From NCBI GenBank assembly GCA_964453435.1, contig CAYVQZ010000003.1:24690-88689 (forward strand): a DNA stretch of 64,000 nt. Direction: 5' to 3'. The notes under the pieces were generated by a model. The model saw only the letters and a list, made by a program, of their open reading frames with translations. It was not told where the DNA came from and did not search any database. Each line of letters starts with the position of its first letter. Position 1 is the stretch's first letter. Below are positions 1-64,000 of the stretch, piece by piece. The translations under genes were made by a program, and so were the position numbers. The DNA is from an uncultured bacterium. GTDB lineage: Bacteria > Abyssobacteria > SURF-5.

Positions 1-2
1 TG

Positions 3-983
3 ATGACAAGCGGCCTTGAGTTCCGTATTCCCGACGAGGACTTTCGGCTGGCCGTTCAGGGCGCAACGCGCATAGGCACGGTTTCCGATGCCTGCCGCCT
101 GCAGTTTTTGGAGTATTGTTCGTCGAGGCAGGTCGATTCACCCGAGGCGGTCGTCGTGCATAACGGTATCCACGTTCCGAGCGGCAACGATGCCGAAACG
201 GTAATGAAGGAGCCGGTCCAACTCCTTGCCATTGGCAACTTGGCCCCCCACAAAGGATACGATTTTCTCATCGAGGCGTTGGGTCTGCTCACATCCCGGG
301 CGCGCGGAGCCGAGCTGACTGTCCTCGGTGATGGAGACTCCCGGTATTTCGCAAGACTTTGGGAGAAGGCCGAAGACACGGGCGTTGCCGAACGCATACA
401 TTTTCTCACGGCTCAGGCAGACACGGGCGGCTGGACACAAGAAGCAGACATCGTAGTGAATCCGTCCGTCGTGGAGAATTTTAGTCTTTCCGTTGCCGAG
501 GCCATGGCATACGCCAAGCCAATCATTGCCACTGACGTCGGCGCAATCCGCGAATTCTTTGTGGATGGGGAGACGGGATTGATTGTGCCGCCGGCGAATC
601 CCGATGCTCTGGCGCAGGCAATTCTTCGATTTATGGAAGACCCCCGGTTCGCGCGTGAATGCGGAGAACGAGCCAGGGACCATATTGCCCGGAACTTTCC
701 TCTGTCAAAACAGGTCGAGCGGATGGAGCGGCATTATCTCGAACTGGCCGACACCGCCACCGGCAAAGATGTTGACTGTCTTCCGCTGCTTGTGGACGGT
801 CTGATTTCCGTAAGCGAGAAAATCGCCGAACTGGAAAATGAAATCGAACGTCGACACGCCTTTCTGTCCGAATACCTTGAGAACGTGGAACGGGACATCA
901 GGACGCTGGAGGGCGTCGTTGATAACTTGCTGCAGAAGTTTCCTCTGAGGCTATACCGGAAAATAACGCGGTTGTTCAAATGA
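3..983 (+). CDS. Glycosyltransferase, GT-B fold / family 4-like, 5'-truncated by window edge, with C-terminal coiled-coil tail
   Basis: The ORF runs off the left edge. The translation has the GT4 C-terminal half (NPSVVENFSLSVAEAMAYAKPIIATDVGAIREFFVDGETGLIV, E-x7-E region). The last ~65 aa are heptad-like (EKIAELENEIERRHAFLSEYLENVERDIRTLEG) and end in LYRKITRLFK. Confidence 0.85.
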   Translation: MTSGLEFRIPDEDFRLAVQGATRIGTVSDACRLQFLEYCSSRQVDSPEAVVVHNGIHVPSGNDAETVMKEPVQLLAIGNLAPHKGYDFLIEALGLLTSRARGAELTVLGDGDSRYFARLWEKAEDTGVAERIHFLTAQADTGGWTQEADIVVNPSVVENFSLSVAEAMAYAKPIIATDVGAIREFFVDGETGLIVPPANPDALAQAILRFMEDPRFARECGERARDHIARNFPLSKQVERMERHYLELADTATGKDVDCLPLLVDGLISVSEKIAELENEIERRHAFLSEYLENVERDIRTLEGVVDNLLQKFPLRLYRKITRLFK

Positions 984-1127
984 AGAACCTGATGCGTCGC
1001 GCATCCCGCGGCGACCCAAAGAGGGCGCAAACCGAGAGTATGAACAGACCAAAATCGGTTCGGATTCTCAACATTGCCGAAACGGTGACAGATAATCGAG
1101 CACGCTGTATGCCAGAAGGATAAAATC

Positions 1128-2471
1128 GTGAGAATCGGAATTGACGGAACTCTGCTTCATAGGAAGGTAACGGGCACGGAAAGATATATCCGGAACATTT
1201 TCTGGAGCCTGTGCCAGTTGGAGTCCGAGCACGAATTCGCTCTCTATAGCCGAACTCCTCTCTACTCTTCCAATGAGCTTCCCAAAAATGCGCAAGAGCG
1301 TTCGTTTCCGTCATCAATCGACATGGTGACGTCGGATTTCTTGCAAGATGAGGGCTGTGCGGTCGACCTCTACCACATGACATGGGTTGGAACACGGTTT
1401 GCGGATTTGCTTCCGCTGTATTTGGCGCCCGCATCGATGCTCACGGTGCTCGACCTGATGCTCTATCGGAATTCCTCCTATTTCGAGACCGACAATCTCC
1501 ACCAGGATTACCGACGACGGTGCGAACTTGCCATCGACCTCGCCGATTTTGTTGTCGCCATTTCACAGCACACAAAATCCGATGTTCTCGCCAATTTCGA
1601 TATCGAGCCGGACAAGGTCAAAGTGATTCTCTTGGCAAGCGACAGTCGATTCGGAAAACTCAATGACTCCCGGAGCATCGAGCGGGTCAAAAAGGAATAC
1701 GGAATCGACAAACCTTTTTTGTTCTATTTGGGGACAGATTACCCTCACAAAAATCACGAGAATCTCCTGTTGGCTTTTCGGTATCTCTTGAAAGAGCGGC
1801 GTCTGTCCGCGCAACTTGTGCTGGCAGGGGCCCGGCGATACTGTAAAGGCTCGGCTCACATAGAGCGTTTGATTTCCGAACTCCAACTGGGCAACCACCT
1901 TATATGGCTGGAGCACATAACGGATGAAGAACTGAATGTCCTGTATAATGCGGCAGAACTGTTTGTGTATCCTTCGCTGGATGAGGGATTTGGGATTCCC
2001 CTGCTCGAGGCGATGGCCTGCGGCACACCGGTGGTCGCTTCACGGGTCGCCTCCATGCCGGAAGTCGCCGGCGAGGCTGCCGTATACTTCGATCCCGCCG
2101 ACGTGAATGATATGGCGGCGGCAATAGAGCGGGTATGGTCTGACCCTGGTCTGAGACAGGAACTGGTCGAATTGGGCTACAGGCGGAATCGGGAATTCAC
2201 ATGGGAAAAGACCGCCCGGCAAACGCTTGCTCTCTATGAGGAAGCGAAACGGATTGTGAATGGCCGCCGCGACAGCTTTGCTACGGACGGCTATCTAACG
2301 AAGCTGATAGACGAAATGCTGAAGGAATACAAGAGGCTCGAGCAAGATCGCGCCAAATTGGAGAGGTCGCTCGAATTAAGAGAACGGCATTTGCGGATGC
2401 TTCTGGGGACAGGGGCTATTCAAACCTACCGCAAAGCCAGGGACACGATCCGAAGAATCACGGGACGCTGA
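1128..2471 (+). CDS. Glycosyltransferase family 4-like (GT-B) with C-terminal coiled-coil/basic tail
   Basis: GTG start. N-terminus is MRIGIDGTLLHRKVTGTERY. The donor-binding half has VYPSLDEGFGIPLLEAMACGTPVVASRVASMPEVAG. It is a paralogue of 7874..9241. The tail is LKEYKRLEQDRAKLERSLELRERHL...QTYRKARDTIRRITGR. Confidence 0.9.
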   Translation: MRIGIDGTLLHRKVTGTERYIRNIFWSLCQLESEHEFALYSRTPLYSSNELPKNAQERSFPSSIDMVTSDFLQDEGCAVDLYHMTWVGTRFADLLPLYLAPASMLTVLDLMLYRNSSYFETDNLHQDYRRRCELAIDLADFVVAISQHTKSDVLANFDIEPDKVKVILLASDSRFGKLNDSRSIERVKKEYGIDKPFLFYLGTDYPHKNHENLLLAFRYLLKERRLSAQLVLAGARRYCKGSAHIERLISELQLGNHLIWLEHITDEELNVLYNAAELFVYPSLDEGFGIPLLEAMACGTPVVASRVASMPEVAGEAAVYFDPADVNDMAAAIERVWSDPGLRQELVELGYRRNREFTWEKTARQTLALYEEAKRIVNGRRDSFATDGYLTKLIDEMLKEYKRLEQDRAKLERSLELRERHLRMLLGTGAIQTYRKARDTIRRITGR

Positions 2472-2478
2472 AAATAGA

Positions 2479-3762
2479 ATGCCGATTGATTCAACACAAC
2501 TTGGTTCGCCTCCGGCAAGCCTGGTCATCACCAATTACAACGGCCGCCGTTTTCTTGAGAAATACCTCCCGAGCGTTGTCGCGGCCGCTGACCGGTACCG
2601 GGGCGAAACAGAGATAATCGTGGCGGACGATTGCAGCACCGACGACAGCGTCGCCTTCTTGCAGAAACATTATCCCGAGGTTCGCATTGTTTTAAAAGAG
2701 AAAAACTGCGGCTTTTTAAAAAATGCCAATCACGGGGTGAATTGTGCACGACATAAAATTGTAATTCTCCTGAACAATGACGTCAAAACAGAGGAGGACT
2801 TCATATCGCCATTGATAACTCATTTCCAGGACCCAAATGTTTTTTCCGTGAATCCCAAAGGCATCTTGCCAAGACTCGGATATGCCAATGAAAGTTTCAC
2901 CCGTGCTATTTTCAGAAACGGTGTGTTGCACCGCCTGCAGATGGGTATTGAACGAGATGACGATGAATTCTACACCGAACCGCAACCGTGTCTTTATGCA
3001 TGCGGAGGATATGCGGCTTATGACAAGGAAAAATTCCTGCTTCTCGGGGGATTTGACGAACTTTTCGCCCCGAATTTTGCAGAAGACTTCGACCTCGGCT
3101 ACATGGCATGGAAGGCAGGCTGGGAAAATCTCTACGAACCAAGAAGCGTCGTCTACCACGAGAGCCACGCAACCGTGGGAGACGACCCCGCACGCGAGGT
3201 CAGAAATCACATTCTTATCACATGGAAAAACACCGACGATGTTCGGCTATGGCTAAAACACGTCATCTTCTTCGCAGCGATTCATTTCATCGCTGTCATC
3301 TCGCAGAACCCATTTGCCGCATTGCACGCAAGACAATTTCGCTCTGCGCTTTCTCGCTTTCCGACAGCTATGCGGAGCCGGCGGAAAAGGAAGAAGATTC
3401 CCACAAAAAAAACCGACCGAGACATCTTAACCGCGCTGTCTGCTCCTCCTCGCGGGAAAGCGCGCTACCAAAACGCAGTTTATCACGGTCAGAAGCTTGG
3501 TACCCGCCAGGTCGGGAATTTGCTTAGGGAACAAGGTCCCTCAAAGAGCGCGATTACGGAGACTCTGAAACCACAATGGTCAGAATGGCTCGCGACATAT
3601 GCCGGAGACTATGAAGCTCGACTTGAACTCTTTCGCGCTCTTCGAAACGAGAAACAGCAGAGAGAAAGATACCTCAAAAGCCTTTTGGGAGAGCGACTAC
3701 TTCGCACCTATAAATTTTGGAAGCATAATCTTAGGAGAGTTTTGGACCTGATGAAGGCTTGA
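2479..3762 (+). CDS. Glycosyltransferase family 2 (GT-A) with long C-terminal extension ending in coiled-coil/basic tail
   Basis: N-terminal GT2 signature (LVITNYNGRRFLEKYLPSVV...IIVADDCSTDDS...LLNNDV) and a DxD-like FAEDFDLGY. The C-terminal ~150 aa are not GT2-like: a basic stretch RSRRKRKKIPTKK, then ARLELFRALRNEKQQRERYLKSLLGERLLRTYKFWKHNLRRV. Confidence 0.9.
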   Translation: MPIDSTQLGSPPASLVITNYNGRRFLEKYLPSVVAAADRYRGETEIIVADDCSTDDSVAFLQKHYPEVRIVLKEKNCGFLKNANHGVNCARHKIVILLNNDVKTEEDFISPLITHFQDPNVFSVNPKGILPRLGYANESFTRAIFRNGVLHRLQMGIERDDDEFYTEPQPCLYACGGYAAYDKEKFLLLGGFDELFAPNFAEDFDLGYMAWKAGWENLYEPRSVVYHESHATVGDDPAREVRNHILITWKNTDDVRLWLKHVIFFAAIHFIAVISQNPFAALHARQFRSALSRFPTAMRSRRKRKKIPTKKTDRDILTALSAPPRGKARYQNAVYHGQKLGTRQVGNLLREQGPSKSAITETLKPQWSEWLATYAGDYEARLELFRALRNEKQQRERYLKSLLGERLLRTYKFWKHNLRRVLDLMKA

Positions 3763-3802
3763 TACAGACCGGCAGGGCTTGCTTCACGGAGTAAGAAAAC
3801 AA

Positions 3803-6058
3803 TTAAAAATAGCCAACAGCCCGTAACTGTTTCCTTAACTCTTCGTCGAGTTCCGTATTCTGATGTTTCTGCTTTCTGTATCTCTTGCTTTCCGCAGCGA
3901 AATCATGAATAGTTGAAAGCATTTCCTCCGCTCTCTCCTCGCCAATGCGGTTGACAGTCTCTGTGGGATCAAGGTGCAAATTATATAACTCGTCTCGGCG
4001 CTCGTCCAGGTTTGTGTGAAGATATGGTTTGATTGAATCTGCATAATGGATATAAACGTAAGAGTTGCGGTACAACGCCACAATGCCCAGTTCCGGCTGT
4101 TCAGTGACAATATCCCGCATCGAACCCATCGCCTTCGCTTTGGTATCGAAGGCGGAAACACCCTGAAATGTTTCCGGGACTGGCAAGCCACAAATATCGA
4201 GGATTGTGGGTGCAATATCAAGAGAGCTTATCCTCTCTTCGGTATATGCGCTGGTTCTCTCCGAAGAACCCGCCGGCAGCTTGAATATGAGAGGGACTCG
4301 CACCTGTTCTTCATAAGGGATATTTCGGTGATACCATGCAGTGAAATCCGAATCATGCACTTCGCCGAACGATTCTCCATGATCGGATGTGAAAACTATC
4401 AATGTATCGCGATACAACCCTTTGGATTTAAGATGGACCAAGAATTCCTCCAATTCTTTGTCGGTCACACTGACGGCTCCGTTATAGAGATTTTTAATAA
4501 ACTTGGAATCTGCTTCGCTGATATCATATTCTCTCAAATTAAAGCCTAACTTCTGCAATACTTTGCCGAAATTTGACATCCTGAACATTCCCTTGTAATC
4601 ATTATCGGAATACAGTTTGTGGTGGTCCCTCACGGCAACGTAATCATGTACCTCATAAGTATGGAGAAAGAGAAAGTGGCGAGTTTCTTCGTGATCGTTT
4701 ATCCAATGCCTAGCCCGATCGAAAATCTCCTTTGCCTCATTGGCTTTTCCCCCGATGTGTCGCTCATAATACGAATCAAACCCTTTGGAAAAGCCAAATC
4801 GAGACGAAATCCAGAGGTCCCCGGTAAACGCTGCGGTTGCATAATCGAAGCTCTGAAATATCTCCGAAAGGGTTGTCAAAGGAAATTCTCGCACTTCCAA
4901 GTTTGCATCATTTATACCGTGATAAGAGGGGTATAAAGAGGTCATTATGGACATGTGAGATGGCAATGTCCAAGTAGCAGGCGCAACTACATTCTTGAAA
5001 AGTATTCCGTCTTTTGCGAGCGCATCGATTCCCGGGGTCGACCTGAAGTGACCATACGCTCCGACATGGTCCGCCCGCAGCGTATCGATGGATATAAGTA
5101 TCACATTCGGGAACGTGGCATCGTTCCGGGCTACCATACGGGGCTGTGTGAATGCAATAAGGTATCCCGGCTCGAGCCAAGGGGGTTCCAAGCATTGCTT
5201 AAGTTTCTGCATCAATTCCACCGGCCTGCACTCAACTTCCACCGTCATTTCCTCTTCGCTCTCCAGACCGAGACCAAAGCGTACTTCTTGCCATGTATCG
5301 ACCATCTGGACTGACGCAGACTTTTTCTCGATGACATTGCCCCCCTCGTCTCTCAGGGTAATACTAACACGAAAATGCTTCTCCCAATCATCCAGAAAAT
5401 CTACAGGACCGACCGCGAGACAAAGCTTTCCTCCCGGGAGCGGCTTAATCTTCTTCGGAAACTTGTATGGCAGGCTTGGATGCCACGGAACCGCCCGCCG
5501 CGTTACATGGTCAATCGTCAAGTTAGCCCATTGTCCGGATTGTTTGTAAGCACGACGATATGATAGTTGATGCACATATAAGAGAAGCACGACGCCGACC
5601 AGAATCAAAAAGAGTCGGCCGCCGGAAAATACATGTTTGCGTTGGCCTGCATCCCACAAGACCTTTGCCAGCGCCACTCCTTGAGCTGCGAGAAACAAGA
5701 GGGAAACGAGAAGCGCCATGTGGCGGAAGCTGCTCTGCCAATCAAAGAACAGAATCTGCCTCGCCAAGGGATACAAGAAAAAAACGACTAGGCTGGCAAA
5801 GGGGAGTGAAAAAGATTTCCGCACTCCCTCCCTCGATTTGGCAAGCAAGTGTGCGAGGACAAAAGATTGCACCTCCCATATTAGATGCGCCGCAAGCGCG
5901 AAAAGAGCCATAAGAATGAGAAGTCGAACGTTTATGAGAGAATCAAAGCCACGCTCGAATTTGCGAAACTGAACGAAAAATCCCACTCCGCACCCGCCGA
6001 GAGCGGTCAAGAGAAAATAATAGGATCCAACCCCCTTTCGCTCTTTCGCCAAACGCAT
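3803..6058 (-). CDS. Membrane-anchored sulfatase-fold (alkaline-phosphatase superfamily) protein, Thr-type, paralogue P1
   Basis: 751 aa. The N-terminal ~170 aa have about five hydrophobic segments. The C-terminal half has sulfatase-family blocks (ISIDTLRADHVGAYGH, VFTSDHGESFG), but the signature reads WTLPSHMSIMTSLYPSYHG instead of C/S-x-P-x-R. The protein ends in LRAVGYF. Confidence 0.85.
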   Translation of the reverse strand: MRLAKERKGVGSYYFLLTALGGCGVGFFVQFRKFERGFDSLINVRLLILMALFALAAHLIWEVQSFVLAHLLAKSREGVRKSFSLPFASLVVFFLYPLARQILFFDWQSSFRHMALLVSLLFLAAQGVALAKVLWDAGQRKHVFSGGRLFLILVGVVLLLYVHQLSYRRAYKQSGQWANLTIDHVTRRAVPWHPSLPYKFPKKIKPLPGGKLCLAVGPVDFLDDWEKHFRVSITLRDEGGNVIEKKSASVQMVDTWQEVRFGLGLESEEEMTVEVECRPVELMQKLKQCLEPPWLEPGYLIAFTQPRMVARNDATFPNVILISIDTLRADHVGAYGHFRSTPGIDALAKDGILFKNVVAPATWTLPSHMSIMTSLYPSYHGINDANLEVREFPLTTLSEIFQSFDYATAAFTGDLWISSRFGFSKGFDSYYERHIGGKANEAKEIFDRARHWINDHEETRHFLFLHTYEVHDYVAVRDHHKLYSDNDYKGMFRMSNFGKVLQKLGFNLREYDISEADSKFIKNLYNGAVSVTDKELEEFLVHLKSKGLYRDTLIVFTSDHGESFGEVHDSDFTAWYHRNIPYEEQVRVPLIFKLPAGSSERTSAYTEERISSLDIAPTILDICGLPVPETFQGVSAFDTKAKAMGSMRDIVTEQPELGIVALYRNSYVYIHYADSIKPYLHTNLDERRDELYNLHLDPTETVNRIGEERAEEMLSTIHDFAAESKRYRKQKHQNTELDEELRKQLRAVGYF

Positions 6059-6342
6059 CCTCCCGTCTCTATTTCTTCCTCATACTGCCTATCATGAAAG
6101 AGGATATGGTCAAATTGGAAAACGCAATGTCAAAAGGTCATGTTGGTGCGACAGCCAGCTATTGGCTTCAGTACTATACGTGCGGGACTCTATTTTTTTC
6201 CTGCTCTGTGAAACCGTATAGGACAGGTTGTTACGACCCGCGTAATTCATGCTTTGACAATGCGGTCATTTTTCAAATTGGTTTGAATGGGATAAAAATC
6301 TGCTCTCAGCATGACTTAACAAAAGAAAGCAGGAGCCTTTGC

Positions 6343-7371
6343 CTAAAAAACGCTTTTAATCCTTGCAAGTGTCTCTTCCATTTGCACAAGCAGTGTCATC
6401 CACTCGATATTATAATAGCGTGGATTCAAAAAATCGGTAAAACCATGCTCCAAGACCCGCTCGACCATATTTTCGGCTGATTCCTTCACCGGCATGGTTG
6501 GCTTGAAGCCGAGCACTGTTTCAATCTTCTGTCCGGTAACTCTATAACTCCGAGCTTTATAATGTGAATAGTCCACATTGATATCGAGTTTCACTCTGTG
6601 TTTGAGTGCCTCGCGTGTATAATGCGCAAGTTCCAAAATGCGGTAGTTTTTGAAAACAAGATTAAAAATTTGTCCTCTTACCTTGTCTTCCGGTGCCTCG
6701 ACGCAGCAGATGTGTGCCTTAGCAACGTCGGTCACATCAACTAATGGACGCCACATTTCTCCGCCGCAAAATACCGTGAGCGTCCCCTTTGTGAGCGCAT
6801 CCTTTACAAATGTGTTCACCACAAGGTCGTACCTCATGCGCGGACTGAACCCATAGACCGTCCCCTGTCTCAGGATTACCGGACAAAAATTTTCGTCGCA
6901 CAAATCGAGCAACATTTTCTCTGCCTCATAGTTTGAAATCGCATAGGCAGCCCGTGGTGCGACCTGAGCGTTTTCGTCATAGAGCAGGTCTTCGGCGAAT
7001 AGGCCGCGGTCATAAATCGAGCATGTTGAAGCAAACGTGAACCGCCTTATCCCCCGTTCCTTGCACGCTTTTGCGAGAACACCAGTGGCCACCGCATTCA
7101 TCTCGTGATTTGCGCTCGGGTTGAATTCGGCGGTAGGGTCATTAGATAAGCCGGCGAGGTGAACCACGGAGTCGATACCGTCAAGCCACTTCGGTTCGAT
7201 ATACCTGATGTCCCCTTGGACCAGGTCGATTTTGTCCCTGCAATCTTTCAGGCCTTCGTCGCCAAAGTAAAGCTTGTCCACTACCCTCACGGCCTCCCCT
7301 TTGGCAAGAAACTCCGCCACTAAAACACATCCAATATATCCCGCACCGCCAGTTACCAAGATCATAATCAA
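6343..7371 (-). CDS. NAD-dependent epimerase/dehydratase (extended SDR) for nucleotide-sugar modification
   Basis: N-terminal Rossmann motif ILVTGGAGYIGCVLV. Catalytic Y-x3-K is in AYAISNYEAEK. The 342 aa length is typical of UDP-sugar 4-epimerase/dehydratase-like SDRs. Confidence 0.85.
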   Translation of the reverse strand: MIMILVTGGAGYIGCVLVAEFLAKGEAVRVVDKLYFGDEGLKDCRDKIDLVQGDIRYIEPKWLDGIDSVVHLAGLSNDPTAEFNPSANHEMNAVATGVLAKACKERGIRRFTFASTCSIYDRGLFAEDLLYDENAQVAPRAAYAISNYEAEKMLLDLCDENFCPVILRQGTVYGFSPRMRYDLVVNTFVKDALTKGTLTVFCGGEMWRPLVDVTDVAKAHICCVEAPEDKVRGQIFNLVFKNYRILELAHYTREALKHRVKLDINVDYSHYKARSYRVTGQKIETVLGFKPTMPVKESAENMVERVLEHGFTDFLNPRYYNIEWMTLLVQMEETLARIKSVF

Positions 7372-7873
7372 GCCTCTATTTGCTTTTTCCTACTCGCCGA
7401 GGTTTTTTCATCTGCTTTTTTTCCAAAGCATATTCATCGCCATAACATGCCGGAAAATTTTATTAAACCAATTTGCGCTCACTTTAGCAGATAAATAAAG
7501 AAAAGTCAAAGATCTGTGATGGCAAAGCATGTTTCTTGAAATCAACATTTTTGACAGCCACTGCTTACCTCGGCCATCCTTGCCCGAACTCATGAATGAA
7601 TCGTGAAGATTCGGACTGTGGCAATATGGCGAACTCTTGCGCATCGAGAGCTTAACGGGTGGAATTGGGGGAAAAAATCATATAGAATAAAGCACACCAA
7701 TGGCCAGGTCCTGCGGCAGAAATCATTCATCCTCAATGCAAGTGTATTTATTAAAATGAATTCCGAGAAGGACCTCTCGCTGATTGTGGTAACGGTCACA
7801 TCCCGCAAGCGAAGCCGCAACTCTCGGACCGCGCCTTTTTTACAACGTCGTTAGACAAGAGGGGAAAAGTTCC

Positions 7874-9241
7874 ATGAAAGTCGGGATCGATGGAAGACTC
7901 TTATTCAGGAACATAACCGGCCAGGAGCGATATGTATGGAACCTGTGTAGCCATTTAAAGAATAGCCCTGGTGCCACGTTTGTGCTCTACACCACCAGTC
8001 CCTTTCCGCAAATCGAACAATTGCGGCCACGTTTTTCGGAAAGCGTTATAGGTGTTGGACCAAAACTCGCCGGTCGAGTTCTCTCCTGTGAGGAAAACAT
8101 CGACCTCTATCACCTCTGTTGGCCGGGCTACACGGTTATGGACAGCTTGCTGCTTCTCCTGATGCCTCGATCCATATACACCCCGCATGACCTTGTTCAA
8201 TATAAGAACCCACAGTATTTCCCGAGCCGATTCGCCCATGAGCGATACAGGCAGATGATTAGCCTGAGTTGCCGCTGGGCGGATAAGGTCATAACTGTCT
8301 CAAACCACTCGAGGCGCGACATCATTGAAACGCTGAAGATTCCTCCTGATAAAGTGAAGGTGATTTATGAAGGGGTGGACCCGAAATTCAAAGTCATCGA
8401 CGACAGGAGCAAGCTCGAGAAGGTTCGCAAGAAGTTCGAACTAAAGGGGAGGTTGATCTTTAATCTGGCAACTGATTATCCACACAAAAACGCCGGAAAT
8501 CTCATACGCGCCTTCAGCGAACTGTCACGGACAGAAGATGAACCGCTCGAGCTCATTATCGCAGGCCAGCGTTATGACCGGAAAGGGTCCGAGGAGATCA
8601 GCCGATTACTCGAGGAGGTTCCTTATCGCGAGAATATTCGGTGGCTCAATCATCTGGCCGACGACGACATCCTGTCGCTTTACAATATCGCCGATGTGTT
8701 CGTGAACCCTTCGCTGTTCGAGGGATTCGGGCTTACGGTGCTCGAGGCGATGGCCTGCGGCGCGCCGGTAGTGGTTTCCGACGCCACCTCGCTTCCGGAG
8801 GTGGCCGGTGACGCCGCGCTGACTGTAGATGCCCGCGATGTTGAAGAAATCGTTCAGGCAGTCAAGGAGCTGCTGCACAATCCCCTTTTGCGAAACAGCC
8901 TCATCGAGAAAGGCTTCAAACAAGTCGAACGATTCAGTTGGGAAAGAACAGCGAGAGAAACCCAGAGCGTATATGAAGACGTTTGCCGAACGACTCCCGC
9001 CCGTGGAACCGACGGACTGCCCGAACCAATGAAGCAATGGCTCCGCCGACATCTGGTCGTGGCCGCGGGGATGGAGGAAGAAATCGGCGTCTTAAGCGCT
9101 CGGATTGACCGTATCGACGCCAGGCTGGCCAGGCTTCGGGCATCCGTCCCCGGCCAAATGTACAGAACCGCGCGGCGCGCGGTTCGCCGAAGCAAGAACG
9201 ACGGTTCCGAGAGCCCGGCGAATAACAAAACGAGGGAATGA
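7874..9241 (+). CDS. Glycosyltransferase family 4-like (GT-B) with C-terminal coiled-coil/basic tail
   Basis: N-terminus is MKVGIDGRLLFRNITGQERY. The donor-binding half has VNPSLFEGFGLTVLEAMACGAPVVVSDATSLPEVAG. It is a paralogue of 1128..2471. The tail is EEEIGVLSARIDRIDARLARLRASVPGQMYRTARRAVRRS. Confidence 0.9.
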   Translation: MKVGIDGRLLFRNITGQERYVWNLCSHLKNSPGATFVLYTTSPFPQIEQLRPRFSESVIGVGPKLAGRVLSCEENIDLYHLCWPGYTVMDSLLLLLMPRSIYTPHDLVQYKNPQYFPSRFAHERYRQMISLSCRWADKVITVSNHSRRDIIETLKIPPDKVKVIYEGVDPKFKVIDDRSKLEKVRKKFELKGRLIFNLATDYPHKNAGNLIRAFSELSRTEDEPLELIIAGQRYDRKGSEEISRLLEEVPYRENIRWLNHLADDDILSLYNIADVFVNPSLFEGFGLTVLEAMACGAPVVVSDATSLPEVAGDAALTVDARDVEEIVQAVKELLHNPLLRNSLIEKGFKQVERFSWERTARETQSVYEDVCRTTPARGTDGLPEPMKQWLRRHLVVAAGMEEEIGVLSARIDRIDARLARLRASVPGQMYRTARRAVRRSKNDGSESPANNKTRE

Positions 9242-9367
9242 AATCCCATGAGCAGGTCGAAGGCGCTGTCGCTGATTGTCTCGCTTCTTTCGGTTCGGGC
9301 CGGTCTCATTTCCCACGCGCGTGAGAATACTTAGGACAGTTGGGTGTGGTCAGCCGCGGAATATTCA

Positions 9368-9397
9368 TTGACATCCACATTTCGCGTTGAGTAGAAT
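9368..9397 (+). promoter_or_regulatory. Candidate sigma-70-type promoter for P2
   Basis: TTGACA (9368-9373), an 18-nt spacer, then TAGAAT (9392-9397). This lies ~55 nt upstream of the ATG at 9452. It is a pattern match only. Confidence 0.4.
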
Positions 9398-9451
9398 TTT
9401 TTTGCTGAAAAGCATTGAGAAAGGCACATCGAAAGGCCGGAGCTTTTTTCG

Positions 9452-11692
9452 ATGAGAGGAAAAACATTCCGTAGCTCATATTGTTACCTGGCGATTATAG
9501 TCGGCGGTTCAGGAGTCGGCTTCCTTGTCCAGTGCCGAAAATTCGAGGGCGGATTCGACTCCCTTCTGAATGTGCGGCTGTTCATCCTCATGGCTTTTTT
9601 TTCGTTGGCGACATACCTTGCATGGGAACTTGAATCTCTTGTTCTCGCACGCTTGTTTGCCCTATCGCGACAGGAGGTCAAAAAGTGGTTTTCCCTGAGC
9701 TTTCTGGCGCTTGCCATGTGCTTCCTGTACCCCTTGGCGCGACGCCTTGTATTTACAAATTGGCAGACCGGCTTCCGATACATGGCGCTTTCTGTTTTCC
9801 TGTTGTTTCTGGTGGCGCAGACGATTGCGTTCGCCCGCATTATGCGGATTGCGAGGAAACGGAGAGAGACATTTTACTGGGGACACCTCATCATGATTGT
9901 GCTCTGCATGGCAGGGCTTTATTCGATTCATCAGATGTCCTACTCTCGCGCCCACAGTGGAACATGGTCTGACGTGACGATTGACCATGTCACTCGGCGC
10001 GCCGTTATTTGGTGTGCGGGCAAGCCATACAGATTTTTCCACAATGTCAAACACCGCCCCGAAGCGGAGTTTTGTTTCGCTGTCGGTCCTGTGAAGATGT
10101 CCGGCGCACAGAACGAACAGTTTCGGCTTGAACTCACGTTGAGAAACAAAGACGGCGCTCGCATCGAGAAAAAATCTCTCACAATGCAAATGGGCGACCA
10201 GTGGGAGGAAGTGAGTTTTGAAATCGGGGTGAAGCAAGAGAACGAAATCTCGGCGGAAATTCGCTTCACCCCCGCGGGAGTCCTGCAGAAAATGCAACAA
10301 CTGGTGGCGGGGCTACCCTGGCGCGAGCCGGAAGGATTGATCGCATTCACTCAGCCTCGAATGGTGGCGCGACAGAGTAACGCTTTCCCGAATGTTGTTC
10401 TCATATCGATTGACACATTGCGCGCCGATCATGTCGGAGCATACGGGCATTTCAGGGCAACGCCGGGGATCGATATGCTCGCGAAGGACGGCATGGTTTT
10501 CACTAACGTAATTTCGGCGGCCACGTGGACGCTGCCTTCTCATATGTCAATGATGACTTCCTTATATCCCGCATATCATGGTTTGAACAAATATGAATCT
10601 CAGGTATCGAATCTGCCCTATGAGACTCTGGCTGGTGTATTCCAAGCTAATGGATACGCATGCGCGGCCTTCACCGGAGCAGCGCTTGTTTCTTCGAAAT
10701 ACGGGTTCTCGAAGGGTTTTGACTCATATTATGAGGAGAAGAAGCTCGGAAGGGAAGCGAACGAGGCGGAGGAAGTTTTCCGTCGGACGACGGAGTGGAT
10801 GGGAAAGCACGGACGGAGGCGGTTTTTTCTCTTTGTGCACACATTCGAGGCGCATGATTATCCGGCGGTAAAAGAAGCCCACAGTATATTCACAGACCCT
10901 GCCTACCAAGGTATCTTTCAGGAACCCTTCCTGTGGGTTCTCGAGAGGTTTCGCGTGTGGTGGAAGGGGAGTTACGATACGGTCTCGTACGGAATCACAG
11001 AAGAAGATGTCACACATGTAAAGGACCTATACGACGGTGGAATCAGAGTCACGGACAGAGAATTGCAGAAATTTCTGATTTTTCTCCGCACGCGGGACCT
11101 ATATGAGAATACACTTATTGTTCTTACCTCCGACCACGGCGAATCATTTGGAGACCCACACAACAACGCGAGCATTACGGCATGGAATCATATCAATATT
11201 CCGTACAGGGAACAAGTATGGGTGCCACTGGTGATGAAGCCACCCTCCACCCTGGGAATTTCCCAGGGAATGTCATTCGACGAGCGGATAAGCTCGCTTG
11301 ATATCGCGCCGAGTATATTAGAAATTTGCGGCCTATCAATTCCCGAACAGTTCATGGGTATTCCTGTTGTGGATGCGCTGCTCGAGGGGAACTATGATTC
11401 GAAACGGAGCCTTTTCGCGGAGGAACCACTGTGGGGCGCTGTCGCGCTGTATACCGACACCACGGCGTACATACATTATCCCGACCGCGATCGCGACGAC
11501 GAACTCTACGACATGCAGAATGACCCGAATCAAACACGAAACCTCATCGACACGGTCCAAGCGAAGCCGGAGCTGGAAATCCTCAAGCAACACCTCCGCG
11601 AGGGCACAGGTTACAGAGAAGAAATGCTGGAGACGGTTGAGGAGATGGACGCGGAGCTTGAGAAGAATTTGAGAGCCCTCGGTTACCTGTGA
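9452..11692 (+). CDS. Membrane-anchored sulfatase-fold protein, Thr-type, paralogue P2
   Basis: 746 aa, collinear with P1 and roughly 60% identical by eye. It has the same N-terminal motif GSGVGFLVQCRKFEGGFDSLLNVRL. The signature is WTLPSHMSMMTSLYPAYHG, with the Thr codon at 10529-10531. The protein ends in LRALGYL. Confidence 0.85.
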   Translation: MRGKTFRSSYCYLAIIVGGSGVGFLVQCRKFEGGFDSLLNVRLFILMAFFSLATYLAWELESLVLARLFALSRQEVKKWFSLSFLALAMCFLYPLARRLVFTNWQTGFRYMALSVFLLFLVAQTIAFARIMRIARKRRETFYWGHLIMIVLCMAGLYSIHQMSYSRAHSGTWSDVTIDHVTRRAVIWCAGKPYRFFHNVKHRPEAEFCFAVGPVKMSGAQNEQFRLELTLRNKDGARIEKKSLTMQMGDQWEEVSFEIGVKQENEISAEIRFTPAGVLQKMQQLVAGLPWREPEGLIAFTQPRMVARQSNAFPNVVLISIDTLRADHVGAYGHFRATPGIDMLAKDGMVFTNVISAATWTLPSHMSMMTSLYPAYHGLNKYESQVSNLPYETLAGVFQANGYACAAFTGAALVSSKYGFSKGFDSYYEEKKLGREANEAEEVFRRTTEWMGKHGRRRFFLFVHTFEAHDYPAVKEAHSIFTDPAYQGIFQEPFLWVLERFRVWWKGSYDTVSYGITEEDVTHVKDLYDGGIRVTDRELQKFLIFLRTRDLYENTLIVLTSDHGESFGDPHNNASITAWNHINIPYREQVWVPLVMKPPSTLGISQGMSFDERISSLDIAPSILEICGLSIPEQFMGIPVVDALLEGNYDSKRSLFAEEPLWGAVALYTDTTAYIHYPDRDRDDELYDMQNDPNQTRNLIDTVQAKPELEILKQHLREGTGYREEMLETVEEMDAELEKNLRALGYL

Positions 11693-11873
11693 TGAATCAC
11701 TTAAATAGAGAAATGCTTGACAGCGCTCCTGGGGGCCGATTGCTGTTGGCTTTGCGCACTGCAAAGAAGCGCCACCGTGCACGGCGTAATTGTGCGGGCA
11801 GAATCGATAAAACAGTGTTTCGTACCGGCAGACCAAGGAAAACGAGAAGCGGGCACAGGGGCGGGGGGAAATT

Positions 11874-14135
11874 TTGATGCGTCCCGACGGAGCGCCGATG
11901 GCGCGCGGAGCCGAGCATGCGAAGTGTTTAATCACCGCTCTGTTGGCCGGCGCGGCCCTTGGATTTGTTGTTCAGTACCGCAAATATGAGAAGGGGAACG
12001 ACACGCTGGTGAACTGGTCGCTGCCCATTCTCATTATTACGTTTGCGGTTTGCCTTGTGTGCGGGTGGATGCTGTGGACGCGCGTTCTGCAACATGTCTC
12101 TTCCAGATCGTCTCTAGAAGCGCACAAGGCCGCATCAAAACCGTTTCTTCCGGCAATCCTGCTCTTTCTGTACCCCCTTTTCGGATTCATGCCTGTGGAA
12201 ATACGATTTAAGGTTGCCGTTCTCGGCGCCGGAGCGGCAGGCATGTTGGTAGCGGCCGTGGACCTGATAAGGAACCGCAACGGATTAAGAGCAATCAGCG
12301 CTCGGCAGATGGTGGCGCTTTCACTGCTCTTTCCGGCATCCGCAGGCTCTGCCGTTGCCGGAAATATTGTGCACAATCTCCAGAAGAATCTGGCTTGCGC
12401 GCGGACAGAGGTTCGAGAATTGAATGCTCTATCCCGTGACCTCGAAGACCTGTCGATTGAACGCAATATTCGAAGCGTCTTCACGGTGAACAGGCAGACC
12501 GCTTTCAACCTTCAGGCCCAATTAAAACAGAAGCCGTTTCTCGTGTTCAGTTTGGCATCGAGGAATCCGGACCATGCACCGGATTACTATCGCGTGCGCA
12601 TCGATGTGGAAACGGAAACGGGTGAAGAAGAGTTTTTGATTGACGCGGTATCAGCGGATAAATGGGATGATTTCATCTATGACTTGGGCAATTTTGAAAA
12701 TCAGGCGGCGGGCTTTCGCTTTCGGGTGTTTATTAACCAATCGCTTCCACGACACGGCTTATTGACTCCTGCGTGGAATTGGCAAAAGGAAAAGTGCTTC
12801 AACCTGGCAATGACACCACCTCGAATCATTCATGGACTTGCTTCGGACAAAGATTTTAATGTCGTTCTAATCAGCTTGGACACCCTTCGGGCCGACCATC
12901 TCTCCGTTTACGGTTATTCGCGAGACACCAGCCCGAATCTGGCGCAATTAGCTGAAGAGGGAATTGTCTTCACCAATTTCTTCAGCCCCTCCACGTGGAC
13001 ATTGCCCGCGCATGTTTCGCTTTTTACTTCTCTTTATCCCTCTGCCCACCGTGTCCACAACCCCCAGAAGGAGGTCAAGAGTCTGAATTTCCAGACGCTG
13101 GCCCACCTTCTCCGCGGCGGTGGCTATTATACCGTCGCGTTCACCGATTCCGGATTCGTGGGTTCGGCATACAAATTTCACCACGGCTTCGACCAGTTCG
13201 ACGAAAGGGGATATGGCATCGAGGAAAATGTCGATAAGGCGTGTCATTGGGTAAGAAATAGCGGAGGGCTCAAGTTTTTCTTATTTTTGCATACATTCGA
13301 AATCCACGATTACTTCTTCCTGCGACCCGAGCACCGAAATCCATACGCGTCGCATTACGATGGCAGAATCAAAGACAGTTTCCGCGATTTCGCGACCCAG
13401 CCGAAAGTCAGAAAAGCATTCGAGCTGCGTCCTGAAGACATCCAATTTATGATTGACCTCTACGATGGAGCTATTCGATATACGGATGAGGCGCTCCGGA
13501 AGTTCTTTGAATGTCTAAAGCATACAACTGTGTATGATGACACGATGATACTTGTTCTCTCCGACCACGGAGAGTCATTCAACGAATTTCACAATAACGG
13601 CAGGTCCGTGGCGTGGCATCACGGCGGGCTTCCCTACGAGAGCATGATACACGTTCCCATGGTCATGAAACCACCGCTCCATTTGGGGGTCGAGCAAAAG
13701 GTTCTCGAGGGACCGTATTCGCTCATCGACATCATGCCGACTCTCGCAGAACTTCTGAACCTGCAGCCTGAAAACCAAGTGCAGGGGGTCTCCTTTGCGT
13801 CTGCTCTCTTTGGGAGAGAAAGCGGCGAAAGCCGTCCGGTTATCTCGCTGCCCGCCCAGGAACGGTTGAATGCCGTTTTGGGCGTGAGAACAAACGATCT
13901 TAAATATATCGCGCACGGCAGCGGGCGAAAAGAATTATATAACCTGAGGAACGACAAGCGGGAACAGGTCAACCTGGCGGATGATGAAAACTTCGAAAGT
14001 GAGCTGCAAACCTTTTCGGCGATTCTCGACTCTTACCTGGAAGACTGTGAAGGTTTTGACAGGCACGCGGAGTTTGGAGAAGAAATACCCGAAAATGTGA
14101 GGGCCGAACTGAAAGCTCTTGGATATCTTCAATAA
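11874..14135 (+). CDS. Membrane-anchored sulfatase-fold protein, Thr-type, paralogue P3
   Basis: The ORF opens TTG-ATG (ATG at 11877, preceded by GGGGGGA). It has about five N-terminal hydrophobic segments (AGAALGFVVQYRKYE motif). Other blocks are LISLDTLRADHLSVYGY, WTLPAHVSLFTSLYPSAHRV and VLSDHGESF. The protein ends in LKALGYLQ. Confidence 0.85.
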   Translation: MMRPDGAPMARGAEHAKCLITALLAGAALGFVVQYRKYEKGNDTLVNWSLPILIITFAVCLVCGWMLWTRVLQHVSSRSSLEAHKAASKPFLPAILLFLYPLFGFMPVEIRFKVAVLGAGAAGMLVAAVDLIRNRNGLRAISARQMVALSLLFPASAGSAVAGNIVHNLQKNLACARTEVRELNALSRDLEDLSIERNIRSVFTVNRQTAFNLQAQLKQKPFLVFSLASRNPDHAPDYYRVRIDVETETGEEEFLIDAVSADKWDDFIYDLGNFENQAAGFRFRVFINQSLPRHGLLTPAWNWQKEKCFNLAMTPPRIIHGLASDKDFNVVLISLDTLRADHLSVYGYSRDTSPNLAQLAEEGIVFTNFFSPSTWTLPAHVSLFTSLYPSAHRVHNPQKEVKSLNFQTLAHLLRGGGYYTVAFTDSGFVGSAYKFHHGFDQFDERGYGIEENVDKACHWVRNSGGLKFFLFLHTFEIHDYFFLRPEHRNPYASHYDGRIKDSFRDFATQPKVRKAFELRPEDIQFMIDLYDGAIRYTDEALRKFFECLKHTTVYDDTMILVLSDHGESFNEFHNNGRSVAWHHGGLPYESMIHVPMVMKPPLHLGVEQKVLEGPYSLIDIMPTLAELLNLQPENQVQGVSFASALFGRESGESRPVISLPAQERLNAVLGVRTNDLKYIAHGSGRKELYNLRNDKREQVNLADDENFESELQTFSAILDSYLEDCEGFDRHAEFGEEIPENVRAELKALGYLQ
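12909..12985. repeat. 77-nt block identical to 15387..15463 (inside P3)
   Basis: Hand alignment: tacggttattcgcgagacaccagcccgaatctggcgcaattagctgaagagggaattgtcttcaccaatttcttcag is identical in both paralogues. The flanking sequence diverges. Confidence 0.9.
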
Positions 14136-14369
14136 CATCTTGAGCTACGGCGAGGCGCTTTATTTACGGTATTAGGCGGTTGCTTTTTTTATGTCTCGGT
14201 CTGCCAGCGCTCGTGGCAGTGGCATATGACGCCAGGGCGGACTCGAAGAACCGGATGTCGACCAAGTTCTACGGAACAGAATTTCGCACAGACCGGACAG
14301 GCGGGTATAAAGGTGGGGGAAAACTTGATTCACAGAGGTAGTTCGTCGGTGGCGCGCAGAGTGGAGCGC

Positions 14370-16625
14370 ATGAAATATTCCTCAGCTGTTTTGCTGGCCG
14401 GCGCGGCCCTCGGATTTGTTGTTCAGTACCGCAAATACGAACAGGGAATTGATGGGTTGTTCGATTGGTCTTTCCTTCCGCTTCTGCTGGCCTCAATCGC
14501 CGCCACGGCTTTTGCCTGGGGCTTTTGGTATACGGTCCTGGTGTATGCTTTCAAGAGAAGCGCTGATGAGGCGAAAGAATCGGCAACCATGGTATTTGTC
14601 CCGCTGTACCTGCTGTTCCTTTATCCCCTGTGCACACCCCTGAAAATGAAAGGGATATATTACATTGCGGGAACGATTGTTTTTGCCATCAGCGCTCTTG
14701 TCGCCGTAGCAGACCTGGCTCAAAGACGGGCAGGCGTCTCAAAGAAAATCTCTTTTCATCATTTATCGCTGATACTCCTCCTTTTCCTCGGGACCGCAGG
14801 CGCCATTCTTCTGGGAAATGCGTTCCATAATTTGGTTCGCCAGTTGGAACACGCGCGTTCGGAAAAGACCGAAACGCGGACCACGCTCACAGGCGTCAAG
14901 CTCGATTCTCAAGTAAGACCCGCTCTGAATGTCGGCAACGGAATCACATTCAAAACGGTTGAAGAACTCCAAGAGAACCCGTTTCTTGTTTTTAGTGTCG
15001 GCTCTGAACAGCAAAGCGCCTATCAAAGCCTGTCCATTACCATATCCGCAGAATCAGCCACTCATCAGACTTCCTATCGAATTCCAATGGACAGCGCATT
15101 TGAAGGGATTGGAGAAGTATGGAAAGACTTCATCTGGGACCTGAATGAATTCAAAAATCAGGAAGCCCGCCTTTCTCTTGGCCTTGGCATAAACAGGTTG
15201 AAGAGACTTTTTCAAATATTTGCACGAAAAAGAACGTTTTTCATCCCCGCCTGGAATTACATCCCTGATCGGTATTTGCTTTCCCTCTACGTGGCGCCTC
15301 CCCGGGTAATTCACAGTCCTGAAAAAGAAGAATTCAATATTTTGCTGATATCCTTGGACACCCTGCGGGCAGACCACCTTTCCGTATACGGTTATTCGCG
15401 AGACACCAGCCCGAATCTGGCGCAATTAGCTGAAGAGGGAATTGTCTTCACCAATTTCTTCAGTCCCTCCACCTGGACATTGCCCGCGCATATGTCGCTG
15501 TTCAGCTCTCTCTATCCGTCCGCGCATCGAGTGCATAACAAAGAACAATCAATTCGAGAACTGGACTTTCCGACTCTCCCGCAACTGTTAAAGACAGTGG
15601 GCTATTATAATGTGGCTTTGACTGACGGGGGTTTTGTTGGCTCGACATACGGATTCCACCTCGGTTTTGACTCGTATTACCAAAAAGGCGAGGATTTTGG
15701 CGTTCGAATCGGAAAGGCGATAGAATGCCTTAAGGAATACAGGGCCCTCAAATTCTTTCTCTTTCTTCACACATATGAGATACACAGTTATGTCACCATG
15801 AAGAACGTGCACCAATCCTATTATGCCAATGCGTACAATGGCGAAATTCGAGGTCACTTTCAAGACCTCGTGCGGCAGTTGGCTTTGGAGCAAGGCAGGT
15901 TATCCTCTAAAGACACGCAGTTTATCAAGGACATTTATGACGGGGCAATCCGTTACACCGACGAATGCCTGGGAGAACTGTTTCGCGCTTTGAAGGACAT
16001 CGGGCTTTATGACAACACGCTGATCATTGTCACCTCGGACCACGGTGAAGCATTTGGTCAAGAGCATGGGAATAGAGAATTCATTGAATGGGGGCATGGC
16101 AGGATACCGTATGAAACCCAAATTCATGTGCCTCTTATCGTGAAGATGCCGAAATCGTGGGGGGAGTATGAAGGACACATTTCCTCTGAACAGTCTCTGC
16201 TCGATATTGTGCCCACACTGGCGGATATTCTCGACATAAAGATATCGCACAAAGTTCAAGGGAGGTCGTGGCTGCCGCTCCTGAAAGAAGACGGTTTGCT
16301 GGACAGGCGAGCGTTGTTTGCCCTGCAAGCTCCTCACCACAGCCTGAATACTGCGATATCGGTACGACACGAGGGGCGCAAATATATTGTCTCAGATTAT
16401 GGTTCCGCCAGGCAGCGAGAGGAGCTGTATGACCTGGTGAACGACCCGACAGAGTTAAATAATATAGTTGACGTTCCGGATGTGGCTGAGGAGCGCCGCC
16501 GGCTGTCAGAGGCGGTCGACTCCTACCTTAAAGATTGTGCAGAATTCGGCAATCGGGTGAAGGTCGGAAACGAAATATCGGAAGAGGTAAAGGCGGAACT
16601 GAAGGCTCTTGGTTACCTGCAATAG
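14370..16625 (+). CDS. Membrane-anchored sulfatase-fold protein, Thr-type, paralogue P4
   Basis: The track ORF starts at 14226. The ATG at 14370 (MKYSSAVLLAGAALGFVVQYRKYE) aligns with the P3 N-terminus, and the upstream 48 codons are Arg/Ser/Thr-rich with no paralogue match. Motifs are WTLPAHMSLFSSLYPSAHRV and VTSDHGEAFG. The protein ends in LKALGYLQ. Confidence 0.8.
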   Translation: MKYSSAVLLAGAALGFVVQYRKYEQGIDGLFDWSFLPLLLASIAATAFAWGFWYTVLVYAFKRSADEAKESATMVFVPLYLLFLYPLCTPLKMKGIYYIAGTIVFAISALVAVADLAQRRAGVSKKISFHHLSLILLLFLGTAGAILLGNAFHNLVRQLEHARSEKTETRTTLTGVKLDSQVRPALNVGNGITFKTVEELQENPFLVFSVGSEQQSAYQSLSITISAESATHQTSYRIPMDSAFEGIGEVWKDFIWDLNEFKNQEARLSLGLGINRLKRLFQIFARKRTFFIPAWNYIPDRYLLSLYVAPPRVIHSPEKEEFNILLISLDTLRADHLSVYGYSRDTSPNLAQLAEEGIVFTNFFSPSTWTLPAHMSLFSSLYPSAHRVHNKEQSIRELDFPTLPQLLKTVGYYNVALTDGGFVGSTYGFHLGFDSYYQKGEDFGVRIGKAIECLKEYRALKFFLFLHTYEIHSYVTMKNVHQSYYANAYNGEIRGHFQDLVRQLALEQGRLSSKDTQFIKDIYDGAIRYTDECLGELFRALKDIGLYDNTLIIVTSDHGEAFGQEHGNREFIEWGHGRIPYETQIHVPLIVKMPKSWGEYEGHISSEQSLLDIVPTLADILDIKISHKVQGRSWLPLLKEDGLLDRRALFALQAPHHSLNTAISVRHEGRKYIVSDYGSARQREELYDLVNDPTELNNIVDVPDVAEERRRLSEAVDSYLKDCAEFGNRVKVGNEISEEVKAELKALGYLQ
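15387..15463. repeat. 77-nt block identical to 12909..12985 (inside P4)
   Basis: Same alignment as above. Confidence 0.9.
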
Positions 16626-16686
16626 CGCCTCTGAATACAGTGGTCACTTGCTTCGCAGCGGGAAAACCAACCGCTTTTCAGAACCG

Positions 16687-17430
16687 CTACCCCTTGTTGT
16701 TTTCGCTTTTGGTTTCATTCACGAAGGCTCTCCTTTTCAGTTCACGAACCTCCGCATCCGACAGCAGCCGGTAGCTTCCGGTTGTGACTCCTTTGAGGCC
16801 GATGCCCGCAAAGTTCTCGCGCCGTAATTTCAGCACGGGATGGCCGACCGCTTCGCACATTCGTTTTATCTGCCTCTTTCGGCCCTCGCGAAGCGTGATT
16901 TCAAGAACAGAGCTCCGCGGATTTGACCGCACGAGCCGCACTCTGGCAGGCGCCGTGACGACTCCGCCGATGTGCAAACCTCGTGCCAGGGAACGTAACG
17001 ACTTCCGTGTCAGTTTTCCCGCGACCTCTGCGCGGTAGGTTTTTTCCACTCCGAATCGAGGATGCGTGAGGCGGTGGCACAGAGCCCCGTCATTCGTCAT
17101 CAGCAGCGCGCCTTCGGTATCCATATCGAGTCGCCCCACCGGATAAAGGCGAGCGGGCAAGTCCTTCACGAGGTCCGTCACAGTGCGGCGTCCATGGGTA
17201 TCGGTCACGGAAGTCACAAATCCCGCCGGCTTGTTCAAAACTACGTATACCTTTTTCTCGGATTCGACCTTCTTGCCGTCGACTTTCACGATGTCTCTCG
17301 CCGGGTCTACCTTCACGCCGAGTTCGGTGAGGACACGGTCATTCACCGAGACATGCCCCTGCTTTATCAGTTCCTCGGAACGACGACGCGAGGCCACTCC
17401 CGCAAGCGCAAGAAATCGCTGGAGTCTCAT
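16687..17430 (-). CDS. rluB: 23S rRNA pseudouridine synthase, RsuA/RluB family
   Basis: N-terminal S4 domain (MRLQRFLALAGVASRRRSEELIKQGHVSVN) and catalytic block YPVGRLDMDTEGALLMTNDG. It overlaps the scpB stop by 4 nt. Confidence 0.9.
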   Translation of the reverse strand: MRLQRFLALAGVASRRRSEELIKQGHVSVNDRVLTELGVKVDPARDIVKVDGKKVESEKKVYVVLNKPAGFVTSVTDTHGRRTVTDLVKDLPARLYPVGRLDMDTEGALLMTNDGALCHRLTHPRFGVEKTYRAEVAGKLTRKSLRSLARGLHIGGVVTAPARVRLVRSNPRSSVLEITLREGRKRQIKRMCEAVGHPVLKLRRENFAGIGLKGVTTGSYRLLSDAEVRELKRRAFVNETKSENNKG

Positions 17431-18113
17431 TGGTCGGGATTAAGGGTCCGGAGCTCTTCAATGGAGGGAAGGTCGCTCAGCGCCTTCAGTCCGAAATGGA
17501 GGAGAAATTCATTGGTGGTCCCATATGTCGCGGGCTTCCCGATCACGTCTTTGAAGCCGACGATTTCCACGAGGTTTTTTTCCAGCAGGGTTCTGAGCGT
17601 GCTATCGACGTTGACGCCGCGGATCGCTTCGATTTCGGCTCGTGTGACCGGTTGTTTGTACGCGATGACCGCCAGCGTCTCCAAAGCTGCCTGGGAAAGC
17701 TTTGACGCTTTGACCTTTGGCGCATAAAACTTTCGCACCCATGGCGCATACTCGGGCCGCGTCGAGAGAACGTAACCGCCCGCCACCTGACGAACAGTGA
17801 ACGGGAACCCATGCTGGTCGAGCCGTTCTTGAATCCAGCCGAGAATCTCCTCGATCCTCTTGTTGTCGGGACCTTCGAGCACCTCGCCGATGCGCGAAGC
17901 GGAAAGGGGCCGGTCGCTCACCAGCAGGAGAACCTCCACGATGGAGCGAAGCTGCTCCTCGGGCAATCCTTCGGCGGAAAGTTTCTCAGAGGGGGCGGTA
18001 TCTTCCGGCGGCGCAGGTGTTCCCTCGTGGTCGTTTTCGGGCGCCGTCTCTTCAGGCTCCGCGGCGGGCGGACCCTGAATCGGCTCCATTAATTCATCGT
18101 ATTCTTCTGTCAT
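17427..18113 (-). CDS. scpB: Segregation and condensation protein B
   Basis: Winged-helix ScpB blocks (IVEVLLLVSDRPLSASRI; AALETLAVIAYKQPVTRAEIEAIRGV) follow an acidic, Pro-rich N-terminal extension of ~55 aa. Confidence 0.85.
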   Translation of the reverse strand: MTEEYDELMEPIQGPPAAEPEETAPENDHEGTPAPPEDTAPSEKLSAEGLPEEQLRSIVEVLLLVSDRPLSASRIGEVLEGPDNKRIEEILGWIQERLDQHGFPFTVRQVAGGYVLSTRPEYAPWVRKFYAPKVKASKLSQAALETLAVIAYKQPVTRAEIEAIRGVNVDSTLRTLLEKNLVEIVGFKDVIGKPATYGTTNEFLLHFGLKALSDLPSIEELRTLNPDQ

Positions 18114-18128
18114 GGCGCACTCAATTTC

Positions 18129-19148
18129 CTATCCGAGAGTTCGTCCCATTGCTGCAACGAGCGGTTTGATCTCGGTCATCAAGGTGAAGTATCGTTTGGG
18201 CAACAGGGATTGAAAGCCGTCGGAAAACGCTTGCTCCGGGTGCGGATGCACCTCGATCATCAGCCCGTCCGCTCCTGCGGCAATCGAGGCTTTTGCCATG
18301 GGCAAAACCAAGTCCCACCGCCCGGTTCCATGGCTTGGGTCCACGATAAGCGGCAAATGACTCATCGCCTTGATCACAGGGACCGAATTCAAATCAAGGG
18401 TGCTGCGAGTGGCGGTCTCGAAGGTGCGTATGCCTCGCTCGCACAGGATAAGGCGATAGTTTCCCTCTGACAATATGTATTCGGCGGACATCAGGAATTC
18501 TTGAACGGTAGACATCATGCCCCTCTTTAAGAGGATGGGTTTTTCCACTTTCCCGAGACTCTTGAGCAGGGCAAAATTCTGCATGTTTCTTGCGCCCACC
18601 TGCAAGATGTCTGCGTATTCCGCCACAAGCTCCACATTGTGGCCGTCCATCACCTCCGTTATCACCTTCAGGCCGGTCCTCTCCCTCGCTTCCGCCAACA
18701 GCTTCAAGCCCTCCTTCTCCAGACCCTGGAAGCTGTAGGGCGACGTTCTTGGTTTGAAGGCGCCGCCCCGGAGAATCTTCGCGCCGCCCTGTTTCACGAT
18801 CTCCGCTATGTCCAATATCTGGTCCCGCGATTCCACGCTGCATGGCCCGGCAATTATCTGGACCTCGCGCCCACCGAGAACGACGCCGTCGATGTTTATT
18901 TCCGTGTTTTCCTGCTTCAGTTCTCGGCTGACAAGCTTGAACGGCTTCAAGATAGGGACAACATCCTCCACGCCCGGCAACGTACGGAGCGATTCGAGGC
19001 GGGCTTTGCCCCGCTCGTCTCCCACCGCTCCGACGACGGTGCGTTCGATTCCTCGTATGAGATGGGCTTTGTACCCGAGGTTCTCAATCACTTCCACCAC
19101 GTGGCCCAGATTCTCCTCGTTTGCGTCACGCTTCATCACGATAATCAT
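18129..19148 (-). CDS. aroF: 3-deoxy-7-phosphoheptulonate (DAHP) synthase, type I-beta, with N-terminal ferredoxin-like regulatory domain
   Basis: The catalytic core has [45 protein letters not shown] and DPSH. The first ~70 aa ([31 protein letters not shown]) resemble the regulatory domain of Thermotoga-type DAHPS. Confidence 0.9.
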
Positions 19149-19226
19149 TGAGTACTATGCCTTTTTCTTTTTATCTAAAATTGAGTTTTTGCCTGAATTA
19201 TCGCGCCCTAGTATATCGAGCGGCAT

Positions 19227-19245
19227 GTTTTCTTGTCAAGAAAAC
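19227..19245. promoter_or_regulatory. Perfect 19-bp palindrome, candidate operator upstream of DAHP synthase
   Basis: GTTTTCTTG-T-CAAGAAAAC has 9-bp arms around one central base. It lies ~80 nt upstream of the aroF start at 19148 (minus strand). Confidence 0.35.
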
Positions 19246-19349
19246 ACGGTCGCAGAAAACATTATGCCCGAACATATGCGTGTCGCGGCCGCGCGTTGCG
19301 GCGCCCTGCTTGCGCGTAACTGTCCCACGATTGCCCGGCGAAGGGGACT

Positions 19350-19447
19350 GTGAATCTGTCCCACGGTTGTATATTTTGCCGAACAACGAGCTTTGGGGGC
19401 TGTCCCCGACGCGGAACACCTTCAGCATGAATCGTGGGACAGTCTCC
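19350..19447 (+). repeat. Conserved intergenic element, copy A
   Basis: It aligns by hand with 63641..63739. Shared blocks: GTGAATCTGTCC; CGAA(C)AACGAGC; GGGG-GCTGT-CCCC versus GGGT-GCTGT-ACCC; CCTTCAGC; GGGAC(A/T)GTC. Confidence 0.6.
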
Positions 19448-19567
19448 ATGGCTCCCTGCGCAGGAGTTTTCGGCTTCGCGGAAAAGGCGTCGTTGACCGA
19501 ATCGAGCGACGGTATTAAGCGCTTCTGCGCCGTTGCCAGTCATCCCTGAAATTTTTTAGAGATTTCT

Positions 19568-20254
19568 TCATCTCTTGTACGCGAGAATGAACAACTGTTT
19601 TCCCAAGATTCGGTGGGCGCAAGGAATCTTCAGATATGCTTTCACGAAGACTCTTCCTTTTGGATATTTGCTGCGGAATGTGTACGGCAGGAAACGTCCT
19701 TTCAGGATACCGATTTCGAAGCCGGAAGTTATGATAGCCTCGCGCATGCTCTCCTCGCTGAGAGCGATTTGATGGTCGAAGTAGTCCCAGTATTGCATGT
19801 ACAGATATTTGACATTCGGCTGTATGACGATAAGTTTTCCATTTGGGACAAGTATCCTCCTGATTTCCGCCAGGGTATCAATTATGGATTGGCGGCTGGG
19901 CAGGTGTTCGAAGAAATTCGACGCAAAAACGACGTCGATGGTTGAGTCCTCGATATCTATCGTGTTTTCATCTCGCGGGTGCATCACGGTTACGCCTTGC
20001 GCGGCGTACTTCTCCGTATCCGGATTGATGTCAACGGCATACTTTTGTCCGCAGTTGATGTTGTTAATGAACTCGCAGGTGCCTGCGCCCAGGTCGACCA
20101 CCGAATCGGAAGCCCCGATGAATTTTTGGAGAAAATCGCTGCAGATAACCTGCCAGACCTGGTTTTTCTGCTTCAGGGCGCGGGCATCGAATCGCTCGCG
20201 GTAAATTGCCACGAGGTTGGTCAGATTCGATGGGCGATTTTTGGTCTCTCCCAT
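19568..20254 (-). CDS. Class I SAM-dependent methyltransferase
   Basis: Motif I is SVVDLGAGTCEF. Acidic post-I residue is in YAVDINPD. Length is 228 aa. It is the last gene of a 4-gene minus-strand operon. Confidence 0.8.
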   Translation of the reverse strand: MGETKNRPSNLTNLVAIYRERFDARALKQKNQVWQVICSDFLQKFIGASDSVVDLGAGTCEFINNINCGQKYAVDINPDTEKYAAQGVTVMHPRDENTIDIEDSTIDVVFASNFFEHLPSRQSIIDTLAEIRRILVPNGKLIVIQPNVKYLYMQYWDYFDHQIALSEESMREAIITSGFEIGILKGRFLPYTFRSKYPKGRVFVKAYLKIPCAHRILGKQLFILAYKR

Positions 20255-20257
20255 GCG

Positions 20258-21583
20258 TTATTCCTTTTGAATGATCCCGGCAAGGGTTTTCGCCAACCCG
20301 ATCATCCCGCTGAGCGTTCGATCGGAGGGATACAATTGTGTGGAATCGATAAGGTAGAGTCCTTCGATGGGCGATTTTTGTTCGGGCACAACCTGAGAGA
20401 AATCCGTGGTGCAGATTGCCTGCGCGTAGGGGTCCCGAAAAACCCGCCAGTCGGCTATTGAAACAGGATTGAATCCGGAAGAAATAAGCCGCATGCATGA
20501 GGAGTATTCCCGTAAAAGCTCGTGGTCGCGGCAGGAATACCGTTCGTTGGTGGTTTCGAGATAAAAGGGGATGTAGGCAATCTTTCTCCCCTGGAGATCG
20601 GGCCGGGGATTCAGATTCGTGTATTCAATTACGCCGTTGAACGGGATGCGCCGGTCGTTGACATTGACCCAGAAACTGTCGGTTATGGGCCGGGCCAGCT
20701 TGAGGATCATGCACACGACACCTATGTATTTCACTTGTTCGAGGCGGCGGCGATAATCGGCGCATTCCGACGGAAGCATGCGGCACAACAACGGCAGCGC
20801 GACGGTTGAAACCACCGCATCGAAATTCAGCGTGCGGCCATCGCATTTCAAGCCGGTGGCCCTGCCATTGTTGACAAGGAGGGAACTCACCGCCGAGGCC
20901 AGTTTTATCTCCCCGCCGCGGCTCAGAATTTCTTCGGCAAGCATGTCAATCAGCATTTTTGAGCCGCCCGCCAGGTAGCCCAGTTCCTCCCGTTGCCTCA
21001 AACCTTTTCGCGATTTTGCCACACGGTGGATGCGATGCCACATCCACGACGCGGAGATGTCGTCGGCGTATTCGCCGAATTTGATTTTCAAGAGGGGTCT
21101 CCAGATTACGTCATACGCTTGTTCGCCGATATGGCGTGTTAGCCAGACGCTGGCGGGCTCCTTTTCGAGCTCTTGCCAGTTCTTGATCGATCTCGCATAC
21201 ATGATGTTAAAGCCGAATCGGAGTCTCGCCGCGAGACTGATTGGTTTAAAGAACAGGAGGTCGAAAGGGGAACCGAACGGATAGAGGTTGCCATCGCAGA
21301 AGAAGCTCATTTTGGTGGGGCGCCAGCGCAGTTTCTGATCGAGGCCGAGTTCCTTGCAGAGTTCGAGCAGGTCGTGATCGCCCAGGCAAATAAAATGATA
21401 ATACTTTTCAATGAAACTGCCGCCGAAATCGAACGAACCGGCAAGGCCGCCAAGTGTGTGGTCACGTTCGATGACGGTCACTTTGTGGCCCTGCTTTGAG
21501 AGGAAATATCCGGCGCTGAGACCGGAAATGCCGCCTCCGATAATCGCCAGATTCAATTTGCCGGCGTTGCTGCCTATCGCCAT
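20258..21583 (-). CDS. FAD/NAD(P)-binding oxidoreductase (amine-oxidase / phytoene-desaturase-like fold)
   Basis: Dinucleotide-binding motif LAIIGGGISGLSAGYFLSKQGHKVTVIERDHTLGG. The likely start is the ATG at 21583 (MAIGSNAG), which overlaps the upstream stop (caATGGcgaTAG). The track ORF extends to 21682. Confidence 0.8.
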   Translation of the reverse strand: MAIGSNAGKLNLAIIGGGISGLSAGYFLSKQGHKVTVIERDHTLGGLAGSFDFGGSFIEKYYHFICLGDHDLLELCKELGLDQKLRWRPTKMSFFCDGNLYPFGSPFDLLFFKPISLAARLRFGFNIMYARSIKNWQELEKEPASVWLTRHIGEQAYDVIWRPLLKIKFGEYADDISASWMWHRIHRVAKSRKGLRQREELGYLAGGSKMLIDMLAEEILSRGGEIKLASAVSSLLVNNGRATGLKCDGRTLNFDAVVSTVALPLLCRMLPSECADYRRRLEQVKYIGVVCMILKLARPITDSFWVNVNDRRIPFNGVIEYTNLNPRPDLQGRKIAYIPFYLETTNERYSCRDHELLREYSSCMRLISSGFNPVSIADWRVFRDPYAQAICTTDFSQVVPEQKSPIEGLYLIDSTQLYPSDRTLSGMIGLAKTLAGIIQKE

Positions 21584-22638
21584 TGTTCGCCGTACCCGGT
21601 GTTGTTGATTATGCTGTCCCTCATCCTCCTGCCGCGAACCAGATAATACCAGCCGTAGTACCAGAGTCGCGCGCCCCAGCAACAGATTTGGAATATGGGG
21701 GTATCAAAAAAGAGCCATTTCATGAACGATTTTCTCAAGGCGAGTTCAACCCACGATACCAGGTTGTGACGCGCCGGCTTGAAGTTCAGATTGAGCGATA
21801 GGTCGTCGTCACCGACAACATCGATTTGGTCCGGATTTCCGACACCGAGCTCGAGCGAGTGACAGTTCTGTATGTGACGTATATCCAAAGGGTCGAAGCC
21901 CTGTATTTTTGCGGCGACGGTGTCCAGGGCCACGAAATCTCCCGATGCGAGAATGCGGTCGACCACTCGGGGCTCTCCGGACTTTGGGCTGTCACCCTCT
22001 AAGCCGACCGTCGCATCCATTACGGCAAACTTTGGGGTTACGGCGTTATTGATGTCGGCCAGCGCCTCGTTGAGCACCAGATGGTAATTATGCCTGAGTT
22101 TCGGCAGACATCCCCATTGGTTTTTGATCGCTCCCGTGATTGTAGTCTTGTTATGGGTCTTGAGCACGGGAATGGTAATGAGCTTCGTTCGGAGAAGAAT
22201 TTCGGGAACGCGAATTTCGTCGAATGCCATCCCGTTCGGCATTGGAACGGACCGGAATTCCATGTTGGTCATATTGACCCATGTCGCGCCGTATTGTCGG
22301 CAGACCACGTCGATGCGGGTTTGTCGGAGAGCCTTTTCGACATCGACCACCACCTGGTCCGACTCAACAACAAAAATGGAGCCAACATGCTCTTTGATCG
22401 TCTGTATGACTCCCTCGACGACCCATGGACTAGTCACCGCGCCGGGCAGGAACAGGTCCCATCCGAGATTCACCTTCAACGAAACATCGGCTCCCGGCGA
22501 AATAAAATCTTTCCAGCGAGCGAGTTCCATCGCTTCCCTGACAGCGTCATGGACTCCGTTCTTGATCCGAATTATGCTGACAGTCGATTTTGGGGTATCC
22601 AAGATGACCACATTTCTCCTTTGTCGTTTCGCATGCAC
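21574..22638 (-). CDS. DUF362-like protein
   Basis: The layout resembles DUF362 proteins (VSLKVNLG...; VPVLKTHNKTTITGAIKNQWGCLP; MDATVGLEGDSPKSGEP). It has a hydrophobic, Trp/Tyr-rich C-terminal tail. This assignment is from memory of the family and needs an HMM check. Confidence 0.6.
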   Translation of the reverse strand: MHAKRQRRNVVILDTPKSTVSIIRIKNGVHDAVREAMELARWKDFISPGADVSLKVNLGWDLFLPGAVTSPWVVEGVIQTIKEHVGSIFVVESDQVVVDVEKALRQTRIDVVCRQYGATWVNMTNMEFRSVPMPNGMAFDEIRVPEILLRTKLITIPVLKTHNKTTITGAIKNQWGCLPKLRHNYHLVLNEALADINNAVTPKFAVMDATVGLEGDSPKSGEPRVVDRILASGDFVALDTVAAKIQGFDPLDIRHIQNCHSLELGVGNPDQIDVVGDDDLSLNLNFKPARHNLVSWVELALRKSFMKWLFFDTPIFQICCWGARLWYYGWYYLVRGRRMRDSIINNTGYGEQWR

Positions 22639-23453
22639 TCACGAATATGAACGGGACGGTTGCTGATGACGACATCGACTCCAAGGTCGAACAGGTTTGC
22701 CGCATCAGTCGCCTCGTCGACGGTCCAAGTGACAACAAACCAGCGTTTGGCGCCTGCTTTTTGCACCAATTTGCCCGTTACGAGAGGATAGCGCGGGTGG
22801 ACTCCGTCGATTCGAATGATATGCGCTGCCCAAGCGCGCTTCAAGTGGACGGGCTGGTTGTCGGAAAAGAGGAGCCCAACCTTGAGCCGGGGGTCAATTC
22901 CAATGACACGCCTTATGGAAAAGGGGTTGAAGGAGGAAAGTATCACGGATGACTGCAATCCCATTTTTCGGATAATTTCGACCACTTTCCCCTCGAGACC
23001 GTTATTGGTGATGGAACGACTCTTCAATTCGACGTTTACAAGCATCCGGCCGCCAAGGAGTTCAAGAACTTCCTCGAGTGTCGGGATTTTTTGACCGCGG
23101 TAGCGCCCGCCGAAATGAGCGCCTGCATCCAATTCCCGAAGCTCTTCGAACGACAATTCGCTCACAAAACCCGTCCCGTCGGTCAGCTTATCGACACGGT
23201 CGTCATGAAACACGACAACTCGGCCGGTTTTGCACAGGCGAGCATCGAGTTCCACCCCGTCGAGGGCGAGCTCCACGGCCCGTTGAAAACCCGCAAGAGT
23301 ATTCTCGGGGGCCTCGTGCGGCGCCCCCCTGTGTCCGAAAATGAGTTTTTCGCGTCCCAATCGCTGCAACATTGTATCGCGGAGCAAATCGTACGAATGC
23401 GGCCGGGTCCCGAAACGACGTTTATGATAGCACCCGAACTTTTTATGCGTCAA
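22572..23453 (-). CDS. Glycerophosphodiester phosphodiesterase (GDPD family)
   Basis: GDPD N-terminal catalytic block FGHRGAPHEAPENTLAGFQRAVELALDGVELDARL. An alternative start is at 23372 (MLQRLGREKLIFGHRG). The 3' end overlaps the next ORF as called. Confidence 0.85.
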   Translation of the reverse strand: MTHKKFGCYHKRRFGTRPHSYDLLRDTMLQRLGREKLIFGHRGAPHEAPENTLAGFQRAVELALDGVELDARLCKTGRVVVFHDDRVDKLTDGTGFVSELSFEELRELDAGAHFGGRYRGQKIPTLEEVLELLGGRMLVNVELKSRSITNNGLEGKVVEIIRKMGLQSSVILSSFNPFSIRRVIGIDPRLKVGLLFSDNQPVHLKRAWAAHIIRIDGVHPRYPLVTGKLVQKAGAKRWFVVTWTVDEATDAANLFDLGVDVVISNRPVHIRECMRNDKGEMWSSWIPQNRLSA

Positions 23454-23534
23454 GGCTGTCTGATGTCGTCTGACGCAGTTTCATGGACGGCGATGCTGCT
23501 CGCCTTGCCGGGAAAAGAGCGTACGGATGACGAA

Positions 23535-25157
23535 TCAGGTCGCTTTCCTTGACTGTTCCAGCGCCGCCCGCGCGAAGTGATAAAACATCTTGGATGGTTT
23601 GTCAAGCGTTGATGTGAGTTCGGGATGGAACTGGCTGGCCATGAAGAAGGGGTGCTCTTTGAGTTCCACTATCTGCATAATAGGCTTGCCGCGGGCTTTC
23701 CCGGAAAAAACCAGGCCCGCTTTCTCCATCTGCTTAATGTACTTCGGATTCACTTCGTTCCGGTGGCGGAATCTTTTCCGGGTTTTGTTCCCGTACATCT
23801 CATAAGCGCGAGTGCCCTTCTTCACTACCACATCGTGCCCCCCGAGCCGCATCGTCCCGCCCTTGTAAGTGATTCCGATTTGTTCCGGCAGGTAGTCGAT
23901 CACGAGGTGTTTGGCGTCTTCCCGAATCTCGCGACTGTTTGCATCCTTGATTCCACAGACGTTTCTGGCATATTCAATAACGGCAAGCTGCAAACCGTAG
24001 CAGAGTCCGAGATACGGGAGCTTGTTCTCCCGCGCATATTTGACAACCGATATTTTGCCTTCCGCGCCGCGCGGTCCGAATCCGCCGGCGACGATAACGC
24101 CATTGACGCCGTCGAGCGCATTGTCCACGGCGACTTTTCCGCGCTCAATATCGGTTGTTTCGACCCATTTCTTGTTCACTTTGCAGTTCAAGTGAGCCGC
24201 GCTATGAACGAGCGCCTCCTCGATGCTGATATAGGAGTCGGCCAATTCGGTGTACTTTCCGCATATCGCGATGGTGATTTCCTGCTTTGGGTGCTTAATA
24301 TGGCTTACGAGTTTTTTCCATTCCCCGAGCCGATTGGGGATTCTGATTCCGAGTTGTTTCCCGAGAACGCGCCGAAGTCCTTCTTGTTCAAAAATGAGCG
24401 GCAATTCGTAAACGGTATCGAGATATGGATCGCTTATCACATTCTGTTGAGGCACATTGCAGAGCCAATGGATTTTCAGTTTGGTACGGTCGGTCAACTT
24501 TTCCCTCGAGCGGCCGATTATGATTTGGGGGAAAATGCCTCGCTCTCGAAGAAAGAGAATGCTCTGCTGGATGGGTTTTGTTTTTTGCTGTCCCAGTTCA
24601 TCGAGGACGGGAACAAGGCCGAGGTGGACATACACGATGTCTTTCGGCCCGACGTCCGCGCTCAGCTCGCGAACCGCCTCGAGGAACCACAGGTTCTCGA
24701 TGTCACCGACCGTCCCGCCTATCTCGACGAGCACGACGTCAGCTTTTTCTTTTCGGGCGATCCGCTTCAAGCGTTTTCGAATTTCTCCCGTGACGTGAGG
24801 TATAACCTGCACGGTCCTTCCGAGAAAGTCGCCGCGCCGTTCTTTCTCCACAAGGGCCTGAAAGATTTTCCCGGATGTGAGGTTCCACTCGGATTTGCAG
24901 TGAATGTTCAAAAACCTCTCGTAATGTCCGAAATCAAGGTCTACTTCCCCGCCGTCGTCGAGCACGAAGACCTCGCCGTGCTCGATGGGGTTCATCGTGC
25001 CGGGGTCAACGTTCAGATAGCCGTCACACTTAATCAGGACGACTCGGTAGGTCGGAACAAGCAGTCTGGCAATGGAGGCTGAAACGACCCCTTTGCCCAA
25101 GCCGGATAACACGCCGCCGGTCACAACGATCCACTTCGTATTTGTCATGAAGAACAC
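23535..25157 (-). CDS. pyrG: CTP synthase
   Basis: The N-terminal synthase domain has VVTGGVLSGLGKGVVSASIARLL. The C-terminal GATase has the LGLCYGLQ Cys nucleophile and FRHRNEVN. Length is 540 aa. Confidence 0.95.
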   Translation of the reverse strand: MFFMTNTKWIVVTGGVLSGLGKGVVSASIARLLVPTYRVVLIKCDGYLNVDPGTMNPIEHGEVFVLDDGGEVDLDFGHYERFLNIHCKSEWNLTSGKIFQALVEKERRGDFLGRTVQVIPHVTGEIRKRLKRIARKEKADVVLVEIGGTVGDIENLWFLEAVRELSADVGPKDIVYVHLGLVPVLDELGQQKTKPIQQSILFLRERGIFPQIIIGRSREKLTDRTKLKIHWLCNVPQQNVISDPYLDTVYELPLIFEQEGLRRVLGKQLGIRIPNRLGEWKKLVSHIKHPKQEITIAICGKYTELADSYISIEEALVHSAAHLNCKVNKKWVETTDIERGKVAVDNALDGVNGVIVAGGFGPRGAEGKISVVKYARENKLPYLGLCYGLQLAVIEYARNVCGIKDANSREIREDAKHLVIDYLPEQIGITYKGGTMRLGGHDVVVKKGTRAYEMYGNKTRKRFRHRNEVNPKYIKQMEKAGLVFSGKARGKPIMQIVELKEHPFFMASQFHPELTSTLDKPSKMFYHFARAALEQSRKAT

Positions 25158-25245
25158 CGAATAAGGCTAGAGGAACACCATATATCGGTACATAATGTAG
25201 CATACGTCCGACATCTTGTCAAAATCGGAGATATGCAGAAAAAAA

Positions 25246-25274
25246 TTGACCTGAAGGCCGCACTCATGTATGAT
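25246..25274 (+). promoter_or_regulatory. Candidate sigma-70-type promoter for the radical SAM gene
   Basis: TTGACC (25246-25251), a 17-nt spacer, then TATGAT (25269-25274). This lies ~65 nt upstream of the TTG start at 25340, which is preceded by GGAGAGAGG. Confidence 0.45.
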
Positions 25275-25339
25275 GAATTAACCGTTTTTTTCCTCCTTGA
25301 GAATGCACTGACAATTGAAGTTCACGGAGAGAGGCTACA

Positions 25340-26833
25340 TTGAAAAAAATAATTTTTGTCGAACCGAAGGCGCCCGGTTTTCACATATTCAGCAAGTGGA
25401 GTCTGCCCCGGCTTGGAACGGTGATGCTGGCAACAATACTCCGGGACCTCGGGCACGACGTCAAGGTCTATATCGAGGAAATTCAGAAAGCGGACAAGGA
25501 AGAACTGCGCGGCGCCGACCTTGTTGGCATCTCGACTATCACGTCGACCGCTCCCCGGGCGTATGCGCTGGGAGACGAACTGCGCGCCAGCGGCGTTCCC
25601 GTGGCAATGGGAGGGGCGCATCCCACATTTCTTTCCGATGAAGCAATGGAGCATGCCGACTTCGTCGTTCGCGGTGAAGGCGAGGAAGCCATTGTCGAAC
25701 TCCTCGAAGCTCTTGACGGGAAACGGGGCCTGCATACGATTGCGGGGCTCACCTATCGGGACAACGGCGCCGTAATCCATAATCCGGCGCGGCGGTTGTG
25801 TCCCGACCTCAACTCGCATCCGTCGCCCGACCTTTCGCTGATCGCGGGGTTCGGCTCGGGCACACGCAGTTTTTTCAGACACAACCCCATCATTCCGGTG
25901 TTGACATCGAGGGGCTGCCCATTCAACTGCAAGTTCTGTTCGGTGACTACGATGTTCGGCCGCAAGTACCGTTTCCGTTCTCCCGAGAAGGTGCTCGAGG
26001 ATATTCGTCCCTACGCGGGCAGGACAATCTTCTTCTATGACGACAATTTTGCCGCGAATAAACAACGGACAAAGGCGTTGTTGCGGCTGATGATCGAGGA
26101 GGGCGTCACACCGCAATGGACGGCCCAAGTGCGCGTGGAGGTGGCGAAGGACGAAGAATTGCTCGACCTGATGGAGCGCTCGAATTGTTTCGCGGTGTAT
26201 GTGGGAATCGAATCCATCAATCCTCAGACGCTTGAATTGTACTCGAAGGGACAGACGCTCGAAGATATCACGGAGAGCATACGGAAATTTCACGAACACG
26301 GAATCCGTATACATGGGATGTTTGTTTTGGGGTCCGACGAAGACGACGTGCGCATCATCCGGGAAACGGCGAAGTTCGCAAAACGGGTGAAGATCGACTC
26401 GGTCCAGTTCATGATTCTTACGCCGATTCCGGGGTCCGAGATTTTCGCGGAATTCTGCAAGGAAAAGAAGATATTCACCTATGACTGGACGTTCTATGAT
26501 GGGCACCACGTCGTGTTCAAACCGAAGAAAATGGTTCCCATCGTGCTTCAGAAAGAAGCGGTGCGCGCCATGAAGAAATTCTTCTCGCGGGCGCAGATGC
26601 TCAAGGGGCTGTTCCGAGGCGACTTGCACGGAGCAATGTTGAGAGGATACGGGAATCGAATCATCAAGAAGTGGGAGCGATTCAACAAGGATTTCTACTA
26701 CAACCTGAAGCATGAATTATATGGTGAATTGAACTCGCAGCTCAGCAAGATCACCGGGAAGTTCCGGCAACCGGATTTCATACGATTGAACACTCAGGAC
26801 GAGGACCAGCAGGCTATTTCCGACAAGGTTTGA
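25340..26833 (+). CDS. B12-binding-domain radical SAM protein (class B-like), function unknown
   Basis: The N-terminal Rossmann-like B12-binding domain has IIFVEPKAPG...LVGISTITSTAPRAY. The radical SAM cluster motif is TSRGCPFNCKFCSV. Length is 497 aa. Confidence 0.85.
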   Translation: MKKIIFVEPKAPGFHIFSKWSLPRLGTVMLATILRDLGHDVKVYIEEIQKADKEELRGADLVGISTITSTAPRAYALGDELRASGVPVAMGGAHPTFLSDEAMEHADFVVRGEGEEAIVELLEALDGKRGLHTIAGLTYRDNGAVIHNPARRLCPDLNSHPSPDLSLIAGFGSGTRSFFRHNPIIPVLTSRGCPFNCKFCSVTTMFGRKYRFRSPEKVLEDIRPYAGRTIFFYDDNFAANKQRTKALLRLMIEEGVTPQWTAQVRVEVAKDEELLDLMERSNCFAVYVGIESINPQTLELYSKGQTLEDITESIRKFHEHGIRIHGMFVLGSDEDDVRIIRETAKFAKRVKIDSVQFMILTPIPGSEIFAEFCKEKKIFTYDWTFYDGHHVVFKPKKMVPIVLQKEAVRAMKKFFSRAQMLKGLFRGDLHGAMLRGYGNRIIKKWERFNKDFYYNLKHELYGELNSQLSKITGKFRQPDFIRLNTQDEDQQAISDKV

Positions 26834-26948
26834 CTCCAAAAACGATTGCCCACGAAACGGGCCTTCATATGGCCGCAGCAAAAGTCCGAAATGGCGACAT
26901 TTTGGGCTTTTTCTTTTTTCGGACTGATGGCGAGGGGAGGTTCTCTCG

Positions 26949-29774
26949 ATGAAAAGCAGGCATCTGGTGGTGGTCCCGCATACCCACTGGGACCGGGAAT
27001 GGTACATGCCCTTTGAAGAGTTTCGCAAACGGCTTGTCGCCATGATGGACCGCTTGTTGCGCACGCTGGAAAGCGACAGCGATTTCCGGTACTTCGAGCT
27101 CGACGGGCAAACAATCGTTCTGTCCGATTATCTGGAAATCAGGCCGGACCAGGAGAAGAAGCTCAAAAAATTGATTCGGCAGGGCCGTATTCGGATAGGG
27201 CCCTGGTATGTGCAGCCGGACGAATTTTTGGTGAGCGGCGAAGCGCTCATTCGAAATCTTCGGCGGGGAATCAGGCATGCCAGAGAGTTCGGTAAGCCTT
27301 CCATGGTCGGCTACCTGCCGGACCAGTTCGGTCACATAGCTCAAATGCCACAGATTCTGGCCGGCTTCGGCGTTCGCTCGGCTGTCGTCTGGCGTGGTGT
27401 CGGCGACAGCGTTGACCAGAGCCAATTTCTGTGGGAATCTCCCGACGGCACACGCCTGTTCACGGTATATCTGGCCGATTCATATGGAAACGGCGCCTTT
27501 CTCCCCCTCGAACCGGCAAAGCTGCGATCCCGTTTGCTCGACCTGATAACGAGGCAGGAAGGATATTCTATCATCAGAAGCCTCTTGATAATGAATGGAT
27601 TGGATCACCTGGAACCGCAAGACGGCCTGCCGATAGCGCTGGAGAAGGCGGTAAGCGAGATGGAAGGCGTCACCTGCGAGATGGGCAACCTGGAGGTATA
27701 CATTCGGCAGGCGAGGGAGCAAGCCAATGCCCTGCCGACTCACCGGGGAGAATTTCGGAGTTCGCAGCGCGCGCCGCTCATTCCCAACGTTGCCTCCGCA
27801 CGGATTGCCCAGAAACAGCGGGATTTCGAGAATTGTCGATTACTCGAAAAATACGTTGAACCGCTCTGCGCGTGGGCGGAGCTCCTTGGCGACACCAGGC
27901 CCTATCGCGGTTTTATCGATTACGCATGGCGCATTACGCTGAACAATCACCCGCACGACAGCATTTGCGGATGCAGTGTGGATGCTGTTCACAGGGAGAT
28001 GGAAACACGATTTGACAAAGCGCGTCAGGTGGGAGAAACTCTCCGGAACGACGCTCTCTCCTTCCTCGCCTCCCACTCGGACTCTTCCTGCCTTCCGGCG
28101 GACGAACCCGTGCTATGCGTATACAATCCCCTGTCGGCTCGCACCCATGTTATCGACGTAGTGGCGGACCTCAAAGACCCTGACATGGCACGCTCCGTCC
28201 GAGATGCCGGCGGGCGCATTCTGGCGCTCCAGAAACAGGCGGGCGAACGCGAACTTTTTATTGCCATGCAGGATTCAGCCGAATCGATTCGAGCGATGGT
28301 TGCCGGTATCGAAAGCAGAGAATTGTTAGGTCTCTATATCAACGATATTTTCTGGCGGCGCGAGGGCAAAACACTCAAACTGACCTTGATCATGGGCCGT
28401 GCCGAAACGGGAGAGGTCGACTTCGAACAGAGGAGGGCTCAACTTCTCGAGGTGTTGAGCGACCCGTCTGTCGAAACAGTCGATGTGAAAGGAGTCGCCG
28501 GCGCGAGAACAAGGTTGAGTTTCTGTGCGGACGACCTGTCACCCGCGGGTTTGACCCTCTTTTCGCTGTCCTCGGCCGAATCGCTCCCACATGAAGCCGA
28601 GAAAATGCTGACAGTCTCTCCGGATATAATAGAAAACGATTTCTATCTTGTCACGATACGCCGCGACGGCGTCATTGATATTCTGGATAAGCAATCGGAT
28701 ATGAAGTTTCCTCGGTGCCTCCAATTTATAGACGAGGGAGACCGCGGGGACAGCTACACGTTCGATGAAGTTCCCGGAAGTAAACCAATCGATTCTTCAA
28801 GCAGCGCAGCGGACGTTTCCATCGAGGAAACCGGGCCGGTTCGGGCGAGCGTAAGAATCGAGATACGGCTGAATATTCCCGAGAAACTTGTGGAATCGAG
28901 AGATGCACGGTATGAGAATCAGGTATCCAACCGGATAATAACATACGTCTCACTGTATCGAAGTCTTAAACGCATTGATTTTCGAACGGAGGTGAACAAC
29001 CAGTGCGAGGACCACAGGTTGAGGGTCCGTTTTAACGCCCCGTTCGCGGCTCCGGTCGCGCATGTTGAGAGCGCTTTCGCGACGGTGATCCGTCCGTCGA
29101 AGGTTGAAGAATTCGGAAACCACTTTGAGAAACCGACCGGAACCGGCCCCCAGAAAACGTTCTCCTGTGTGGAGAACGGAAATTATGGCATGGCTCTCTT
29201 TAATCGCGGCATCCCGGAAATCGAACCACTGGCGGAAGAGAATAGCACGTCGCTTTTTCTGACGCTTATTCGGTCGGTCGGCTGGCTTTCCCGCGATGAC
29301 CTGGTGGCGCGGCCGGCTGCGGCCGGGCCGCAATTGCCGGCCCTCGGAGCCCAATCGAAGGGACGCCACACTTTCGAATACGCATTCACAAGCTATGAGG
29401 GAAATTACGTGGACGCCGATATTGTAAACCAGGCGCATGCGTACGCCTTTCCACCAATTGCAACAATAACAAACAGACACGAGGGAGCGCTCATGAGCGG
29501 GACGTCCCTGGCTACTTCAAGCAATCCGGCGGTGATAATCAGCGCACTGGAGAAGCCCGGTCCCGGGAAGACCTACTCGGTCAGGCTATATAACATAACC
29601 GACAAGGGTCAAAAAACGAACGTCGCTTTCTGGGGGAAAAATGCCACGGCATGCGAGGTGGACCTGCTGGGCAGACAAAGCAAGAGAAAGCGACCTCTCA
29701 TGGAAGGTGACAAAATGCAAGTGTCGTTTCGACGGGCAGAGATTAAGACATTTCATGTGATGCTGGGGCAATGA
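26949..29774 (+). CDS. Glycoside hydrolase family 38 (alpha-mannosidase / mannosylglycerate-hydrolase-like)
   Basis: GH38 N-terminal metal-site block VVVPHTHWDREWY and the block NNHPHDSICGCS. Length is 941 aa. Confidence 0.85.
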   Translation: MKSRHLVVVPHTHWDREWYMPFEEFRKRLVAMMDRLLRTLESDSDFRYFELDGQTIVLSDYLEIRPDQEKKLKKLIRQGRIRIGPWYVQPDEFLVSGEALIRNLRRGIRHAREFGKPSMVGYLPDQFGHIAQMPQILAGFGVRSAVVWRGVGDSVDQSQFLWESPDGTRLFTVYLADSYGNGAFLPLEPAKLRSRLLDLITRQEGYSIIRSLLIMNGLDHLEPQDGLPIALEKAVSEMEGVTCEMGNLEVYIRQAREQANALPTHRGEFRSSQRAPLIPNVASARIAQKQRDFENCRLLEKYVEPLCAWAELLGDTRPYRGFIDYAWRITLNNHPHDSICGCSVDAVHREMETRFDKARQVGETLRNDALSFLASHSDSSCLPADEPVLCVYNPLSARTHVIDVVADLKDPDMARSVRDAGGRILALQKQAGERELFIAMQDSAESIRAMVAGIESRELLGLYINDIFWRREGKTLKLTLIMGRAETGEVDFEQRRAQLLEVLSDPSVETVDVKGVAGARTRLSFCADDLSPAGLTLFSLSSAESLPHEAEKMLTVSPDIIENDFYLVTIRRDGVIDILDKQSDMKFPRCLQFIDEGDRGDSYTFDEVPGSKPIDSSSSAADVSIEETGPVRASVRIEIRLNIPEKLVESRDARYENQVSNRIITYVSLYRSLKRIDFRTEVNNQCEDHRLRVRFNAPFAAPVAHVESAFATVIRPSKVEEFGNHFEKPTGTGPQKTFSCVENGNYGMALFNRGIPEIEPLAEENSTSLFLTLIRSVGWLSRDDLVARPAAAGPQLPALGAQSKGRHTFEYAFTSYEGNYVDADIVNQAHAYAFPPIATITNRHEGALMSGTSLATSSNPAVIISALEKPGPGKTYSVRLYNITDKGQKTNVAFWGKNATACEVDLLGRQSKRKRPLMEGDKMQVSFRRAEIKTFHVMLGQ

Positions 29775-30457
29775 TTCCCATACGTGACAAGAATCCGACC
29801 GACCTTTTTCCGCTGGTCACGATTTCCCTAATAATCGCGAATATCGTGGCTTTCACCTACGAACTTCTGCAACTGCTCCATGGAACGCAATATTTCGAAG
29901 CGTTCATCAGAACCTACGCGATCGTGCCGAGGGCGTTCATAGCGAACCCGCTGGCGCCCGCGCAGCTGACTTCAATGTTCACGAGCATGTTCCTCCACGG
30001 CGGCGTGCTTCACCTGGGGGGAAACATGCTGTTTCTGTGGATTTTCGGGAATAATGTGGAAGACTATCTCGGGCACTTCAAATTTGCGCTCTTCTACCTT
30101 GCGTGCGGGGTGGGTGCCACGTTGACTCACGTCGTTACTCAAACGAATTCACCGATACCCGTAATCGGGGCCAGCGGAGCGATTTCAGGGGTTCTGGGCG
30201 CATATTTACTGCTTTTCCCGAGAGCGCGCGTGCTGACGGTGGTGCCCGTAATCGTTTTTTTGTACTTTATCGAGGTGCCCGCCTTCTTCTTCCTCGGCGT
30301 GTACATCATTTTTCAAATCTTGTATGGCATTTCCGATTCACCTGACGCAGCACAGAACATAGCCTGGTTTGCTCACATCGGAGGGTTCTTCGCGGGGATT
30401 CTTCTGCTTTTCTTCTTCCGCAAACGGCGTGGTTTCCGCAAACGTGTGCCGTACTGA
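29771..30457 (+). CDS. Rhomboid-family intramembrane serine protease
   Basis: HGGVLHLGGNMLFLWIFG, catalytic GASGAISGVLGAY, and HIGGFFAGI. There are multiple hydrophobic helices. The start overlaps the GH38 stop (ATGA). Confidence 0.9.
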   Translation: MIPIRDKNPTDLFPLVTISLIIANIVAFTYELLQLLHGTQYFEAFIRTYAIVPRAFIANPLAPAQLTSMFTSMFLHGGVLHLGGNMLFLWIFGNNVEDYLGHFKFALFYLACGVGATLTHVVTQTNSPIPVIGASGAISGVLGAYLLLFPRARVLTVVPVIVFLYFIEVPAFFFLGVYIIFQILYGISDSPDAAQNIAWFAHIGGFFAGILLLFFFRKRRGFRKRVPY

Positions 30458-30469
30458 CCGCCCGGCGAG

Positions 30470-31966
30470 TCAGGCGCGCCCGTAGGTTTCGGTCATCGAG
30501 CGGAGTTTTTCGGTCACGCCGGGAGTCAGGTGGTCGGCCCGAAGGCGCCACTGCCAATTGCCCTGCTGGGTAGCGGGAAGGTTCATTCGGGCTTCGCCCC
30601 CCAGCCCGAGGATATCCTGTATCGGGAAAATGGCGGTGTTCGCCACAGACATCATGACAAGCCGTATTAATTCCCAATGCAATTGCTCGGCTGCGACCTC
30701 ACGTCCGAGATACTCAAAAAGTCGTTTCTTTTCATCCGCTGTCGCTGTTTTTTCGAACCATCCGCGGACAGTGTCGTTGTCATGCGTGCCCGTATACGCG
30801 ATGCAATTTTTCGTCAGGTTATGAGGGATGTACGGATTTTGCGGCATGTCGCTGCCGAATGCGAACAGCAGCAGCTTCATGCCGGGAAAACCGAAGTGGC
30901 TCATGACTTCCCGCACGTCGGGAGTAATGATTCCGAGGTCTTCCGCGACGATGGGCAACTGCGTGAATTTCCGTTCGAGATGGCGGAAGAAGTCCATGGC
31001 CGGAGCTTCAACCCATCGTCCGTTCATAGCGGTTTTCTCGGTGGCGGGAACTTCCCAAAAAGCGACAAGTCCTCGAAAATGGTCGATTCGGACATAGTCG
31101 AAAAGCTCGATGTTATGCGCTATTCGTTTGACCCACCAGTCGTATTCCTGCTCCTTCAGAACATCCCAGCGGTAAATGGGATTCCCCCACAATTGACCGG
31201 TCTGACTGAAATAATCGGGCGGCACACCGGCAACCACATAGGGCCGTTTCTCCTCGTCCAGCTTGAACAGCTCGGGATGGCTCCAGACCTCCACGCTGTC
31301 GTGGTCCACATAAATCGGGATATCCCCGAAAAGCCGAATGCCCTTGGCGTTGCAATATTGCTTCAGCGCCGTCCATTGTTTGAAAAAGACAAACTGCAGG
31401 AATTTCTCCTTCTCGATTCGGTCGGCGAACTCTTTCTCGACCGAACGGACAGCCTCGGGCCGCCTGTCTCGCAGCTCTTTTGGCCATTCGCTCCACGCTC
31501 TCCCTTCGAAATTCGACTTGAGAGTCATGAACAGCGCAAACTCGTGAAGCCAGTGTGAATGCTTCGAGAGAAACCGGTCGTATTCGGGGTCCTTCCCCCC
31601 GTTCTTGAAACGGTCATAAGCTTGCGCCAGAAGCCTTTTCTTGTATTCGGCCACAGAGGAAAAATCCACCCGCTCGGGAGGAAAATCCGGCGTCCCTTCC
31701 AACTCGCTCATCCCGAGAAGCCCCTCCTGCGCCAACAGTTCGGGGCTGATCAGGAGAGGATTGAACGCGAAAGCGGAGGTGCTGTGATAGGGAGAATTGT
31801 AATGAATAAGGTCGGTTGGGTTGAGCGGGAGAATTTGCCATATGGTTTGTCTGGCTTCCGACAGGAAATCGACCCATCGACAGGCGGACGGGCCAAGATC
31901 ACCGATTCCGAAAGGTGAAGGCAGGGATGTCATATGGAGCAGAATGCCGCTTCCTCGAGTTCTCAT
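30470..31966 (-). CDS. malQ: 4-alpha-glucanotransferase (amylomaltase, GH77)
   Basis: The N-terminus GILLHMTSLPSPFGIGDLG and the block VRIDHFRGL are typical of GH77. Confidence 0.9.
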   Translation of the reverse strand: MRTRGSGILLHMTSLPSPFGIGDLGPSACRWVDFLSEARQTIWQILPLNPTDLIHYNSPYHSTSAFAFNPLLISPELLAQEGLLGMSELEGTPDFPPERVDFSSVAEYKKRLLAQAYDRFKNGGKDPEYDRFLSKHSHWLHEFALFMTLKSNFEGRAWSEWPKELRDRRPEAVRSVEKEFADRIEKEKFLQFVFFKQWTALKQYCNAKGIRLFGDIPIYVDHDSVEVWSHPELFKLDEEKRPYVVAGVPPDYFSQTGQLWGNPIYRWDVLKEQEYDWWVKRIAHNIELFDYVRIDHFRGLVAFWEVPATEKTAMNGRWVEAPAMDFFRHLERKFTQLPIVAEDLGIITPDVREVMSHFGFPGMKLLLFAFGSDMPQNPYIPHNLTKNCIAYTGTHDNDTVRGWFEKTATADEKKRLFEYLGREVAAEQLHWELIRLVMMSVANTAIFPIQDILGLGGEARMNLPATQQGNWQWRLRADHLTPGVTEKLRSMTETYGRA

Positions 31967-34765
31967 TCAATTCACCTCGCTGATGAGTAAAGCAACGGGA
32001 AAATGTTCAAAGACCTTTCCAATATTGAGTTCGCCTTCTCCTGTCACTCGCTGTTTTGTGATCGCGTTTCTCCACATCCGAGGAGCTTCGGCGGGAATTG
32101 CGAGCTGCGTATTCGACCACGTTTCCTCGCCGAGCGGAAGGGCCCCTTCTTTGACAAGCGAGGCCAAGAACCGAGGGACGACTGTCAACGCCCATCTCTC
32201 CACATGGTTTCTCGCAAAGGCGACCACGTTCTCCCTGTGCTTTCCGCTGACCTCGAGGGGAATATACTTTCCCGACCGGAAGATTTCAACATTATCTTTT
32301 CGGGCTTGAAGAGCCTGGTGGGTCAGAAAAAGCTTGACCCGTCCGTCTTCCCTGGCCTGCAACAACTCTTGAATGAGGGCAATGATATCCGAGCGAATCC
32401 CCTTTCGTATTTCTTCGAGGAGATTCCTTCTCCGAAAAAAATCGACCGGCCGCCGGTTGTCGGGGTCCACGAGGCTGAAATCCCACAGTTCTGTTCCTTG
32501 GTAGAAATCCGGAATCCCGGGAGAGGCGATTTTCAAAAGAACCTGAGACAGCGAATTAAAGACCCCGTAATGAGCGACTTTTTTTTGAAATGGTAGAAAG
32601 TCCTGAAGGAACGGATTCCTATCCGCGGGGTTTAGAATCTCGGAAACAAATGAAAGGAAGGCCTCTTCATACGCGAGGTCGGGCTTCAACCATGCGGTGT
32701 GTACTTTTGCCTCTCTCACGGCTTTGATGACATAAGCTTTGATTCGCTTGACAAATTCGGGGTGCTCGGTTTCATTGAAAGGAAACGCCCCGAGCAAGGT
32801 TTGATATAGAAAATATTCATCGTTTTTGTCGGGGACGCTCACGCCATCGAGCCTCTTTTTTCTCTTGCGGTTGAGTCTGCTCCACGATTTCAGGTTTTTC
32901 TCCCATTCTTTTGGGATTTCCGAGAGCACATTGATCCTGGCCCGCACATCCTCACCGCGTTTTGTGTCGTGTGTCGAGGTGGCGTTCAGGGAGTACGGCC
33001 ACAAGCGTCCCCTGTTCTCGTTGAACTCATGGAATTCGTTCGTCGAACGGCCAAACGTTTCGGGACTGCTTCCGACCTCGTTCAGAGAGATAAGCCTGTT
33101 ATATACGTACAACGTCGTGTCTTCGAATCCTTTTGCCATCAGCGGAGCGGTAAATTGCTGAAACCTCATAACGAAGTGGAGACACTGCTCCTGCTCATCC
33201 GCAGAGAGATAATCCTTCAATTCCAGGAGGAGCAGTCGTCCGATGTACGCGATTTCATTCAAGAGCGAGGGGTTGTCCCGCATTGCCCTCGCCACTGCCG
33301 TCTCGGTAAATGCGCGGTCTGTTTGCCGGGCGCCATTGGCGCCGCAGTAGGTTCTGTAGACGGGAAATCGGGACATGATTTCGATGAGCGCGTTCTTGAG
33401 TCCGTAAATAGTGATGTCGCTTCCATACCGGTCTCGGCTCGAAATGCCTTTTATGAGATTCGCAAGGTTGTCGATATCGCCGGCCATTAAATTCGTGATG
33501 ATAAGCTTTTTCTTCTCGATGAGAAGTTCGTCGTATGGCGTTTTCATGTCGGCGAAATTGAGGTATATCCTCGTAAAGTCGCGTTGATTCGCCTGCTCAC
33601 AAAAGATGCCGTTGACGCGGTTCAGGAAATCGTAACCCGTTGTGCCCTGCACGGGCCAGGAGGTCGGCAGCTCCTCTCCGGGATCGAGTATCTTCTCCAC
33701 CACGAAGTAGCTATCCGGTGCGCGCTCCCTCATTCTGAACAGGTAGGCAGTGGGATCGTAGAGCCCGTCGATGTGATCGATTCGCAACCCGCTGAAACGG
33801 CCCTTTCCCACCAGGTCGAAAACGAGAGAATGCACATGGTCGAACACTTGGGCGTCCTCGACCCGCAGTGAGATGATCTCGTTGATGTTGAAAAATCGCC
33901 GGTAGTTGATTTCCTCGGCGGCGACTTTCCAGAAGGACAACCTGAACAGTTGCTCGGCGAGGAGCGAATCAAGGAGTGTGAAGCTTTCCGGTTTGCCCCG
34001 TATGCCGTTAAAGGTTTCCAGGTTCCTTTCAATGAAAGCCTTTATCTCCGGATTCTGCGTGTACAGTTCCCACAGAGCTCTCTTGACAAAACGGGTCTGG
34101 TTGTATCGTTCACTCGCATCTTCGCCGACGGGCAATGTTTTGAGCACATAGAGCACGCCGAGAAGCTTTATAAAGTCGGGATGATTTTCCCCCAGTTCCC
34201 TCCTGAGCGTGGTGAGGTCATGCGTGAAAAAGCGACCGTAAGACTCGATTTTCAGAGGGAAAACAGTATCGTAGTAGCTAACGGTTAAGCCATTGGCATC
34301 GTAGCGCAGCCGGATGTCGCCGTTTTCCAGGGCCTCGCCGTAGAACGTGCCGAGGAATGGAGACAGGAGGCGATCCCTGATGCTCTCATACGGGTGATTC
34401 CACTGGATGTCGAAGAAACCGAAAAACCGAGAGCTTGGCCCGTTTTCCAATACGTCCCAAAGCATTGCGTTTTCATGATGGAAGGCCAGGTGATTTGGCA
34501 CGATGTCCTGGAGCCATCCCAAACCGCGTTTCTCCAGCTCCCCGGCGAGTTCATCGAAATCCTCGCGGGAACCCAACTCCGGGTTCAACTGATTTGGGTC
34601 GACGACATCGTATCCGTGCGGGCTTCCCTGCCGTGGCTTGAAAATTGGTGAAGCATAAAGGTGCGTAATCCCCAAATCGGAGAGGTATCCTGCAATATCG
34701 CCGGCCTTGCGGAATCCGAAATCGGGATTCAGTTGTATTCGATACGTTGAAATCGGGGTGAACAC
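31967..34765 (-). CDS. treY: Malto-oligosyltrehalose synthase
   Basis: N-terminus is TYRIQLNPDFGFRKAGDIAGYLSDLGITHLYASPIFKPRQGSPHGYDVVD. Length is 932 aa. LRIDHIDGL is present. Confidence 0.9.
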   Translation of the reverse strand: MFTPISTYRIQLNPDFGFRKAGDIAGYLSDLGITHLYASPIFKPRQGSPHGYDVVDPNQLNPELGSREDFDELAGELEKRGLGWLQDIVPNHLAFHHENAMLWDVLENGPSSRFFGFFDIQWNHPYESIRDRLLSPFLGTFYGEALENGDIRLRYDANGLTVSYYDTVFPLKIESYGRFFTHDLTTLRRELGENHPDFIKLLGVLYVLKTLPVGEDASERYNQTRFVKRALWELYTQNPEIKAFIERNLETFNGIRGKPESFTLLDSLLAEQLFRLSFWKVAAEEINYRRFFNINEIISLRVEDAQVFDHVHSLVFDLVGKGRFSGLRIDHIDGLYDPTAYLFRMRERAPDSYFVVEKILDPGEELPTSWPVQGTTGYDFLNRVNGIFCEQANQRDFTRIYLNFADMKTPYDELLIEKKKLIITNLMAGDIDNLANLIKGISSRDRYGSDITIYGLKNALIEIMSRFPVYRTYCGANGARQTDRAFTETAVARAMRDNPSLLNEIAYIGRLLLLELKDYLSADEQEQCLHFVMRFQQFTAPLMAKGFEDTTLYVYNRLISLNEVGSSPETFGRSTNEFHEFNENRGRLWPYSLNATSTHDTKRGEDVRARINVLSEIPKEWEKNLKSWSRLNRKRKKRLDGVSVPDKNDEYFLYQTLLGAFPFNETEHPEFVKRIKAYVIKAVREAKVHTAWLKPDLAYEEAFLSFVSEILNPADRNPFLQDFLPFQKKVAHYGVFNSLSQVLLKIASPGIPDFYQGTELWDFSLVDPDNRRPVDFFRRRNLLEEIRKGIRSDIIALIQELLQAREDGRVKLFLTHQALQARKDNVEIFRSGKYIPLEVSGKHRENVVAFARNHVERWALTVVPRFLASLVKEGALPLGEETWSNTQLAIPAEAPRMWRNAITKQRVTGEGELNIGKVFEHFPVALLISEVN

Positions 34766-34816
34766 GGCTTTGTCCTTTGTTGTATTCGATGAAAGCGGCT
34801 TCGTTCAGCCTTTTGT

Positions 34817-37321
34817 TTAGCTCTTCATTGAAGAAGGTTGTGGTGCAGGCGCCTTTGGTAATTTTGTCCACAGTTTCTCGCTGAGGGCGGAGAAATGTTC
34901 GATTAATTCACGCGCAGTTTCGTTACCTTTTTTCGCCTCCGACTGAAATTCGTCGTATTTCGTCTGAACTACCTCATAAAAGATATTCTGCACTCTCCAG
35001 AGGTTGATGGCAAAAGGGACCGCCGTGAGCAAACTCAGGAGGGATTCCAGCCTGCGGGCAATAGACAAGTCTGAAGGGTTTGACAGAAGCATTTGGGCCA
35101 CGCGCTCGATGTTTTTCCTCAGTGCGTATTCCAGCGCTCCGGCGTCGAGGGTTACTCCCGTGAGGTCGGTCTCCTTCAGCAGGCTCTCGACTTCGTCGAT
35201 GTCCAATTCCTCTTTCTCGAAGGCCCTGCGAAGGCTGCTGTTCAGGACGAAATCGGCGGCAGAGTACAACGGTCGAGGTATGGGAATGGCCGAATCCTTC
35301 AGGAACCGCATCATTGGCTCATTCCGCCTGTACAATTGGCGATAAACCGCCGCGGCTTCGCTCAGCGCCGATTCCAATATTCTGTCGAGGATTCTTCGTT
35401 GCTCATCTCGGAACAACGATTGAAGCGAATAGGTCGATGAGCCGAAATGCTTGTCAAGCATCCGGAGCGTATCGGGAAAATTCGCGCGGTCAAATGCGGA
35501 TGAGACCTCCGCAACCATTTCGCGGAAAGCCTTTTCCCCCTGGAACACGCGCACGCCGCAATTCAGATTGTGGCCGCCGAAATGGAGAACTCCGAAGCAC
35601 AGGCACGCCGACTCTCTCGTTATTTCCGAAGCGATCCTGGCACGCCCGAGAGCCAGAACGGAATACCCTATCTCCGTTTTCTGGTGGAACTCCCGGTCAA
35701 CGGTAAAACAGAAGATCGAAGCCCGCTCGTCATAGTCATGGAAAACCGAACTGATGGCGTAATGGGCGGCTACTTTCTGCAAATCGACCATCGCAGGTCG
35801 CACGAACTTCTCGTAAGTTCTTGAGCCGTCTCCGTGTTGAGGAATATTGCTCTTCGCTTGCTCGAGCAATCCGAGAAACGCCTTTTCCAAGCTATCGCCG
35901 AACAACTCATGTGCGAGCTGAATGGCTCTGCCGGCATATTGCATGACCTGCACGGTCTCGATCCCCGAACTGTCGTCGAAGAACCACCCGCAACTCGTGT
36001 ACATAAGCATGAGATGCCGCTGAAGTTCAAGTGCTTTGAGAACCGTTTCCTTCTCGGATTCGTTCAGCGGCCTCGCCGCATGGTGTGTGAGAAACCGGTC
36101 GAGGGTGTTTTCCGACCTGTCCAATATAAGCCGGATGTAGTCATTGCGAGCGGCCCATGGATCATTCAGAAACTCCGAGGCCTTCCGTTCAAAGCGGGGC
36201 GCCAGGCTGTCTCGCAAATAGTCGAAGCCTTCCCTGAGAGACGCCCTCCACGCCTGCTGCCATCCCGGATGCCCGCCCGTGTTGCAACCGCAGTTGCTCC
36301 TCCATCGCTCGATCCCGTGAACACAGCTCCAGGAACTGTTCTCGAATATCTCGACCTCGCAGGTGGGAGGGTGTTTTTCGAGATATTCGGCATAATTCGT
36401 GAGGCGGGCCAGCTTCTTCGACTCGATGTAATTCAAGGCGTACGCCAGCGCCATGTCGCCAAACCGATGGTGATGTCCGTAGGTTTCGCCGTCCGTGGCG
36501 ATATGAACAATCTGGGGCCATTCGCGCTTATCCGAAAAGCCTCCGAGCAGCCTCCGCGCAAAGGTTTCTCCTCTGCTCAGCAGTTTTTCGAAGGCGACAG
36601 CCCGGGAAATGGGGCCATCGTAAAAGAACAGGGAAATCGTCCTGCCCGACGGAAGCTTCAACAAATAGGGCATCGTGGGATCGATTCTTTCCCCTCTGAT
36701 ATCCTCCCATTCTTCCTGTATCAGAGGCCTGATTCGACTCGCTTGTCGCGGCGCAAGTATTGTGAAGAGGATGTCCTGTTCTGCGAGAATGTCGAGCGTC
36801 TCGAGGTCCACGGCGGTTTCGGGCAGCCACATGCCTTCCGGCCTGCGCTTGAATCGGCGCTCGAAATCATGGATTCCCCACAAAACCTGTGTGTGCTTGT
36901 CCCTCCGATTGGCCAACGGAAGAATCATGTGGTTATAGGCCTGCGCCAGCGCCGAGCCGTGGCCGGAGAAATTTCGCTGACTTTCCTGGTCGGCGGTCAA
37001 TATGGCTTGATAGAGGTCCGGCGTTTTCGCCTCCACCCACGCCAGCAACGTGGGACCAAAGTTGAAGCTTATTTTCTGATAATTGTTCACGATCTGGGCG
37101 ATTCGGTCATTCTCGTCCAAGATACGAGAGGTGGCGTTTGTCGCATAACATTCAGAGGTAATTCGCTCGTTCCAATCATGGTAGGGAAAGGCCGAGTCCT
37201 GTAGTTCGATCGCCTCCAGCCACGGGTTCTCACGCGGGGGCTGATAGAAATGCGCGTGGATGCATATGTATCGGTCCATGAATTCAATACCTCGCTTCCC
37301 GAACGAAGAAAACGCACTCAT
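34817..37321 (-). CDS. GH57-family glycoside hydrolase with long C-terminal (DUF3536-like) domain
   Basis: GH57 blocks CIHAHFYQPPRENPW and HIATDGETYGHHH. Length is 834 aa. The probable true start is the ATG at 37279 (MDRYICIH), 4 nt after the treZ stop. Confidence 0.8.
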   Translation of the reverse strand: MSAFSSFGKRGIEFMDRYICIHAHFYQPPRENPWLEAIELQDSAFPYHDWNERITSECYATNATSRILDENDRIAQIVNNYQKISFNFGPTLLAWVEAKTPDLYQAILTADQESQRNFSGHGSALAQAYNHMILPLANRRDKHTQVLWGIHDFERRFKRRPEGMWLPETAVDLETLDILAEQDILFTILAPRQASRIRPLIQEEWEDIRGERIDPTMPYLLKLPSGRTISLFFYDGPISRAVAFEKLLSRGETFARRLLGGFSDKREWPQIVHIATDGETYGHHHRFGDMALAYALNYIESKKLARLTNYAEYLEKHPPTCEVEIFENSSWSCVHGIERWRSNCGCNTGGHPGWQQAWRASLREGFDYLRDSLAPRFERKASEFLNDPWAARNDYIRLILDRSENTLDRFLTHHAARPLNESEKETVLKALELQRHLMLMYTSCGWFFDDSSGIETVQVMQYAGRAIQLAHELFGDSLEKAFLGLLEQAKSNIPQHGDGSRTYEKFVRPAMVDLQKVAAHYAISSVFHDYDERASIFCFTVDREFHQKTEIGYSVLALGRARIASEITRESACLCFGVLHFGGHNLNCGVRVFQGEKAFREMVAEVSSAFDRANFPDTLRMLDKHFGSSTYSLQSLFRDEQRRILDRILESALSEAAAVYRQLYRRNEPMMRFLKDSAIPIPRPLYSAADFVLNSSLRRAFEKEELDIDEVESLLKETDLTGVTLDAGALEYALRKNIERVAQMLLSNPSDLSIARRLESLLSLLTAVPFAINLWRVQNIFYEVVQTKYDEFQSEAKKGNETARELIEHFSALSEKLWTKLPKAPAPQPSSMKS

Positions 37322-39131
37322 GAGGTTGGAGGTTCAGTTTTTCGCGTCCGGTGGAAACGATGTTGTCCGGAATGTTGCTGCCCGGCCCTTGCCACCGTGG
37401 TTCCGATGAATCCAATTGTTTGCTCCACGAACCCGCGGGCAACTCGAGCTCGGCCGTTTTTCGGGTTGCGCCGAAATGAAGCGCCAGCAGACCCTCACAA
37501 TTTCCTTTCCAGCGGCGTACGGTCAGGACATCGGTTGATTGATATTCGAAAACCTCCATGTGCTCCTTTCTCAGGCAAGTCAACGCCGGCACGGTCTTTC
37601 TAAGACGAATCAATTCCTTGTAGAAATCGAACAGGACGGCGTGGCGTCCCTCGCGCCGCAGATTGTGATTCAGGCGGGTGCCGACGAATGTTTGCTCATC
37701 CTGAGGGTCAGGGGGTTGGCCCCGCCATTGGAACTGGGCAAATTCCTCTTGTCTGCCCTTTCGCACCGCCTCCACAAGTTCGGGGTCCAAATGGCTCACG
37801 AAATACGGGAAGCGGGCCGTCTCGGCGTACTCTTCCCCCATGAACAGCAACGGAATAGAAGGCGAAAGCAATACCGCTGTGGCTGCCAGCTTCAGGGCTT
37901 CAAAGGGCACCAGCTCGCTCAGGCGCTCGCCCATCATTCGGTTTCCGACCTGGTCGTGGTTCTGGTTGAAGACCACAAACCGGTTTGGATCGATATCGCG
38001 AGAGGAATTGCCGTGGCGTCGACGCCGAAATCGCGAATACCTGCCCGAGTAGACGTAGCCCTCGCGAAAAGCCGTTGCCAGGTCCGTCAATTCCCCAAAA
38101 TCCTGGTAATAGCCGTCTTCCTCTTCTGTGAGCAACGCATGCAAGGCATGATGGAAGTCGTCGTTCCACTGGGCGTCCAGACCAAGCCCCCCGAATTCTC
38201 TCGACCGAATGATTCCGGCGTCGTTCAAATCGCTTTCCGCAATAAGGTAGACTTTTCGGCCCAGACGCTCAGCATGCGCACGCACGGCAAGCGCAAGCTG
38301 TTCGAGGAACGGCTGCGCCGAAAAGTCCAGTATGGCGTGCACCGCGTCAATGCGCAGCGCATCGATGTGAAATTCCGCAATCCAATAGATTGCATTTTCG
38401 ATGAAGAAGTGGCGAACGCCGTCGCTGTATTCGCCGTCGTAATTTACCGCTGCTCCCCACGGGGTCTTGTATCGGTCGGTGAAATACGGGCCATAATCCC
38501 GGAGATAGTTTCCTTCAGGCCCCAGGTGATTGTACACCACGTCCAGGACAACCGCCAGCCCCTTTGCGTGGGCCGCGTTCACGAGCCGCTTCAGCCCTGC
38601 GGGTCCGCCATACGAATTCTGAACGGCAAACGGGTAAGCACCGTCATAGCCCCAATTACGACTGCCCGGAAACTGAGCGACCGGCATAAGTTCTATCGCG
38701 GTTATGTCCAGTTCCTTCAAGTATTCGAGGCGCCGGATAACGGCGTCGAAGACGCCCTCTTGCGAGAAGGTTCCCACATGGACCTCATAGAGTATGTACT
38801 CATCGATGGAAAGGCCGGTCCACCGACCGTCGGTCCAGTCAAATCGGGGATCAATTACCTGCGACGGCTTATGAACGCCTTCCGGTTGAAAACGGGAGGC
38901 CGGGTCGGGACGCTCGATGTTCTCATCCAGCCGGTACAGGTATCGTGTTCCCGGATTCACGCCGTCAACAACCGCCTCATGATAGCCCCATTCGTTATTG
39001 CTCAATGGAACGAGGCGCTCGCGGGGGGCGAGGAGGCGCACCTCGACCCTGTGTGCGAGAGGAGCCCACACGCGAAAGCAACAGCGATTCCCTCCCAGGT
39101 AGTTCGCCCCAAGGCTGACAATCGAGTTCAT
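37284..39131 (-). CDS. treZ: Malto-oligosyltrehalose trehalohydrolase
   Basis: GH13 blocks [27 protein letters not shown] and [10 protein letters not shown]. The N-terminal CBM48-like region has FRVWAP. Confidence 0.9.
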
Positions 39132-41056
39132 ATGTCCTCGCCTTCGCCCTTCAAGAAGAGCGCACCGAGCGGGGGCAGGCTGAGATTCAGGGCATAAGGC
39201 CGTCCGTGGACTTGAACCGGCGCCGCCTCGACTCCTCCCATATTTCCGAAGCCGCTCCCTCCGTACTGCGACGAGTCGCTGTTTAACGCCTCTTTCCAGA
39301 AGCCTCCATGCGGCGCGCCTACCCGGTAATTCTGGCGCGGCACCGGTGTAAAATTCATGACAACAATCACATTATCAGCCGGTGAACGCCCCTTCCTCAG
39401 CAGACTGAGGATGGACTGCTCGGAGTCGTTGCAATCTATCCACTCGAATCCCGCAGGCTCAAAGTCCAATTCGTGGAGCGCCGGCTCGTTTTTGTAAAGG
39501 CTGTTCAAGTCTTCGACCCAGTGTTTCAGTCCCTGATGAGCGGGATAATCCAGCAGGTTCCACTGCAGTCCCTGTTCGTGATACCACTCGTCCCATTGGC
39601 CGAACTCTCCACCCATGAAAAGCAATTTCTTGCCCGGCTGAGAATACATGTATCCGTAAAGTAGTCGCAGGTTCGCAAATTTCTGCCAATCATCGCCCGG
39701 CATCTTTCTCAAGAGAGACCCTTTGCCGTGGACGATCTCATCGTGTGAGAGCGGCAGGACGAAATTTTCGTGGAACGCATACAGCAGGCGGAAAGTCAGC
39801 CGGTTGTGATGGAACTTTCGAAAAACGGGGTCTTTCGACATGTAGTCGAGCGTGTCGTGCATCCACCCCATGTCCCACTTCATGCCGAAGCCTAAACCTC
39901 CGACGTAGGTTGGTGTGGAGACCATCGGCCACGCCGTGGACTCCTCTGCGATGGTCTGGGCCTCGGGAAAGTTTTTGTAGATTTCTTCGTTGAACCGACG
40001 CAGAAACGCTATGGCCTCGAGGTTCTCGTTTCCGCCGTATTTGTTTGGAATCCATTCTCCCTGTCTGCGCGAATAGTCGAGATAAAGCATCGAGGCGACA
40101 GCATCCACGCGGAGGCCGTCGGCATGGTACACATCGAGCCAGAAGAGGGCGCTGCTCAGGAGAAAGCTCTGCACTTCGTCGCGCCCGTAATTGAACACGA
40201 GGCTGTTCCAATCGGGGTGAATGCCTTGTCGGGGGTCGCTGTGTTCATACAGGTGCGTGCCGTCGAAGTAGCCAAGGCCGTGTTCATCGCTCGGGAAATG
40301 AGAAGGCACCCAATCCAGAATCACGCCGATGCCATGCTGGTGAAGGCAATCGATCAGATACATGAAATCCTGGGGGGAGCCATAGCGGCTTGTGGGCGCG
40401 AAGTAACCGAGGCTCTGATATCCCCACGAGCCGTAAAACGGATGTTCCATGACCGGCAGCAATTCCACGTGGGTGTATCCCATGTTCTTCACATACTCCG
40501 CCAGTCTGGGAGCGAGTTCCCGGTAGGAGAGCGACCTGTTTTCCTCCTGGGGCAATCGCATCCATGACCCGACATGAACTTCGTAGGTAGCGAGCGCCGA
40601 ATCGGTCGAATTGTTTCTGCCGCGGTTCTTCATCCATTCTTCATCGCCCCAGGAATAATTCAGGTCCCAGATTATTGAGGCTGTATTGGGGGAAACCTCA
40701 TTGCAGAATGCGAAAGGGTCGGACTTATCGACTCGATAGTTGTTGAATCGTGAGACGATATGATATTTGTATTTTGTTCCGGTGGCGATTGCCGGGATAA
40801 ATCCTTCCCAGATGCCTGAAGCGCCTCGCGCTCGCAATGGATGGCTCGATTTATTCCAATCGTTGAAGTCACCTATGACGGAGACCTTTTCGGCGTTTGG
40901 CGCCCATAGGGCGAACAGGGTTCCTGTCACTTCGTTCTTTTCGCGCATAACGTGCGCGCCCAGTTTATTGTACAGGCGAAAGTGACTGCCCTCGTTGAAC
41001 AGGTATAGGTCGTCCTCCGTCAAGAGGGAAATATCGTATCGCATAAATCCTCCCAT
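39128..41056 (-). CDS. glgB: 1,4-alpha-glucan branching enzyme
   Basis: [34 protein letters not shown], and [22 protein letters not shown]. Confidence 0.95.
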
Positions 41057-41102
41057 TTTGTTTGCTCGGTTTGTGAATCCTTTCAGATACTTGTTTCGGC
41101 TA

Positions 41103-44100
41103 TCATCCTTCGGTTTGCAGAAGTTGTTGAATGCCGCGAAGCGGAATCTTCACCCAGTCCGGCCTGTTGTTCAATTCGTAACCGAGCTCATAGATGGATT
41201 TCTCGAGCAGATATGTGTCAAGCAGCATTTTGACCTCCTCCTTCTCGGTGGGAAGGAAACCATCCCGAGCGGCGAAACTCATGTACGACTTGAGAAAGGC
41301 TACGCAAACCCATGCGTGCCAGGCGCCCGCAACATGTTCCAAATATTCGAAATCTTCTTCGCGAAGAATTCCGCTGTCGCGCAGTTGATACAGGGCGGAA
41401 TACGCGGCATAGTGGAACGACCGCAACATGCCGGCGACGTCTCGCAACGGTGAGCGCTTGATTCGGCGTTCGCTCAGAGGGCGCGCGGGCTCTCCCTCGA
41501 AATCGATTATGACAAAATCATTCCCCGTGTACAGCACCTGTCCAAGGTGGTAATCTCCGTGACACCGTATTCGCATAGCCGTTATTTTCTTTTCGAGAAC
41601 CCTTTGAAACCGCTCCAGAATATCTGTCTCGGCCGCCAGAACCGACTGCGCCTCGTCCCGCAGTCCTTCCGGAAGATGCTTCATCCTTCTGCGTAAAAGC
41701 TGACACACTTTTCCGGTAAGGCTGCGAAAGGACTGATAGAGTGACCGTTGATACAACTTTGTAAATGATTCGGGCGCGAAGTCGGAGTCTTCTTTATCCG
41801 TTGCAAGCGCGAGGTGCAGCTCGGCGGTGCGCTGGCCCAAAAGGTAAGCGGACCTCCCGTATGGTCCGACGAGCTCGATGACATTGTCGGACGGGTCCTC
41901 CTGAATGAGGTCCATGAACGCCCGCTCGGGAACATCGAGCTTATCGACTCTGTGGGCCAGGACGTTTTCGAACGTCTGGTTCAGAACGTCTTTGGTGTAT
42001 TCCCAAGCGTCACCCTGGTTTGACACATACCCGTGCAGAATGGCGAGGGTCACAGGTTCGGCCCGTCTTCTCCCGAGTTCGATATGCCCGGCGACCGGCG
42101 GGATGTGCTCGAATTTCTTTTGGGTAAGGAACTTGCCGATCTGAAGGTCGGGATTTATGCCGGGCTCGAGACGCCGGATGAGCTTCAGGATAAGACGCTC
42201 TCCGAAAACAACGGATGTGTTGCTCTGCTCGGCTCTCATGACGGACGGCTCGAGCGGGGATTCGCCGGAACGCAAAATTCGCCGCAGCAGCGGAGTGGAA
42301 GCGGCGACTATTTCTCCTTCTGTGTCCTTCCGGCGGCGGCGCTTCGTTATCGCCTGCAGAAGCGCCTCACAGAATCCTTTGTCCGCCACGGCATCATAGA
42401 GGATTCCACTTGTCTTTCCATCTTTCGTCTCCAGGCGAGCCACGACGGAGAAGGGGGCTTCTTCCATGAGCTTCTCTGCCTGCTCTCCTTCGGCGAACGT
42501 GAGAGGAAGCAGATACGTTTCCGCGTCTCCGTCAAGATAATCGACGTTCAGAAAGACAAAATACGCCGGATGGAGATCTCCCGGCATGGGAAGCGCGTCT
42601 TTGACTGTCACAGCCTTAAGGGGGCGTCCTTTTCCGCCAAACCAGCGGCACACCTGCAGGTAATCGGGCAGGGTCGCCTGGAGCGCGGCCTTTTGTCTGC
42701 CGCGGAACACGGTCTGCCATTCTCCCGCAATGGAAAGAGAGGGCAAGCGGGAAACATATGTGGAGACGTCAATGTTTTCAGTCGCGACACGCTGCGGCCG
42801 CAGCGAGAACCAGTAGAAAGTGTGTGGCCCGAGGGTGAGAAGATACGGCAAATCGCCTATTTGCGGAAACTCCGTTTGACCGAACAGTTCGACGGGAACC
42901 ATGCCTTTGTATGCGTGCAAGTCCAATTCGACGTACTGGACAAACCTCGACAGGTTCGCCACGACAAGAATGCATTCGTCATCATGACAGCGGATGAAGG
43001 CCAATATTTTCCTGTTTTCCGGGTGCAGGAATTCTATGGAGCCCCGTCCGAAGGCCTTGTGTTGCTTTCTCATGGCGATGATGCGTTTCATCCACCAGAG
43101 CAAAGAATGGGGGTTACTCTGCTGCGCTTCGACGTTGATTGCGTCGAAGTGGTATTCGGGTTCAATGATGACGGGCAGATACAATTTCTGCGGACTTGAC
43201 GAGGAGAACCCGGCGTTGCGGTCGGAACTCCACTGCATAGGGGTTCGCACGCCGTTCCGGTCACCGAGGTACACGTTATCTCCCATTCCGATTTCGTCGC
43301 CATAATAGATAACGGGTGTCCCTGGCAGCGAGTAGAGCAACCCGTGCATGATCTCGATTCGTTTGCGGTCATTCCCGAGGAGAGGCGCCAGCCGCCTGCG
43401 GATACCCAGATTGATCCTCATTTGGGAGTCCTGAGCGTAGACCCGGTACATGTAATCGCGTTCCTCATCGGTGACCATTTCCAAAGTGAGTTCATCGTGA
43501 TTGCGCAGAAACAGCGCCCACTGACAAGAATCGGGGATAGCCGGTGTCTGTTCCAGGATGTCGATAATGGGAAAGCGGTCTTCCATACGAAGCGCCATGA
43601 ACAGGCGCGGCATGAGCGGGAAATGAAAAGCCATATGGCATGCATCGTCGTCGCCGAAATAGGCAACGGCGTCTTCCGGCCATTGATTCGCCTCGGCGAG
43701 AATCATTCGGTTTGTAAACCTCTCGTCGACGTGAGCCCGCAGCTTTTTCAGGAAGTCATACGTCTCAGCCAAGTTTTCGCAGTTTGTCCCTTCCCGCTCA
43801 TAGAGATAGGGCACGGCATCCAGCCGCAGGCCGTCCACCCCCGTTTGGAACCAGAAATCAATGACCCGAAGGATTGCCCTCTGCACCTCGGGATTATCGT
43901 AATTCAGGTCTGGCTGGTGAGAATAGAACCGGTGCCAATAGTATGCTTTCGCGACAGGGTCCCACGTCCAGTTCGACGACTCGAAGTCTTTGAAAATGAT
44001 GCGCGCCTCTTTGTAGCGGTCCGGCGTTTCGCTCCACACGTAGAAATCGCGCCAGCGGCTTCCCCTCCTGGCGCGACGGGCCCGCTGATACCACGGATGC

Positions 44101-44456
44101 TGGTCGGAGGTGTGGTTCACGACCAGTTCGGTGATGACACGCAGGCCGCGCCTGTGGGCCTCCCGCAAAAACGCCCTGAAGTCGCGTATTGTTCCATACG
44201 ATGGATGGATCCCCCGATAGTAGGATATGTCATAGCCGTCATCCTTCAAAGGCGACGGGCAGAACGGCAGCAGCCAGATTGCGCCGACACCCAGGTCGTG
44301 AAGGTAGTCAAGTTTTTCGATCAGCCCCTTGAAATCACCTATGCCGTCGCCGTCGCTGTCCCGAAACGCTTTGACATGCAGTTCATAAATCACGCTGTCT
44401 TTGTACCACAGGGGATCGTCTTCCAATGCCGTTAATTCGGCCTTTCGGTCGGCCAT
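41103..44456 (-). CDS. treS: Trehalose synthase fused to maltokinase (TreS-Pep2/Mak)
   Basis: The N-terminal GH13 TreS has [29 protein letters not shown] and [10 protein letters not shown]. The C-terminal ~450 aa are kinase-like and carry [25 protein letters not shown]. Total length is 1117 aa. Confidence 0.9.
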
Positions 44457-44471
44457 ATCAACTCCTGAGTT

Positions 44472-46529
44472 CTACATGAAATAATCGAAGTCACGCTCGG
44501 TTCGAATCCGCCGCCTCACTTTGAAGATGTGAGCCGGCGCCACTTGGGGATTGACCTCCACGTAATTACTCGAGCCGTACCAGAGGTAGCGCGAATCGCT
44601 CAACAGGTCGTGCACTTGATAGGGTTGATGTAGGTCAAACCCGAAGGAGGAAACAGGGAGTTCGAGCCACCCCGCATGCGTGTGATGGGGGTCCAGATTC
44701 ACGACCACCAGGATAATGTTGGTCAAGTCGTCGGTGTGCTTGCTGTAACATATCAGTTGTTCGCTGTCTATCTCATGAAATTCGAGATTCGCGTCGCTTT
44801 GCAGCGCGATGTTTTCGCGGCGTATCCGGTTCACGCGCCTGATGATTCCCCTGAGACTGTCGGAACGCTCGATGTCCCAGTGCCTGACTTGATACTTTTC
44901 GGAATCCAGATACTCCTCGCTCCCAAACTCGCGGGCCCGGTTCTCGCACAGTTCGAAGGCAGGCCCGTAGACTCCATAATTGGAGCCGAGCGTTGCGGCA
45001 AGTATCAGGCGGGCGATGAAAGCCGGCCGTCCTCCCATCTGGAGATATTCCGTTAGAATATCCGGTGTGTTTGGCCACAGGTTAGGCCGGAAATATTCCC
45101 GCACCCCGGAATCCGAGAGGTGCGTGAAATATTCCATAAGTTCCCACTTCGTATTCCGCCAGGCGAAATACGTGTAGGACTGGCTAAATCCCGACTTGGC
45201 AAGTCGATACATCACCTTGGGGCGGGTGAACGCCTCAGAGAGAAAAACAGTCTCCGGATAGTCTCTTTTCACCCCCTCGATGAGCCATTCCCAAAAAGGA
45301 AGCGGCTTTGTATGTGGATTGTCCACTCGGAAGACACGGATACCTTTATCGATCCAGAAAAGCACGACACTCTTCAGCTCTTCCCAGAGCTCCTTCCAGT
45401 TATCGGTCTCAAAACAGAATGGGTAGATGTCTTCATACTTTTTGGGCGGATTCTCGGCGTACTGAATGGAGCCGTCCGGACGGAGCAGAAACCACTCCGG
45501 ATGCTCTTTTACATAGGGATGGTCCGGGGTACACTGAAACGCAATGTCGATCGCAACCTCGATGCCGTACTCACGGGCTTTGCGCACAAGGCTCACCATG
45601 TCGTTTATGGCGCCGAGTTGGGGATGCACGGCCATGTGTCCTCCTTCGGCGGAGCCAATCGCCCACGGACTACCCGGGTCATCCGGTTCGGCAACCGGCG
45701 CATTATTCTTCCCCTTCCGGTTTGTCTCGCCGATGGGATGTATGGGTGGCAGATAAAGCACATCGAATCCCATTCCCGCAATGTAAGGCAGGCGAGCCTC
45801 GCAATCTTTCAGGGTTCCGTGCGTACCGGGTTCGGGAGCGCAGGACCGCGGAAACATTTCGTACCAGGCGCTGAAACGCGCCCTCTCTCGGTCCACAACC
45901 ACTTGAAGCTCCTTGTACGTCGTCGCGAATGAGATGGCCTGATAGTCTGACATCAGGGATGCCAATTCATCGCTGAAGGCGACCTCCGCAACGCTGTCCG
46001 GCCGGTCGCCAGAGCGCAGCAATCCCGCATATTCGCGGAGCTTGTCCCCGGCTGACCTCGGGGCGCGCAACGCCGCTTGTTCGACCATCTCGGCGCCGAA
46101 AAGGAGATCAACCGAGACTTCGAGGCCGGCTTCGACTTTCTTCTCGAGCCCGCGCCGCCATGTCTTGAATCCGTCAACGCACGCCCGCACCGTGTATACA
46201 TATCTGCCGATATAGGCGACTTCGAAGCAACCACGCCATCGGTCATTCAGCAAAAAATGCATCGGCGTCTCGCTCCAGCTCGAGGCCGATTCCGTTCGGT
46301 AAAGCAGCGAACAGGAAAGAGAGTCGTTGCTGTCCGCAAAAATGTCGGCTTCGACAACCACTTGCTCGCCGACCGCTCGCTTTATGGGAAAACGGCCACA
46401 ATCGATTTCTGGTGTAACTCCCTCTATTACGACACGCTTACGACCTTCTTCCGGCGCCATATCCTCCCTTCCTTTTTTGAATCCGCTTCGACCGGCGCAT
46501 AACGACGATTTCATTGAAGTATAGCACAC
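44472..46529 (-). CDS. glgE: Alpha-1,4-glucan:maltose-1-phosphate maltosyltransferase
   Basis: FSAWYEMFPRS, GFDVLYLPPIHPIG and FRVDNPHTKP. The probable start is the ATG at 46460 (MAPEEGRKRVVIE). Confidence 0.9.
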   Translation of the reverse strand: MCYTSMKSSLCAGRSGFKKGREDMAPEEGRKRVVIEGVTPEIDCGRFPIKRAVGEQVVVEADIFADSNDSLSCSLLYRTESASSWSETPMHFLLNDRWRGCFEVAYIGRYVYTVRACVDGFKTWRRGLEKKVEAGLEVSVDLLFGAEMVEQAALRAPRSAGDKLREYAGLLRSGDRPDSVAEVAFSDELASLMSDYQAISFATTYKELQVVVDRERARFSAWYEMFPRSCAPEPGTHGTLKDCEARLPYIAGMGFDVLYLPPIHPIGETNRKGKNNAPVAEPDDPGSPWAIGSAEGGHMAVHPQLGAINDMVSLVRKAREYGIEVAIDIAFQCTPDHPYVKEHPEWFLLRPDGSIQYAENPPKKYEDIYPFCFETDNWKELWEELKSVVLFWIDKGIRVFRVDNPHTKPLPFWEWLIEGVKRDYPETVFLSEAFTRPKVMYRLAKSGFSQSYTYFAWRNTKWELMEYFTHLSDSGVREYFRPNLWPNTPDILTEYLQMGGRPAFIARLILAATLGSNYGVYGPAFELCENRAREFGSEEYLDSEKYQVRHWDIERSDSLRGIIRRVNRIRRENIALQSDANLEFHEIDSEQLICYSKHTDDLTNIILVVVNLDPHHTHAGWLELPVSSFGFDLHQPYQVHDLLSDSRYLWYGSSNYVEVNPQVAPAHIFKVRRRIRTERDFDYFM

Positions 46530-46641
46530 ACCTGCCGGTCGCTTCTAATGAAACGGTCCCCAGACAATCGCTCGCAACGCGGCAAAACGGGCAATCTTGG
46601 GACTCTTTCATAGCGCCTCCTGCGCACGCTTCAGAATCGGC

Positions 46642-47700
46642 TTATTGAGCGATTTGCCGGAATTCTGCGCGCATCTTCGGCAAACTGTCGGGATAGTTTC
46701 TCTGCACAAACTCGATGAGTTTCTCTCTCACGATGCATCGGAGCTCCCAGGCGCTCGATGAATCCGAGGCGCTCACAAGAGCTCGCAGCTCCACTGTTCT
46801 TTCCGTGCTGTTCGTTACCTGCAGCACGCATACCTTGCCGTCCCACTTGTCCGAGCTTTTCACAATCTGGTGCAACTGCTCCCGTATTTCCCCGGTCGGA
46901 ACGGTATAGTCGACATAAAGAAAAACTGCGCCAAGCAGGTCGGCGGAGACGCGGGTCCAGTTCTGGAACGGTTTTTCGAGAAAATAAGTGATCGGCACGA
47001 CCAAGCGTCTCAGGTCCCAGATGCGAACAACCACATATGTGAGCGTAATTTCCTCGATTCGTCCCCACTCGTTTTCGACTATGACAACGTCATCGATACG
47101 AATGGGACCGGTCATGGCAATCTGAAAGCCGGCCAAAAGCGTCGCGATCGTTCTCTGTGCCGCAAAACCGATGATGATACCCGCAATACCCGCCGAGGCC
47201 AGGATGCTGGTACCCAGTTGCCGGACTTTGTCAAACGTCATCAAGACAACAGCCAAGGCGAGCACTCCTACCACAACCATAACCACTCTTTTCAGCATCT
47301 GAATCTGTGTATGAATTTTCCGGGCTTGAAGATTGTCTTTCACGTCGACCCTGTACTGACTGAGAATGATGTCTTCCCCAACATACGCCAGCTTGATGAT
47401 AAGCCAGGCGACGGAAAGGATCAGGACGACGCTGAACGCCTGGTTGAGAAACACCCCGATGTTGGGAGAAACCGCAACCAGCGGCAGCAAAAGGTGAATG
47501 ACAACAAGGGGGATAATCACTCGCGACGGTGCGCGACAGTGCTTTACGAATGACGTGCCGAGAGTCGACTTGGTTCTTTCCGAAACTGTCCGAAAAATTT
47601 TGAAAATAACATAGTGGGCTATCAACCCCAAAACGACTGCCACACCGAGAATAACGACCGGTCGTAACAACTCTTCCCAATCCAAGAGCAGGTCTTTCAT
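46642..47700 (-). CDS. Mechanosensitive ion channel, MscS family
   Basis: The pore helix and beta-domain block is GIIIGFAAQRTIATLLAGFQIAMTGPIRIDDVVIVENEWGRIEEITLTYVVVRIWD. Several N-terminal TM segments are present. Confidence 0.9.
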   Translation of the reverse strand: MKDLLLDWEELLRPVVILGVAVVLGLIAHYVIFKIFRTVSERTKSTLGTSFVKHCRAPSRVIIPLVVIHLLLPLVAVSPNIGVFLNQAFSVVLILSVAWLIIKLAYVGEDIILSQYRVDVKDNLQARKIHTQIQMLKRVVMVVVGVLALAVVLMTFDKVRQLGTSILASAGIAGIIIGFAAQRTIATLLAGFQIAMTGPIRIDDVVIVENEWGRIEEITLTYVVVRIWDLRRLVVPITYFLEKPFQNWTRVSADLLGAVFLYVDYTVPTGEIREQLHQIVKSSDKWDGKVCVLQVTNSTERTVELRALVSASDSSSAWELRCIVREKLIEFVQRNYPDSLPKMRAEFRQIAQ

Positions 47701-48132
47701 TTTTCTCTCTCCTTGATATTTCTCCCGTCTTTCCGAGCGCCCTTATAATCAATACGCGTCAACACTCTTCTTCCGAGCGGTTTGCTTAAACTTATCGAAT
47801 TTCCAATTCGAACGCAAACAGGGCAAAGAAGGTAACGAAATGAATTCCCTGCGGGAAAAGGCAAGCGGGAACATCCTGCCAATTGGATTGCGGTTGCCAT
47901 CGGGGGTTGGGACCAACTACTCGACAAACTTGACACTTCCGCGCCGGGCTCGATAGAATGAACCATCGGAAGCCATCAGCCCCCGCTGATTCTATCTTAA
48001 ATAGAATTTAATTATTGAAAACAACCACTCTCCGGTTTTTTCCGGGCGCCTTGATCAGGGTAACGGGAGATAGCGATCAATCGTCAACAATACATTCTCA
48101 TAGTCGATGCCGATAAGCACTCGCAAAATCGA

Positions 48133-49425
48133 ATGAAGGCCGCATTGCGAGACGAAAACACCGCCTGTGATTGCGTTGCGGATTTCCTGTCGGCTGTGAA
48201 AATGCTTTCGAAGAAGACATACGACCTGGTTCTCACCGAGCTGAGCCTTCCGGACAGGGCCGGGCAAGAACTTGTCAAGTTGATAGCCGAGAAAAGCCCT
48301 TCCACTCAGATTCTTGTTGTCACATCTTCCGGCGATTCCCGTAAAGTCAGCGAATGCATGGAAATAGGGGCCTTCAATTATCTGCGCAAACCCTTCAAGC
48401 CCGGTCAGCTTCGGTTTCTGGCCAAGACGGCCTTCGACACGCAGCCGCCGAAAAGCGAAAACCTGTTTCTCGAGGGAAGGGAGGCCTTCAGCCAAACAGA
48501 CAACCTGGTTGGGAGAAGCCGGGCCATGCAGAAGGTATACGGACAGATACGCCTTGCGGCGAGCACCGATATTGATGTCCTCCTCACCGGGGAAAGCGGT
48601 ACGGGCAAAGAACTTGTGGCCCGCTCCATTCACCGCGAGAGCAAGCGGTGTGAGGGACCATTCATCGCGGTGAACACGGGCGCCATCGAGTCCAACCTGA
48701 TTTCCAGCGAACTGTTCGGACATGTGAGAGGCGCGTTCACCGGCGCCAGGAACACCCGGAAGGGAATGTTCGAGATGGCGCATGGCGGCACCCTGTTTCT
48801 CGATGAACTCAGCACAATGGACGAACAGACCCAGATAAGCCTTCTTCGCGTATTGGATAACAAGGTGATCACTCGCGTCGGCGGCTCCAAACCAATAAAG
48901 GTGGATGTGCGGATAATAGCCGCCTCAAATGCAATTCTGGAACAAGAGGTTGAATCCGCCCGTTTTCGGGAGGATGTGTATCATCGCCTGAACGTATTCA
49001 CGGTCCACATGCCGCCTCTGCGCAAGCGCACATCCGACATCAAGATTCTTGCCGCCGTCTTCGTCGACCAGTTTTCCCGCGAATTCAATAAGAATATCCG
49101 GGGCATTTCAGAAGAGGCGCTCGCGCTTCTGGAAAATTACGCGTGGCCCGGCAATGTGCGAGAATTGAAAAACTCGATTCAACGGGCTGTGTTGTTGGCT
49201 GAGAGCGATATGATCATTCCGTCCGTGCTGCCGGACCGGTTGCACAGGAAACGTGATGTCTCAACAGGGGTTGCGCTGAAAGTCGGGATGACATTGGAAG
49301 AGGCGGAGCGCGCTCTGATTGCGGCAACGCTTTCGCACGTGAACGGGAACAAGAAGAAGGCTTCGGAGATTTTGGGGATAAGCCGCAAGTGCATGTATAA
49401 CAAGATTAGCAAGTACGCCCTTTGA
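48133..49425 (+). CDS. Sigma-54-dependent transcriptional activator (NtrC/Fis family) with atypical receiver domain
   Basis: The AAA+ core has GESGTGKELVARSIH, GAFTGA and TLFLDE. The C-terminal Fis-type HTH has ASEILGISRKCMYNKI. The coordinate is the first canonical start, but the in-frame upstream codons (48064-48132) encode the receiver beta-1 strand ILIVDAD (see findings). Confidence 0.9.
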   Translation: MKAALRDENTACDCVADFLSAVKMLSKKTYDLVLTELSLPDRAGQELVKLIAEKSPSTQILVVTSSGDSRKVSECMEIGAFNYLRKPFKPGQLRFLAKTAFDTQPPKSENLFLEGREAFSQTDNLVGRSRAMQKVYGQIRLAASTDIDVLLTGESGTGKELVARSIHRESKRCEGPFIAVNTGAIESNLISSELFGHVRGAFTGARNTRKGMFEMAHGGTLFLDELSTMDEQTQISLLRVLDNKVITRVGGSKPIKVDVRIIAASNAILEQEVESARFREDVYHRLNVFTVHMPPLRKRTSDIKILAAVFVDQFSREFNKNIRGISEEALALLENYAWPGNVRELKNSIQRAVLLAESDMIIPSVLPDRLHRKRDVSTGVALKVGMTLEEAERALIAATLSHVNGNKKKASEILGISRKCMYNKISKYAL

Positions 49426-49704
49426 TTGTATATTTATTACACAGAACTCTCGAACATCGCGCCGCCGGTTGTTTTTTCCGTTATATCAGCGATTTTTGAC
49501 AGGCCAAAAAATCGGGGATGTGAAGAATGTGCTCATTTTTTTCGGATATATCGATTATGAGTATTATTTATACATACTACCCCATAATTTTCCCGCATTA
49601 ACGCCGTTCCAACTCTCCTTCCGCAGGATTTTCAACTTTTTCAAAATTAGAACCTCTTTCTTTTCACAGGGTTAGCAGAGGGGCTTCTTAAGAGACCCGC
49701 TCTT

Positions 49705-49720
49705 TGGCGCCATCCGTGCA
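49705..49720 (+). promoter_or_regulatory. Candidate sigma-54 (-24/-12) promoter
   Basis: TGGCGC-CATCC-GTGCA matches consensus TGGCAC-N5-TTGCW with correct GG/GC spacing. It lies ~98 nt upstream of the ATG at 49818 and directly downstream of the sigma-54 activator gene. Confidence 0.65.
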
Positions 49721-49817
49721 CCTTAGAGAGGGAACCTGCCATTCGAAGATTTTTTCCGTAACGGCGCACATCAAGCGCTTTGGTGTGGATTTGAGAGGAT
49801 ATTAAGGCTGGAAACGT

Positions 49818-50180
49818 ATGCCAAAGAAAATAATTCTTTTGCTCAAATCAGGAATAAAATTTGAAAACATGCTCAAGGATTACTTGAGCCAGGAGGGTTT
49901 TGAAGTTGATACCGCGGAAACCGTGGCCGAAGTCCTTTATTATCTCAAGAGGTCGCCTCATTTTCTCCTGGTCGTTGAGCAGGACACATACGAGATGGAC
50001 TGTCTGGAACTTTTTCTAAATGCTCGAGATATTCAATCGAACATCAAAGTTGTTTTCCTCGGTTCGGGTGATCCAAAAAGCAAAGACGAGATAATGAAGC
50101 TCGGAGGAATCTACCTCGATTCCCCCGTTCGGGCGGAAGTCTTCCGGGAAATCATAAACGACGTTCGTAAGGTCAAGTGA
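49818..50180 (+). CDS. Single-domain receiver-like protein with degenerate phospho-acceptor pocket
   Basis: 120 aa with CheY-like periodicity. KIILLLKSG replaces the DD pocket. FLLVVEQDTYEMDCLELFL aligns Glu with the phospho-acceptor Asp. The conserved Lys position reads LDSPV. Confidence 0.65.
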   Translation: MPKKIILLLKSGIKFENMLKDYLSQEGFEVDTAETVAEVLYYLKRSPHFLLVVEQDTYEMDCLELFLNARDIQSNIKVVFLGSGDPKSKDEIMKLGGIYLDSPVRAEVFREIINDVRKVK

Positions 50181-50280
50181 TTACCGGAAGATTGTTCGGT
50201 ATTGAGACTCGGTCTGAGTTCGCCTGGTTGGAACGTGAGGAAAAATCGGCGGAATTCAGAAACAAAGAGGAGATAAAACA

Positions 50281-50967
50281 ATGACAGAAAACGGGCTAAT
50301 CAAGGAACTCCACGCAAACGTGGTCCTCGGCCGGATAGACCGGAATGAAGATTTGTATGAGGAATTAGCCGGACGCCCCGGCGTAACCGAGTTGACCGCC
50401 CAGTGTGTGGAAAAAGGCGTGCCCACGAAACGGATTCTGGACGAGGGCCTGATCAGCGCGATGGATGAAGTCGGCGCGAAGTATGAATCGGGAGAATATT
50501 ACCTGCCGGACTTGATCGCATCGGCCGACGCCATGATAGCCGGCATGGAGATTCTCAAGCCTCTGTTACTGGAGGCTCAAATCCAATCGCGCGGCAAAGT
50601 CATCCTGGCCACCGTGGAAGGCGATGAACATGATATTGGGAAAAATCTTGTGGGCATTATGCTTCGAGCCGCCGGTTTCGAAGTAATCGATTTGGGAACG
50701 CGAGTTCCGGCGGGAGACATTGTGGAAGCGGTGGAAGAACATAAACCGAACGTGCTCGGATTGAGCGCGCTTTTGACATCCACCATGCCGCGCATGAAAG
50801 AGGTCATCGAAGCGTTGGAACGAAACAATCTCCGGAACGGCATGCGGGTGATGGTGGGCGGAGCTCCCGTTTCAAAGGAGTACGCGGATTCCATCGGAGC
50901 AGATGCATATGGAGAGGATGCGTTTGAGGCAGTAGAGCGGGCCAATGAATTGGTGGTTGTATCATGA
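50281..50967 (+). CDS. Corrinoid (B12)-binding protein, methyltransferase-cognate type
   Basis: An N-terminal helical cap is followed by a Rossmann B12 domain with the DxHxxG motif (GDEHDIGKNLV), SxL (LGLSALLTS) and GG (MVGGAPV). Confidence 0.9.
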   Translation: MTENGLIKELHANVVLGRIDRNEDLYEELAGRPGVTELTAQCVEKGVPTKRILDEGLISAMDEVGAKYESGEYYLPDLIASADAMIAGMEILKPLLLEAQIQSRGKVILATVEGDEHDIGKNLVGIMLRAAGFEVIDLGTRVPAGDIVEAVEEHKPNVLGLSALLTSTMPRMKEVIEALERNNLRNGMRVMVGGAPVSKEYADSIGADAYGEDAFEAVERANELVVVS

Positions 50968-51599
50968 TACGAACAGATGCCGACAGTTCAGGACTTGTGG
51001 TTATCGATTCGTTTGACATTCGGACCACGCCGAAATCGGTGCTCAAGAGGATGGGCAGGGGGGTCAGCGAGACCAAATGGGCAGGCGCCGTTTCAAGAGT
51101 ATTTGAACAATATTGGCCGCGAATTCAACCGCGCGGCGTGTTTCGCGTTACCATCTGCCATCCTGACGGAGATTCAATCGGCATCGGCAAAAACCTGGGC
51201 TTCAGAAGCGGATTTTTGCAGGAACGCCTCCCCTATCCGCGACTTTCGGCGATTTTTCTGGTAACCATCGGGGCTGAGTTGGAAGAAGGAATACGCGAGG
51301 AGATGCGAAAGGGCAGGAATCGCAGAGCATACATCTTGGACTGTCTCGGCTCCAACGCGGCCGAAGCGACCGCCGCGGCCATTCATCGAGCGGTCGAGGA
51401 ACAGCTTGACGTTCCAATGAGCCGATACAGCCCCGGCTATAACGATTGGGACATTGCCGAGCAACGAATTCTCTTTGATTTTCTTGGGCGGGACACGGCG
51501 AAGGAAGTGGGAGTTCGCTTGACGCACGATTTCATGATGACGCCGCAGAAGTCAGTCAGCGGCATTATCCTGCCCAGAATGGAACAAAACCCGAATTGA
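50964..51599 (+). CDS. MetH-type (vitamin B12-dependent methionine synthase) activation-domain-like protein, stand-alone
   Basis: The C-terminal block RYSPGYNDWDIAEQRILFDFLG...GVRLTHDFMMTPQKSVSGIILP matches the reactivation-domain signature as I recall it. The start overlaps the upstream stop (ATGA). Confidence 0.7.
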   Translation: MIRTDADSSGLVVIDSFDIRTTPKSVLKRMGRGVSETKWAGAVSRVFEQYWPRIQPRGVFRVTICHPDGDSIGIGKNLGFRSGFLQERLPYPRLSAIFLVTIGAELEEGIREEMRKGRNRRAYILDCLGSNAAEATAAAIHRAVEEQLDVPMSRYSPGYNDWDIAEQRILFDFLGRDTAKEVGVRLTHDFMMTPQKSVSGIILPRMEQNPN

Positions 51600-51687
51600 T
51601 TCCTATCATTCAATCCGCGTTTTCACGCTCACAGAAAACCTCGCGCAGGACGTAAGAAAAGTTGAAAGAAATGAGAGGACAGGAACT

Positions 51688-53184
51688 TTGGAACGAGCGA
51701 TTTCGAGACAGAGGTTTTTGGTAGCTGCGAGAAAAGGAATTGCAGGAGGAGCCTACAAGCCTCTGAGCGATTCCGACCTCGATAAGGTCTGCGACACCAG
51801 TTTCAGGCTCTTGGAGGAGGTCGGCGCTCTGGTGCACGAGCCCACGGCGCTCGACCTTTTCGAAAAGGCCGGGGCCAGGGTGGACCGCGCGTCCGCTGTC
51901 GTCAAGATTCCGCGCCAACTGGTGAAATCTTCCCTCAAAAGTTTACCCTCGAAGGTGACACTGTTCGGGCGAGATGAATCACACGACCTTCACCTCGAGG
52001 ATGCGCGCGTGTATGTGGGAACCGGCGGGACCGCGCTCAACGTTCTCGATTTCGGAGCCCATGAAGTTCGGCCGGCGCAACTGAGCGACCTCCGGTCCAT
52101 CTGCAAATTGGTTGACGCGCTCGACCACGTCCATTTCATCGTGATTCCCACCTATCCCAACGAGTTGGACGTCGCTTGCGTTGACGTCAATCGTTTTTTC
52201 ACGGCGTTGAGTCAAAGCTCCAAACACGTAATGGGCGGTATTTATACGCTTGAGGGTCTGCGCCAGGTCATACGCCTCGCGGAAATAATAGCCGGCGGTC
52301 CGGACGCGTTGCGAGAAAGACCGTTCATATCGGTGATCACATGTGTTATGAGTCCGCTGCGGCTTGACAGCCATTACGCGCATTTGATGATCGAGACAGC
52401 CAAGGCGGGAATACCCGTCTGTGTGCCCGCCGAGCCGCTGGCGGGCGCAACCTCGCCGATTACTCTGGCCGGCACTCTGGCGATGCAAGTTGCCGACAGC
52501 TTGGTCGGCGTCGTGTTGACACAGATAGTCAATCCGGGCACCCCGGTGATTTTCGGGTCGGTTGCCACAACGACCGACCTGCGGGACATGAAATACCTTG
52601 GGGCCTCCATCGAGAGCGGACTCTTAAACGCGGCGGGAGCCCAGGTGGCCCAGCATCTTCGGATTCCCTATTATGCGACCGCCGGAATGAGCGACGCGAA
52701 GACCATTGACGCTCAGTGCGGATACGAGGCCGCTCTCACGTTGCTGCTCACTGCGCTCTCGGGAGCCAACTACATCCACGACGCGGCCGGACTCATGGAG
52801 TTTGCGAACACGGTGAGCCTCGAGAAATACGTTATCGACGACGACATCATCGGCATGGTGATGCGGGCCGTCGAGGGGATTCGAGTGAACAAAGACACGC
52901 TGGCCTTCGACGCCATTCGAAGGGTTGGACCCGGCGGCAATTTCCTCGCGGAGCGGCACACGGCGAAACACATGAGGAAAGAGCACTACATGCCGACAGT
53001 CGCCGATCGCTCCCGGCGCGACCAGTGGCTCGCCGCAGGCACGAAAGACGCATACGCGCGAGCACACGAGAGGGCGATGCTGTTGCTCGAGTCCCACACG
53101 CCCGCGGCTCTGTCGAACGATGCCCTCTCGCGAATACGGGCAGAGTTTTCGGAAGTCCTTGCGGACGGCAACGAGGAGAGCTGA
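51688..53184 (+). CDS. MttB-family (trimethylamine methyltransferase superfamily) corrinoid methyltransferase, non-pyrrolysine, paralogue 1
   Basis: TTG start, 498 aa. The N-terminal block is LSDSDLDKVCDTSFRLLEEVGALVHEPTALDLFEKAGARVD. It also has GTGGTALNVLD and the C-terminal GPGGNFLAERHT. There is no in-frame stop. Confidence 0.85.
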   Translation: MERAISRQRFLVAARKGIAGGAYKPLSDSDLDKVCDTSFRLLEEVGALVHEPTALDLFEKAGARVDRASAVVKIPRQLVKSSLKSLPSKVTLFGRDESHDLHLEDARVYVGTGGTALNVLDFGAHEVRPAQLSDLRSICKLVDALDHVHFIVIPTYPNELDVACVDVNRFFTALSQSSKHVMGGIYTLEGLRQVIRLAEIIAGGPDALRERPFISVITCVMSPLRLDSHYAHLMIETAKAGIPVCVPAEPLAGATSPITLAGTLAMQVADSLVGVVLTQIVNPGTPVIFGSVATTTDLRDMKYLGASIESGLLNAAGAQVAQHLRIPYYATAGMSDAKTIDAQCGYEAALTLLLTALSGANYIHDAAGLMEFANTVSLEKYVIDDDIIGMVMRAVEGIRVNKDTLAFDAIRRVGPGGNFLAERHTAKHMRKEHYMPTVADRSRRDQWLAAGTKDAYARAHERAMLLLESHTPAALSNDALSRIRAEFSEVLADGNEES

Positions 53185-53994
53185 GTGATTGTTATAGGAG
53201 AGAAAATCAACGCCACGCGAAAATCCGTGAAGCACGCGTTGAAAGAGAAGAATCTGGATTTCATACGACAGCTCTGCGGCGAACAGGATTCGGCCGGAGC
53301 GGACTATATCGATGTGAACGTCGGCGCCGGCGAAGACGACGTCGACTTCGAGACAAGAACAATGGTGTGGCTTGTGAAGGCGCTCGAAGAGGTAACAGAA
53401 AAACCTCTTTGCATCGACAGCGCAAATCCGGCCGTGATCGAGGCTGGCGTGAAGGCCTGCACGCGGGCAAAGCCCATGATTAATTCAGTGAACGGAACAG
53501 ATTCGAGAATGGACGCCATCTTCCCGCTTGCCTCCGAGTGCGGATGCCCCGTCATTGCGCTCGCCATGAACGAGGAGGGAATACCGGCCACACCCGAAGA
53601 ACGCGTCTCCATTTGCAGGCAAATTCTGGAACGCGCCAGTTCGTATGAGATTCCGAACGAAAACCTCTTATTCGACCCGCTCGTGCTGCCACTGTCCACG
53701 GGAGAACAACAAGGAACGATAACTCTCGACACGATTTCCCTTCTGAAAAGCTCACTGGACGGAGTGCGAACCGTGGTGGGCCTGAGCAACATATCGTTCG
53801 GGCTGCCTCACCGCTCGCTCATCAACGGAGCGTTCCTCGTATTGGCGATCGGGCGTGGGGCCGACGCGGCGATTTTCGACCCCACGAACGCGAAACTGCT
53901 CTCGCAACTGCGGGCCGCAGAGGTGGTAGCGGGCAGTGACCGCAGATGCCGGCGCTACACCCGCGCTCACAACACCGGCCAATTGACTGATTAA
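53185..53994 (+). CDS. Pterin-binding methyltransferase (methylcorrinoid:tetrahydrofolate methyltransferase, MtgA/AcsE/MetH pterin-domain-like)
   Basis: The GTG start immediately follows the upstream TGA. Motifs are IGEKINATRKSV, DYIDVNVG, CIDSANP, INSVNG and GLSNISFGLP. Confidence 0.85.
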   Translation: MIVIGEKINATRKSVKHALKEKNLDFIRQLCGEQDSAGADYIDVNVGAGEDDVDFETRTMVWLVKALEEVTEKPLCIDSANPAVIEAGVKACTRAKPMINSVNGTDSRMDAIFPLASECGCPVIALAMNEEGIPATPEERVSICRQILERASSYEIPNENLLFDPLVLPLSTGEQQGTITLDTISLLKSSLDGVRTVVGLSNISFGLPHRSLINGAFLVLAIGRGADAAIFDPTNAKLLSQLRAAEVVAGSDRRCRRYTRAHNTGQLTD

Positions 53995-54002
53995 GGAGAA
54001 CC

Positions 54003-55535
54003 ATGAGAGGTGTTATGTCCCGAAAAATGAAGACAGAGACGATTCAAAGGCAGGGAGTTCTCGTTGACCCGTACAGACGATTGACGAGTCGACAAATCAG
54101 GGCCATACATGAGGCTTCCCTCGATATCCTTTGGGAAGTCGGAATAACGTGCAACAACCCGAGGATTATCGAGTTGTTGGCCGCGAACGGAGCGGCGATT
54201 GACAGAAAGAACGGCGAAACGGTGGCGAAGCTTCCCGCAAAGCTCGTCGCGCAAGCCGTGGAAAGTTCTCCCCGCGCCGTCGTGCTCGGCGCGCGCAACC
54301 CCGATAATCGTTTGATTCTTGATGCGCGGGAACCACGAGTGAGATTTGGCACAGGCTCGGAGACGAATATATGGCTGAGCCTGGAATGGGAGAACAACAC
54401 TATCCCCGGCTTCCGCGAGCATCGGGGAACTCTCGAGCGACTCTGCAAGTCCGCCCGTTTGTGCGACCACTTGGAGTCGGTCGATTTTTTCATCCGGAAC
54501 GTGAACATTCAAGACGAGAACATAGACGATGATAACAAGGATGTCAACGTCTTCTTTGGCAGCCTCAGCAATATAACCAAGCATGTAATGGCAGGTATTA
54601 ATAATGTGGAAAAACTGGCGGACGTGGTTCGAATGGCCGAACTCATAACAGGCGGCGCCGATGCTTTTCGGGCCAACCCGATTATTTCTTTCATCACCTG
54701 CGTCATCAAGAGTCCGTTGCAGTTGGTCGATGACACGGCGGACAAGTTGGTGGCGATAGCCGAGCGGGGCATACCGCTTGTTATCTCTTCGTCTCCCCAG
54801 GGCGGCGCAACGGGGCCGATTGACGAGGGGGACATGGTCGCGATGATTAACGCCGAAATCCTTGCCGGCGTCCTCCTTGCCCAGCTTGTCCGGCCGGCGG
54901 CGCCGGTGCTGTATGGCGCTGTGCCCGCGCGAGCGCGAATGGACACCCTGCACAACATGTATGGAGCGCCCGAGACGAACCAGTACAACATTGACTGCGT
55001 TCAGATGGCGCGATTCTACGATATTCCGTGCTATTCGACCGCCGGGGTGAGCGACGCCGCGATACCGGGCATTCAAACGACGATGGAGAAGATGTTGTCC
55101 CATCTGAGCGTAACGATGAGCGGACCCCAGTACCTGCACTATGCCTTCGGCCTGCTCGACAAAACCAACATCTTCTGTCCGGCGCAGGCAGTGCTCGACG
55201 ACGCGCACATCGCAGCGGTCAAGCATTTCTGCCGCAAGCCGGAAATAACCAAAACAAGCCTGAACAAAGGCGTCGCTCAGCTCAAACAGGTGATGGATTC
55301 CTCTCACAAACTTTTCGCGAGATACGCCCGGAAGGGAATGCGGTCAGGCGCTATCTCCCGACCCTACCCGTTCGAAGCCGCCGCGCTCGAGGACACGACA
55401 CTGTTCCAGGCCGATTCCGTCGCGCGCGAACTGATGGAAAAGACCGTGGAACCGATTCCCGACGATGTCGTGGAGAGAATCTTCGCGGCGCTCCCGGGAA
55501 TCGTGTCCCAACTGAAGCCGGCGCTGAGAGAATGA
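54003..55535 (+). CDS. MttB-family corrinoid methyltransferase, non-pyrrolysine, paralogue 2
   Basis: AAGGAG RBS, 510 aa. It is collinear with paralogue 1 (IRAIHEASLDILWEVGITCNNPRIIELLAANGAAID; STAGVSDA) but only ~30% identical by eye. Confidence 0.85.
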   Translation: MRGVMSRKMKTETIQRQGVLVDPYRRLTSRQIRAIHEASLDILWEVGITCNNPRIIELLAANGAAIDRKNGETVAKLPAKLVAQAVESSPRAVVLGARNPDNRLILDAREPRVRFGTGSETNIWLSLEWENNTIPGFREHRGTLERLCKSARLCDHLESVDFFIRNVNIQDENIDDDNKDVNVFFGSLSNITKHVMAGINNVEKLADVVRMAELITGGADAFRANPIISFITCVIKSPLQLVDDTADKLVAIAERGIPLVISSSPQGGATGPIDEGDMVAMINAEILAGVLLAQLVRPAAPVLYGAVPARARMDTLHNMYGAPETNQYNIDCVQMARFYDIPCYSTAGVSDAAIPGIQTTMEKMLSHLSVTMSGPQYLHYAFGLLDKTNIFCPAQAVLDDAHIAAVKHFCRKPEITKTSLNKGVAQLKQVMDSSHKLFARYARKGMRSGAISRPYPFEAAALEDTTLFQADSVARELMEKTVEPIPDDVVERIFAALPGIVSQLKPALRE

Positions 55536-56803
55536 GTGGTGATTCCATGGATTCCGGTTCCGCATACACCGAAGCCGTCAACACGGGTCAGTACCAGAAA
55601 GACCAGGGCCTGGTTAAAAAGTACGACAACGTCCGCATCTACTGGGAAGATGAAATAACGCGACATTTTGTTCGCCCGCACATCGAGCGGATGACGATGG
55701 AAAAAGAGCAGCGCCTCGAGCGGTTGCGGATTCTCGATTTGGGATGCGGCAGCGGTGACGGGTTCGAGTTGCTCAAAGGCGTTCGCCGGAAAGACAACAA
55801 TCTCACGACACAGGAGATCTACGCCATCAACGGCGAAGACCTCGGCCTCTATCTCGGGTTGGACAACAATGCGGCCCTTATTGAACAGGCAAAACAGGTC
55901 CACGGGAGTAATCGCAAGCTCGACTTCGTTCAGGGCGACTTCTCAGAACTCACGAAAACCGTGAAGGATTACGGACCCTTCGACCTTTTCTTCAGCTCGT
56001 ACGGAACGATGTCTCATTGCACTGATGAACAGTTTGTCGAGCTAATGGTACAGATCGCCGAACTGTGCGGAGACTATGGGCTGGTCGTGTGCGATTGGCT
56101 CGGGCGCTACGTGTACGCGTGGCAGAACCTGTGGGACAGCGACCTTTCGCAAAGCCAATTCATGGATTACCGTATTTCCTATATCTACCCGGATGACATG
56201 AGGGACAAACTGCAAATAGAGAGTTTCCCGCTCAAGCTCATGAGCCCCGATGAGGTCCACCGGCTTATCGAGAAGGCAAACGAGAAAGCGGAAAAGCAAT
56301 TCGACCTGCTCAGGCTTGCGGACCGCTCCATCTTTGTCAGTCGCCATATGGACACCGGCGACTATAACAGTAGCTGCCAGCCGATACGGCGCCGCGTTAA
56401 TTCGCTGCATGAAGACTTTCTCCGCACGCCGCTCGAACAATTGATTATCGACTATTATCCAAAGCCCGGATTCGCCGAGGTCAACTCCTACCTCGAACGG
56501 CTTCAAATAAGCTGGAACACGCTGGTGAAATACACGATGTTTCTTTTGGACAATTACGACCGCGACACCGAGACGTTTCGAGAGGACAAACCCCTTTCCG
56601 GCGATTACCCCCGGGTGCTCGCGAAAAATATGCAGGAAATGAAAAAGGTAATCCAGGGCACCGGATGGATACAGACCGGCGACGTGAGGGCGAACATCAT
56701 CGAGCCGCAGCTTGGCTATGCTCTCAGGCAGCTCGAGATCGAGTTGCAGGAAGGACTGGGTGTGGGCCATGGCCTGGTTGCGATACTGGAAGTCCACAAG
56801 TAA
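55532..56803 (+). CDS. Large class I SAM-dependent methyltransferase-like protein (423 aa), function unknown
   Basis: The ATG at 55532 overlaps the MttB-2 stop (ATGA). Motif I is LRILDLGCGSGDGFELL, post-I is LGLDNN, motif II is DFVQGDF, and motif III is FDLFFSSYGTMSHC. The ~200 aa C-terminal region is not recognised. The track ORF start at 55028 lies inside MttB-2 and is rejected. Confidence 0.75.
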   Translation: MSGDSMDSGSAYTEAVNTGQYQKDQGLVKKYDNVRIYWEDEITRHFVRPHIERMTMEKEQRLERLRILDLGCGSGDGFELLKGVRRKDNNLTTQEIYAINGEDLGLYLGLDNNAALIEQAKQVHGSNRKLDFVQGDFSELTKTVKDYGPFDLFFSSYGTMSHCTDEQFVELMVQIAELCGDYGLVVCDWLGRYVYAWQNLWDSDLSQSQFMDYRISYIYPDDMRDKLQIESFPLKLMSPDEVHRLIEKANEKAEKQFDLLRLADRSIFVSRHMDTGDYNSSCQPIRRRVNSLHEDFLRTPLEQLIIDYYPKPGFAEVNSYLERLQISWNTLVKYTMFLLDNYDRDTETFREDKPLSGDYPRVLAKNMQEMKKVIQGTGWIQTGDVRANIIEPQLGYALRQLEIELQEGLGVGHGLVAILEVHK

Positions 56804-56818
56804 CCCCTTTTTCCATTC

Positions 56819-57985
56819 ATGATAGAACTGAAAGACGTTTCAAAGGTCTATCCTGACAATCAGCCCGCCGTAAAGAACTTCTCTCTCACCGTGGCAGACG
56901 GAGAGACCGTCGTTCTCATCGGCTCGAGCGGATGCGGGAAGACAACGACACTGAAAATGATCAACAGGCTCATCGAGCCCACCTCCGGCGAGATATATAT
57001 CAACGCAGAAAACATACTCAAGCTGAGCCCCGTTGCCCTGCGTCGCGACATCGGTTACGTCATCCAGCAGATCGGACTGTTCCCGCACATGACAATCAGA
57101 GAAAACGTCGAAATCGTGCCATCCCTTCTGGGCTGGCCGGAAGACCGCCGCCGCAGCCGCTCCCACGAGTTGATGAGCCTTGTGGGCCTGGCGCCCGACG
57201 TGTACTCCGACCGCTTCCCCCATGAGTTAAGTGGCGGACAGCAGCAACGGGTGGGGGTCGCCAGGGCGCTTGCGGCCGACCCGCCGACTCTCCTGATGGA
57301 CGAGCCGTTCGGCGCGCTGGACCCGATCACCCGGCGCGACATCCAGGAGGAATTTCAAACTCTGAAACGGGAAATCAAAAAGACAATCGTCTTTGTCACT
57401 CACGACATTATTGAAGCGGTGACTCTCGGAGACCGAATCGCGGTCATGAATAAGGGGAAATTGATTCAGTTGGGGTCCGCACACGAAATACTGTCTCATC
57501 CCGCCAATCCGATGGTCGAAAAAATCATCGGCCACCAGCGGTTTCAGCTCACCTTGAGCTCGGAGAACATCGAGACAGCGGCGGACACCGACATCGCGAC
57601 GGTCTCGGCAAAATTCCTTGAAAAACCGGTGGAAGACGCGCGTAATCTTATGAGAAAACGCCGGACCGGGATATTGCCCGTAGTTGACGAACAAGAACGG
57701 GTAGTCGGTGTGTTGACGGATGAACGCTTGTCGCGCGCGAATGAGAACGAAACCCTCAACGAGGTGATTCAGCCGCCTCCGCACACAATCGATAGCGACA
57801 CCAGCCTCCTTACGGCGCTCAATCTGATGATTGAAAAAGACGTGCAGATGTCCGTGCTGGTAAACAGGGATGGAAAGTTCGGGGGAATTCTGTCACGAAA
57901 GAGCCTGCTCGGAACAATCGCAAACTTATTCGATGCCGAGGGCTCGGACAGCGCCAAAACGAAGAGAGTTACGGGGAAACCATGA
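56819..57985 (+). CDS. Osmoprotectant (betaine/choline/carnitine-type) ABC transporter ATP-binding protein with C-terminal tandem CBS domains
   Basis: Walker A is GSSGCGKTT, signature is LSGGQQQRV, and Walker B is LLMDEPFGALD. The ~130 aa C-terminal CBS-like region has ILPVVDEQERVVGVLTDE and VLVNRDGKFGGILSR. Confidence 0.9.
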   Translation: MIELKDVSKVYPDNQPAVKNFSLTVADGETVVLIGSSGCGKTTTLKMINRLIEPTSGEIYINAENILKLSPVALRRDIGYVIQQIGLFPHMTIRENVEIVPSLLGWPEDRRRSRSHELMSLVGLAPDVYSDRFPHELSGGQQQRVGVARALAADPPTLLMDEPFGALDPITRRDIQEEFQTLKREIKKTIVFVTHDIIEAVTLGDRIAVMNKGKLIQLGSAHEILSHPANPMVEKIIGHQRFQLTLSSENIETAADTDIATVSAKFLEKPVEDARNLMRKRRTGILPVVDEQERVVGVLTDERLSRANENETLNEVIQPPPHTIDSDTSLLTALNLMIEKDVQMSVLVNRDGKFGGILSRKSLLGTIANLFDAEGSDSAKTKRVTGKP

Positions 57986-59523
57986 CCGAGTATTTCGAGT
58001 TTTTTCTATCCCGTTCGCCGGAAATCGCCTGGCTCACGGTCGAGCACATACGGATAACCCTGGTCTCGGTGGCGCTGGCGGTGCTGCTCGGCGTGCCGAC
58101 CGGAATCATCCTCGTGAGAATCCGGCGGCTGGCCACGCCTGTCATTGGGGCGACGAGCGTAATCCAGACGATTCCGAGCCTCGCCCTTCTCGGTTTCATG
58201 ATTCCCTTGCTCGGAATCGGCGTCAAACCGGCCATCGTGGCGCTGTTTCTTTACGCTCTGCTGCCAATAGTCAGAAACACATATACGGGGGTCGACCAGG
58301 TGGACCCGGCGCTGATAGAGGCCGGCATCGGGATGGGAATGACGAACCGTCAAATGCTGCGGAGGGTGCAAATTCCGCTTTCATTGCCCGTGATAATGGC
58401 GGGAGTCAGAACCTCGACAGTCATCAATGTGGGCGTAGCCACGCTGTGCGCGCTCATCGGCGCCGGCGGGCTTGGCGAGCTTATCTTCCGCGGAATCGCG
58501 ATGGTGAACAGCCAGATGATTATTGCGGGAGCCCTGCCGGCCGCCCTCTTGGCGCTCGTTTTCGACGGAGTACTCGGACTCATCGAGAAAGGGCTCATGG
58601 CGAGGAAACGCTTTTCGCCGAAGCTCCTGGCGGGTGTCGGTTTCTCGAGCTTGCTCTTCCTCGCGGCTCTTATCCCGTCCGAGTACGCGAAAAAAGATGC
58701 GCGGAAAATCACAATCGGGTCCAAGGAATTCACCGAACAAATTATCCTGGGTGAGATCATGGCCCAGTTGATTGAATCAAACACCGACGTGTCCGTGACC
58801 AGAAAGTTCGGACTGGGCGGCACTATGGTCTGTTTCAACGCCTTGACAAATGGCGACATCGACGTGTATCCCGAATACACCGGCACCGGCTTGACGGCGA
58901 TCCTGGCCCGGCAGGCAATCTCGGACCCGAAAGAGGTGTTTCGTATCGTAAGCGAGGAGTTCGAGCGCGAATACAACCTGGTCTGGCTGAGTCCGTTCGG
59001 TTTTAACAACACGTATGCGCTCGCCATGAGAGAACAACACGCCGAAAAGCTCGGAATCGAGAAAATAAGCGATTTGGCCGGGCATGGGCAAAGACTGCGG
59101 CCGGGCTTCACCCAGGAATTCCTCGAACGGCCCGACGGGTATCCGGGCCTCAGGCGGCATTACGGTCTGGCCTTCGCCCGCGAACCCAAGGGAATGGACC
59201 CCGGAATCATGTATATCGCGCTCAGGGAAAGAGATGTCGATCTTATTTGTGCATTCGCCACGGACGGGCGCATTCCGGCTTTCAACTTGCGGGTTCTCGA
59301 GGATGACAAGCACTATTTTCCTCCGTATTATGCAGCCCCCCTCGTGCGCGGGGAGACGCTTGCTCGCATCCCCGAACTGAGCGGCGTTTTGGGCAAGCTG
59401 GCCGGCCTCATCGACGACGCAAAGATGGCCGAACTGAATTATGAGGTGGACGAGCAGGGACGGTCGCCCGAGGCGGTCGCTTCCGCCTTTCTCCAAGAGG
59501 CGGGGTTGACCACAAACGGATGA
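57982..59523 (+). CDS. Osmoprotectant ABC transporter, fused permease and substrate-binding protein (OpuB/C/F-type)
   Basis: The N-terminal ~210 aa permease has IQTIPSLALLGFMIPLLGIG and EAGIGMGMT. The C-terminal OpuAC-like binding domain has ITIGSKEFTEQIILGEI and DIDVYPEYTGTGL. The start overlaps the ATPase stop (ATGA). Confidence 0.9.
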   Translation: MTEYFEFFLSRSPEIAWLTVEHIRITLVSVALAVLLGVPTGIILVRIRRLATPVIGATSVIQTIPSLALLGFMIPLLGIGVKPAIVALFLYALLPIVRNTYTGVDQVDPALIEAGIGMGMTNRQMLRRVQIPLSLPVIMAGVRTSTVINVGVATLCALIGAGGLGELIFRGIAMVNSQMIIAGALPAALLALVFDGVLGLIEKGLMARKRFSPKLLAGVGFSSLLFLAALIPSEYAKKDARKITIGSKEFTEQIILGEIMAQLIESNTDVSVTRKFGLGGTMVCFNALTNGDIDVYPEYTGTGLTAILARQAISDPKEVFRIVSEEFEREYNLVWLSPFGFNNTYALAMREQHAEKLGIEKISDLAGHGQRLRPGFTQEFLERPDGYPGLRRHYGLAFAREPKGMDPGIMYIALRERDVDLICAFATDGRIPAFNLRVLEDDKHYFPPYYAAPLVRGETLARIPELSGVLGKLAGLIDDAKMAELNYEVDEQGRSPEAVASAFLQEAGLTTNG

Positions 59524-59554
59524 ACGGTGAACGTACTTTGCAGACGGAAAGGAG

Positions 59555-61051
59555 TTGCAGATGAGCGGCATCATAGCGATATATGGTCCCGACGCGGAGA
59601 ACGAGAAGGAACTCGCCGAAGAAATGCTTTCGAGAATAAGGCATCGCGGGCCGAGTTTCGCCAATATCTTTTCTGACACCGGCGTAATCCTGGGTTTTGT
59701 GGGAAAAGGAACGCCTTCGGAATCCTCCGGTTTGCCGTATCGGGACAAGAACGGCTCTCAGGCGGTTACATGTGACGCCGAGATATACAATGCCGACACG
59801 CTTCTGTCGGCCTCGCAAACGGATGCGTCCTTCGAAGCCAACAGCGCACGGGCAATCGTGAATGCGTATAAGCAGGACGGCGAAACCTTTGTGAGGAATC
59901 TCGACGGCCAGTTCAGTTTCGTCCTTTTCGACAACGGCGACCTTGTCGCGGCGCGGGACCCTCTCGGTGTCATTCCCCTTTATACTGCTGAACGAGACGG
60001 ACTGAAATTATTCTCATCGGAACTGAAATGCCTGAGCGGGCTGGCATCGAACATACAAGAATTTCCCCCGGGAAGGCTATTCCATTCCCGGTCGGGTTTC
60101 CGCCGATATTGCAGCCTGGAGCCGGAAATCTCGGAGAATCAATCCGTTGATTCGCTGTGCGCACAATTGAGGGAGTTGCTCGAGGTTGCGGTTCGAAAGC
60201 GGCTGGAGTGCTGCGACAAGAAAAAAGGAGTGTTCTTGAGCGGAGGGGTGGACAGCAGCGTTATCGCGGCGGTGGTGAGCAAGTTCCTGCCGGGAGTCGA
60301 TTCCTTCACCGTCGGCATGGAGAACGGCGAAGATGTTCCGAATGCCCGACTCGTGGCAAAGCATTTGGGGACGAATTCCCATGTACATATTTTTGAGATC
60401 GCTGAGGTTCTCGAAGTCCTTCCGAAGGTACTATATCACCTCGAATCGTTCGACGCGCCGCTGGTGCGCAGCGCGACCGCAAACTACATAGCGAGTGGTA
60501 TGGCGTCACAGGTTGTCGACACGATATTAATCGGGGAAGGCGGAGATGAGAACTTCGGAGGGTACCATCATGTGAAAAGGTTCAAATCGCCCGAAGAACA
60601 GCAGAAAGAGTTCATAAACCTTATGTTGGCTCTTCACAACATGGGCTTCATGAGAACCGACCGAATGAACTGGGCGCATTCCTTAAATGTGAGAGCACCG
60701 TTTTTCGACTCGGCGGTCGTGAACCTGGCCATGAGCATTCATCCCAAGCTGAAACTGTACGGTGATGAACAAATCGAGAAATGGATTTTGCGGAAAGCGT
60801 TCGAAGACTATCTTCCCGAGGAGGTCGTCTGGCGTCCCAAGAAGCAGTTTGCGCGCGGCTCCGGCTCCGATGACCTTCTCACGCGACATGCGGAAAGCGA
60901 AATCAGCGATTCGGACTTCGACAATGGCAAAAGACGTTACCCCGACATCGAGTTCCGCTGGAAAGAGGAATGGTGGTACTTCACGATTTTCAGGGAGCGC
61001 TTCGGCGACGACCCCTCAACGCTGTCCACGGTGGGCCGCTGGTACGAGTAG
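59555..61051 (+). CDS. Asparagine-synthetase-B-like protein lacking the N-terminal Cys nucleophile (Ser2)
   Basis: A strong RBS (AAAGGAG) lies 6 nt before the ATG. The N-terminus is MSGIIAIYG instead of MCG. The PP-loop VFLSGGVDSSVIAAV is intact. Length is 498 aa. Confidence 0.85.
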   Translation: MQMSGIIAIYGPDAENEKELAEEMLSRIRHRGPSFANIFSDTGVILGFVGKGTPSESSGLPYRDKNGSQAVTCDAEIYNADTLLSASQTDASFEANSARAIVNAYKQDGETFVRNLDGQFSFVLFDNGDLVAARDPLGVIPLYTAERDGLKLFSSELKCLSGLASNIQEFPPGRLFHSRSGFRRYCSLEPEISENQSVDSLCAQLRELLEVAVRKRLECCDKKKGVFLSGGVDSSVIAAVVSKFLPGVDSFTVGMENGEDVPNARLVAKHLGTNSHVHIFEIAEVLEVLPKVLYHLESFDAPLVRSATANYIASGMASQVVDTILIGEGGDENFGGYHHVKRFKSPEEQQKEFINLMLALHNMGFMRTDRMNWAHSLNVRAPFFDSAVVNLAMSIHPKLKLYGDEQIEKWILRKAFEDYLPEEVVWRPKKQFARGSGSDDLLTRHAESEISDSDFDNGKRRYPDIEFRWKEEWWYFTIFRERFGDDPSTLSTVGRWYE

Positions 61052-61204
61052 CATGTGGCCGGTGGGCGCAGCATGAGTGGCAACGAGAGTGTTCAAATCG
61101 TCGCGACAAGAATTCATCATAATCACGAATCATAAATACGGCAGGCCGCGCCGACAGTTGACGGAGGGGCCCGCAGTTCGCCGATTGGAAAGGAGCATCG
61201 AACA

Positions 61205-62686
61205 GTGTGTGGAATAGCAGGAGTATGGGGCGAAGAGAATCCTTATCTTGTCCGGAAAATGTTGTCGAAGCTCACGCACCGGGGCCCGGACGATGAGGGA
61301 ATACATTGCGACCACAACATCACGCTCGGGCACACCCGGTTGTCGATTATCGATGTTCAGAGGGGACGCCAGCCCTTGTTCAACGAAGACAAGAGTATCG
61401 TTCTGGTCTGCAACGGCGAGATATACAATCACAATGCCCTCCGCAACGAATTGGCGCACCACACGTTTCAAACGCGCAGCGACTCCGAAGTGATACTCCA
61501 CCTGTACGAGGACCTGGGTCCCGCGTGCGTTGAAAAACTGGACGGCATGTTCAGTTTCGTGCTCTGCGACGGCGCCGACATGATGGTTGCGCGCGATCCT
61601 CTCGGCATCAAGCCGCTCTACTACAGCGAGCATCTCGGCCGGTGGTATTTCGCTTCGGAAATCAAGGCTGTGATGGGGCTTGTCGAGGATATTGCGGAAT
61701 TCCCGAACGGTCACTATTACTATTCTCCTTCCGGTTTCCACAGGTACTATTCATTGCCGCGCCACCCACCGAAAATCGCCGATGTCGATGAGGCCGTTGT
61801 CGGCGTGAGAAAACTGTTTGAGAAGGCGGTCGTCAAGCGACTCATGGCGGATGTTCCGCTGGGAGTCTTGCTGAGCGGCGGATTAGACAGCAGCCTGGTG
61901 AGCGCCGTCGCCTCGAAACACAAGAAGAATATGAATTCTTTCAGCGTAGGCGTTGAAGGAAGCGCCGACATCGAGGCCGCCCGGCTCATGGCCGACTTTC
62001 TGGATGTCAACCATCATGAATATGTCTACACGATAGACGAGATGCTCGATATCCTGCCGACCGTCATCTATTATCTCGAATCGTACGACGCGCCGCTGGT
62101 GCGAAGCGCGATACCCACGTATTTCGTGTCGAGACTCGCGCGTCGGTATGTGAAGGTCATTCTCAGCGGCGAGGGCTCGGACGAACTGTTCAGCGGATAC
62201 CACTATTACAAGAAGTGTCCGGAAGATTTGCTTCATGACGAACTCGTGCGGAGCGTTGACGGTTTGCACAATATCAATCTGCAGCGCCTGGACCGCCTGT
62301 CCATGGCTCACTCGCTAGAAGCGCGCGTGCCGTTTCTCGACATCGACTTCGTGGAATATGCGTTGCAGCTCAGCGCTTCCTTGAAGATCGACCGGCAAAC
62401 CGGTACCGAGAAATGGATTCTGAGAAAAGCCTTCGAGGGGGTGCTTCCCGATGAGATCGTGTGGAGAGTGAAGACACAATTCGCGAAGGGCTGCGGCTCC
62501 GCCGGGCTGATTGAAAATCATGTGGAAAACCTTATTTCTGACAGGGAATACCGGGAAACGCTCGAGATGGACCCGCATTGCCGCGCGCGTTCCAAGGAAG
62601 AGTTGTTCTACTACCGAATGTTCAAGGAACACTTCGGCAACGAAAGTGTGGTAAAATCGGTCGGCCGTTGGGAAGAGATTTATTAG
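61205..62686 (+). CDS. Asparagine synthetase B-like glutamine amidotransferase (canonical Cys nucleophile)
   Basis: GTG start followed by CGIAGVWG. The PP-loop is VLLSGGLDSSLVSAV. It is a collinear paralogue of 59555..61051. Confidence 0.85.
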   Translation: MCGIAGVWGEENPYLVRKMLSKLTHRGPDDEGIHCDHNITLGHTRLSIIDVQRGRQPLFNEDKSIVLVCNGEIYNHNALRNELAHHTFQTRSDSEVILHLYEDLGPACVEKLDGMFSFVLCDGADMMVARDPLGIKPLYYSEHLGRWYFASEIKAVMGLVEDIAEFPNGHYYYSPSGFHRYYSLPRHPPKIADVDEAVVGVRKLFEKAVVKRLMADVPLGVLLSGGLDSSLVSAVASKHKKNMNSFSVGVEGSADIEAARLMADFLDVNHHEYVYTIDEMLDILPTVIYYLESYDAPLVRSAIPTYFVSRLARRYVKVILSGEGSDELFSGYHYYKKCPEDLLHDELVRSVDGLHNINLQRLDRLSMAHSLEARVPFLDIDFVEYALQLSASLKIDRQTGTEKWILRKAFEGVLPDEIVWRVKTQFAKGCGSAGLIENHVENLISDREYRETLEMDPHCRARSKEELFYYRMFKEHFGNESVVKSVGRWEEIY

Positions 62687-62738
62687 CTTTTAACATGGCC
62701 TTTCGAGCGGATGTCCGCACCCCGAATGATAGACGTCA

Positions 62739-63638
62739 GTGATTGAATCTCACATTATGGCTTACATCGTCATTGTATCCGCTGTCGGCGTCATCGTGAT
62801 TTGGTGGCTGCGCCGAACCATAACCATGGTCGAGGAGCAGCGGCGGAAGCGACTGCAAACGCTGAATCGCTTCGACGCAGCCGTGCACACGGAATCTCCG
62901 CATGAGAATCCCCTCATCCAGGCGCGCAAGCTGGCGCTCGAAAGCCTCAGCAGCCGCTTCAGTATTCTCAGGCGTTTGCTCATTCCGGCGGTCTTCCTGC
63001 TCTGGCTCGTCGCGCTCGCTTACCCCTTCCTCGGGAACGTGCCTGCAAACGTCGTGTCGCTCATGGTGGCGGCCGCCACGGTGATCGTCGGTATCGCCGC
63101 GAAACCCTATGTCGAGAATCTTATCTCCGGAATCGTCATATCGTTTTCGCGCCTTGTGCGCATCGGCGACACCCTGCTGATTGATGGCAATTATGGAACC
63201 GTCGAAGACATCACCATCACGCACACGCTCGTGAAGATATGGGACTGGAGACGGTACATCATTCCGAACTCGCGCATGCTCGAAAAAGAATTCATCAATT
63301 ACTCCATCGTCGACACATACCAGTGGGCGTACGTCGAGTTCTGGGTGGATCATGACGCGGACATCGAGCGGGTCCGGGAGATTGCCGTACGGGCCGCGTC
63401 CTCGAGCGACCATTTCGCAAATTATGAGGCTCCCCGGTTCTGGCTCATGGAGATGGGCAAAGAGGGAATAAAGTGCTGGGTGGCGGCATGGGCGCAATCG
63501 CCCGCAGACGCCTGGCTGCTCAAAAACGAGATTCGCACCGAACTGGTTCGAGAATTGGCACAGGCCGGAATTCGGACCCATACCTATCGGATAGATGGCT
63601 TGGAGGCTTTGAAGGACACTATGGAACCGCGGAAGTGA
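62739..63638 (+). CDS. Mechanosensitive ion channel, small MscS family
   Basis: GIAAKPYVENLISGIVISFSRLVRIGDTLLIDGNYGTVEDITITHTLVKIWDWRRYIIPNS. Length is 299 aa with N-terminal TM segments. Confidence 0.9.
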   Translation: MIESHIMAYIVIVSAVGVIVIWWLRRTITMVEEQRRKRLQTLNRFDAAVHTESPHENPLIQARKLALESLSSRFSILRRLLIPAVFLLWLVALAYPFLGNVPANVVSLMVAAATVIVGIAAKPYVENLISGIVISFSRLVRIGDTLLIDGNYGTVEDITITHTLVKIWDWRRYIIPNSRMLEKEFINYSIVDTYQWAYVEFWVDHDADIERVREIAVRAASSSDHFANYEAPRFWLMEMGKEGIKCWVAAWAQSPADAWLLKNEIRTELVRELAQAGIRTHTYRIDGLEALKDTMEPRK

Positions 63639-63640
63639 CC

Positions 63641-63782
63641 GTGAATCTGTCCGACAATTATGAATGTCAGCGAAAACGAGCGCAGGGTGCTGTACCCAAT
63701 TTCGGAATCGCCCCGTCCTTCAGCGTAGGGGACTGTCCCGGATTTACGGGCACGAAGGCGCCGTAGAATCGGGACTGTCCCC
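63641..63782 (+). repeat. Conserved intergenic element, copy B, plus an extra GAATCG-GGGACTGTCCCC box
   Basis: It starts 2 nt after the MscS stop. It aligns with 19350..19447. It contains the perfect palindrome GGGAC-T-GTCCC twice (63729-63739 and 63771-63781). Confidence 0.6.
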
Positions 63783-64000
63783 GGAGCGACCCGCTTTCCT
63801 TCGCTGAGCGGAGCGACGTCCCGCGCATTCGCGGGATAGATCGGCGGACTGCCCCCGAAGCGCAGGACATGGAATTATCGGACGGACTCACCGTGCGGGT
63901 TTTCCGATTCCATTCACGGCCTTCGGCAAAGGCGTCCTTTTCCCCGGATGAGAGCGATACAGAAGAGCGCGGCGCAGATTCATCTGGCCGTTCTCTTTTT

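What the first reader, a model, noticed from the sequence alone, without database searches (positions are those of the whole stretch)
55532..56803. Unassigned 423-aa SAM-methyltransferase-like gene translationally coupled to MttB-2
Seen in sequence: the ATG overlaps the MttB-2 stop (gaATGAgt). The class I motifs are intact (LDLGCGSGDG, DFVQGDF, FSSYGTMSHC). The protein is ~150-200 aa longer than minimal class I methyltransferases and has a C-terminal region I cannot assign. Inference: a SAM-dependent methyltransferase inside a corrinoid demethylation operon is unexpected. It could methylate a product or substrate, for example interconverting betaine-series amines. It could act with the MetH-type reactivation protein, or serve as a SAM-binding sensor. 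None of these is supported directly.
Basis: inference. Interest (0 to 1): 0.5.

Follow-up and report, generated by a model that had tools for sequence, protein, structure and literature searches.

The report
Unnamed methyltransferase locked to MttB pair
This gene encodes an uncharacterised SAM-dependent methyltransferase that, across more than ten bacterial phyla, always sits beside the same two unusual corrinoid methyltransferases and is often next to or fused with asparagine synthetase, pointing to an undescribed pathway for a methylated (betaine-type) salt-stress solute.

Summary
ORF 55532-56803 is real, has intact class I SAM-methyltransferase motifs, and abuts MttB-2. The true start may be ATG 55547, which gives an 11-nt gap instead of the ATGA overlap.

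It belongs to no curated family and has no solved relative. Only about 200 residues match the generic methyltransferase fold.

Linkage to MttB is very strong:
- In 80 genome loci from more than 10 phyla, the gene always follows the same divergent MttB-2 type, sometimes with a corrinoid gene between them, and an MttB-1 type lies alongside.
- Searching from MttB-2 in metagenomes recovered the methyltransferase in 63 of 64 loci that had room for it.

Both MttB types replace the Arg conserved in all characterised non-pyrrolysine members with Tyr.

Frequent neighbours are an asparagine-synthetase paralogue lacking its catalytic Cys, OpuA betaine transporters, and sometimes MetK/AhcY.

A divergent clade is fused to canonical AsnB. 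It sits next to OpuA with no MttB genes nearby.

Best reading (about 0.4): a small-molecule N-methyltransferase that makes an asparagine-derived betaine-type osmolyte, whose methyl groups the MttB/corrinoid system handles. The substrate is unproven. I found no paper describing the family. I rate it a new variant of a known kind, of moderately high interest.

The parts
55532..56803 (+). Target gene: a 423-aa class I SAM-dependent methyltransferase of an unnamed family (418 aa if the start is ATG 55547). It has an N-terminal extension (about residues 1-60), a Rossmann core (about 62-265) and a helical insert (about 266-414).
54003..55535 (+). MttB-2 type: a divergent non-pyrrolysine MTTB-family protein and the obligate upstream partner of the methyltransferase. 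The MtgB Arg312 position is an invariant Tyr and the His348 position is Tyr.
51688..53184 (+). MttB-1 type: a non-pyrrolysine MTTB-family protein. The MtgB Arg312 position is Tyr and the His348 position is Asp.
53185..53994 (+). Pterin-binding methyltetrahydrofolate:corrinoid methyltransferase.
   Evidence: Pterin_bind; NF005719, 302.6 bits against a cut-off of 259.
50281..50967 (+). Corrinoid (B12-binding) protein.
50964..51599 (+). Small protein with a partial MetH activation-domain match. It is a candidate corrinoid reactivation factor.
   Evidence: PF02965, 41.4 bits, residues 154-204 only; it recurs in 26 genome loci.
56819..57985 (+). OpuA/ProV-type ABC ATPase with CBS domains.
   Evidence: TIGR01186, 379.6 bits against a cut-off of 326.6.
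57982..59523 (+). ABC permease fused to an OpuAC-type betaine-binding domain.
59561..61051 (+). Asparagine-synthetase paralogue with Ser in place of the catalytic Cys2 (MSGI...). It is presumably glutaminase-dead and is the commonest gene directly downstream of the methyltransferase in related loci.
   Evidence: (416.7 bits, below the 499 cut-off).
61205..62686 (+). Canonical glutamine-hydrolysing asparagine synthetase B with Cys2 present.
   Evidence: (603.1 bits, above the 499 cut-off).
48133..49425 (+). Sigma-54-dependent response regulator upstream of the cluster. It is a possible regulator, which I did not test.

Best explanation
The gene encodes the catalytic SAM-dependent methyltransferase of an undescribed pathway for a methylated, betaine-type compatible solute.

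Proposed mechanism (inferred):
1. The adjacent asparagine-synthetase-type enzymes supply asparagine or a close Asp/Asn derivative.
2. The methyltransferase N-methylates it with SAM, probably up to the trimethylammonium (betaine) stage.
3. The OpuA-type ABC system takes up or recaptures the product.
4. In anaerobes, the two dedicated non-pyrrolysine MttB enzymes, with the corrinoid protein and the pterin methyltransferase, remove its N-methyl groups to methyl-tetrahydrofolate. This would serve turnover, salvage or catabolism.

Shown here: the class I methyltransferase fold and motifs; the obligate synteny and co-variation with MttB-2 and MttB-1; the AsnB adjacency and fusion; and the transporter adjacency.

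Inferred only: the acceptor molecule, the number of methyl groups added, and the direction in which the MttB enzymes run.
For: 2. Linkage to MttB. In all 80 genome loci (Desulfobacterota, Nitrospirota, Planctomycetota, Spirochaetota, Actinomycetota, Lentisphaerota, Kiritimatiellia and others) the gene follows an MttB-2 type, with or without a corrinoid gene between, and an MttB-1 type lies alongside. The median gap is 17 bp.
3. Reciprocal search. Starting from MttB-2 in metagenomes, 63 of 64 loci with room for it carry the methyltransferase.
4. Co-variation. The pairwise-identity matrices of the methyltransferase and MttB-2 correlate at r = 0.96.
5. Link to Asn synthesis. An AsnB-like gene is the next gene downstream in 28 of 68 genome loci and 28 of 44 metagenome loci. 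Natural AsnB(N-terminal)-methyltransferase(C-terminal) fusions exist: P0151, P0158, P0271, P0272, P0273. Their AsnB part has Cys2 (shown in the P0151 sequence) and is 52-59% identical to ordinary stand-alone AsnB-length proteins.
6. The role does not depend on corrinoid chemistry. The three fusion loci examined have an OpuA-type ATPase plus a permease-OpuAC gene adjacent, MarC or MFS nearby in two of them, and no MttB or corrinoid gene within 10 kb.
7. The extra domain belongs to the enzyme itself. 41 residues stay invariant between the two clades, including many in the 266-414 insert.
8. Osmotic and high-flux SAM context. Neighbours include OpuA, MscS and trehalose genes. MetK, with or without AhcY, follows in several loci. 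One clade has a Usp-methyltransferase fusion.
9. The MttB partners are new subtypes. The Arg312 conserved in all characterised non-pyrrolysine members (PMC13080624) is Tyr in 49/49 MttB-1 and 54/54 MttB-2 orthologues.
Against: - No substrate was tested, and no known natural product matches. A literature search for asparagine betaine and related names found no bacterial osmolyte of that kind.
- In part of the loci the accessory genes are ProA plus a GCS2-family ligase, not AsnB. This does not fit an Asn-only scheme.
- Co-transcription, possibly translational coupling, of a synthase with enzymes that would undo its product looks like a futile cycle.
- MttB-2 is never found without the methyltransferase, which is unusual for a purely catabolic enzyme.
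- The loci sampled are the 80 best matches in each search, so 'always linked' applies to the core clade (at least about 45% identity) only.
Confidence: 0.4

Rival explanations
1. Hybrid, energy-saving biosynthesis. All the genes work in one direction. Methyl-tetrahydrofolate loads the corrinoid protein through the pterin methyltransferase. MttB-1 and MttB-2 run in the methylating direction and add two N-methyl groups. The SAM enzyme performs only the step that needs a strong donor, for example quaternisation. In MttB-less lineages the SAM enzyme does all steps.
For: - It explains why synthase and MttB genes are co-transcribed and tightly packed.
- It explains why MttB-2 is never seen without the methyltransferase.
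- The count fits: two MttBs plus one SAM enzyme for three methyl groups.
- Both MttBs lack the acid-binding Arg of the demethylases.
- Many hosts are anaerobes from saline sediments and soda lakes, where SAM cost matters (record titles).
- The pterin methyltransferase passes the cut-off of the AcsE-type family, which natively moves methyl from methyl-THF to a corrinoid.
Against: - Every characterised MttB-family enzyme transfers methyl from substrate to corrinoid (PMC13080624). There is no precedent for the reverse in vivo.
- I could not settle the thermodynamics.
- Many Planctomycetota-type loci have no corrinoid or pterin methyltransferase gene in the cluster.
Confidence: 0.15
2. It is a non-orthologous glycine betaine synthase, or a synthase for another standard betaine such as proline betaine. 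It would do the job of the GSMT/SDMT enzymes, and the MttB system would demethylate that betaine.
For: - OpuA-type betaine transporters are adjacent.
- MetK/AhcY adjacency resembles known glycine betaine synthesis clusters (the comparison rests on my general knowledge).
- ProA plus a GCS2-family ligase in some loci could feed proline.
Against: - An AsnB fusion has no role in glycine or proline betaine synthesis.
- Both MttBs lack Y97, R312, H348 and F356, which bind glycine betaine in MtgB. R312 is also conserved in the proline betaine, carnitine, butyrobetaine and phosphocholine enzymes (PMC13080624).
Confidence: 0.12
3. It acts on the methyltransferase machinery itself. Either it is a SAM-dependent primer that reductively methylates the corrinoid protein, as the MetH activation domain does, or it post-translationally methylates MttB-2.
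For: - It sits directly after the corrinoid gene or MttB-2, with very tight co-variation with MttB-2 (r = 0.96).
- NCBI curates a different class I family, CpaM, as 'corrinoid protein-associated methyltransferase' (seen), so the idea has a precedent.
Against: - The family, with the same 41 invariant residues, also occurs in loci with no corrinoid or MttB gene, fused to AsnB or Usp.
- Desulfobacterota-type clusters already carry a MetH-activation-like protein.
- If it were a general reactivase, it should accompany other corrinoid systems. It accompanies only this MttB pair.
- There is no CpaM match.
Confidence: 0.08
4. It is a non-catalytic SAM/SAH-binding regulator, or an unrelated housekeeping RNA or protein methyltransferase that happens to lie here.
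For: The Pfam matches are only weak and generic.
Against: - Synteny is conserved across more than 10 phyla and is reciprocal.
- Motif I and the putative catalytic positions are invariant.
- There is no match to any curated housekeeping family.
Confidence: 0.03

Closest known systems
Glycine/sarcosine and sarcosine/dimethylglycine N-methyltransferases (GSMT/SDMT) of glycine betaine synthesis
   Same: Both are class I SAM-dependent enzymes. Both are presumed to perform stepwise N-methylation of an amino acid to an osmolyte betaine. Both are associated with betaine transporters and, in some loci, with MetK/AhcY.
MtgB/MtgC/MtgA glycine betaine:tetrahydrofolate methyl transfer system of Desulfitobacterium hafniense (and MtpB, MtcB, MtyB, MthB)
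   Same: The neighbours of the target form the same kind of kit: an MTTB-family methyltransferase, a corrinoid protein and a pterin-binding methyltransferase.
   Different: There are two MttB paralogues, and both replace the conserved acid-binding Arg312 with Tyr, as the pyrrolysine TMA enzyme does, but without pyrrolysine. None of the characterised systems includes a SAM-dependent methyltransferase.
Diphthamide pathway logic: Dph5 trimethylation to a betaine, then amidation by the PP-loop enzyme Dph6 (recalled from general knowledge, not tested)
   Same: It combines SAM-dependent N-trimethylation with an ATP-dependent, PP-loop-type amidation on one aminocarboxypropyl-like skeleton.
   Different: Dph5 is a class III methyltransferase that acts on a protein side chain. 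Here the enzyme is class I and the context points to a free small molecule.
CpaM, 'corrinoid protein-associated methyltransferase' (NCBIfam NF043040, hypothetical equivalog)
   Same: It is a class I methyltransferase family defined by adjacency to corrinoid proteins.
   Different: CpaM is a 216-position model. The target gives no hit at E <= 0.01, so the families are distinct.
MetH reactivation (activation) domain, PF02965
   Same: It uses SAM in the setting of a corrinoid methyltransferase.
   Different: It has an unrelated fold and does not match the target. A separate small PF02965-like protein is already encoded at 50964-51599.

Membership tests
Class I (Rossmann-fold) SAM-dependent methyltransferases | Glycine-rich motif I (D/E-x-G-x-G-x-G) at the end of strand 1 | tested here: met
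   ILDLGCGSGDG at residues 67-77. D69, G71 and G73 are invariant in the core clade and the fusion clade.
Class I (Rossmann-fold) SAM-dependent methyltransferases | Profile match above the curated threshold | tested here: met
   Methyltransf_25 scores 34.3 bits (cut-off 27), Methyltransf_31 31.7 (27) and Methyltransf_11 22.8 (21.2).
Class I (Rossmann-fold) SAM-dependent methyltransferases | Seven-stranded alpha/beta fold | tested here: met
Class I (Rossmann-fold) SAM-dependent methyltransferases | SAM binding and methyl transfer | not testable with these tools
   This needs a biochemical assay.
GSMT/SDMT glycine betaine synthesis methyltransferases | Specific sequence or structural similarity beyond the generic fold | tested here: not met
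GSMT/SDMT glycine betaine synthesis methyltransferases | Activity on glycine, sarcosine or dimethylglycine | not testable with these tools
   This needs an enzyme assay. The context (AsnB fusion, MttBs lacking glycine-betaine-binding residues) argues against it.
CpaM corrinoid protein-associated methyltransferase (NF043040) | HMM score at or above the 180-bit cut-off | tested here: not met
   The target gives no hit at E <= 0.01. Distant family members give only insignificant hits of 15-22 bits.
MetH activation domain (PF02965) | Profile match or the fold of the SAM-binding reactivation domain | tested here: not met
   The target gives no Pfam hit, and its fold is Rossmann-type.
Acidic quaternary-amine MttB demethylases (MtgB, MtpB, MtcB, MtyB, MthB), applied to the two neighbouring MttB genes | Conserved Arg312 (MtgB numbering) that binds the substrate's acidic group | tested here: not met
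   The position is Tyr in 49/49 MttB-1-type and 54/54 MttB-2-type orthologues. The criterion comes from PMC13080624.
Pyrrolysine trimethylamine methyltransferase MttB, applied to the two neighbouring MttB genes | In-frame UAG (pyrrolysine) at the active site | tested here: not met
   Both ORFs are uninterrupted. The pyrrolysine column of 7xcl aligns with Met in MttB-1. In MttB-2 the same column, placed by way of the MtgB alignment, is Val.
Asparagine synthase B (NF006949), applied to the two downstream genes | Score at or above 499 bits, and an N-terminal Cys nucleophile | tested here: met
   Gene 61205-62686 scores 603.1 bits and starts (M)CGIAG. The paralogue 59561-61051 fails both tests, at 416.7 bits with MSGIIA.

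The most novel reading that the evidence does not exclude
The cluster encodes a previously unknown compatible solute, an asparagine-derived betaine such as N,N,N-trimethylasparagine, built by a mixed methylation route. Two MttB-family enzymes would work biosynthetically, passing methyl groups from methyl-tetrahydrofolate through a corrinoid protein. The SAM enzyme would supply only the energetically hardest methylation. That would be the first anabolic role for the MttB superfamily, and a low-ATP way for anaerobes to make betaines.
Probability: 0.12. Interest if true: 0.85.

Novelty: new variant of a known kind. Interest (0 to 1): 0.62.

Why it matters
- **Annotation.** It would give a function and a testable substrate hypothesis to a compact but widespread protein family. 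The family has more than 1600 database members, at least 381 matching stretches in species-representative genomes, and members in over ten phyla. All are currently annotated only as 'class I SAM-dependent methyltransferase'.
- **New MttB subfamilies.** It would define two new MttB subfamilies whose substrates cannot be any of the known acidic quaternary amines.
- **Sediment chemistry.** Methylated amines in anoxic saline sediments are major precursors of trimethylamine and methane. An unrecognised betaine with its own synthesis, transport and corrinoid demethylation genes would add a new compound to that cycle.
- **Energetics.** If the MttB enzymes turn out to work in the methylating direction, it would change how the superfamily is understood and how the energy cost of osmoadaptation in anaerobes is estimated.

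Tried and rejected
- **Sequence search of solved structures with the target.** Nothing significant was found; the best hit was E = 0.1.
- **NCBIfam.** Only insignificant hits far below the cut-offs.
- **Foldseek against AFDB50.** The library was not available.
- **Sigma-54 promoter pattern.** A 2-mismatch site lies at 49705-49719, upstream of the small response-regulator gene. Window-wide matches (42) are below the shuffled expectation (56), so it is not evidence.
- **Terminator and promoter scan of 47.6-64 kb.** Counts were only about 1.4-1.6 SD above those of shuffles, and no convincing internal terminator was found.
- **Asp-binding residues of E. coli AsnB (1ct9) against the two AsnB paralogues.** The PP-loop, E348, D351 and Y357 are kept in both. 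Other positions differ in both, and my recollection of which residues bind Asp is uncertain, so I draw no conclusion.
- **Literature.** Six searches (MttB with SAM methyltransferase or asparagine synthase; osmolyte clusters; asparagine, glutamine or aspartate betaine; Desulfoferrobacter suflitae) and a check of the mlp-cluster preprint found no description of this family or cluster.
- **My greedy ORF caller.** It lost MttB-2 in a few loci, including the window, because of a GTG-extended ORF 55028-56803. The apparent 'exceptions' are artefacts, and the tblastn maps show MttB-2 there.
- **Thermodynamics.** Reasoning on whether methyl-THF can drive N-methylation could not be settled from memory, and I do not use it as evidence.
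- **Rejected ideas.** I rejected a housekeeping methyltransferase and a general corrinoid reactivase. I also rejected a docking domain for MttB, because the insert is equally conserved in the MttB-less clade.
Full report
**The observation.** ORF 55532-56803 (+) is present as described.
- Its ATG overlaps the TGA of the preceding 510-aa MTTB-family gene (54003-55535).
- The product has the quoted motifs: LDLGCGSGDG at 68-77, DFVQGDF at 131-137 and FSSYGTMSHC at 154-163.
- Pfam finds only generic class I methyltransferase domains, just above threshold, over residues about 65-180.
- NCBIfam assigns no family, and no solved structure is a sequence relative.
- A second in-frame ATG at 55547 coincides with the start of the closest homologues (418 aa). 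The start may therefore lie 11 nt after the MttB-2 stop rather than overlapping it. Either reading keeps the genes tightly packed.

**The protein.** More than 1600 homologues exist, and many are full-length at 45-52% identity in very different phyla.
- An exhaustive profile search of 1.84 billion cluster representatives gives only 361 representatives. The family is compact and sharply bounded.
- Thirty-two diverse members share 74 invariant positions along the whole length.
- The AlphaFold model is of fair quality (pLDDT 80, pTM 0.79).
- The predicted secondary structure puts a final beta-strand at 415-422, after a helical stretch of about 150 residues. I read this as an insert (about 266-414) in the Rossmann fold rather than an appended tail. 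This is an inference from the secondary structure only.
- The first 31 residues are modelled with low confidence, yet they contain invariant residues (Y12, Y21, K30-D32). This fits a segment that orders on ligand or partner binding.

**Window context.** On the + strand the order is:
1. a sigma-54 response regulator
2. a small receiver-like protein
3. a corrinoid protein
4. a partial MetH-activation-like protein
5. MttB-1
6. a methyl-THF:corrinoid methyltransferase
7. MttB-2
8. the target
9. an OpuA-type ATPase with CBS domains
10. a permease-OpuAC fusion
11. an AsnB paralogue whose catalytic Cys2 is Ser (MSGI...)
12. a canonical AsnB
13. an MscS channel

Upstream, on the other strand, lie another MscS gene, GlgE and TreS-Mak, with further alpha-glucan and trehalose genes beyond. 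The neighbourhood as a whole looks osmoadaptive.

**Linkage from the methyltransferase side.** A scan of one genome per GTDB species found at least 381 stretches encoding a relative. I mapped the best 80 loci with tblastn.
- In every locus with upstream sequence, the methyltransferase follows an MttB-2-type gene. This is direct in Planctomycetota-type clusters and after an intervening corrinoid gene in Desulfobacterota- and Nitrospirota-type clusters.
- An MttB-1-type gene is always present. In two Spirochaetota loci it lies downstream instead.
- The median gap is 17 bp, and 10 of 66 gaps are overlaps.

**Linkage from the MttB-2 side.** Starting from an MttB-2 alignment in metagenome contigs, 63 loci carry the methyltransferase and 16 end too early to tell. 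One locus (L097) has a third MttB paralogue in its place.

**Co-variation.** Pairwise-identity matrices of the methyltransferase and MttB-2 correlate at r = 0.96, against 0.83-0.84 for either with MttB-1. Shared phylogeny contributes to this, but the three genes clearly travel as a unit.

**The MttB partners are themselves unusual.** The MtgB structure and mutagenesis paper (PMC13080624) reports three things. Y97 and F356 hold the trimethylammonium group. R312 and H348 hold the carboxylate. R312 is conserved in all characterised non-pyrrolysine members, and R312L is inactive.
- In a joint alignment, the R312 position is Tyr in 49/49 MttB-1-type and 54/54 MttB-2-type proteins.
- H348 is Asp in 48/49 MttB-1-type and Tyr in 54/54 MttB-2-type proteins.
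- The pyrrolysine TMA enzyme (7xcl) also has Tyr at the R312 column, but both proteins here lack pyrrolysine. Its pyrrolysine aligns with Met in MttB-1, and the same column, placed by way of the MtgB alignment, is Val in MttB-2.
- They are therefore not glycine betaine, proline betaine, carnitine, butyrobetaine or phosphocholine enzymes in the known sense.

**The asparagine synthetase link.** An AsnB-like gene is the commonest gene directly downstream of the methyltransferase: 28 of 68 genome loci and 28 of 44 metagenome loci with room.
- In most cases it is the Cys2-less form (MSGF, MSGL or MAGF), sometimes paired with a canonical MCGI copy.
- The profile search also turned up natural fusions with AsnB at the N-terminus and the methyltransferase at the C-terminus (P0151 934 aa, P0158 901 aa, P0271 949 aa, P0272, P0273), and a Usp-methyltransferase fusion.
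- The fused AsnB part keeps Cys2 (seen in the P0151 sequence) and is 52-59% identical to ordinary stand-alone AsnB-length proteins.
- In the three fusion loci examined, an OpuA-type ATPase and a permease-OpuAC gene are adjacent. MarC or MFS follows in two of them, and no MttB or corrinoid gene lies within 10 kb.
- The methyltransferase parts of this clade are only 29-37% identical to the window protein. They still share 41 invariant residues spread over the N-terminal segment, the core and the insert.
- The enzyme's chemistry therefore does not require the corrinoid system, and the extra domain is not an MttB adaptor.

**Other recurrent neighbours.** These are OpuA genes, MarR, MetK with or without AhcY in several Desulfobacterota loci, and, alternatively to AsnB, a ProA plus GCS2-family ligase pair. 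ProA scores 530 bits against a cut-off of 289. I cannot explain the ProA/GCS2 module within an asparagine-only scheme. It may supply a glutamate-derived precursor or modify the solute's side chain.

**Interpretation.** I favour a small-molecule N-methyltransferase. It would convert asparagine, or a close Asp/Asn derivative made by the adjacent or fused AsnB enzymes, into a betaine-type solute.
- The evidence for a quaternary ammonium product is indirect. It rests on OpuAC-type binding proteins and MttB-family partners, whose characterised members all act on trimethylammonium or trimethylamine groups.
- The MttB pair, corrinoid protein and pterin methyltransferase would then strip the methyl groups to methyl-THF.
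- Weak points are the apparent futile cycle of co-expressed synthesis and demethylation, and the fact that MttB-2 never occurs without the methyltransferase.
- Both weak points are better explained by the rival in which the MttBs methylate, with methyl-THF as donor, and SAM is used for one step only. That rival has no biochemical precedent.
- A glycine betaine synthase, a corrinoid-priming or MttB-modifying enzyme, and a regulator are less likely, for the reasons given under the rivals.

**Novelty.** Six literature searches and a check of a related preprint found no description of the family, the cluster or an asparagine-type bacterial betaine. This holds within the limits of an open-access library. 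The enzyme is a new, structurally elaborated family within a known superfamily, embedded in what appears to be an undescribed pathway. I rate it a new variant of a known kind, with interest 0.62. The function remains a prediction.

Noticed in passing
window 59561-61051; many loci, e.g. L010 11349-12869 and L030 11269-12789: An asparagine-synthetase paralogue whose catalytic Cys2 is replaced by Ser or Ala (MSGF, MSGL, MAGF). It is the most frequent gene directly after the methyltransferase. It keeps the PP-loop and E348/D351/Y357 equivalents, so it probably still adenylates a carboxylate but cannot hydrolyse glutamine. Its substrate is unknown.
   Followed up: partly
window 51688-53184 and 54003-55535: Two non-pyrrolysine MttB paralogues both carry Tyr where all characterised non-pyrrolysine MttB enzymes have the essential Arg312. 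The pyrrolysine TMA enzyme has the same Tyr. They define two new MttB subfamilies with unknown, probably non-canonical, substrates.
   Followed up: yes
L005 4082-6828, L006 2850-5643, L007 3620-6239, L129, L139: A ProA (glutamate-5-semialdehyde dehydrogenase) plus GCS2-family carboxylate-amine ligase pair accompanies the MttB-MttB-methyltransferase core in Planctomycetota, Actinomycetota and some Desulfobacterota loci. In a few loci it takes the downstream position usually held by AsnB. The GCS2 protein might replace ProB by making gamma-glutamyl phosphate, but this is unexplained.
   Followed up: partly
L172 10001-15765; L168 2941-9634; the P0151 locus (no DNA available): AsnB-methyltransferase fusion genes form small operons with an OpuA-type ATPase and a permease-OpuAC gene, followed by MarC or an MFS transporter in two of the three loci. 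No MttB or corrinoid genes lie nearby.
   Followed up: yes
L006 7144-8448, and L044, L063, L066, L072, L077, L086, L087: A DUF362 plus 4Fe-4S ferredoxin protein is inserted between MttB-1 and MttB-2 in many Planctomycetota-type clusters that lack the MetH-activation-like gene. It may be an alternative electron donor for corrinoid reactivation.
   Followed up: no
window 50964-51599: A 211-aa protein matches only the last part of the MetH activation domain (profile positions 199-248 of 273). Its start overlaps the stop of the corrinoid gene. It recurs at the head of Desulfobacterota-type clusters.
   Followed up: partly
window 31967-47700 (- strand) and 62739-63638: A block of alpha-glucan and trehalose genes (TreS-Mak fusion 41103-44456, GlgE 44472-46529, GH57/DUF3536 34817-37321, amylase-family genes) and two MscS channel genes flank the cluster. 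This fits an osmoadaptation island.
   Followed up: partly
window 3803-6058 (-), 9452-11692 (+), 14226-16625 (+): Three paralogous proteins of about 750-800 aa carry a C-terminal sulfatase/phosphodiesterase-family domain after an N-terminal region of about 310-370 residues. They are interspersed with GT1/GT2/GT4 glycosyltransferases. This looks like a cell-envelope locus unrelated to the finding.
   Followed up: no
L097 2840-4306: This is the only exception in the reciprocal search. A third MttB paralogue (32% identical to MttB-2) sits where the methyltransferase normally lies, followed by an AsnB-like gene. The contig ends soon after.
   Followed up: partly
window 49705-49719: TGGCGCCATCCGTGC resembles a sigma-54 -24/-12 element (2 mismatches). 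It lies about 100 bp upstream of the receiver-like gene at 49818, downstream of the sigma-54 activator gene. Window-wide, such matches are no more frequent than in shuffles.
   Followed up: partly
window 55028-56803, 53991-55307 (-), 56042-56797 (-): These are long alternative or antisense ORFs overlapping MttB-2 and the target: a GTG-extended 591-aa frame and antisense frames of 438 and 251 aa. None has independent support, and the antisense frame over MttB-2 recurs (in 17 loci) only as a shadow of the conserved gene. They can mislead automatic gene calling.
   Followed up: partly

What the first reader, a model, noticed from the sequence alone, without database searches (positions are those of the whole stretch)
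59555..62686. Tandem AsnB-like paralogues, one with the Ntn Cys replaced by Ser
Seen in sequence: the upstream copy starts MSGIIAIYG after a strong RBS and has no alternative upstream start. The downstream copy starts (GTG)CGIAGVWG. Both keep the SGGxDS PP-loop and are collinear. Established knowledge: class II (Ntn) glutamine amidotransferases need Cys1 for glutamine hydrolysis. AsnB homologues lacking it, such as beta-lactam synthetase and carbapenam synthetase, do not use glutamine and catalyse ATP-dependent intramolecular or other amide bond formation. Inference: the pair may form a heteromer with one glutaminase-dead subunit, or the Ser copy may be an adenylating amide synthetase with a new substrate. 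Given the betaine transporter and MscS neighbours, an amide-type compatible solute is one speculative possibility.
Basis: partly seen in the sequence, partly recalled or inferred. Interest (0 to 1): 0.55.

Follow-up and report, generated by a model that had tools for sequence, protein, structure and literature searches.

The report
Glutaminase-dead AsnB paralogue in betaine-methyltransferase operon
Two neighbouring asparagine-synthetase-like genes are real, and the one without the catalytic cysteine belongs to a large, unstudied lineage with a dead glutamine-splitting half and an intact ATP-using half that recurs across many bacterial phyla in operons for uptake and vitamin-B12-dependent demethylation of betaine-like compounds.

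Summary
Copy A (59561-61051, MSGIIAIYG) and copy B (61205-62686, GTG-CGIAGVWG) are 42% identical AsnB homologues.

Copy A has lost more than Cys1. Arg49, Asn74, Gly75, Asp98 and Glu398 (E. coli numbering) are also changed. The PP-loop and the synthetase residues E348, D351, E352, Y357, R387 and K449 are intact. The Ser is not an error: two independent assemblies are identical, and close orthologues carry Gly or Ala at that position.

All Cys-less homologues sampled group together in a neighbour-joining tree, and all carry Asn74→Asp.

Context is the main new result. A and B end a long operon with a likely sigma-54 promoter. It encodes a corrinoid protein, two atypical MttB-family methyltransferases that lack the carboxylate-binding Arg of characterised members, a methyl-corrinoid:THF methyltransferase, an uncharacterised SAM methyltransferase and an OpuA/OpuC-type ABC importer, followed by MscS. 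This architecture recurs in at least seven phyla.

Cys-less copies usually occur without a Cys-containing neighbour (adjacent in 4 of 39 loci). An obligate heteromer is therefore unlikely. Copy A is best read as an autonomous, glutamine-independent amide synthetase in an unknown N-methylated-amine (osmolyte-type) pathway. Its substrate is unresolved.

The parts
59561..61051 (+). Copy A: Cys-less AsnB homologue (496 aa). The Ntn-glutaminase-like N-domain is dead; the PP-loop synthetase C-domain is intact.
   Evidence: AF2 model pLDDT 93.6; TM 0.89-0.90 to E. coli AsnB 1CT9.
59564..59566 (+). AGC (Ser) codon at the position of the Ntn nucleophile Cys1.
   Evidence: Identical in two independent assemblies. 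The position is S, G, A or K in the clade.
60239..60256 (+). PP-loop SGGVDS of copy A (residues 227-232).
   Evidence: invariant S227 G228 G229 D231 S232.
61205..62686 (+). Copy B: canonical glutamine-hydrolysing AsnB-type enzyme (493 aa, GTG start, Cys1, R45, N70-G71-E72, D93).
   Evidence: NF006949 score 603 bits, above the 499-bit cut-off.
61874..61891 (+). PP-loop SGGLDS of copy B (residues 224-229).
57982..59523 (+). ABC permease fused to an OpuAC-type substrate-binding domain, immediately upstream of A.
   Evidence: The SBP domain is closest to the Thermoanaerobacter OpuBC-derived sensor scaffolds, then OpuCC, EgtUC and ProX.
56819..57985 (+). ABC ATPase with tandem CBS domains (OpuA/ProV type).
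   Evidence: TIGR01186, 380 bits.
55532..56803 (+). Uncharacterised class I SAM-methyltransferase-like protein (423 aa). It is the conserved neighbour of AsnB-like genes.
   Evidence: AF2 pLDDT 87; nearest folds are generic class I methyltransferases, including GSMT and GNMT.
54003..55535 (+). MttB-family methyltransferase, orthogroup 2. Residues S/Y/Y/T at MtgB positions Y97/R312/H348/F356.
53185..53994 (+). Pterin-binding methyl-corrinoid:THF methyltransferase.
   Evidence: NF005719, 303 bits.
51688..53184 (+). MttB-family methyltransferase, orthogroup 1. Residues G/Y/D/A at the MtgB glycine-betaine-binding positions; no in-frame UAG.
50964..51599 (+). Protein with a MetH-type activation domain (Met_synt_B12).
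50281..50967 (+). Corrinoid (B12-binding) protein.
49705..49720 (+). Sigma-54-type -24/-12 element, TGGCGC-N5-GTGCA, upstream of the operon.
   Evidence: Read from the sequence. The adjacent enhancer-binding protein is at 48133-49425.
62757..63638 (+). MscS-type mechanosensitive channel, directly downstream of B.

Best explanation
Copy B is an ordinary glutamine-hydrolysing AsnB-type amidotransferase.

Copy A belongs to an old and widespread sister lineage. Its N-terminal glutaminase site has been destroyed, while both domains and the complete ATP-pyrophosphatase (adenylating) site remain under purifying selection.

Proposed mechanism (inferred, not shown): A works on its own. It adenylates a carboxylate that sits near a cationic amino or ammonium group. 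Aspartate or an N-methylated relative is the most likely substrate. It then forms an amide with a nucleophile that does not come from glutamine. Free ammonia is the most likely nucleophile and an amine is possible. On this reading A does the same kind of step as B without glutamine.

Both genes are accessory enzymes of a conserved operon, apparently sigma-54-dependent. The operon imports a quaternary-amine-type solute through an OpuA/OpuC-like ABC system and moves N-methyl groups between that solute family and tetrahydrofolate. It does this through two atypical MttB-family methyltransferases, a corrinoid protein and a methyl-corrinoid:THF methyltransferase. An uncharacterised SAM methyltransferase is the closest partner of the AsnB-like enzyme.

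Shown: the anatomy, the residue pattern, the conservation, and the gene context. Inferred: the substrate, the nucleophile, and the direction of the pathway.
For: Dead glutaminase site, intact synthetase site:
- In A and in every Cys-less homologue examined, C1 and R49 are lost and N74 is always Asp. E398 is lost in the paired types.
- SGGxDS, E348, D351, E352, Y357, R387, K429 and K449 are all kept. Residue roles are taken from PMC6748925.
- The A model is confident (pLDDT 93.6) and closest to AsnB: TM 0.89-0.90, against 0.72-0.76 for beta-lactam synthetase and about 0.70 for carbapenam synthetase.

Selection:
- dN is 0.22-0.29 against orthologues while dS is saturated.
- The N-domain is still about 42% conserved within the clade.

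Lineage:
- All Cys-less sequences form one clade in an NJ tree.
- At least 63 of the top 147 cluster representatives (50% identity) start without Cys.

Context:
- Copy A's own clade lies next to OpuA-type ABC genes, and in all but one locus (L001) inside MttB/corrinoid/pterin/SAM-MT clusters, in Hydrogenedentota and Deltaproteobacteria.
- 27 of 80 genome loci from at least seven phyla carry an AsnB-like gene in the same cluster.
- In 80 metagenome loci of a sister Cys-less clade the dominant order is MttB1-Pterin-MttB2-CoP-MT-AsnB(Cys-less). The MT gene is immediately upstream in 28 of 53 loci. A Cys-containing copy is adjacent in only 4 of 39.
- Cyanobacteria pair the Cys-containing type with the same MT family, next to MscS, OpuAC or a tandem glutaminase.

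Other points:
- Wild-type ASNS supports ammonia-dependent synthesis in vitro (PMC6748925).
- An accessory ATP-using enzyme that derivatises the substrate of an MttB-family enzyme has a precedent in MthK/MthB (PMC12155760).
Against: - No biochemical data exist for any member of the Cys-less lineage.
- The substrate is unknown. B passes NCBI's AsnB equivalog cut-off, so it may simply make asparagine, and its presence in the operon could reflect nitrogen economy rather than a dedicated pathway.
- A SAM-dependent methyltransferase co-transcribed with demethylating MttB enzymes is not explained by a purely catabolic reading.
- ATP-dependent amidation (AMP + PPi) is expensive for a catabolic route in anaerobes.
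- The monophyly of the Cys-less group rests on one NJ tree with long branches.
- Genes encoded apart can still form a complex, so a heteromer is not excluded in this organism, where A and B are adjacent.
Confidence: 0.55

Rival explanations
1. Heteromer. A is a pseudo-glutaminase subunit that pairs with B (AsnB enzymes are dimers). It would supply a second synthetase site or a regulatory or scaffolding partner, with B supplying the ammonia.
For: - A and B are adjacent, on the same strand, with the same RBS sequence.
- All 18 loci that hold two AsnB-like genes combine one Cys-containing and one Cys-less copy.
- The N-domain of A is conserved and confidently folded.
- Human ASNS crystallises as a head-to-head dimer (PMC6748925).
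Against: - Pairing is the minority state. A Cys-containing copy is adjacent in 4 of 39 unbiased loci of the sister clade.
- In A's own clade there is none within 5-10 kb in L001, L004, L005 and L086.
- The ammonia tunnel of AsnB is intramolecular (PMC6748925), so B could not easily feed A.
- E398 at the domain interface is lost in A.
Confidence: 0.15
2. Plain isozyme. A is an ammonia-dependent asparagine synthetase (Asp + NH3 + ATP gives Asn). B is the glutamine-dependent form of the same housekeeping reaction, and their place in the operon has no pathway-specific meaning.
For: - The residues that bind the aspartyl-AMP intermediate (E348, D351, E352, K449) are conserved in A.
- A passes the TIGR01536 cut-off (287 bits against 267) and B passes NF006949.
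- ASNS can use ammonium.
Against: - The linkage of AsnB-like genes to the MT-like and MttB genes is conserved in at least seven phyla and in cyanobacteria. That is not expected for a housekeeping gene.
- All paired Cys-less types differ from the Cys-containing enzymes at synthetase-domain positions 226, 282, 328, 384 and 401. Position 384 (human Asp-400, part of the amino-group pocket) is always Gly or Ala.
Confidence: 0.2
3. Decaying duplicate. A is a non-functional relic of a tandem duplication of B.
For: A has lost the nucleophile and most glutamine-binding residues.
Against: - The ORF is full length with its own RBS.
- Orthologues at 46-70% identity in other phyla show the same residue pattern.
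- dN is far below the saturated dS.
- The synthetase motifs are invariant.
- A and B belong to anciently separated clades, so A is not a recent duplicate of B.
Confidence: 0.02
4. Beta-lactam-synthetase-like or lasso-cyclase-like enzyme that forms an intramolecular amide in a secondary metabolite.
For: Those enzymes are the known Cys-less AsnB homologues. They appear as weaker hits.
Against: - Scores are far below the family cut-offs: lasso cyclase 142 bits against 525, macrolactam cyclase 54 against 300.
- The fold is closer to AsnB.
- No precursor-peptide, PKS, NRPS or clavam-type genes are nearby. The neighbours are transport and C1-transfer genes.
Confidence: 0.03

Closest known systems
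Class II (Ntn) glutamine-dependent asparagine synthetase, E. coli AsnB / human ASNS (PDB 1CT9, 6GQ3)
   Same: - Same two-domain fold (TM 0.86-0.90 for A).
- Same PP-loop and synthetase catalytic residues in both A and B.
- B also has the full glutaminase site.
   Different: - A lacks Cys1, Arg49, Asn74, Gly75, Asp98 and the interface Glu398.
- Both A and B are about 60 residues shorter.
- They sit in a methyl-transfer and transport operon, not a housekeeping context.
Beta-lactam synthetase and carbapenam synthetase (PDB 1JGT, 1Q15)
   Same: AsnB homologues without the N-terminal Cys. They keep the adenylation chemistry and do not use glutamine.
   Different: - Much more distant from A: TM 0.70-0.76, 15-22% identity, 83 and 67 bits.
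- They belong to antibiotic gene clusters and form rings intramolecularly.
AsnO, the N-acetylglutaminylglutamine amide (NAGGN) amidotransferase (TIGR03104)
   Same: An AsnB homologue dedicated to making an amide-type osmolyte (established knowledge). This is a precedent for the osmolyte reading.
   Different: - AsnO keeps Cys1 and works with the Ngg ligase, and no Ngg homologue is present here.
- A and B score 144 and 275 bits against a 570-bit cut-off.
MthK/MthB choline pathway of Eubacterium limosum (PMC12155760)
   Same: An MttB-family gene cluster that carries an accessory ATP-using enzyme, which modifies the substrate before corrinoid-dependent demethylation.
   Different: - The accessory enzyme there is a kinase that makes an acidic substrate.
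- Here it is an amide synthetase, and the MttB proteins have lost the conserved carboxylate-binding Arg.
Dph5/Dph6 steps of diphthamide synthesis (recalled from memory, not tested)
   Same: SAM-dependent N-trimethylation is combined with ATP- and ammonia-dependent amidation, by a PP-loop enzyme, of the carboxylate next to the trimethylammonium group. This shows that a 'betaine amide' can be made by this enzyme logic.
   Different: - It acts on a protein side chain.
- Dph6 is not an AsnB homologue beyond the PP-loop superfamily.

Membership tests
Glutamine-hydrolysing asparagine synthetase (AsnB, class II GATase) | N-terminal Cys1 nucleophile exposed after Met removal | tested here: not met
   A: Ser (AGC 59564-59566), with no upstream Cys codon. 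B: met (TGT 61208-61210).
Glutamine-hydrolysing asparagine synthetase (AsnB, class II GATase) | Glutamine-binding and oxyanion residues Arg49, Asn74, Gly75, Glu76, Asp98 | tested here: not met
   A: G, D, A, E and a gap/Ser, so only Glu76 is kept. B: all five present. Residue roles from PMC6748925.
Glutamine-hydrolysing asparagine synthetase (AsnB, class II GATase) | PP-loop SGGxDS plus synthetase residues E348, D351, E352, K449 | tested here: met
   Present in both A and B.
Glutamine-hydrolysing asparagine synthetase (AsnB, class II GATase) | Curated HMM cut-offs (NF006949 at 499 bits; TIGR01536 at 267.1 bits) | tested here: inconclusive
   A: 416.7 bits (fails NF006949) but 287.1 bits (passes TIGR01536). 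B: 603 and 462 bits, passing both. Pipelines will therefore tend to name A 'glutamine-hydrolysing' although it lacks the nucleophile.
Glutamine-hydrolysing asparagine synthetase (AsnB, class II GATase) | Catalyses Asp + ATP + Gln/NH3 to Asn | not testable with these tools
   Needs an enzyme assay.
Beta-lactam / carbapenam synthetase | Closest sequence and structure relationship to BLS/CarA | tested here: not met
   TM 0.70-0.76 against 0.89-0.90 for AsnB. 83 and 67 bits against 234 bits for 1CT9.
Beta-lactam / carbapenam synthetase | Location in a clavam or carbapenem biosynthetic cluster | tested here: not met
   The neighbours are ABC transport, MttB, corrinoid, pterin MT, SAM MT and MscS genes.
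Lasso-peptide / macrolactam cyclases | NCBIfam NF033535 (525 bits) or NF033561 (300 bits) cut-off | tested here: not met
   A scores 142 and 54 bits.
NAGGN amidotransferase AsnO (TIGR03104) | HMM cut-off of 570 bits and an adjacent Ngg ligase | tested here: not met
   A scores 144 bits and B scores 275 bits. No Ngg-like gene lies in 46-64 kb of the window.
Cys-less AsnB-like lineage associated with MttB / SAM-MT loci (defined here) | No Cys1, Asn74 to Asp, loss of Arg49, Gly/Ala at position 384, intact PP-loop | tested here: met
   A shows all of these features, as do all 28 paired Cys-less sequences.
Cys-less AsnB-like lineage associated with MttB / SAM-MT loci (defined here) | Encoded beside MT-like, MttB, corrinoid or OpuA-type ABC genes | tested here: met
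   The window. Also L001, L002, L004, L005, L086 and L089, and the L092-L171 statistics.

The most novel reading that the evidence does not exclude
The operon handles a so-far undescribed carboxamide-type N-methylated solute, a 'betaine amide'. Examples would be an N-methylated asparagine or another amidated amino-acid betaine.

On this reading:
- The AsnB-like enzymes (Cys-less with ammonia, Cys-containing with glutamine) make the amide.
- The SAM methyltransferase N-methylates the solute.
- The OpuA-like importer and MscS manage the pool.
- The two MttB subfamilies, which have replaced the carboxylate-binding Arg312 by Tyr and His348 by Asp or Tyr, recognise the amide instead of a carboxylate.

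In the boldest version, the co-transcribed MttB/corrinoid/pterin enzymes run towards N-methylation with methyl-THF. That would be a cheap route to a betaine in anaerobes. Cyanobacteria would make the same compound with the SAM enzyme alone.
Probability: 0.15. Interest if true: 0.85.

Novelty: new variant of a known kind. Interest (0 to 1): 0.62.

Why it matters
Anaerobic use of quaternary amines (glycine betaine, choline, carnitine) by MttB-family enzymes is an active field with links to sediment methane and to gut TMA. All characterised non-pyrrolysine members take acidic substrates, held by a conserved Arg.

This locus defines two widespread MttB subfamilies without that Arg. They are always accompanied by an uncharacterised SAM methyltransferase and an AsnB-like amide synthetase that is often glutaminase-dead. 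That gives a concrete, testable entry point to an unknown substrate class and possibly an unknown osmolyte. Many of the MAG names point to hypersaline and marine sediment origins.

It also flags a large group of proteins that pipelines name 'asparagine synthase (glutamine-hydrolysing)' although they cannot hydrolyse glutamine.

Tried and rejected
- Literature: 'MttB' with 'asparagine synthetase', and 'asparagine synthase' with 'trimethylamine methyltransferase' and 'corrinoid', returned no papers. Searches for an AsnB plus methyltransferase osmolyte pathway, or for glutamate/glutamine/asparagine betaine genes, gave nothing usable. A search for described Cys-less AsnB paralogues gave nothing relevant.
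- dN/dS: synonymous sites are saturated, so only dN could be reported.
- SAM MT-like protein: no significant PDB sequence match. Foldseek gives only generic class I methyltransferases, so its substrate could not be assigned.
- RNA and signals: the Rfam scan of 46-64 kb found no riboswitch, only a sub-threshold PYLIS_3 hit inside MttB1. The terminator scan shows no convincing plus-strand terminator between the operon genes.
- Genome scan bias: the genome-contig scan seeded with the Cys-less clade returned mostly Cys-containing genes. Pairing frequencies from that set are therefore biased, and this was corrected with the metagenome scan.
- Identification of MttB1 as glycine betaine MtgB was rejected. 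All four betaine-binding residues differ.
- Ser as a new Ntn nucleophile was rejected for this clade, because orthologues carry Gly or Ala. Ser does predominate in the sister clade (68 of 71).
- Other Cys-less subgroups (Armatimonadota, Schnuerera-like, Syntrophomonadaceae) sit in unrelated contexts. The operon link therefore applies to the paired subtypes, not to every Cys-less homologue.
- A heteromer could not be tested, because no multimer prediction tool was available.
Full report
**Observation**

The two ORFs exist as described.
- Copy A runs from ATG 59561 to stop 61051 (496 aa, MSGIIAIYG). It follows GGAAAGGAG at 59546-59554.
- The frame opens after a TGA at 59528-59530. The only other start is TTG 59555, and no Cys codon precedes the ATG.
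- Copy B starts at GTG 61205, followed by TGT (Cys). It is 493 aa long and has the same RBS sequence at 61187-61195.
- The two proteins are 42% identical over their full length (E = 1e-127). Both contain the PP-loop: SGGVDS at A 227-232 and SGGLDS at B 224-229.
- The Ser codon is not an assembly error. Contigs from two other sequencing runs are identical over all 3126 bp from A to B.

**What copy A has lost and kept**

I aligned both copies to E. coli AsnB. Residue roles come from the human ASNS structure paper (PMC6748925).
- B has Cys1, Arg49, Asn74-Gly75-Glu76 and Asp98.
- A has Ser, Gly, Asp-Ala-Glu and a gap at those positions.
- A also replaces Glu398. This is human Glu-414, described as absolutely conserved and lying next to the glutamine pocket.
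- The GATase Pfam scores fall from 143/132 bits in B to 67/35 bits in A.
- The synthetase half of A is complete: the PP-loop, E348, D351, E352, Y357, R387, K429 and K449.
- An AlphaFold model of A is confident throughout (pLDDT 93.6, pTM 0.92).
- That model superposes best on E. coli AsnB (TM 0.89-0.90) and human ASNS (0.86). Beta-lactam synthetase (0.72-0.76), TsnB9 (0.75) and carbapenam synthetase (about 0.70) are clearly more distant.
- A fails the NF006949 AsnB cut-off (417 bits against 499) but passes TIGR01536 (287 against 267). Pipelines will therefore tend to call it glutamine-hydrolysing.

**A conserved lineage**

- The 12 closest homologues (46-70% identity) all lack Cys. Position 2 is S, G, A or K, so Ser is not required.
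- Across 114 aligned family members, every Cys-less sequence has lost Arg49 and carries Asp in place of Asn74.
- All four Cys-less subtypes found next to a Cys-containing copy (the 'paired' subtypes; copy A's clade is type 1) also differ from the Cys-containing enzymes at positions 226, 282, 328, 384 and 401.
- Position 384 is always Gly or Ala in those paired types. It corresponds to human Asp-400, part of the pocket for the substrate's amino group.
- In an NJ tree the Cys-less proteins form one clade with several subtypes. The Cys-containing partners fall into two other clades. This rests on one distance tree with long branches.
- dN between A and its orthologues is 0.22-0.29 with saturated dS. 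The N-domain is less conserved than the C-domain but is not decaying.
- A profile search of 1.84 billion representatives shows that copy A's own subtype is small, with two clusters at 50% identity. At least 63 of the top 147 representatives start without Cys.

**Context**

Upstream of A, on the same strand with short gaps or overlaps and no convincing terminator, the window encodes:
- a corrinoid protein;
- a MetH-type activation-domain protein;
- MttB paralogue 1;
- a pterin-binding methyl-corrinoid:THF methyltransferase;
- MttB paralogue 2;
- a 423-aa class I SAM-methyltransferase-like protein;
- an OpuA/ProV-type ATPase with CBS domains;
- a permease fused to an OpuAC-type binding domain.

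A and B follow, then MscS. A sigma-54 -24/-12 match (49705-49720) and an enhancer-binding protein lie upstream.

The same architecture carries orthologues of A in other Hydrogenedentota and in Deltaproteobacteria.

Among 80 species-representative genome loci, 27 hold an AsnB-like gene inside such a cluster. They come from Desulfobacterota, Chloroflexota, Planctomycetota, Lentisphaerota, Nitrospirota, Spirochaetota and Bacillota.

All 18 loci that hold two AsnB-like genes combine one Cys-containing and one Cys-less copy.

That sample was biased towards Cys-containing genes. I therefore scanned metagenomes with a sister Cys-less subtype:
- The dominant order is MttB1-Pterin-MttB2-CoP-MT-AsnB(Cys-less).
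- The MT-like gene is immediately upstream in 28 of 53 loci.
- An MttB gene is present in 29 of 44 loci of at least 8 kb.
- A Cys-containing copy is adjacent in only 4 of 39 loci with enough flank on both sides.

In A's own clade, four of seven loci have no Cys-containing copy within 5-10 kb.

In ten cyanobacterial loci (among them Rivularia, Crocosphaera, Cyanothece and Coleofasciculus) the Cys-containing type lies beside or near the same MT-like family, with no MttB gene. It is flanked there by MscS, an OpuAC binding protein or a tandem glutaminase.

The conserved core is therefore MT-like plus one AsnB-like enzyme of either kind. The tandem pair in this window is a minority arrangement.

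**The methyltransferases**

- MttB1 is only 32% identical to glycine betaine MtgB.
- At the four betaine-binding positions defined experimentally (Y97, R312, H348, F356; PMC13080624), orthogroup 1 has G/Y/D/(A, C or D) in 17 of its 18 members (L004 has G/F/H/L). Orthogroup 2 has S/Y/Y/T, or S/Y/C/N in five Dehalococcoidia loci. Arg312 is absent from all 38.
- That paper states that R312 is conserved in all characterised members, whose substrates are all acidic. These two subfamilies therefore probably bind something without a carboxylate at that site.
- The binding domain of the transporter is closest to the Thermoanaerobacter OpuBC-derived sensor scaffolds, then OpuCC, EgtUC and ProX.
- The MT-like protein has an intact SAM motif and a confident model. 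It has only generic class I neighbours, with GSMT and GNMT among them.

**Interpretation**

- B is a normal glutamine-dependent AsnB-type enzyme.
- A cannot hydrolyse glutamine but keeps everything needed to adenylate a carboxylate. Its lineage usually occurs alone next to the MT-like gene.
- The most economical reading is that A is an autonomous, glutamine-independent amide synthetase. It would do the same kind of step as the Cys-containing enzyme, with free ammonia (plentiful in anoxic sediments) or an amine as nucleophile.
- The acidic cluster that binds the amino group of aspartate is retained. The neighbouring position 384 is reduced to Gly or Ala. This is compatible with aspartate or a bulkier N-methylated analogue, but it is inference.
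- An ATP-using accessory enzyme in an MttB cluster has a precedent in MthK (PMC12155760).
- Substrate, nucleophile and pathway direction are not determined.
- A purely catabolic model does not explain the co-transcribed SAM methyltransferase.
- A purely biosynthetic model requires MttB enzymes to run in an unprecedented direction.

**Rivals**

- An obligate A·B heteromer is disfavoured by the co-occurrence data and by the intramolecular ammonia tunnel. It is not excluded here.
- A plain ammonia-dependent asparagine synthetase isozyme remains possible.
- A decaying duplicate and a beta-lactam-synthetase-like or lasso-cyclase-like role are contradicted by conservation, family scores, fold and context.

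**Novelty**

No paper in the searchable library links AsnB-like genes with MttB systems. This is a new variant of the AsnB superfamily in a new and widely conserved context. It is a well-supported lead with an unresolved chemistry.

Noticed in passing
window 49705-49720; 48133-49425; 49819-50180: A good sigma-54 -24/-12 match (TGGCGC-N5-GTGCA) lies upstream of the operon. It follows a sigma-54 enhancer-binding response regulator and precedes a small receiver-like ORF. The whole 13-kb operon may be sigma-54 controlled.
   Followed up: partly
window 51688-53184 and 54003-55535: The two MttB paralogues define orthogroups conserved at about 50% identity across phyla. Both lack all four glycine-betaine-binding residues of MtgB, including Arg312, which is reported as conserved in every characterised non-Pyl member. 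Their substrate is probably non-acidic.
   Followed up: yes
window 52687-52786: A sub-threshold Rfam PYLIS_3 hit (33.9 bits against 38) lies inside MttB1, although the ORF has no in-frame UAG. It probably reflects coding-sequence homology to Pyl-containing mttB.
   Followed up: partly
window 55532-56803: A 423-aa SAM-methyltransferase-like protein belongs to a large unannotated family, with more than 1700 homologues at E<=1e-10. It includes one cultured host, Desulfoferrobacter suflitae. It is tightly linked to AsnB-like genes in anaerobes and cyanobacteria.
   Followed up: partly
L010 4383-6347, L020 11566-13683, and L008, L014, L028, L029: In Crocosphaera, Cyanothece and Coleofasciculus a 650-705-aa protein with two glutaminase (PF04960) domains sits between the AsnB and MT-like genes.
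   Followed up: no
L047, L061, L065, L068, L070, L074, L076, L078, L080: A variant of the cluster in Dehalococcoidia and Desulfobacterales lacks the MT-like gene. Instead it carries a 282-aa MBL-fold (Lactamase_B_2) protein just downstream of the AsnB gene(s). It often also carries a further MttB type (G/F/H/L at the MtgB positions), and sometimes a DAO-family oxidase or a CN-hydrolase.
   Followed up: partly
window 39128-47700 (minus strand): GlgB-like, TreS-maltokinase fusion and GlgE genes (the trehalose-to-alpha-glucan route), plus a second MscS-type channel, lie just upstream of the regulator. This is another osmotic-stress-flavoured neighbourhood.
   Followed up: no
window 59561-61051: Copy A passes the curated TIGR01536 'asparagine synthase (glutamine-hydrolyzing)' cut-off despite lacking the nucleophile. 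JGI names its Cys-less relatives that way. This looks like systematic mis-annotation of the lineage.
   Followed up: partly
L012, L022, L054, L078 and others (record titles): Isolate labels of several loci (CSSed, B1Sed10, T3Sed10, GSL.Bin20, SMTZ) look like soda-lake, salt-lake or marine-sediment sample codes, which would suggest a salinity-linked distribution. The origins were recalled from memory and not checked.
   Followed up: no
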